Origin: an uncultured Clostridia bacterium
GTDB taxonomy: Bacteria > Bacillota > Clostridia > Lutisporales > Lutisporaceae
NCBI GenBank assembly: GCA_942492835.1
Contig: OW818645.1
Coordinates: 1,346,627 to 1,370,626 of the forward strand
Direction of reading: 5' to 3'
Length of the DNA stretch: 24,000 nucleotides
Below the pieces are notes generated by a model. It did no database searches, had not been told where the DNA came from, and saw only the letters and a program-made list of their open reading frames with translations. Shown piece by piece: positions 1 to 24,000 of the stretch (positions within the stretch are counted from its first letter, which is position 1; each line of letters starts with the position of its first letter). Both the position numbers and the translations under genes were made by a program.

Positions 1-135
1 TTGGTCATATAGTTATGTTAGTGACGAATTGTTTGTTAATATTTTTATACATTTTATACATTAGTATGCATTTATTTCATATTAACATATATTGCTATTC
101 TAGTAAACAAAAATGTCATATATGGTAATATTATT

Positions 136-187
136 AGAACCAAAATCAGATATGGATAATTCATGCCTGATTTTGGTTCTGTTTTTT
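136..187. terminator. Hairpin terminator, possibly bidirectional, immediately after the stop of the minus-strand Fe-S gene
   Basis: Perfect 14-bp inverted repeat AGAACCAAAATCAG (136-149) / CTGATTTTGGTTCT (167-180) with a 17-nt loop. GTTTTTT follows on the + strand (181-187). The stop codon of the minus-strand CDS is at 186-188. Confidence 0.6.
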
Positions 188-902
188 AACTTAATCTCTG
201 CGCATCTCCATTCATATCTATTCTCACTTTGTGTAGCTGAATATATTTGCCAGAATTCATTATTGCTTGTTCTGCTGCTCTTACAATACCTCCACAACAT
301 GGCACTTCCATAAATGCTACTGTCACACTCTTAATTTCATTGTTTTTTAAAATTTTGGTAAGCTTCTCTATATAATATTGTATATCATCTAGTTTTGGAC
401 AACCTACTACTACCTCTTTACCTTTTAACAAATCCAAATGATAATTCGGATAAGCAAATGGCACACAGTCTGCTGTTATAAGTAAGTCAGCTCCAGAAAA
501 GTATGATGTCTTCTCTGGTACTAGCATTAATTGAACAGGCCAATGTGACAATTGTGACTTTATTTTTACCTCAATGTCCTCAGATGATACACTAGCTGAA
601 TTTTGATTGTGGTTATTTCTATTTACTTCCATCATTTTGCTTCCTGGACAACCTCCTCCATGCTGAGGAGCATGCTCTTTTACTGCTGTTTCATCAAATT
701 CGTCAGCTTCTCTTTCAGTTATCTCAATTGCTCCTTGAGGACATTCACCAAGACATGCTCCCAAACCATCACAAAGATTTTCTGATAAAAGCTTTGCTTT
801 GCCATCTATTATCTTTATAGCACCTTCAGCGCAGGATGGAACACAAATTCCACAACCATTACACTTATCCTCATTAATATTAACTATCTTTCTTATTGCC
901 AT
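186..902 (-). CDS. 4Fe-4S dicluster (ferredoxin-type) domain protein with a Cys-rich C-terminal domain
   Basis: Two CxxCxxCxxxCP-type motifs: CNGCGICVPSCAEGA and CDGLGACLGECPQGA. The C-terminal part has CVPF, GCPKL and VPCCGG. I trimmed the start to ATG 902 (MAIRKIV...) because GGAGG lies 8 nt upstream. The track's longer ORF to 1043 would run through the purH terminator. Confidence 0.8.
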   Translation of the reverse strand: MAIRKIVNINEDKCNGCGICVPSCAEGAIKIIDGKAKLLSENLCDGLGACLGECPQGAIEITEREADEFDETAVKEHAPQHGGGCPGSKMMEVNRNNHNQNSASVSSEDIEVKIKSQLSHWPVQLMLVPEKTSYFSGADLLITADCVPFAYPNYHLDLLKGKEVVVGCPKLDDIQYYIEKLTKILKNNEIKSVTVAFMEVPCCGGIVRAAEQAIMNSGKYIQLHKVRIDMNGDAQRLS

Positions 903-989
903 TCTTACTACCTCCAAATTTAAATTTATATTAAATGTATTATATTGTTCAATCACAATATCATTATAAAGCCTTTGCGAAGTTCTTGA

Positions 990-1005
990 TGTGATTTTTA
1001 TCACA
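990..1005. promoter_or_regulatory. Perfect TGTGA-N6-TCACA palindrome, a candidate Crp/Fnr-family or Rex-type operator upstream of the Fe-S gene
   Basis: TGTGATTTTTATCACA is a perfect 5+6+5 palindrome. A minus-strand TATAAT lies at 968-963 with no good -35. With that -10 the palindrome centre falls at about -41.5. Confidence 0.45.
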
Positions 1006-1020
1006 AAAATAAAAATATTT

Positions 1021-1051
1021 AAAAATAAAAATGGCAGACACATGGTCTGCC
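1021..1051 (-). terminator. Rho-independent terminator of the pur operon (after purH)
   Basis: 7-bp GC-rich stem GGCAGAC (1033-1039) / GTCTGCC (1045-1051) with a 5-nt loop. On the minus strand it is followed by ATTTTTATTTTT. It starts 24 nt after the purH stop. Confidence 0.8.
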
Positions 1052-1074
1052 ACTATTGATTATATCTTTATGCT

Positions 1075-2616
1075 TTAATGTCTAAAATGCCTCATTCCTG
1101 TAAATATCATGGCAATTCCATTCTTGTTACATTCATCTATAGAATCTTGGTCTCTTAAGGAGCCACCTGGTTGAATTATTGCCCTTATGCCTGCTTTTGC
1201 AGCTACTTGAACTACATCATTAAATGGGAAATAAGCATCTGATGCTAGTACCGCTCCTTTTGCTTTCTCTCCAGCTCTTTCAATACTCATTTCTGTAGGC
1301 CATATCCTATTTACCTGACCGCCGCCTATACCTAATGTTGTATTATCCTTTGCAATTACAATGGCGTTTGATTTTACATGCTTAACAACCTTCCAAGCAA
1401 ACATCAAATCCTTCATATCCTCTTCGCTTGGCTTTTGTTCAGTAACATACTTTATATCCTGCATATCAAAATCCTTTTGATCCTCTTCTTGCAGTAATAT
1501 GCCTCCATTTACCTTCTTTATGTCAAGGTTACCTTGTTCTATATGCTCGATATCTGGAAGCTGCATTATTCTTATATTTTTCTTTCTTTTTAGTATTTCC
1601 AAAGCCTCTTGACTATATGACGGTGCAATTACAATATCAATAAAGATTTTATTTATTTCTTCAGCAGTTTTTACATCTACAGTTCTATTTAATGCAACTA
1701 TTCCCCCAAAAATCGATACAGGATCTGCATTAAATGCTTTTATGTAAGCTTCATATATATCTTCTCCAACGCCTACACCACATGGGGTGGAATGCTTTGA
1801 TGCTACTGCAGCTGGCTTCTTGAATTCCTTTACAGCCTGCACCGCACCGTTAGCATCATTTAAATTACAGAAGGAAAGCTCCTTCCCATGAAGCTGTACC
1901 GCATTGACTAAACCACCCTTTGCAGGCAGCATTTCTTTGTAGTAAGCTCCTGTCTGATGTGGGTTTTCTCCATATCTTAAATCCTGAAGCTTTTCATATG
2001 TCATAGTTACAACCTCTGGATATTGCTCCAGTCCAGCTTTGTCCCATAAATAGTTTGCTATCAAACAGTCATAGCTTGCAGTATGTGAGAATACTTTTGC
2101 TGAAAGCTTAAATTTAGTATCTAAGCATACATCACCTTGTTGTTCCAGCTCGTCAATCACCTTATCATAATCTGATGGATCAATTACTACAGTAACATAT
2201 TTATAATTCTTAGCAGCTGCACGAAGCATGGAAGGTCCGCCGATATCAATGTTTTCTATTGCTTCATCCAAAGCTACATTTTGTTTTTCTATAGTCTTTC
2301 TAAAAGGATATAGATTTACTACTACCAAATCTATAGTTTCAATATTAAATTCCTTCAAGGTGTTCATATGCTCTTGGTTATCTCTCATAGCCAGCAAGCC
2401 TGCATGTATTCTAGGATGAAGTGTCTTTACTCTACCATCCAAACACTCAGGAAAACCTGTGATTTCTGAGATTCCAATAACCTTAATTCCTGCTTCCTCT
2501 AATGCTTTTGCTGTACCTCCAGTAGATATTATCTCTACTCCATTTTTCACTAGTTTTTTTGCAAATTCTACTATCCCTGTCTTATCAGAAACACTTATTA
2601 AAGCTCTTTTTATCAT
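1075..2616 (-). CDS. purH: Bifunctional AICAR formyltransferase / IMP cyclohydrolase
   Basis: 513 aa. N-terminal MGS-like [10 protein letters not shown] motif and typical C-terminus ...[18 protein letters not shown] upstream. Last gene of the pur operon. Confidence 0.95.
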
Positions 2617-2629
2617 GGTATCACTCCTC

Positions 2630-3253
2630 TTATAGAATTTTTACCCGTCTACCCTGTATCTCAAGCTTTTCATCACAAAATAATGCAGCAGCTTTTACGA
2701 TCAACTGATGCTCAACTTCTAGAACCTTAGCTGCTAGGGTTTCTGCAGTATCTTCATAAACTACAGTTACTGACTGCTGTAATATAATAGCCCCAGTATC
2801 CGTTCCCTCGTCAACAAAATGAACAGTTGCGCCGGACACCTTTGCACCATATTCAATAACAGCCTTGTGCACCCGCTCTCCATAAAAACCGTTGCCGCAA
2901 AATGATGGTATAAGAGAAGGATGGATGTTTATAACCCTTCCTTCGTATTCCTTAACAATATCTGTAGGCAGAATGCTCAAATAGCCTGCCAGTATAATAA
3001 GTCCTATATCCCGACTTTTTAGCTGTTTACTCATTTCTGCATCAAAGTTGGTCTTACTGTCAAAGCTTTTTTTGTTGATAGCAATAGCTTCAATATTATG
3101 CTTTTTTGCCCGCTGAAGTCCATATGCATTTTCTTTATCTGATATTACTACAGCAATATTACCATTGATAGTGCCGTTTAAAGCTGCATCAATCAGTGCC
3201 TGTAGGTTACTACCGCTTCCTGATATCAAAACTGCAATATTTAACCTTGACAC
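2630..3253 (-). CDS. purN: Phosphoribosylglycinamide (GAR) formyltransferase
   Basis: 207 aa with [12 protein letters not shown] and [10 protein letters not shown] motifs. GTG start with GGGAGG 9 nt upstream. Overlaps the purM stop by 13 nt. Confidence 0.9.
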
Positions 3254-4293
3254 AGCTCAATGCCTCCCTCGCCTTTTATTACCTCTCCTATTAAATAAGC
3301 CTTTTCATTCATGGATTTAAGCTCTGACATTACTTTGTCTACATCATTTTTGTTCACTACCAACACTAAACCTATTCCCATATTATAGGTATTAAACATT
3401 TCCTTCTGTTCTATATTGCCCAGTCTTTGCATCAATTTGAATATTGGCAATACTGGTACACTAGAGAGGTTTATCTTTGCTTTTAGTCCTTTTGGTATAG
3501 TTCTTGGTATATTCTCTATAAAACCGCCCCCTGTGATGTGGGCAATTCCATTTATGTTTACTCGTTCTATAAGCTCTAGTATAGTTTTTACATAAATTCT
3601 AGTTGGCTTTAGAAGTTCTTCTCCCAATGTGCAGTCAAGTTCTTCAAAGGTTGAATCAACTGTATAATTATTTAGCTCAAAGAATAGCTTCCTTACAAGA
3701 GAGAAGCCATTACTATGAACTCCGCTAGAAGCCAAGCCTATTATTGCATCACCTTCTGATACGTTAGCACCGTTTATAACCTTATCCTTGTCTACAATAC
3801 CTACTGCAAAGCCTGCTACATCATACTCTCCTCTTTTGTAGAAGCCGGGCATCTCTGCTGTTTCTCCGCCTATCAATGCACAACCAGCTTCAACACAGCC
3901 ATCGCATACTCCCTTGACAATATCTGAGGTTGCCTTTGGCTCTAGCACTCCAGTGCCTATATAGTCTAAAAAGTATAGTGGCTTTGCTCCATGACATACT
4001 ATATCATTTACACACATTGCAACACAATCAATACCAATAGAGTCATGTCTACCTGTCATAAAAGCTAATTGCAGTTTTGTTCCTACTCCATCAGTACCAG
4101 ATACCAAAATTGGCTTCTTATATTTCTCTGTATCTATCTCAAAAAAACCTCCGAAGCTGCCTAAACCTCCAATTACGCCTGGTATTTCTGTTTTTTTGGT
4201 ATGTTCCTTTATTAGTCTTACTGTCTCATAACCTGCTTCTACATCTACACCAGCACTTTTATAGGTTACTCTTTGAATTTCTTTATCGCTCAT
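3241..4293 (-). CDS. purM: Phosphoribosylformylglycinamidine cyclo-ligase (AIR synthetase)
   Basis: [10 protein letters not shown] motif and full-length PurM-like sequence. I trimmed the start to ATG 4293 ([17 protein letters not shown]...), 4 nt after the purF stop. The track's extension to 4419 overlaps purF. Confidence 0.92.
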
Positions 4294-4297
4294 TGCT

Positions 4298-5716
4298 CTA
4301 CCTTCTTTCAAATACATGCTTATCGCAGTCTTCTGTAATATCAACAGGATATTTTCCATTGAAGCAAGCTGTACAAAAACCTTTTCCTTTACTGGATACT
4401 GATTCAAGTAAGCCTTCATAGCTTAAATACCCTAGACTGTCTGCATCTATTTTTTCTTTTATCATTTCTAATAAATTACTTGCTCCCATAAGCTCATTGC
4501 TTCTCTGAGTATCAATTCCAAAATAGCAGGAATGTATAACCATCGGAGAACTTACTCTAACATGTACCTCTTTTGCCCCTGCATCTCTTAGAGCTTGGAC
4601 TATTTTCTTACTGGTAGTACCTCTAACAATACTGTCGTCTACCATTACTATCCTTTTACCCTCAATTTGCTTTTTTAGAGGATTAAGCTTTAGTGTTACA
4701 CCCAGCTCTCTAGTTTCTTGAGAGGGTTGAATAAATGTTCTACCTATATATCGATTTTTTATTAGACCTATTGTATAAGGTATCCCTGATTCTTTTGCAT
4801 AGCCAATAGCAGCAGGTGTTCCGGAGTCAGGCACACAGATAACTAAGTCTGCATCTGCAGGCTGTTCCTTAGCAAGTATTCTGCCTGCATTTTCTCTTGA
4901 ACCATATACGCTAATACCGTCAATAATGCTGTCTGGTCGTGCAAAGTATATGTATTCAAATATACAAGAGGCTTTTTTTTCTGGTTCAGTTTGAATACTT
5001 CTTAGTCCTTTTTCGTCAATAATGATTATTTCTCCTGGGTTCACATCTCTTACGAACTTTGCTCCCAGAGTATCTAGTGCGCAACTTTCTGATGCCAGTA
5101 CATATCCTTCTCCCAGCATACCTAGCACCAAAGGACGCAGACCATGCTTATCTCTTACTCCAATAAGCTCATCATTTGTCATGATAACTAGGGAATAAGA
5201 ACCCCTTATTACATCCATGGTTCTTGTTATAGCATCATCAATATTATCCTTATAGTTTTTTGCTATAAGGCAAGCAATTATCTCACTGTCAATAGAGGTG
5301 GTGAAAATCATACCCTGATCCTCCATCTCCCGTCTTAATGCATGTGCATTTACAAGGTTGCCATTATGAGCAAGCGCTATTGTCCCATTCTTGTACTTAA
5401 CTACCAAAGGCTGTGCATTTGTTACAAAGCTTTCTCCTGTAGTGGAGTATCTCACGTGACCTATACAGCTATCACCCTTAAGAAGGTTTAGTATTTTGTC
5501 ATCAAAAACCTCCGAAACCAAACCCATTTCCTTATAGCAGGTTATTATGCCATCATTTTTTACAGCTAGACCTGCACTTTCCTGACCTCTATGTTGAAGC
5601 GCAATCAAGCCGTGGTAGGCAAGTACTGATGTGTTAATATTATTTTTTTCATAAATCCCGATAACACCGCATTCTTCTTTTGGCTTGTCATCATCATATA
5701 AATTTATATTTTGCAT
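4298..5716 (-). CDS. purF: Amidophosphoribosyltransferase, Fe-S type with a short propeptide
   Basis: N-terminal nucleophile context [13 protein letters not shown] loop [12 protein letters not shown], and C-terminal Cys ligands [10 protein letters not shown]. Start chosen at ATG 5716 (MQNINLY...) with GGGAG 7 nt upstream. The track start at 5755 would overlap purC. Confidence 0.92.
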
Positions 5717-5747
5717 CGCTATACTCCCATTTCTGAAATGTAGATTT

Positions 5748-6455
5748 TTATCCACAAATTCTTCCTACTACTTCCATGTAACCTTCTTCTACCTTACCCA
5801 TGTCTCTTCTAAATCTATCCTTATCAAGCTTCTCATGAGTTGTTACATCCCATAATCTGCATGTATCTGGTGATATTTCATCTGCTAAAATGATTTCTCC
5901 ACCAGGTGTTTTACCAAACTCTAGTTTAAAATCAACCAAATCGATGTTTTTTTCCTTCATTACTTCAGTTAGTATCTCATTAATTCTTAGAGAAGCTTTT
6001 TCTATAATTCTTATTTCCTCTTCTGTTGCTAACTCCATAGCTTTTATATGATATTCGTTAATAAATGGATCTCCCAACTCATCATTTTTATAGCAATATT
6101 CTAAAACTGTAGTGTTTAGTTTTGTGCCTTCCTCTATTCCATAACGCTTAGAAAGTGAGCCAGCAGCATAATTTCTTACTAACACCTCTATAGGAACTAT
6201 TTGTACCTTCTTAACCAACATATCTCTATCATTTAATTTTTTGATAAAGTGGGTTTTAATACCTTTAGCTTCAAGAATCTCAAATAGCTTTGTTGATATA
6301 GTGTTGTTCATTATACCCTTGTCAACTATAGTACCCTTTTTTAGTCCATTAAGTGCAGTTGCATCGTCCTTATACTCCACTATATATTGATCAGCTATCT
6401 CTGTCTTATATACCTTCTTTGCTTTTCCTTCATACAACATATCTAATTTATTCAT
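5748..6455 (-). CDS. purC: SAICAR synthetase
   Basis: 235 aa with the [11 protein letters not shown]-terminal motif. SD GAGGAGG upstream. One nucleotide after the purE stop. Confidence 0.93.
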
Positions 6456-6456
6456 A

Positions 6457-6960
6457 TTAAAAAACCTCCTCTTTAATCTTTTTATCTTTTTCTATTACTG
6501 TTCTTTTCATTTCTGCTTTATGCTGTTTTAGCTTTTCCTTTAACTCATCATATCTTAAAGCTAATATTTGAACTGCCAAGATTCCTGCATTTTCAGCTCC
6601 GTCTACCGCTACTGTAGCTACTGGTATTCCAGATGGCATTTGTACAATAGACAAAAGTGAGTCCAATCCATCTAGTGTTGATGATTTAATTGGTATTCCA
6701 ATTACTGGTAATGTGGTAAACGCTGCCAAAACTCCAGGCAGGTGAGCTGCTTTTCCAGCTGCTGCAATAATTACATCAAAGCCTTTTGCTTCTGCATTGC
6801 TAGCATATTCTACTGCTATTTCTGGTGTTCTGTGTGCTGATATGACACTTACCTCATACAGAACTCCAAATTTCTTTAAAACATCTACTGCTTTTCTTAC
6901 AACAGGAAGGTCTGAGTCGCTTCCCATTATTACTGCTACCTTAGGGCTTTTACTTTCCAT
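6457..6960 (-). CDS. purE: PurE: N5-CAIR mutase / AIR carboxylase catalytic subunit
   Basis: 167 aa with [13 protein letters not shown] and SAHRTPE motifs. SD GGAGG 6 nt upstream. Confidence 0.93.
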
Positions 6961-6981
6961 ATGGTGCCTCCTTTTGTGAAC

Positions 6982-9900
6982 TTATAGATAATATTTTACA
7001 CCCGCTTCGAATAACCCTTGGTTCTTTTCTCCTGATATATTTATGGCAACGCTGTTGCCTCTTCTCTCTGAATGTCCCATCTTGCCAAGTATTCTACCAT
7101 CAGGGCTGGTTATTCCTTCTACGTTGTGCATTGAACCATTTGGATTTATACCTACATATTGTGTGGCTATTTGACCATTTTCCAATAGATTATTGTAAAG
7201 CTTGTCACTAACTATAAATCTACCCTCTCCATGAGATACAGGTATACTATGAATATCTCCAGGCTTTGTATTGCTAAACCAAGGTGAAAGGTTTGATACC
7301 ACCTGAGTGGTTGCTATACAGGATATATGTCTTCCACTGGTGTTATAAGTAAGAGTTGGACTATCTTCACCAATATCCTTTATTTCACCATAAGGTACAA
7401 GTCCTAGCTTGATTAATGCCTGAAAACCGTTGCATATACCAAGCATCAGTCCATCTCCATGCTTTAATTTCTCTGTGACAGCTTCTTTTACTCTTGGATT
7501 TCTAAACATTGTAGCTATAAACTTACCTGAACCGTCAGGCTCATCTCCTGCACTAAAGCCTCCAGGTAATGCTATTATTTGTGAGGAGTTTATCCCATTA
7601 ACCAGATTTATTATTGAATCCTCAATATCGTTTTGATTCATATTCCGAATAACTAAAGTCTGCGCAATACCGCCTGCTCTTTCAAAAGCTGCTGCAGTAT
7701 CATACTCACAGTTTGTTCCTGGGAATACCGGTATAAGAATTCTAGGTGCTGCAAGCTTGATACCTGCATGTGTTTTAGCTGTAGAGTTATAGAAGCTGTG
7801 ATTTGTAGCTTTCTCACTCTTTATCTTTGATAGACTGCTTGGGAAAACCTCAGAAAGAGGATTCTGCCATGCATTTAGTGCTTCTTCAAGCTCTATGATT
7901 TCACCATGGAAGCTTATTTCTGGCTTTGACTGTGTTGCTCCTAACACTTTATAGTTTAGTCCTTCTAGTAAGGCTTTAACATCATACTCATTGCTTATTT
8001 CTAAAATCACGTTGCCATAATCATCCGTGAACAGTTCTTCAAGCTTCATGTCTTTTGCAATGTTCATTCCTATCATGTTTCCAAAGCACATTTTGCTTAT
8101 AGCGGCTGCTACTCCTCCATGCTTCACAACTGCTGAAGACAAGATTCTGCCTTCTCCTGTTAGTGAACTTAACTTATCTAAGTTTTTCTTAAGTTGTATG
8201 AAGTCAGGCATTTCTTCTTTATTCCTATCTACACAAAGCATTACAATATTACTTCCGAGTTTTTTAAATTCAGAAGATATAACCTTATTTACATCCATTG
8301 TACCCACTGCAAAGGCTACTAAGGTAGGTGGCACGTTTATATCCTTAAAGGTGCCTGACATGCTGTCTTTTCCACCAATTGCAGGTATTTTAAGCATTGA
8401 CTGTGCATAGAATGCTCCCAGCAATGCACTTAATGGCTTGCCCCATTTTTCTGGCTCCTTGCCAAGCTTTTCAAAGTATTCCTGTAGGGTTAGGCGAAGC
8501 TTGCTGTAATCAGCGCCAAAGGCTGCTGCTTTTACTGCGGCCTCTATAACAGCATACATTCCACCATGAAAAGGACTCCAGGTAGATAGGTATGGGTTAA
8601 AACCATAGGTCATAGTAGCTGCTGTATTTGTATCAGCATTTTGTACTGGAAGCTTCATAACTAATCCATCAGTAGGAGTAGCTTGATACTCTCCGCCAAA
8701 AGGCATTAGTACAGTAGCACTGCCTATACTGCTATCAAAACGCTCTACCAATCCTCTTTGACCACATATATTTAGATCCTTTAGATTTTCTATCCATTTG
8801 CTCTTTAAATCTTTAATATCAGTATTATCCTGCTTTATTTTCTCAAAATAGCTTATCTGCTCTGGTGCTTCTATTGTAGCCTTAGTATTTTGCTTAACTC
8901 CATTTGTATTTAGAAATTCTCTGTTTATATCGACAATAGTCTTTTTCTTCCACTGCAACACAAGTCTTTTTTGCTCAGTAACCTCAGCCACCTTTATTGC
9001 TTCCAGATTTTCATTAGCAGCATAACTTATAAAGGTATCTAAGTCCTTTGAATCAAGCAATACTGCCATTCTTTCCTGTGATTCAGAAATTGCTAGCTCA
9101 GTTCCGTCTAGTCCTTCATATTTTTTAGGAACTGCATCTAAATCTATTACAAGACCGTCGGCGAGTTCTCCTATAGCAACTGCAACCCCTCCTGCTCCGA
9201 AGTCATTGCACTTTTTAATCAGCTTACTAACTTTAGAGTTTCTAAACAACCTCTGTATTTTTCGTTCTACTGGAGGATTGCCCTTTTGCACCTCTGCTCC
9301 ACAGTTTATTATGGATTTATCATCATGCTCTTTAGAAGAGCCTGTAGCACCGCCACAGCCATCCCTTCCAGTTCTGCCGCCAAGCAATACAATTACATCG
9401 CCTACATTATCAGTGTCCCTAACAACATTTTCTCTAGGTGCTGCTCCAAGCACTGCCCCAATCTCCATACGCTTTGCTACATAGTTTGGATGATATATTT
9501 CTGCTACCTGTCCTGTAGCTAAGCCAATTTGGTTTCCATAGGAGCTGTAGCCTGTTGCTGCACCTGTAGTTATCTTCCTTTGAGGAAGCTTTCCTGGTAT
9601 TGTAGCTTCTATAGGTGTTCTTGGATCTGCACTGCCTGTTACCCTCATAGCTCCAAATACGAAAGATCTGCCTGAAAGAGGATCTCTTATTGCTCCTCCC
9701 AGACAAGTTGCCGCTCCGCCGAAGGGTTCTATCTCAGTAGGATGATTGTGAGTTTCGTTTTTGAACATCAACAGCCATTCCTCTGTTTTACCATCCACAT
9801 CAACATCAACAACGACGCTGCATGCGTTTATCTCGTCAGATACCTCTAAATCATTTAACAGTCCCTGCTTTCGCATTTCCTTCATAGCAATAGTGGCTAT

Positions 9901-10731
9901 GTCCATAAGATTTATATCTCTTTTTACATCCTTATAAACATATTTTCTTGCTTGTTTGTATAAATCTAGAGCTTGCTCTACTCCCCTATTGTAAACGCTA
10001 TCTTTTATAGTAATATCTTGAATTTCTGTGTGAAAGGTTGTATGTCTGCAGTGATCAGACCAATATGTGTCTATAACACGTATTTCTGTAATAGATGGGT
10101 CTCTTTTCTCTATATCTCTAAAATATTGTTGGCAAAATGCCAAATCTTCAAGGCTCATTGCCAATCCTAAATCCTGTGCAAAAGCTTTTTGCTGCTCTTT
10201 ATTTAAACTTATAAATCCTCTTATGATTTCTACATCGTTTGCTTCAAAGGACTCCATATCCAGCTTTGAAGGCTTCTCCATAGCTGCTTCCCTTGAGTCG
10301 GACTGATTTATGCAATAAGCTTTTATCTTATTTAGCTCTTCCTTTGATATATCTCCCTTTAGCACAATAAGCTTTGCAGTCTTAACAATAGCATGTTCCT
10401 TCTGTGTAAGTATCTGTATACACTGAGTAGCTGAATCAGCTCGTTGATCATACTGTCCTGGGAGGTACTCAATAGCAAATAGCTTCTCGTCATTTCCTAT
10501 AGCTAATTCCTCATTATATACCATATCTACATTGGTCTCAGAGAAAATAAGCTTGCTAGCTTCCTTGTATTCCTCATTACTTAGTCCTTCGACATCATAA
10601 CGATTAATAATTCTTACTTCTTTAATACCCTTAACCAAAAGGTTTTCCTTAACTTCGTGGTATAAGTTCTTCGCTTCTGCGGCATATTCCTGTTTCTTCT
10701 CTACATATATTCTTCTGACTTTATTTTCCAT
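6982..10731 (-). CDS. purL: Phosphoribosylformylglycinamidine (FGAM) synthase, single-chain large form
   Basis: ~1249 aa. SDHCRHTTF motif in the synthetase part. C-terminal glutaminase has the GICNGFQ nucleophile elbow and GHSERRG. Start set at ATG 10731 (MENKVRR...), about 8 nt after AGGAGGGG. The track start at 10740 is a GTG inside the SD. Confidence 0.93.
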   Translation of the reverse strand: MENKVRRIYVEKKQEYAAEAKNLYHEVKENLLVKGIKEVRIINRYDVEGLSNEEYKEASKLIFSETNVDMVYNEELAIGNDEKLFAIEYLPGQYDQRADSATQCIQILTQKEHAIVKTAKLIVLKGDISKEELNKIKAYCINQSDSREAAMEKPSKLDMESFEANDVEIIRGFISLNKEQQKAFAQDLGLAMSLEDLAFCQQYFRDIEKRDPSITEIRVIDTYWSDHCRHTTFHTEIQDITIKDSVYNRGVEQALDLYKQARKYVYKDVKRDINLMDIATIAMKEMRKQGLLNDLEVSDEINACSVVVDVDVDGKTEEWLLMFKNETHNHPTEIEPFGGAATCLGGAIRDPLSGRSFVFGAMRVTGSADPRTPIEATIPGKLPQRKITTGAATGYSSYGNQIGLATGQVAEIYHPNYVAKRMEIGAVLGAAPRENVVRDTDNVGDVIVLLGGRTGRDGCGGATGSSKEHDDKSIINCGAEVQKGNPPVERKIQRLFRNSKVSKLIKKCNDFGAGGVAVAIGELADGLVIDLDAVPKKYEGLDGTELAISESQERMAVLLDSKDLDTFISYAANENLEAIKVAEVTEQKRLVLQWKKKTIVDINREFLNTNGVKQNTKATIEAPEQISYFEKIKQDNTDIKDLKSKWIENLKDLNICGQRGLVERFDSSIGSATVLMPFGGEYQATPTDGLVMKLPVQNADTNTAATMTYGFNPYLSTWSPFHGGMYAVIEAAVKAAAFGADYSKLRLTLQEYFEKLGKEPEKWGKPLSALLGAFYAQSMLKIPAIGGKDSMSGTFKDINVPPTLVAFAVGTMDVNKVISSEFKKLGSNIVMLCVDRNKEEMPDFIQLKKNLDKLSSLTGEGRILSSAVVKHGGVAAAISKMCFGNMIGMNIAKDMKLEELFTDDYGNVILEISNEYDVKALLEGLNYKVLGATQSKPEISFHGEIIELEEALNAWQNPLSEVFPSSLSKIKSEKATNHSFYNSTAKTHAGIKLAAPRILIPVFPGTNCEYDTAAAFERAGGIAQTLVIRNMNQNDIEDSIINLVNGINSSQIIALPGGFSAGDEPDGSGKFIATMFRNPRVKEAVTEKLKHGDGLMLGICNGFQALIKLGLVPYGEIKDIGEDSPTLTYNTSGRHISCIATTQVVSNLSPWFSNTKPGDIHSIPVSHGEGRFIVSDKLYNNLLENGQIATQYVGINPNGSMHNVEGITSPDGRILGKMGHSERRGNSVAINISGEKNQGLFEAGVKYYL

Positions 10732-10751
10732 GGGTTTCACCCCTCCTTGTC

Positions 10752-10780
10752 TTTACAGCATAATTTTAACATAGTATAAT
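10752..10780 (+). promoter_or_regulatory. Sigma-A-type promoter for the LysR-family gene
   Basis: TTTACA (10752-10757), exactly 17 nt, then TATAAT (10775-10780), about 50 nt upstream of ATG 10831. Confidence 0.55.
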
Positions 10781-10790
10781 TGATAATTAT
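10776..10790. promoter_or_regulatory. Candidate LTTR box (T-N11-A interrupted palindrome) in the purL/LysR divergent intergenic region
   Basis: ATAATT-GAT-AATTAT is a perfect interrupted palindrome overlapping the predicted -10 of the LysR gene. AT-rich context raises the chance expectation. Confidence 0.3.
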
Positions 10791-10830
10791 AATTAATATT
10801 TTTAATACTTATTATAAGGAGTGCTTATCA

Positions 10831-11715
10831 ATGGATATTAATTTTGAGCTTTATAAGGTCTTCTATTTTGTAGCTTATAAAAAAAGCTTTTCAGCTGCTG
10901 CCAATAAGCTGTTTATCTCTCAATCCGCAGTCAGTCAATCCATAAGACAGCTAGAGCAAAAGCTTGGCTGTGCATTGTTCTTCCGAAATACAAAAAAGGT
11001 TAGACTGACCCATGAAGGACAGGCTCTGTTTACCTATATTGAACAAGCCTTTAACTTTATAAAGACCGGAGAAAAGAGATTAGAGGATATGAATTCCCTT
11101 GTTTCCGGAGAAATAAAGATTGGTGCCAGTGATACTATATGTAAATACTATCTTATGTCATATTTTAAGCGTTTCAACGAGAAATATCCGGGTATTAAAA
11201 TAAAAGTGACAAACAGAACCTCTCCAAAATGCATCGAACTGCTCAAAAATGGCAGTGTGGATTTTAGTGTAATAAACATCCCCGAAAATACTGATTTTCC
11301 TCAATTAGAGTTCAAAAAAAGCAGAGCAGTAAAGGATGTTTTTATTGTAGGCAGTAATTATTCACACTTGAAGGATAAGCATTTATCTCTAAAGGATTTA
11401 GAACAACTACCCTTACTGGTGCTTGAAAAAAACACTATAACCAGAGATTACTTTGATAGTATTATGAATAGCAATGAAATAAATATAACCCCTGATGTAG
11501 AGTCAGGAAGTATAGACGTATTAATCGATATGGCAAAAATCGGTCTTGGTGTAGCATTTGTGCCTGATGTATGTGTAGAGACTGCTGTTTTGCGAGGTGA
11601 AGTTCATATACTGAATTTGAAGGAAAATGTGGCTGAAAGATATATGGGAGTAGTGACTCATAAAAACTTTCCTCTATCTATCGCAGCAGTTAAGTTTTTA
11701 GAGATGCTTATATAA
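10831..11715 (+). CDS. LysR-family transcriptional regulator
   Basis: N-terminal wHTH FSAAANKLFISQSAVSQSIRQLEQKLG, then a periplasmic-binding-fold effector domain. Start set at ATG 10831 (MDINFELYKVF...) with AAGGAG 8 nt upstream. Confidence 0.9.
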   Translation: MDINFELYKVFYFVAYKKSFSAAANKLFISQSAVSQSIRQLEQKLGCALFFRNTKKVRLTHEGQALFTYIEQAFNFIKTGEKRLEDMNSLVSGEIKIGASDTICKYYLMSYFKRFNEKYPGIKIKVTNRTSPKCIELLKNGSVDFSVINIPENTDFPQLEFKKSRAVKDVFIVGSNYSHLKDKHLSLKDLEQLPLLVLEKNTITRDYFDSIMNSNEINITPDVESGSIDVLIDMAKIGLGVAFVPDVCVETAVLRGEVHILNLKENVAERYMGVVTHKNFPLSIAAVKFLEMLI

Positions 11716-11735
11716 ATTTTATAGAGTTAAAAAAT

Positions 11736-11763
11736 AAATGGTAATACCAAGGTATTACCATTT
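11736..11763. terminator. Shared hairpin between the convergent LysR and purD-like genes
   Basis: Perfect 13-bp arms AAATGGTAATACC / GGTATTACCATTT. On the minus strand it is followed by ATTTTTT. Confidence 0.6.
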
Positions 11764-11772
11764 AAATAACTT

Positions 11773-13110
11773 TTATAGATATTTCGCCATTTCAGCCAAT
11801 TTCTCTTTACTTCCTATATCATTTCTCCAGTCTAAATCTCCTATGATGCATTTCTTTACAAGCTCATAGACTTTATTTCTGATATCTTCTAAGCTATTAC
11901 CTGCCATTACTACAGCCACTAGTCTAGAAGTACCTACTGATAAATATTTGCCATCTTCTGCCTTTATACAAGAACCAAAAAAGACATTAGCACCATGGTT
12001 TTGTATTTCGTCTATGTTTACACCAAATTCTACCTGAGCTTTTGATGTACTTGAAGGATAATCTTTAGAAACTGCATAAACAACAATTGATGCTTCTTTC
12101 TTAAATTTACATACTTCTTGCGATAGGCTTCCATTAATGCAAGCTTCAATTAAATCTATAAATGGTGTTTCTAATACTGCCAGTACATTCATAACCTCTG
12201 GATCTCCAAACCTTGCATTAAATTCCATTAACCTTAGCGAACCATCTTTTAGCTTGAAGAACCCTCCATTTAGTACACCGTTAAATATAATACCATTTTT
12301 GTTCAGTTCATTTAATACTTTCTGCATCAATTCCTGACACGCATCTAGTTCATTCTGTGAAAGACAAGGCAAACGTCCTGTGTTTTGAGTGAAGCAGCCC
12401 ATACCTCCCGTACCAGGTCCTTCATCTCCATCAAATCGATATGCATAATCATATGTAACAGGTGCTACTACTATTTTATGTCCATCAGTAATACCCATTA
12501 TTGTAAATTCAAAGCCCTCAATCTTTTCTTCCAGCAAGACATTTCCACCATCTTTTAGTATAGCTTCTGCATATTGATATGCCTCATCTACACTTTTTAG
12601 ATGCTCTCCCATTACCTTTACGCCTTTTCCTCCAGTTAGTCCGTCTGGTTTAACCACCATTTCTCGCCCAACAAATTTGTCAAAGCCTTGTTTAAGCTCA
12701 TCAACTGAATTGATAACAGCATGTTTAGGGTTATATGAAGGATCAACTTCGTTTACCACATTTCGTGCATAAGTCTTACTCCACTCAATCTTTGCACCTT
12801 CCTTTGTAGCACCGAAGGTTGGTATAGAAGCTTCTCGCAAGCAATCTACCACACCTGCTTCAAGTATTGCATCACTACTTACTATAGCAATATCTATCTT
12901 CTGTTCAACTGCGAACCTGCTAACTAATAGACCGTCCTTTTGATTTCCTACAATATACTTACCGCCTGTTTGGTTAACAATTGAGGTTATAGTTGGATTT
13001 TCATGGGATAAAACAGCGTATACTATACAACCATTCTGCATTAAACTATATGCCATAGTAGCCTCTCTACAGTTATTCCCGACTACTAAACATTTCTTAT
13101 TATTCATCAT
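11773..13110 (-). CDS. purD: Phosphoribosylamine--glycine ligase family ATP-grasp enzyme with a divergent N-terminal motif
   Basis: PurD-like blocks: FGATKEGAKIEWSKTYA, VVKPDGLTGGKGV, GPGTGGMG and EFNARFGDPE. GGGAGGA SD. Two adjacent ATGs at 13110 and 13107, the second with better spacing. The usual GSGGREHA is replaced by GNNCREAT. Confidence 0.75.
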   Translation of the reverse strand: MMNNKKCLVVGNNCREATMAYSLMQNGCIVYAVLSHENPTITSIVNQTGGKYIVGNQKDGLLVSRFAVEQKIDIAIVSSDAILEAGVVDCLREASIPTFGATKEGAKIEWSKTYARNVVNEVDPSYNPKHAVINSVDELKQGFDKFVGREMVVKPDGLTGGKGVKVMGEHLKSVDEAYQYAEAILKDGGNVLLEEKIEGFEFTIMGITDGHKIVVAPVTYDYAYRFDGDEGPGTGGMGCFTQNTGRLPCLSQNELDACQELMQKVLNELNKNGIIFNGVLNGGFFKLKDGSLRLMEFNARFGDPEVMNVLAVLETPFIDLIEACINGSLSQEVCKFKKEASIVVYAVSKDYPSSTSKAQVEFGVNIDEIQNHGANVFFGSCIKAEDGKYLSVGTSRLVAVVMAGNSLEDIRNKVYELVKKCIIGDLDWRNDIGSKEKLAEMAKYL

Positions 13111-13160
13111 AAATCCTCCCTTATCATATGTTATAAAAACACATCCTAATAGATATATAT

Positions 13161-13190
13161 ATTATGCTATGAATAAAGACTGACTGTCAA
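13161..13190 (-). promoter_or_regulatory. Sigma-A-type promoter for the purD-like gene
   Basis: On the minus strand: TTGACA (13190-13185), 18 nt, then CATAAT (13166-13161). This leaves a ~50-nt leader, too short for a riboswitch. Confidence 0.4.
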
Positions 13191-13240
13191 AGAAATTAGA
13201 TATTAAATTTTCTACATAATATTATTAGTATTGCTTATAT

Positions 13241-13284
13241 AAAAACAACCCAAAAGGGAATATATGTATGATATATTCCCTTTT
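13241..13284 (-). terminator. Rho-independent terminator after fni
   Basis: Perfect 14-bp stem AAAAGGGAATATAT (13252-13265) / ATATATTCCCTTTT (13271-13284) with a 5-nt loop. On the minus strand it is followed by GGGTTGTTTTT. It begins 8 nt after the fni stop. Confidence 0.8.
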
Positions 13285-13291
13285 ATAATCT

Positions 13292-14338
13292 TTACAAAAA
13301 CTTCTGTTTGTAGAGTTGGTATAGCTCACCCTTTAATTGATAAGGCGTTTTTGCGAGTTTTTCAACATTTTGTGCCCCTAATAGCAGCATAAAAACCTTA
13401 ACCTCATATTTTATCTTCGAAATAGTAGCTGTTGCAGCTTCAAATCCATTATCAAGCAGTTCTCTTAGTATTAAACCACTTATACCCGATATAGCTGCAC
13501 CCATACACATTGCTTTAACCACTTCCTCAGCTTTTGTTATGCCTCCACTGCAAATTATTTTCATATTTGATGAGGATTTCCTACATTCTAAAAGGCTAAG
13601 TGCGGTAGGTATACCCCATTGCTTCAAAAATGAATAGTCATTTTCTTTGTTACGCCCAGCTTCAATGGCTATAAAATTTGTTCCGCCCTTACCTCCCACG
13701 TCAATATATTCCACGCCAACCTGATGTAGCTTCCTGGCAACTTCATATGAAATCCCGAAGCCCACCTCTTTCACGATTACAGGAATCTTAGTCTGTTTGA
13801 CTATTTGAGTTATGTTTGCCAAAGTACCCTTAAAGTGCCTTTCGCCTTCCTGCATACATATCTCTTGTGGAGTATTTAGGTGCAGCTGCAACGCATCTGC
13901 TTGTATCATATCAATAGCCCTGCAAGCATCCTCATAACTATTATTAGCACCTATATTGGCTATTACTATTCCTTCTTTGTTTATTTCTCTTACGATTTTA
14001 AAGCTATTCTCAGCCTGCTTATTCTGTATTGCTATAGTCTGGGAACCTACTGCTATAGGTATATTAAAGTCTCGGGCTAGGATAGCTAATTTTTCGTTTA
14101 TCTCTGCTGTGTAATCCGTGCCTCCTGTAACTGCATTAATCATAATAGGCAGGTCAATTGATTTATTCAAAAATATATGGCTGGTACTTATTTCCTCAAA
14201 GTCAATCTCAGGCAAAGCATTATTCTGTAATACAATATCACAAAACAAATTATGGTTTTCATTTGGATGTTGAAGAAACATATTTATATGCTCATCCTTT
14301 CGAGATGCCCTTATGTCATTTTTTTCATCATTATTCAT
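13292..14338 (-). CDS. fni: Type 2 (FMN-dependent) isopentenyl-diphosphate delta-isomerase
   Basis: SRKDEHI near the N-terminus, then TIM-barrel FMN enzyme motifs VKEVGFGIS, GGKGGTNF and SGGI. Start set at ATG 14338 (MNNDEKN...). The track start at 14380 is a TTG with no SD. Confidence 0.85.
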   Translation of the reverse strand: MNNDEKNDIRASRKDEHINMFLQHPNENHNLFCDIVLQNNALPEIDFEEISTSHIFLNKSIDLPIMINAVTGGTDYTAEINEKLAILARDFNIPIAVGSQTIAIQNKQAENSFKIVREINKEGIVIANIGANNSYEDACRAIDMIQADALQLHLNTPQEICMQEGERHFKGTLANITQIVKQTKIPVIVKEVGFGISYEVARKLHQVGVEYIDVGGKGGTNFIAIEAGRNKENDYSFLKQWGIPTALSLLECRKSSSNMKIICSGGITKAEEVVKAMCMGAAISGISGLILRELLDNGFEAATATISKIKYEVKVFMLLLGAQNVEKLAKTPYQLKGELYQLYKQKFL

Positions 14339-14448
14339 TCTATCACCTATATTTTCCACACGTGCTATTTTATATATCAATTTTACCCATATAATTAAAA
14401 ATTATATCCTTATGTCATTATATCATAATCAACCAAAGCTATTATCTT

Positions 14449-14580
14449 TTACCCTTTTCTCAACTTTTCTGGAAACTTAGGTTGGTGCATCCATATATAA
14501 GAATTAGTATTCGCATCTGCATTAGCAAGCAATAATGCGAGTGCAGCAATAAGGCTTAATATTATTTCTTCAAATTTCAT
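14449..14580 (-). CDS. agrD: AgrD-family cyclic autoinducing-peptide precursor (43 aa), not in the ORF track
   Basis: Hand translation: MKFEEIILSLIAALALLLANADANTNSYIWMHQPKFPEKLRKG*. The ATG overlaps the agrB TGA stop (ATGA at 14577-14580). It has an amphipathic N-terminal leader, a mid-region and a charged C-terminal tail with HQP...PE.L, as in clostridial AgrDs. It sits immediately downstream of agrB. Confidence 0.8.
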   Translation of the reverse strand: MKFEEIILSLIAALALLLANADANTNSYIWMHQPKFPEKLRKG

Positions 14581-15191
14581 TGTAGTCCCCCCCTCTCATC
14601 CTGTATACAATTTCCTGTAAAAAGTGGAGTTAAGGTAATGCCCTCAAAAATCATTGCAATAGCCGCAATGTTGCAGAAAGTTAATAGCATTGGATTAATA
14701 AAGTATGTAGTAACTATAATGAATATTTCCAGCATCAATACAATTATACTTCTTCTTCTAAAGATTTTTTTCTCATTTCCTACCATTCTTTTATTTGGTG
14801 TATCAACAGGTGCATAAAATAAAACCAACACCCCTGCTAAAAACAATATTATAGTTGTATAAATAAATAGACTACTTATAAAATAATTCTTTACTATCCA
14901 TATTGATAAGATTGTTATCACCGATGTTACTAAAAAACATTTCAAATATGTATCTGTATGAAAACCTCCAGCATTAATTCTTAATAGACTAAAGGCAGTA
15001 ATAAACACTATTGCCTCCATAATCCACCCAAGTATCCATGCAATAATCATTAATCCTGTAAACTTAGCAATTCCAGATATCATCACTTGTAACCCATACA
15101 TATAAACTTCCCAATCATCAAAGGAAATTATTTCTTTGTCTAACAGCCTCTGAGTTATTTTTTTAGATAATCTATCAATCAACCTACCCAC
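14577..15191 (-). CDS. agrB: AgrB-family accessory gene regulator protein B (AgrD-processing membrane peptidase)
   Basis: About 200 aa, polytopic. Catalytic His/Cys context INAGGFHTDTYLKC matches the AgrB family. The start is uncertain: GTG 15191 lies inside the SD-like GAGGG, while in-frame TTG 15182 lies 8 nt after it and is likelier. Confidence 0.88.
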   Translation of the reverse strand: MGRLIDRLSKKITQRLLDKEIISFDDWEVYMYGLQVMISGIAKFTGLMIIAWILGWIMEAIVFITAFSLLRINAGGFHTDTYLKCFLVTSVITILSIWIVKNYFISSLFIYTTIILFLAGVLVLFYAPVDTPNKRMVGNEKKIFRRRSIIVLMLEIFIIVTTYFINPMLLTFCNIAAIAMIFEGITLTPLFTGNCIQDERGGLQ

Positions 15192-15273
15192 CCTCTTCTA
15201 ATAACTAGCAGACTTATATATAACGAAATGTTTATTATTATTAATTCTCTATATAATAAATGGTATATTTTTT

Positions 15274-15306
15274 AAAAAAAGAGTCCACGTTTGGGCTCTT
15301 TTTTTA
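15274..15306 (-). terminator. Terminator between the AgrC-like kinase gene and agrB
   Basis: Stem AGAGTCCA (15280-15287) / TGGGCTCT (15292-15299) with a 4-nt loop. One position is mismatched on the minus-strand RNA. A-run and T-run flank it. It starts 18 nt after the kinase stop. Confidence 0.6.
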
Positions 15307-15323
15307 ACTATAAATATTTAATA

Positions 15324-16646
15324 TTATATCGATATTGGTATAGAAATGTTTGAAATAAAGCACTCTCCATTATCCTCAAAATTTACAATGCCCTCATATT
15401 TTTCAACCGCTTGTCTTATATTGTTCAATCCAAATCCATGATTTGAAGAGTCTTTCTTGCTTGTAAAATTTGCTTTATCATCGCATAGTTCTACTTTAAT
15501 TGCACTTGATTTTGAGTTACATAACTTGATAATAAGGTTATTATTTTGTATATTCATGTCAAATTCAATATATTTGTTTTCCCGTTCTGTTCCCTTACAT
15601 GCTTCCAATGCATTATCTAATAAATTACCAACAATAATTGAAAGATCTATGGATTCTATACCCATTTTTTCTGGTATATCCGCATCAATTTCCATATAGA
15701 TTTTATCTTTTTGTGCCATCATAAGCTTAGTATTTAACAAAACAGTAAGAACAGGATTTCCCGTATCAACAACAATATTGAATTCATTGATCTCATCTAC
15801 CAATCTTTCAATATATTCTTCTGCTTCTTTTCCTTTATTCAATCTTAAAAGTCCATATAAGCAATTTATATGATTGTTAAAATCATGTCTTTGTGAATTC
15901 ATAGATTTAAGCATAGCCTGTATGTTATCTACATAAAACACTTGTCTTTTGTATTCTTGCTCCTTTACTTGCCACTCTGCTTCCTTCTGGCTTTGATTTA
16001 TTATACCTTTAGTTATTCCCAAGATGCATACGCTGAATATAATAGCACCTATAGTTGTGTAAACAATATAACTTGTGCTATTCACTTTTAATGAAAGTAG
16101 CTCTAGATTCTTGTAAAACCACAATGCCATCAGTATTATTATTATATTAAAAACACACACTAGTATAATTTGGTACAAAGCCGTTCTGTTTATGCTCTTC
16201 TTAAATTTTAGTTTAGGTATAAAGTACCATACAATAATAAAATATAATGATTTCGCTATTGAAACTCCAATAATTTTAGGAAGAATTTGAGTATGTATTT
16301 CATTTGGTGTCATTCCAAGTAAATATACAACCAACACCCCGATTCCCTCTGTAACAAACGTTAAGATCATCGCAAGAAATATATACATATAAATGCTGAA
16401 TATGTTCTCTTTAAATATCAGCTTATATAATATTCCTGTAGTTAAAATCATTACCACAAGTCCTACTGCCGCCCCGCTACCAAATATATATCCAATTGCA
16501 GTGTTAATAATTGATTGAGCTATAACTACAAAATAAGTACGCCTCATATCTGAGTTAGCATCCCGTAAAAATCTCTTAACGAAAAATAAAACTAACGCCA
16601 CATCTATTATAGTGGTCAAACATTCCAGTGCCATGTTTAATATCAT
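15324..16646 (-). CDS. AgrC-like (HPK10 family) membrane sensor histidine kinase
   Basis: About 200 aa of multi-TM sensor domain. H-box SQRHDFNNHINCLYGLL, N-box IVGNLLDNALEA and G-box NHGFGLNNIRQ. Start set at ATG 16646 (MILNMALE...) with GGAGGGG 5 nt upstream. The track's 42-codon extension lacks an SD. Confidence 0.88.
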   Translation of the reverse strand: MILNMALECLTTIIDVALVLFFVKRFLRDANSDMRRTYFVVIAQSIINTAIGYIFGSGAAVGLVVMILTTGILYKLIFKENIFSIYMYIFLAMILTFVTEGIGVLVVYLLGMTPNEIHTQILPKIIGVSIAKSLYFIIVWYFIPKLKFKKSINRTALYQIILVCVFNIIIILMALWFYKNLELLSLKVNSTSYIVYTTIGAIIFSVCILGITKGIINQSQKEAEWQVKEQEYKRQVFYVDNIQAMLKSMNSQRHDFNNHINCLYGLLRLNKGKEAEEYIERLVDEINEFNIVVDTGNPVLTVLLNTKLMMAQKDKIYMEIDADIPEKMGIESIDLSIIVGNLLDNALEACKGTERENKYIEFDMNIQNNNLIIKLCNSKSSAIKVELCDDKANFTSKKDSSNHGFGLNNIRQAVEKYEGIVNFEDNGECFISNISIPISI

Positions 16647-17129
16647 GAATACCCCTCCAAAAAATATATTTCTCAATTTCTCAGTACATCTAGTTTTTTT
16701 GTTTACAGGTATTGTTTTATCAATTTCTCTTATATAAATATCATCATTTTTATCTCTATATAGAACACGCAAATTAGTGATATTTGTGTGTTCTGTAAAC
16801 AGCAGAATATATATCAGACTATTTTATAAATGCAGATTGTTTAGTGTGATATATATAACACCTTTGATAATTAATTATGTAAATAGCTCCATATCCAATC
16901 ATCTATCAGCTTGTCCATATTTTCATTAAAATCAAACTAATCTTTCTTAGAATACCTGTCTGTAATTTTTTGTATCTGTAATCCATTTAGCTCTTTTTAT
17001 ATATAAAGATACTATGTACAGGATTACATTCATCACAAGCACCTATAATAACTCTACCTCACCACCTCTGCATAAATAATATAATATCCTTTATATGTAA
17101 AACACATTAGTATAGTTTTATAATACTTT

Positions 17130-17278
17130 ATATTCGACAAAAATGACAGTTTTTTTATAACTTATCACAAATTTTTCATATTTATACTTACTTTCTTCGT
17201 ATTTATACTAAATTTAACGCAAAATTTGTAATATTTTAGCATATTTTATTAAGTTCCGAATACCTTTTTGTCGAATAT
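17130..17278. repeat. 14-bp perfect inverted repeat pair enclosing 21-bp-phased direct repeats
   Basis: ATATTCGACAAAAA (17130-17143) and TTTTTGTCGAATAT (17265-17278). Inside them, TTCATATTTATACT (17175-17188) and TTCGTATTTATACT (17196-17209) match at 13 of 14 positions with a 21-bp period. The right arm overlaps the palindrome CGAATATTCG (17272-17281). Confidence 0.6.
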
Positions 17279-17384
17279 TCGCCTGATTTACAGGTCATGT
17301 ACATTTGCATTTTAGACTATTTATCTTAAATGCAAGTATTTTGTGATTTTTTAATTTTTGTTGAATATTAATATTGCATATATT

Positions 17385-18368
17385 ATGAATACTGGGAAGG
17401 TGATTATTATCAAATTTTATCTATTCTCTAGAACAAGGCTATCTATATTCATTTTGGCTATTTTAGTCATAGCTGTAATTATACTGAAACTGTTATATTC
17501 TAACGCAACAGACTCACATACAGCAAAACTTGTTATGGGAGCAACTCTTCTAAGTCAAAACCATGAACTTGAGTCAAATGCTAAAGCCCCTTTAAAACTA
17601 GATATCAAAAAGTATTTTCGGCCCTCAAAGCTGCCTATATTAAACACTCAAGTTATAAGTGGTGAACCTATTGACACCTACAAAATACAAAGTCCCGAAG
17701 AATCCATAATATACTACTTTAGCTTCCTTAGAGAGGCAGAAAATCTTACAAAGGATAAATCAGGAGGCTGTGGTTCTGTAGGCTCTGCAAAGGCTCCATT
17801 CCCTATAGCCTACAACTTTCTGACTCCTGAGTACCAAAAGAAAGTAAATTTCAATCAATATCTGAAGTCCTTTGAAGGTATTGGACACACCAACCTTATC
17901 AAGTTTAGAAAACTATCACCTGATCTACGTAACCCAAAGGATATGAGATATTTTATTGAAATTGAGACCATAGAAGGTTCTGACAAGGGTGTCACTTATT
18001 TTGCATATTACTATGGATTTATTTATATTCAAAAGCAAGGTGAAAAGTATTTAATATCAGATATGATAATGTATGGAGAAGATTTCTTATGTGCACCTTA
18101 TCATGGATGGTACCATGATGCTGAAAGCAATGTAGCTATTAGATATGGAGATTGGTGCAAACTCATAAAGGAAAAATACCCTGCAAAGCAAGAGGGGTAT
18201 GTAAAACTAATAAGCTTTAAAGGCACTGATGGTAACGACTACATGATTGAGTTTATGCAGCTTACTAATGATACAGATGTGGAGGTAGCTCAGTATAAGA
18301 AAGGGTCTGACGGAAAGTGGCAGGTAATACATCTGAGTCCAGAAAATTGCGTTTCTATGCATCAATAA
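17385..18368 (+). CDS. Hypothetical membrane-anchored protein: one N-terminal TM helix and a ~280-aa extracytoplasmic domain
   Basis: Long ORF with coding-like composition. Hydrophobic segment LSIFILAILVIAVIILKLLY. No motif I can assign. The start is uncertain: ATG 17385 has a weak SD, and the track uses TTG 17358. Confidence 0.65.
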   Translation: MNTGKVIIIKFYLFSRTRLSIFILAILVIAVIILKLLYSNATDSHTAKLVMGATLLSQNHELESNAKAPLKLDIKKYFRPSKLPILNTQVISGEPIDTYKIQSPEESIIYYFSFLREAENLTKDKSGGCGSVGSAKAPFPIAYNFLTPEYQKKVNFNQYLKSFEGIGHTNLIKFRKLSPDLRNPKDMRYFIEIETIEGSDKGVTYFAYYYGFIYIQKQGEKYLISDMIMYGEDFLCAPYHGWYHDAESNVAIRYGDWCKLIKEKYPAKQEGYVKLISFKGTDGNDYMIEFMQLTNDTDVEVAQYKKGSDGKWQVIHLSPENCVSMHQ

Positions 18369-18474
18369 TGTATCTTCAAATCTACATCTTCATTTTATTG
18401 GCACTGAATGTGGAAAATATGATATTATAGACATTAAAAGCGTTATTATAATTCACGTAGAATCGAGGTAATAT

Positions 18475-19494
18475 ATGATTAAATTTGAAAGAAATACAGA
18501 ACTAAATATAGCAATGAAGAACCTCATATGCTCAATGGTTGATGTGAATGACTACATCACAACTATTCTGAACTATACGGAAAAAACTCTTACTCCGCAG
18601 AAGGAAAAAGAGCTGATAAAAATATTAAAAAAATATAACATTCCTCATGAAGACTTGAAATACGACTCAAAAGCCCTGACCGAGAATCCGTATTTCGAGA
18701 ACATCAAACTTGACAGTGTGGACACAGAGACCGTGAGTTATGAGATATCCACCATCAAGAAAAGAACTTTAATTAGTATGAATTTCCATAAGCCCATTGG
18801 AAAATATCTGTTCCACTATCATCCCATCGGATACTTTGAAACAGACATAGATATGCCAGTCCTCAAAGAAGGCAATAAGGTATGGATGTCTCCAGCCATC
18901 AGCGAAATAGAGAGCATGAGAGACGGAATTGAAAAAGGACATGGGAAATGTCTTACAATGGGACTTGGAATCGGAGTCCTCCCATATCTTTGGCTGCTGA
19001 AAGACGAGGTGGAAAGTGTAACGATAGTTGAATTCAATCACGATGTCATCGATTTATTTGAAAAGTACATCAGACCACAGTTTAGAGCCGATAAGAACCT
19101 TGAAATCATTCATGGTGATGCCTTCGACTACTACAACGAGGAGTTCCTAAATCAGTTCGACTATGTGTATGTGGACTTCTGGGAATCTAGCGGAGATGGT
19201 TTGGAATTGTACACAAGGCTCATGAAGAAGAAGATAAACCTCCCTCATGTCGACTACTGGGTGGAGGACTCTATTCTCTGCGACGTGAAATACATCGTAG
19301 CCCCTTTTCTTTATGCAGTATATGAAGGCAAAAGTGTAACTGATTTCATATCCTCGATTGACGGAGATTCAAAGGAACTTGCAATGAAAGTAAATAGGTA
19401 CTTCAAGACAAGGAATGACATGATAAGAACAGAAGATGAATTGTTGCGTATCATACACGAGAAAGATGTTTTGAGAGAGATACTCTCACAATAG
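18475..19494 (+). CDS. Class I SAM-dependent methyltransferase / spermidine-synthase-fold protein with a ~120-aa N-terminal extension
   Basis: Rossmann-fold motifs in canonical order: CLTMGLGIGV (motif I GxGxG), VTIVEFNHDVI (acidic end of beta-2), IIHGDAFDY and FDYVYVDFWES. SD GAGGT 5 nt upstream of the ATG. GC is about 40-45% in sampled lines, against about 30-35% in the neighbouring gene. Confidence 0.7.
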   Translation: MIKFERNTELNIAMKNLICSMVDVNDYITTILNYTEKTLTPQKEKELIKILKKYNIPHEDLKYDSKALTENPYFENIKLDSVDTETVSYEISTIKKRTLISMNFHKPIGKYLFHYHPIGYFETDIDMPVLKEGNKVWMSPAISEIESMRDGIEKGHGKCLTMGLGIGVLPYLWLLKDEVESVTIVEFNHDVIDLFEKYIRPQFRADKNLEIIHGDAFDYYNEEFLNQFDYVYVDFWESSGDGLELYTRLMKKKINLPHVDYWVEDSILCDVKYIVAPFLYAVYEGKSVTDFISSIDGDSKELAMKVNRYFKTRNDMIRTEDELLRIIHEKDVLREILSQ

Positions 19495-19501
19495 AAAAAG
19501 T

Positions 19502-19549
19502 CCCCCTAACCGTAGTTTATTTATATGCTACGATTAGGGGGTTGTTTTT
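19502..19549. terminator. Bidirectional terminator between the convergent methyltransferase-like and GNAT genes
   Basis: 14-bp stem CCCCCTAACCGTAG (19502-19515) / CTACGATTAGGGGG (19528-19541) with one mismatch. GAAAAAG lies upstream and TTGTTTTT downstream. Confidence 0.8.
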
Positions 19550-19555
19550 GCCATG

Positions 19556-20107
19556 TCAAGTCTTCTCACTAATGCTATTATATATCCTATAGTAATAAAA
19601 TGGCTTCTCTTCAATTTCACCTGAATTAAGTATCATTTTTGTTTCAAGCTTTGTAAATCCACATTTTTCAACAATTCTCTGTGATGGATAATTGTCCAGC
19701 TCAACTATTGCTATTAGGTAATCAATATTTAAGCTACTAAAAGTCCACTCTATCATAGCTTTTGCCGCTTCGCTTATATATCCGTTATTACTATATTTTT
19801 CTGAAATGAAATATGCAATTTCTATTTCATTGTCTACCTCTTCTTTATTTCCTATCCCTACCATTCCAATTATATTGCCGCTGGTTTTAAGCGTAACTGC
19901 AAGCATTACTCTTGCAGTGTCCTTCGTTGTTAAAGAATATTGTTTTTCTACCCAGCTTATCCAAGCTTTTCTTCTTTCTAAAGGACATTCCCAGTCAGGC
20001 ATCCATTTTAAGATATATGCTTCATTGCATATTTTATGTAATTCTGATGCATCATCTACTGAAAATTGCCTTAATATTAGTCTTTCTGTTTCTATACAAA
20101 TATTCAT
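19556..20107 (-). CDS. GNAT family N-acetyltransferase (RimJ/RimL-like)
   Basis: 183 aa. N-terminal ETERLILRQFSVDDASEL is typical of the RimJ/RimL subgroup. Acetyl-CoA motif region SNNGYISEAAKAMIEW. SD GAGGTG upstream. Confidence 0.85.
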   Translation of the reverse strand: MNICIETERLILRQFSVDDASELHKICNEAYILKWMPDWECPLERRKAWISWVEKQYSLTTKDTARVMLAVTLKTSGNIIGMVGIGNKEEVDNEIEIAYFISEKYSNNGYISEAAKAMIEWTFSSLNIDYLIAIVELDNYPSQRIVEKCGFTKLETKMILNSGEIEEKPFYYYRIYNSISEKT

Positions 20108-20183
20108 TTTCTCACCTCATTATAGTCAGAATATATCAAATAAATCGTTATATTATATAATTACATAATAAGAATAATACTTA

Positions 20184-21083
20184 TTATGCATGAGATAATA
20201 CAGGAAACATTATTTTGTTCTTTTGGAATAAGTCAGCTTTATCTTTCATGACAAATAAAGTTGTATCATCCTCATGCAATAAATTTACATTATAGCTTTC
20301 TGTATTATTAGGTGTAAATCCTAAAAATACTGTTTTTACTTCTTTATTAGTGAGTGCCATTATAATGCTGTCTAAATCAACTTCTGATGGTGAAAATATA
20401 TCCTGCAAAAATAATGTATCACCATTTAGCTCAACAATTGCAATCGCATCCTGCTCTCTTATATAGTAAACATTTTCACTCATAAAAGAGGTACAATAAA
20501 ACATTACTAATCCTTTACTATCTAGCATTTCTAATTTTAACGTTTGGACTTTATTATTAATTCTATCTACTAATAATTCTCTGTTATTGTCTAAAGACAT
20601 ATCTAGTTTTTCTGCGGCTATAATTTCATTATTATTTATAATTGTTTTTGAGCATTGATATTCATTCACAGCCGTAAACCCAAATTTGGGATAAAAATTT
20701 AATACACTATCATTTGCAAATAAATATAACATATCGCATTTATCCTTCCATTCTTCTATGACCTTCTCCATAAGGTATTTAGCTAATCCTTGGTTTCGGT
20801 ATGCAGTATCTGTCATTACCGTTCCTATTTGTATGTATCTTTTATTTTCTCCTAAAACCAAAAAATCCATAATACTTGCAGAGACATTGGCAACCATATT
20901 TTCACCATCTAATAGTGAATATGGCATATACCCGCTTCCCCAGTATCCACTTTGATACCACTGTTCAAAATCAAATCCATATGTTTTTTGTGTTAATATA
21001 TTAAAGCTTTTTCTAAGCAACTCATTGTCTCTATAATCAGTTATAAAGGCATACTCTCTACCTTTAGTTAATAATTTTTCCAT
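20184..21083 (-). CDS. GNAT family N-acetyltransferase with an additional C-terminal domain
   Basis: Motif A YRNQGLAKYLMEKVIEEW and NFYPKFGF. Start set at ATG 21083 (MEKLLTKG...), 9 nt after AAGGAG. The track start is a GTG abutting the SD. Confidence 0.8.
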   Translation of the reverse strand: MEKLLTKGREYAFITDYRDNELLRKSFNILTQKTYGFDFEQWYQSGYWGSGYMPYSLLDGENMVANVSASIMDFLVLGENKRYIQIGTVMTDTAYRNQGLAKYLMEKVIEEWKDKCDMLYLFANDSVLNFYPKFGFTAVNEYQCSKTIINNNEIIAAEKLDMSLDNNRELLVDRINNKVQTLKLEMLDSKGLVMFYCTSFMSENVYYIREQDAIAIVELNGDTLFLQDIFSPSEVDLDSIIMALTNKEVKTVFLGFTPNNTESYNVNLLHEDDTTLFVMKDKADLFQKNKIMFPVLSHA

Positions 21084-21381
21084 TAATACCACTCCTTAAA
21101 TCATTATTACTTATTAACAATAGCATTAATTATTTCATAAAGGCAATCTCTTATTTAATTCATAAATCAAAAATGTACCATACACATAGCTTTGAATAAA
21201 TAGACTGTATCAGAAAATGTCGTTTTGATGCCATCTTATAGCTATTATTGTAATTTTTTAGTACATAAATGTAAATATCTCTATTGACATTTTATATATC
21301 TTTATGGTAATCTAATTTTGGTAATCTATCCATTATATGTTATTTTGTATAGATTAACTAATATATTAAGGGGGAAATAAA

Positions 21382-21651
21382 ATGGATAATTGTTGTGGAG
21401 GTTGGACAGTTCAAATACCTGTTAGCGATGAGAATAAAAAGGTACTTGAAACTGCTTTAGCAGGATTGGTAGGATGTACTTATGAACCTATAGCAGTTGC
21501 TACTCAAGTTGTAAATGGAGTTAACTATCTATTTATAGCTAAATACACTACAGTAACATTAACACCAATGACTGGACTAGCAAAAATATATGTTGCAGCA
21601 ACACCTGCTGGAAGTGAACCTAAACTAGTTAATATTGAAACTCTAATATAA
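21382..21651 (+). CDS. Stefin/cystatin-like small cytoplasmic protein, a putative cysteine-protease inhibitor fold
   Basis: 89 aa with no signal peptide. Strong SD AAGGGGG 8 nt upstream. Contains TQVVNGVNYLFIAK, compared with the stefin A/B motif TQVVAGTNY(Y/F)IKV recalled from memory. It also has an N-terminal GG and a C-terminal P-x-G-S-E-P loop in stefin-like order and spacing. Confidence 0.6.
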   Translation: MDNCCGGWTVQIPVSDENKKVLETALAGLVGCTYEPIAVATQVVNGVNYLFIAKYTTVTLTPMTGLAKIYVAATPAGSEPKLVNIETLI

Positions 21652-21672
21652 GTTAAATATTGTTTTAAAGGT

Positions 21673-21701
21673 AGGTTAAACTTAATGTTTAATCTATTTT
21701 T
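21673..21701 (+). terminator. Weak AT-rich hairpin terminator after the stefin-like gene
   Basis: AGGTTAAAC (21673-21681) / GTTTAATCT (21687-21695), 9 bp including one G-U pair, with a 5-nt loop. Followed by ATTTTTATT. Confidence 0.45.
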
Positions 21702-21881
21702 ATTGTATTTATTAGATACTTAATATATTTTTGTAAGTTTTTCTAACTATTCTTTGCGTATTAAGAATATATTATTTAGTTCACATTAAACTTAGATAAT
21801 TATATATTTTATGTCTTTTTATTGTTGGTTCTTTTTGGTTACTTCCATATAAGAAAGCTGCATATAATAAAAAGTGAACGT

Positions 21882-21919
21882 AAAAAAGGCAGACACACAG
21901 GTCTGTTACTACGGATTAT
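21882..21919 (-). repeat. Decayed terminator module, a paralogous copy of the purH terminator region (1027-1063)
   Basis: AAAAAAGGCAGACACACAGGTCTGTTACTACGGATTAT compared with AAAAATGGCAGACACATGGTCTGCCACTATTGATTAT. 31 of 38 aligned columns are identical with one 1-nt gap. Here the stem is weakened (GTCTGCC becomes GTCTGTT). Confidence 0.6.
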
Positions 21920-22008
21920 TCCCACTCTATAGTTGCTGGTGGTTTAGAGGTTATATCGTACACTATTCTGTTAATATTTTCTACTTCGTTTACTATGTTG
22001 GAAATACT
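21916..22008 (-). pseudogene. guaA: 3'-terminal remnant of GMP synthase (guaA), about 30 codons plus stop, with no upstream gene body
   Basis: Minus-strand translation: [30 protein letters not shown]. This matches the highly conserved GuaA C-terminus (...SNRI(I/V)NEV..I.R(V/I)VYDI(S/T).KPPATIEWE). Upstream sequence in that frame ([24 protein letters not shown]) is not GuaA-like. No ORF of 60 aa or more is present here. Confidence 0.8.
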
Positions 22009-22104
22009 AAAAAATAACTTTGAGCATCTTCGATATTTCAGAAAAAGTCTTTTCGATATTTTACTATGTCTATTGTAGTCCAGTTTCAACTAATTGTAAA
22101 TATC

Positions 22105-23724
22105 TTACTTCATAATAAATACTCCAATTATTATTGAAAAAAAGAAAAAAGTTATTAATGATATTCTTAACAATATTTTGATAATTCTATATTTAATATG
22201 ACTAGGCTCAAACTTTCTGTAATAAACATTAAATACATCAATATTATTTGATATAATAGTATAAAATAACATAATTATTACAAAATAAATTAAAGTAATG
22301 TACTGAGTAATTCTTATATGAAACAATAACATTGTTCTACTTAATATTATTGATATTGTAGCTATTGAGAACAGAAATATAAATTGAGTAAGAATTATTC
22401 TGTAGCTGAAATATAAGCTCTTAAATTTTTGCAAATCATTACTTAACTCATGTTTAGGAAAGAGTTTAGTTTTATGATAGCTTATTTCGCTAGCAATTAC
22501 CTCTTTAACGGTCTTACCTTCTAATAATCCAAAACAAATAATTAAAATAATATATGTTATAAAAATCAAACATATTGTAATAGTTGTTGAATAATAATTA
22601 TACTCATTAAACTTAAATACTATCATTAATAAAGCTATAACTGCAAATGACATTATAGTTTTAATGACTATATTTCTCTTAGAAACAACTTTTTCTCTAT
22701 TAGATTTTAAATTCTCTTTATATATTAGTTTTACATTATTCATTATATCAGTAACTGTTCCATAATTATGAGTCGGTATAAAATTATATATAGTTAATAA
22801 ATAGCACTCTATTGAATTTTCTACTATAATATCGTTAATATCACCCTTTTTTAAATACATTTCAGTACATTTCTTCGTACTTTCTTCTATAGTTTTTATA
22901 GTTAATCTTACAATATCTTTTGCTAAAGGTATTATGTTCACAGTCTGAAAAATGAACAAAAACAGTATAGATATCATCTTTAAAACCCAAGCAGTATTGT
23001 TTCCCTGTAACTTATTCAAATCAACAAATGATAAAGAAATTACTAAGATGTAGGATGAAATTACAAATATGCTTTTAGTTAAGATTTTTTTATTTTCTCT
23101 TTTTTCTAATTCAACTTTAAATAAGTAAGTAATTGTACATGCTAATGCACCGATAAACACATATCCATTGTAACCGATTTCTTGTATGGGAACGCAAGAA
23201 ATAGATATCATTAATATAGCAAAATAAAATAATATCACCCAAAATATTAAAATAAATATATGAATAACAAACTCAAGAAATTTTATGGCAATTTTATTTT
23301 TTGATACTCTAATAATAAGTAGAAGTGTCTTTATCGGAGTCACTATGTTGAAATTGCTATCACTTCTCTGTTTCATTATAGCTATAAAAAAAACAGATAT
23401 TGCTAATGATGTTAATAAGAAATAATTCCCTATCTGTGTTATAGGATGATAATTAGGATACAGCCTTAAAAAATTCTTTACATATATTTCAATTGATAAT
23501 ATAAATGCACCCGTAACAAATAAAGAAATAAAAAAAGATAGAATTCCTTCTAATATATATGTAATTATTCTATCTATTTTATTGGCTTTATCACTTCTAT
23601 TTTGAATAATAAATCCTTCCATGCTAGCGAACAAGCTTATAAAGATATCTTTGAAATCATTACATTCCTTTCTTTTTAACCCTGTCCGCTCTCTAGAATC
23701 AATTAGAATTTCATTTAAAGACAT
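22105..23724 (-). CDS. Hypothetical polytopic membrane protein, about 539 aa and extremely AT-rich
   Basis: 1.6-kb ORF with many hydrophobic segments throughout, such as ILSFFISLFVTGAFILSI, IHIFILIFWVILFYFAILMISI and IMSFAVIALLMIVF. Start set at ATG 23724 (MSLNEILID...), 7 nt after GGGAG. Sampled lines are about 15-17% GC. No recognisable catalytic motif. Confidence 0.65.
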   Translation of the reverse strand: MSLNEILIDSRERTGLKRKECNDFKDIFISLFASMEGFIIQNRSDKANKIDRIITYILEGILSFFISLFVTGAFILSIEIYVKNFLRLYPNYHPITQIGNYFLLTSLAISVFFIAIMKQRSDSNFNIVTPIKTLLLIIRVSKNKIAIKFLEFVIHIFILIFWVILFYFAILMISISCVPIQEIGYNGYVFIGALACTITYLFKVELEKRENKKILTKSIFVISSYILVISLSFVDLNKLQGNNTAWVLKMISILFLFIFQTVNIIPLAKDIVRLTIKTIEESTKKCTEMYLKKGDINDIIVENSIECYLLTIYNFIPTHNYGTVTDIMNNVKLIYKENLKSNREKVVSKRNIVIKTIMSFAVIALLMIVFKFNEYNYYSTTITICLIFITYIILIICFGLLEGKTVKEVIASEISYHKTKLFPKHELSNDLQKFKSLYFSYRIILTQFIFLFSIATISIILSRTMLLFHIRITQYITLIYFVIIMLFYTIISNNIDVFNVYYRKFEPSHIKYRIIKILLRISLITFFFFSIIIGVFIMK

Positions 23725-23759
23725 AATATCACTCCCAAACATGTGTTCTATTTTATATT

Positions 23760-23789
23760 ATTATACTGATTACTTATATTTTCTGTCAA
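23760..23789 (-). promoter_or_regulatory. Near-consensus sigma-A promoter for the polytopic membrane protein gene
   Basis: On the minus strand: TTGACA (23789-23784), 18 nt, then TATAAT (23765-23760), about 35 nt upstream of ATG 23724. Confidence 0.55.
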
Positions 23790-23923
23790 TACTAAGTTGA
23801 ATACGTATTCTAATTATGCTTTATACTTGTTTCGAAACTCAGCCTTTTTATAAGTCCCAGTGTACTCATATCATATAGTGGTAATAGAAATGCTAGTAAT
23901 TTGTGTTCTACCGCCCACTAGAT

Positions 23924-23952
23924 AAAAAAAGCAGTGATTAATCCTGCTTTTT
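23924..23952 (-). terminator. Terminator of an upstream minus-strand gene that runs off the window
   Basis: Minus-strand RNA has AGCAG / CUGCU (5 bp, 9-nt loop) followed by UUUUUUU. The hairpin overlaps the stop of the partial ORF. Confidence 0.45.
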
Positions 23953-24000
23953 GCTATGTTTATTCTCATATTCCTTCTTATATCTATAGAATGTTGGTTT
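23938..24000 (-). CDS. 3' end of an unidentified CDS truncated by the window edge
   Basis: Open frame from the window edge: ...KPTFYRYKKEYENKHSKKQD*. A terminator hairpin follows. It is too short to identify, but it does not end in the GuaA motif. Confidence 0.3.
   Translation of the reverse strand, partial: KPTFYRYKKEYENKHSKKQD

Follow-up and report, generated by a model that had tools for sequence, protein, structure and literature searches.

The locus described here raises the question of whether a 43-codon open reading frame (ORF), located directly behind agrB in a 24,000-nucleotide stretch of DNA (hereafter the window) from an uncultured member of the Lutisporaceae (order Lutisporales, class Clostridia), encodes the precursor of an autoinducing peptide (AIP), and whether that peptide would be closed through serine rather than cysteine. 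Read from 14580 to 14449, the ORF translates to MKFEEIILSLIAALALLLANADANTNSYIWMHQPKFPEKLRKG, 43 residues that are free of cysteine. The plus strand of the same interval carries stops throughout and the gene was therefore assigned to the minus strand. The original prediction gave the correct coordinates and cysteine-free translation but left the strand unnamed; it also described the gene as hidden, and while the ORF is real, it was hidden only by the 60-residue threshold of the ORF track consulted. The proposed translational coupling to agrB is borne out by an ATGA at 14577–14580, in which the stop of the upstream ORF, identified as AgrB by its match to PF04647, overlaps the agrD start. Length alone is not significant, since 56 ORFs of at least 30 residues were listed in 9 kb of this AT-rich DNA. 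The search with an AgrD-family model that had been suggested as a check returned TIGR04223 at 47 bits versus a cutoff of 19 (E 1.9e-12), with residues 7–42 on profile positions 3–38 of 38. A Pfam search with the 43-residue peptide found no AgrD match at E values up to 1, and its NDUF_C2 match (E 0.066) was rejected as spurious, the NCBIfam model being decisive.

The same small ORF occurs in the same place in the two nearest public genomes, an 'Eubacteriales' MAG (L001, AgrB 92% identical, AgrD ...ANADANINSYLWMHQPKFPEKLRKG) and a 'Lutisporaceae' MAG (L002, AgrB 77% identical, AgrD ...ANTGANNNSYLWIHQPKFPEKLRR), neither of which is labelled Clostridium, and more than 35 AgrD homologues have a core and tail that align without gaps. 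Based on the Nei-Gojobori method, the dN/dS of agrD was 0.09 versus L001 (five synonymous and two non-synonymous differences), 0.25 versus L002, and 0.14–0.17 versus more distant loci for which synonymous sites are close to saturation. The TIGR04223 match, the Shine-Dalgarno-like run ahead of the start codon, the low dN/dS and the homologues together place the ORF beyond chance, and it is a genuine agrD under purifying selection. An identical sequence already exists in the protein collection as the product of a called gene, and several relatives are annotated as 'cyclic lactone autoinducer peptide'.

Table 1 Features of the agr block and its surroundings in the window
Feature	Position	Strand	Basis and remarks
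agrA (LytTR response regulator) pseudogene remnant	16644..16996	-	tblastn of L002, L005 and L009 AgrA versus the window
agrC-type sensor histidine kinase, 440 aa	15324..16646	-	ATG at 16646, Shine-Dalgarno GGAGGGG upstream; HATPase_c_5 5.5e-23, SPOB_a 7.7e-13
agrC-agrB intergenic region	15192..15323	-	Weak hairpin and T-run after agrC; single degenerate half-site TTATTATAT
agrB, membrane endopeptidase/cyclase, 204 aa	14577..15191	-	PF04647, E 1.9e-38
Shine-Dalgarno-like purine-rich run GAGAGGGGGGG	14587..14597	-	Within the agrB 3' end, 6 nt 5' of the agrD ATG; read from sequence
agrD	14449..14580	-	43 codons and stop; ORF listing, TIGR04223, homologue alignment, dN/dS
Predicted ring S27-Y-I-W-M31	14488..14502	-	Codons TCT TAT ATA TGG ATG
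fni, type 2 isopentenyl-diphosphate isomerase	13292..14338	-	110 nt 3' of agrD; TIGR02151, 372 bits versus cutoff 281
Purine-biosynthesis region	186..13110		purH, purN, purM, purF, purC, purE, purL, divergent LysR regulator, purD; embeds the agr block

The AgrD peptide comprises a hydrophobic leader (approximately M1–A23), a predicted exocyclic tail (N24–N26), the predicted ring (S27–M31), and a charged C-terminal tail, HQPKFPEKLRKG, attributed to AgrB recognition (H32–G43). Relatives were pooled from an exhaustive HMMER search, a profile search and cluster members, giving 38 distinct sequences that all carry the [HY]QP[KR]xP tail; the exhaustive and profile searches were needed because a single-sequence word-index search with AgrD found no relatives beyond the self-match. 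The alignment is gap-free from the leader 'AN' through the C-terminus, and the position five before [HY]QP, where the original prediction had placed Ser27 on the ring Cys, is occupied by Ser in 16 and by Cys in 22 of the 38 sequences, leaving none with another residue. This column stands 10 residues ahead of a conserved Pro in all 38 (S27 and P37 in the window), which we take to be the same spacing as in Staphylococcus aureus AgrD-I (C28 and P38); the HQP...P..L tail type and five-residue ring register are presumably also shared with Clostridium perfringens AgrD. Conservation of Ser among close homologues, on which the original prediction was said to depend, was found in the nearest relatives (L001, L002, P0003, P0009-11, P0013 and P0035). 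Two other residues were considered as nucleophile and rejected, T25 being unconserved (I in L001, N in L002) and the Y28 column containing Y, W, F, V, I, T or S among relatives. The window AgrD thus has the make-up of a lactone-type AIP, with Ser at the nucleophile position and no other thiol or conserved hydroxyl in the core.

Orthologous loci add a second line of evidence. The L010 locus has the window gene order agrC-agrB-agrD-fni-purD-lysR-purL and an AgrB 72% identical to that of the window, but its AgrD (...GTNCYLWAHQPKFPEKLRR) has the ring CYLWA, with TGT at the TCT codon of the window, a single transversion apart. The serine codon is TCT in the window, L001 and L002, whose AgrB sequences are 70–74% identical to that of L010. 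A second syntenic pair consists of L005 (SYIWI, TCC) and L009 (CYLWI, TGT), with 68% identical AgrB and 79% identical AgrC. Both Cys-type orthologues, L010 and L009, resemble the window in the order agrC-agrB-agrD-fni beside pur genes and in a nearly identical AgrD tail, and differ in using TGT where Ser-type loci have TCT or TCC. Further Ser/Cys pairs were P0008 (SWVLL) with P0021 (CWGLL), and P0014 (SYVIY) with P0037 (CYVIY). A repeated exchange of Ser and Cys at one column is the pattern expected if both act as nucleophile. Given a column restricted to Ser or Cys in 38/38 relatives, and syntenic orthologues that swap TCT or TCC for TGT, Ser27 occupies the ring-nucleophile position, and closure of the ring through serine rather than the usual cysteine is most likely. 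The five-residue S-Y-I-W-M lactone remains the best prediction, as originally put forward, based on the conservation of the Ser27 column and on a register equal to that of the lactone AIP of C. thermocellum.

The enzyme expected to process the peptide is encoded immediately upstream. The AgrB motif R..GG.H-x6-C (GGFHTDTYLKC in the window) is invariant in 8/8 AgrB sequences, from six loci plus L009 and L010, and we take its His and Cys to correspond to the essential H77 and C84 of S. aureus AgrB, residue numbers that reportedly originate from Qiu et al. in 2005. A PDB sequence search with AgrB gave no match, and the catalytic residues were thus checked by motif conservation. The agrB gene has a dN/dS of 0.42–0.49 (0.49 versus L001), above that of neighbouring genes. 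By analogy with known systems, AgrB would use its conserved His/Cys pair to cut after Met31 and keep the peptide as an acyl-enzyme, which the O-gamma hydroxyl of Ser27 would attack to give a five-residue ester ring, S-Y-I-W-M, with a lactone replacing the thiolactone. A leader peptidase would trim the N-terminal leader, most likely after A-D-A, giving the octapeptide NTN-cyclo(SYIWM) with a calculated [M+H]+ of 1010.440 (681.307 for tail-free cyclo(SYIWM)). The three-residue tail, NTN, is predicted from the placement of small-x-small motifs three residues before the nucleophile, A-D-A in the window and T-G-A, A-G-G or A-A-S in relatives. The adjacent AgrC-type kinase would sense the signal. 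The sequence comparisons show the gene identity, the register of Ser27, its conservation and purifying selection, whereas the ester linkage, the size of the ring, the N-terminal processing and the route of signalling are inferred by such analogy. Overall, the best explanation, and one that we consider quite probable, is a genuine agrD whose product is made by AgrB into an SYIWM lactone via Ser27 and sensed by AgrC, with the output regulator encoded elsewhere.

The kinase falls in the AgrC-type membrane histidine kinase class (HPK10, HATPase_c_5), and the staphylococcal AgrC equivalog model matches it weakly, at 61.6 bits, far under its cutoff. Orthologues of 440 residues are present in L001 and L002, and the dN/dS of agrC versus L001 is 0.08 (eight amino acid changes and 24 synonymous changes). 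A mechanically called 482-residue agrC ORF proved to be an in-frame extension into the last agrA fragment, the real start being the ATG given in Table 1. The agrA gene itself survives as fragments matching residues ~61–76, ~159–194 (with an internal stop) and 207–240 of L002 AgrA, with deletions, and no LytTR domain was detected among the window ORFs of 90 residues or more. L001 carries the same agrA remnants, indicating that agrA was lost before it and the window split. The gene has also gone from L003 and L010, while it is intact in L002, L005, L007 and L009 (240 residues in L002, L005 and L009). The loss had been overlooked in the original prediction.

The regulatory sites looked for upstream of agrB were LytTR-type repeats, defined as 9-bp direct repeats with a 12-bp spacer. 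L002 (3904–3932), L005 (5304–5332; also L006) and L009 (4303–4331) carry 5' of agrB a perfect direct repeat, TATTACAT-N13-TATTACAT, and its 21-bp period gives it the geometry that is classic for LytTR sites. Repeat scans of the four agrA-less loci (window, L001, L003 and L010) found it missing in all four. Aligned with L002 and L005, the window and L001 show a deletion of ~33 nt, which removes the second repeat and leaves one degenerate half-site, and in L003 and L010 just 38 nt separate agrC from agrB. Of a complete agr circuit, the locus therefore has AgrC and is missing both an adjacent AgrA and the AgrA-dependent repeat. The loss of agrA and the AgrA box beside an intact, constrained agrCBD is a more unusual feature of the locus than the Ser ring.

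With agrA and its box lost, the circuit may have been rewired or may be partly in decay. In the case of decay, agrBD would no longer be expressed or sensed properly, leaving the Ser-type peptide as a relic, as might be suspected from the stops and deletions in the agrA remnants of the window and L001, the deletion of the second repeat, the disappearance of the entire intergenic promoter region from the agrA-less L003 and L010, and the agrB dN/dS of 0.49 versus L001. These observations have to be set against the dN/dS values of agrC (0.08) and agrD (0.09), which cover the time after the split of the window and L001 and show both genes to have been strongly constrained since agrA was lost, and against the intact agrC, agrB and agrD ORFs. 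A system of this kind can also operate without its own regulator, C. perfringens agrBD being functional without a cognate agrCA and signalling through VirSR. We therefore regard decay as unlikely. The loss of regulator and site was apparently coordinated and repeated, going by the loci compared, while agrCBD stayed constrained, and we read it as rewiring, in which AgrC would act on a regulator whose gene lies elsewhere, and agrBD would owe its expression to read-through or to a different promoter. An output through a regulator encoded elsewhere is what the loss of both the cognate agrA and the AgrA box implies, and auto-induction of agrBD from its own promoter has probably ceased.

Two further alternatives concern the chemistry of the product rather than the fate of the circuit. 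One arises from the gene behind agrD, since the type 2 isopentenyl-diphosphate isomerase encoded by fni could supply DMAPP for a ComX-like prenylation of the AIP on Trp30. A terminator scan of the agrD-fni gap found no terminator-like site, the first strong terminator (13251–13285) standing after fni and ahead of purD, so that the minus-strand order is agrA remnant, agrC, agrB, agrD, fni, terminator, purD, and fni may be co-transcribed with agrD. A promoter scan of the AT-rich window DNA was uninformative, with 31 sites versus 30 expected by chance. Adjacency of agrD and fni, with no terminator separating them, was found in every Lutisporaceae-like locus examined (L001, L002, L003, L005, L009 and L010), even where AgrB is down to 45–51% identity with that of the window, and the SY[ILMV]W ring of the clade has a conserved Trp. 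However, no prenyltransferase, ComQ-like or other, occurs among the window genes, many family members lack the Trp, and the lysR and purL neighbours are equally conserved, so that general synteny explains the adjacency; the purine-gene neighbourhood is also kept in the distant relatives L003, L005, L009 and L010. The Maledivibacter halophilus locus (L007) moreover has a Peptidase_C70 gene where fni stands elsewhere. A functional link to fni was rejected on these grounds, and prenylation appears extremely improbable. The other alternative is removal of the leader immediately ahead of Ser27, after which an O-to-N acyl shift would produce a tail-free, all-amide cyclo(SYIWM), comparable to the cAIPs of Ruminiclostridium cellulolyticum. 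As a matter of general chemistry, an O-to-N shift proceeds more slowly than an S-to-N shift. The signal-peptidase-like motifs three residues upstream of Ser/Cys predict a three-residue tail that would block the shift, and the C. thermocellum product, although its AIP is tail-free, was reported as a lactone. In its favour, an S-to-N shift has been shown for tail-free clostridial AIPs, with the fate of a tail-free Ser lactone left open (Molloy et al. 2021, PMC8251862). We consider an all-amide ring very unlikely, and the tailed lactone is retained as the predicted product.

Taken together with the Ser/Cys pairs, the agrA losses suggest a broader and more tentative scenario, to which we would give somewhat less than an even chance, in which a Lutisporaceae-like agr lineage underwent repeated switches between Cys and Ser nucleophiles, at least two in orthologous loci and probably at least four across the subfamily, by single-base changes such as TCT to TGT, with parallel loss of agrA and its site and rewiring of AgrC. 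If this is true, and if all forms are processed, thiolactone versus lactone would be a routine axis of pherotype diversification rather than a rare oddity, and one AgrB scaffold, at ~70% identity, would accept either nucleophile. The close Ser/Cys orthologues (AgrB ~70% identical) would provide a natural test set for how AgrB and AgrC deal with ester versus thioester, and for how the stability of the signal bears on specificity.

Serine-closed signals have been described previously, in clostridia among others. Verbeke et al. (2017, PMC5322536) used targeted LC-MS/MS, with a synthetic standard for comparison, to confirm a Ser-lactone AgrD pentapeptide in C. thermocellum culture supernatant, the only clostridial lactone AIP known to be published, which refutes the statement in the original prediction that characterised clostridial AIPs are thiolactones. 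Its precursor, Clo1313_2818 of C. (Acetivibrio) thermocellum, likewise comes from the Clostridia and has a Ser nucleophile, a five-residue ring and a conserved Pro 10 residues after the Ser. The register is equal (S25/F29/Y30/P35 versus S27/M31/H32/P37 in the window), a comparison of residue numbering rather than of ring sequences (PMC5322536), and an aromatic or His residue directly follows the ring in both (Y30 and H32, respectively). The two differ in that the C. thermocellum agrD is an orphan, lacking both agrB and agrC next to it, and its AIP is predicted to be tail-free, whereas in the window agrD is coupled to both genes and the predicted AIP has a three-residue tail. Serine cyclisation has already been noted as rare (Molloy et al. 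2021, PMC8251862).

The original prediction pointed to Ser-lactone AIPs in the Staphylococcus intermedius group, and these are classical lactones, as is E. faecalis GBAP. According to PMC3673130, which cites Ji et al. 2005, Ser in place of Cys in the AgrD of S. intermedius/pseudintermedius gives a cyclic lactone, and substituting Cys for this Ser lowered RNAIII expression. This AIP is likewise an AgrB-processed Ser lactone with an exocyclic tail, but it is encoded in an agrBDCA operon with intact AgrA and P2/P3 autoinduction, and its core and tail are unrelated to those of the window, where the order is (agrA)-agrC-agrB-agrD with agrA lost. [quoted passage not shown] C. perfringens AgrD resembles the window in that agrBD lacks a cognate adjacent AgrA, and differs in its Cys nucleophile (thiolactone), the lack of an adjacent agrC and its signalling via VirSR; its CLWFT peptide appears in PMC7300355 and PMC12312760. 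In a 2025 genome-mining paper, 'thiolactone or lactone ... between Cysteine or Serine' is taken as a matter of routine.

The novelty originally claimed for the locus is consequently overstated, given Ser-lactone AIPs in C. thermocellum, S. intermedius and E. faecalis and an NCBI name for the TIGR04223 family, 'cyclic lactone autoinducer peptide', that already says lactone. With 16 of 38 relatives carrying it, Ser is not rare within the subfamily. The window AgrD is a new example of a known family of serine-closed signals rather than a new kind, and the current picture, in which AgrD Ser cyclisation is documented and reflected in the database name, is unchanged. Chemical confirmation would add to the few cases known a lactone AIP whose AgrB/AgrC pair is both complete and adjacent; the clostridial example in the literature is an orphan agrD without known partners.

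Several additional observations were made in the course of the analysis. The Ser-type P0014 from Maledivibacter halophilus (L007, 6001–6129) has the core GTCSYVIY, compared with GTCCYVIY in P0037–P0039 of the same 90%-identity cluster, and retains a Cys one residue upstream of the Ser, so that either a five-residue lactone or a six-residue thiolactone is possible. The exhaustive search with the 43-residue peptide also returned P0002/P0007, comprising a 1082-residue protein (E 1.1e-14, matched stretch unreported) and a 386-residue protein (five short stretches); these matches probably reflect compositional or repeat similarity to the Ala/Leu-rich leader. Elsewhere in the window, two ORFs, at 17358–18368 on the plus strand (336 residues) and 22105–23742 on the minus strand (545 residues), lacked a significant match in Pfam or NCBIfam. 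The former is divergently oriented upstream of the agr block and has a hydrophobic start.
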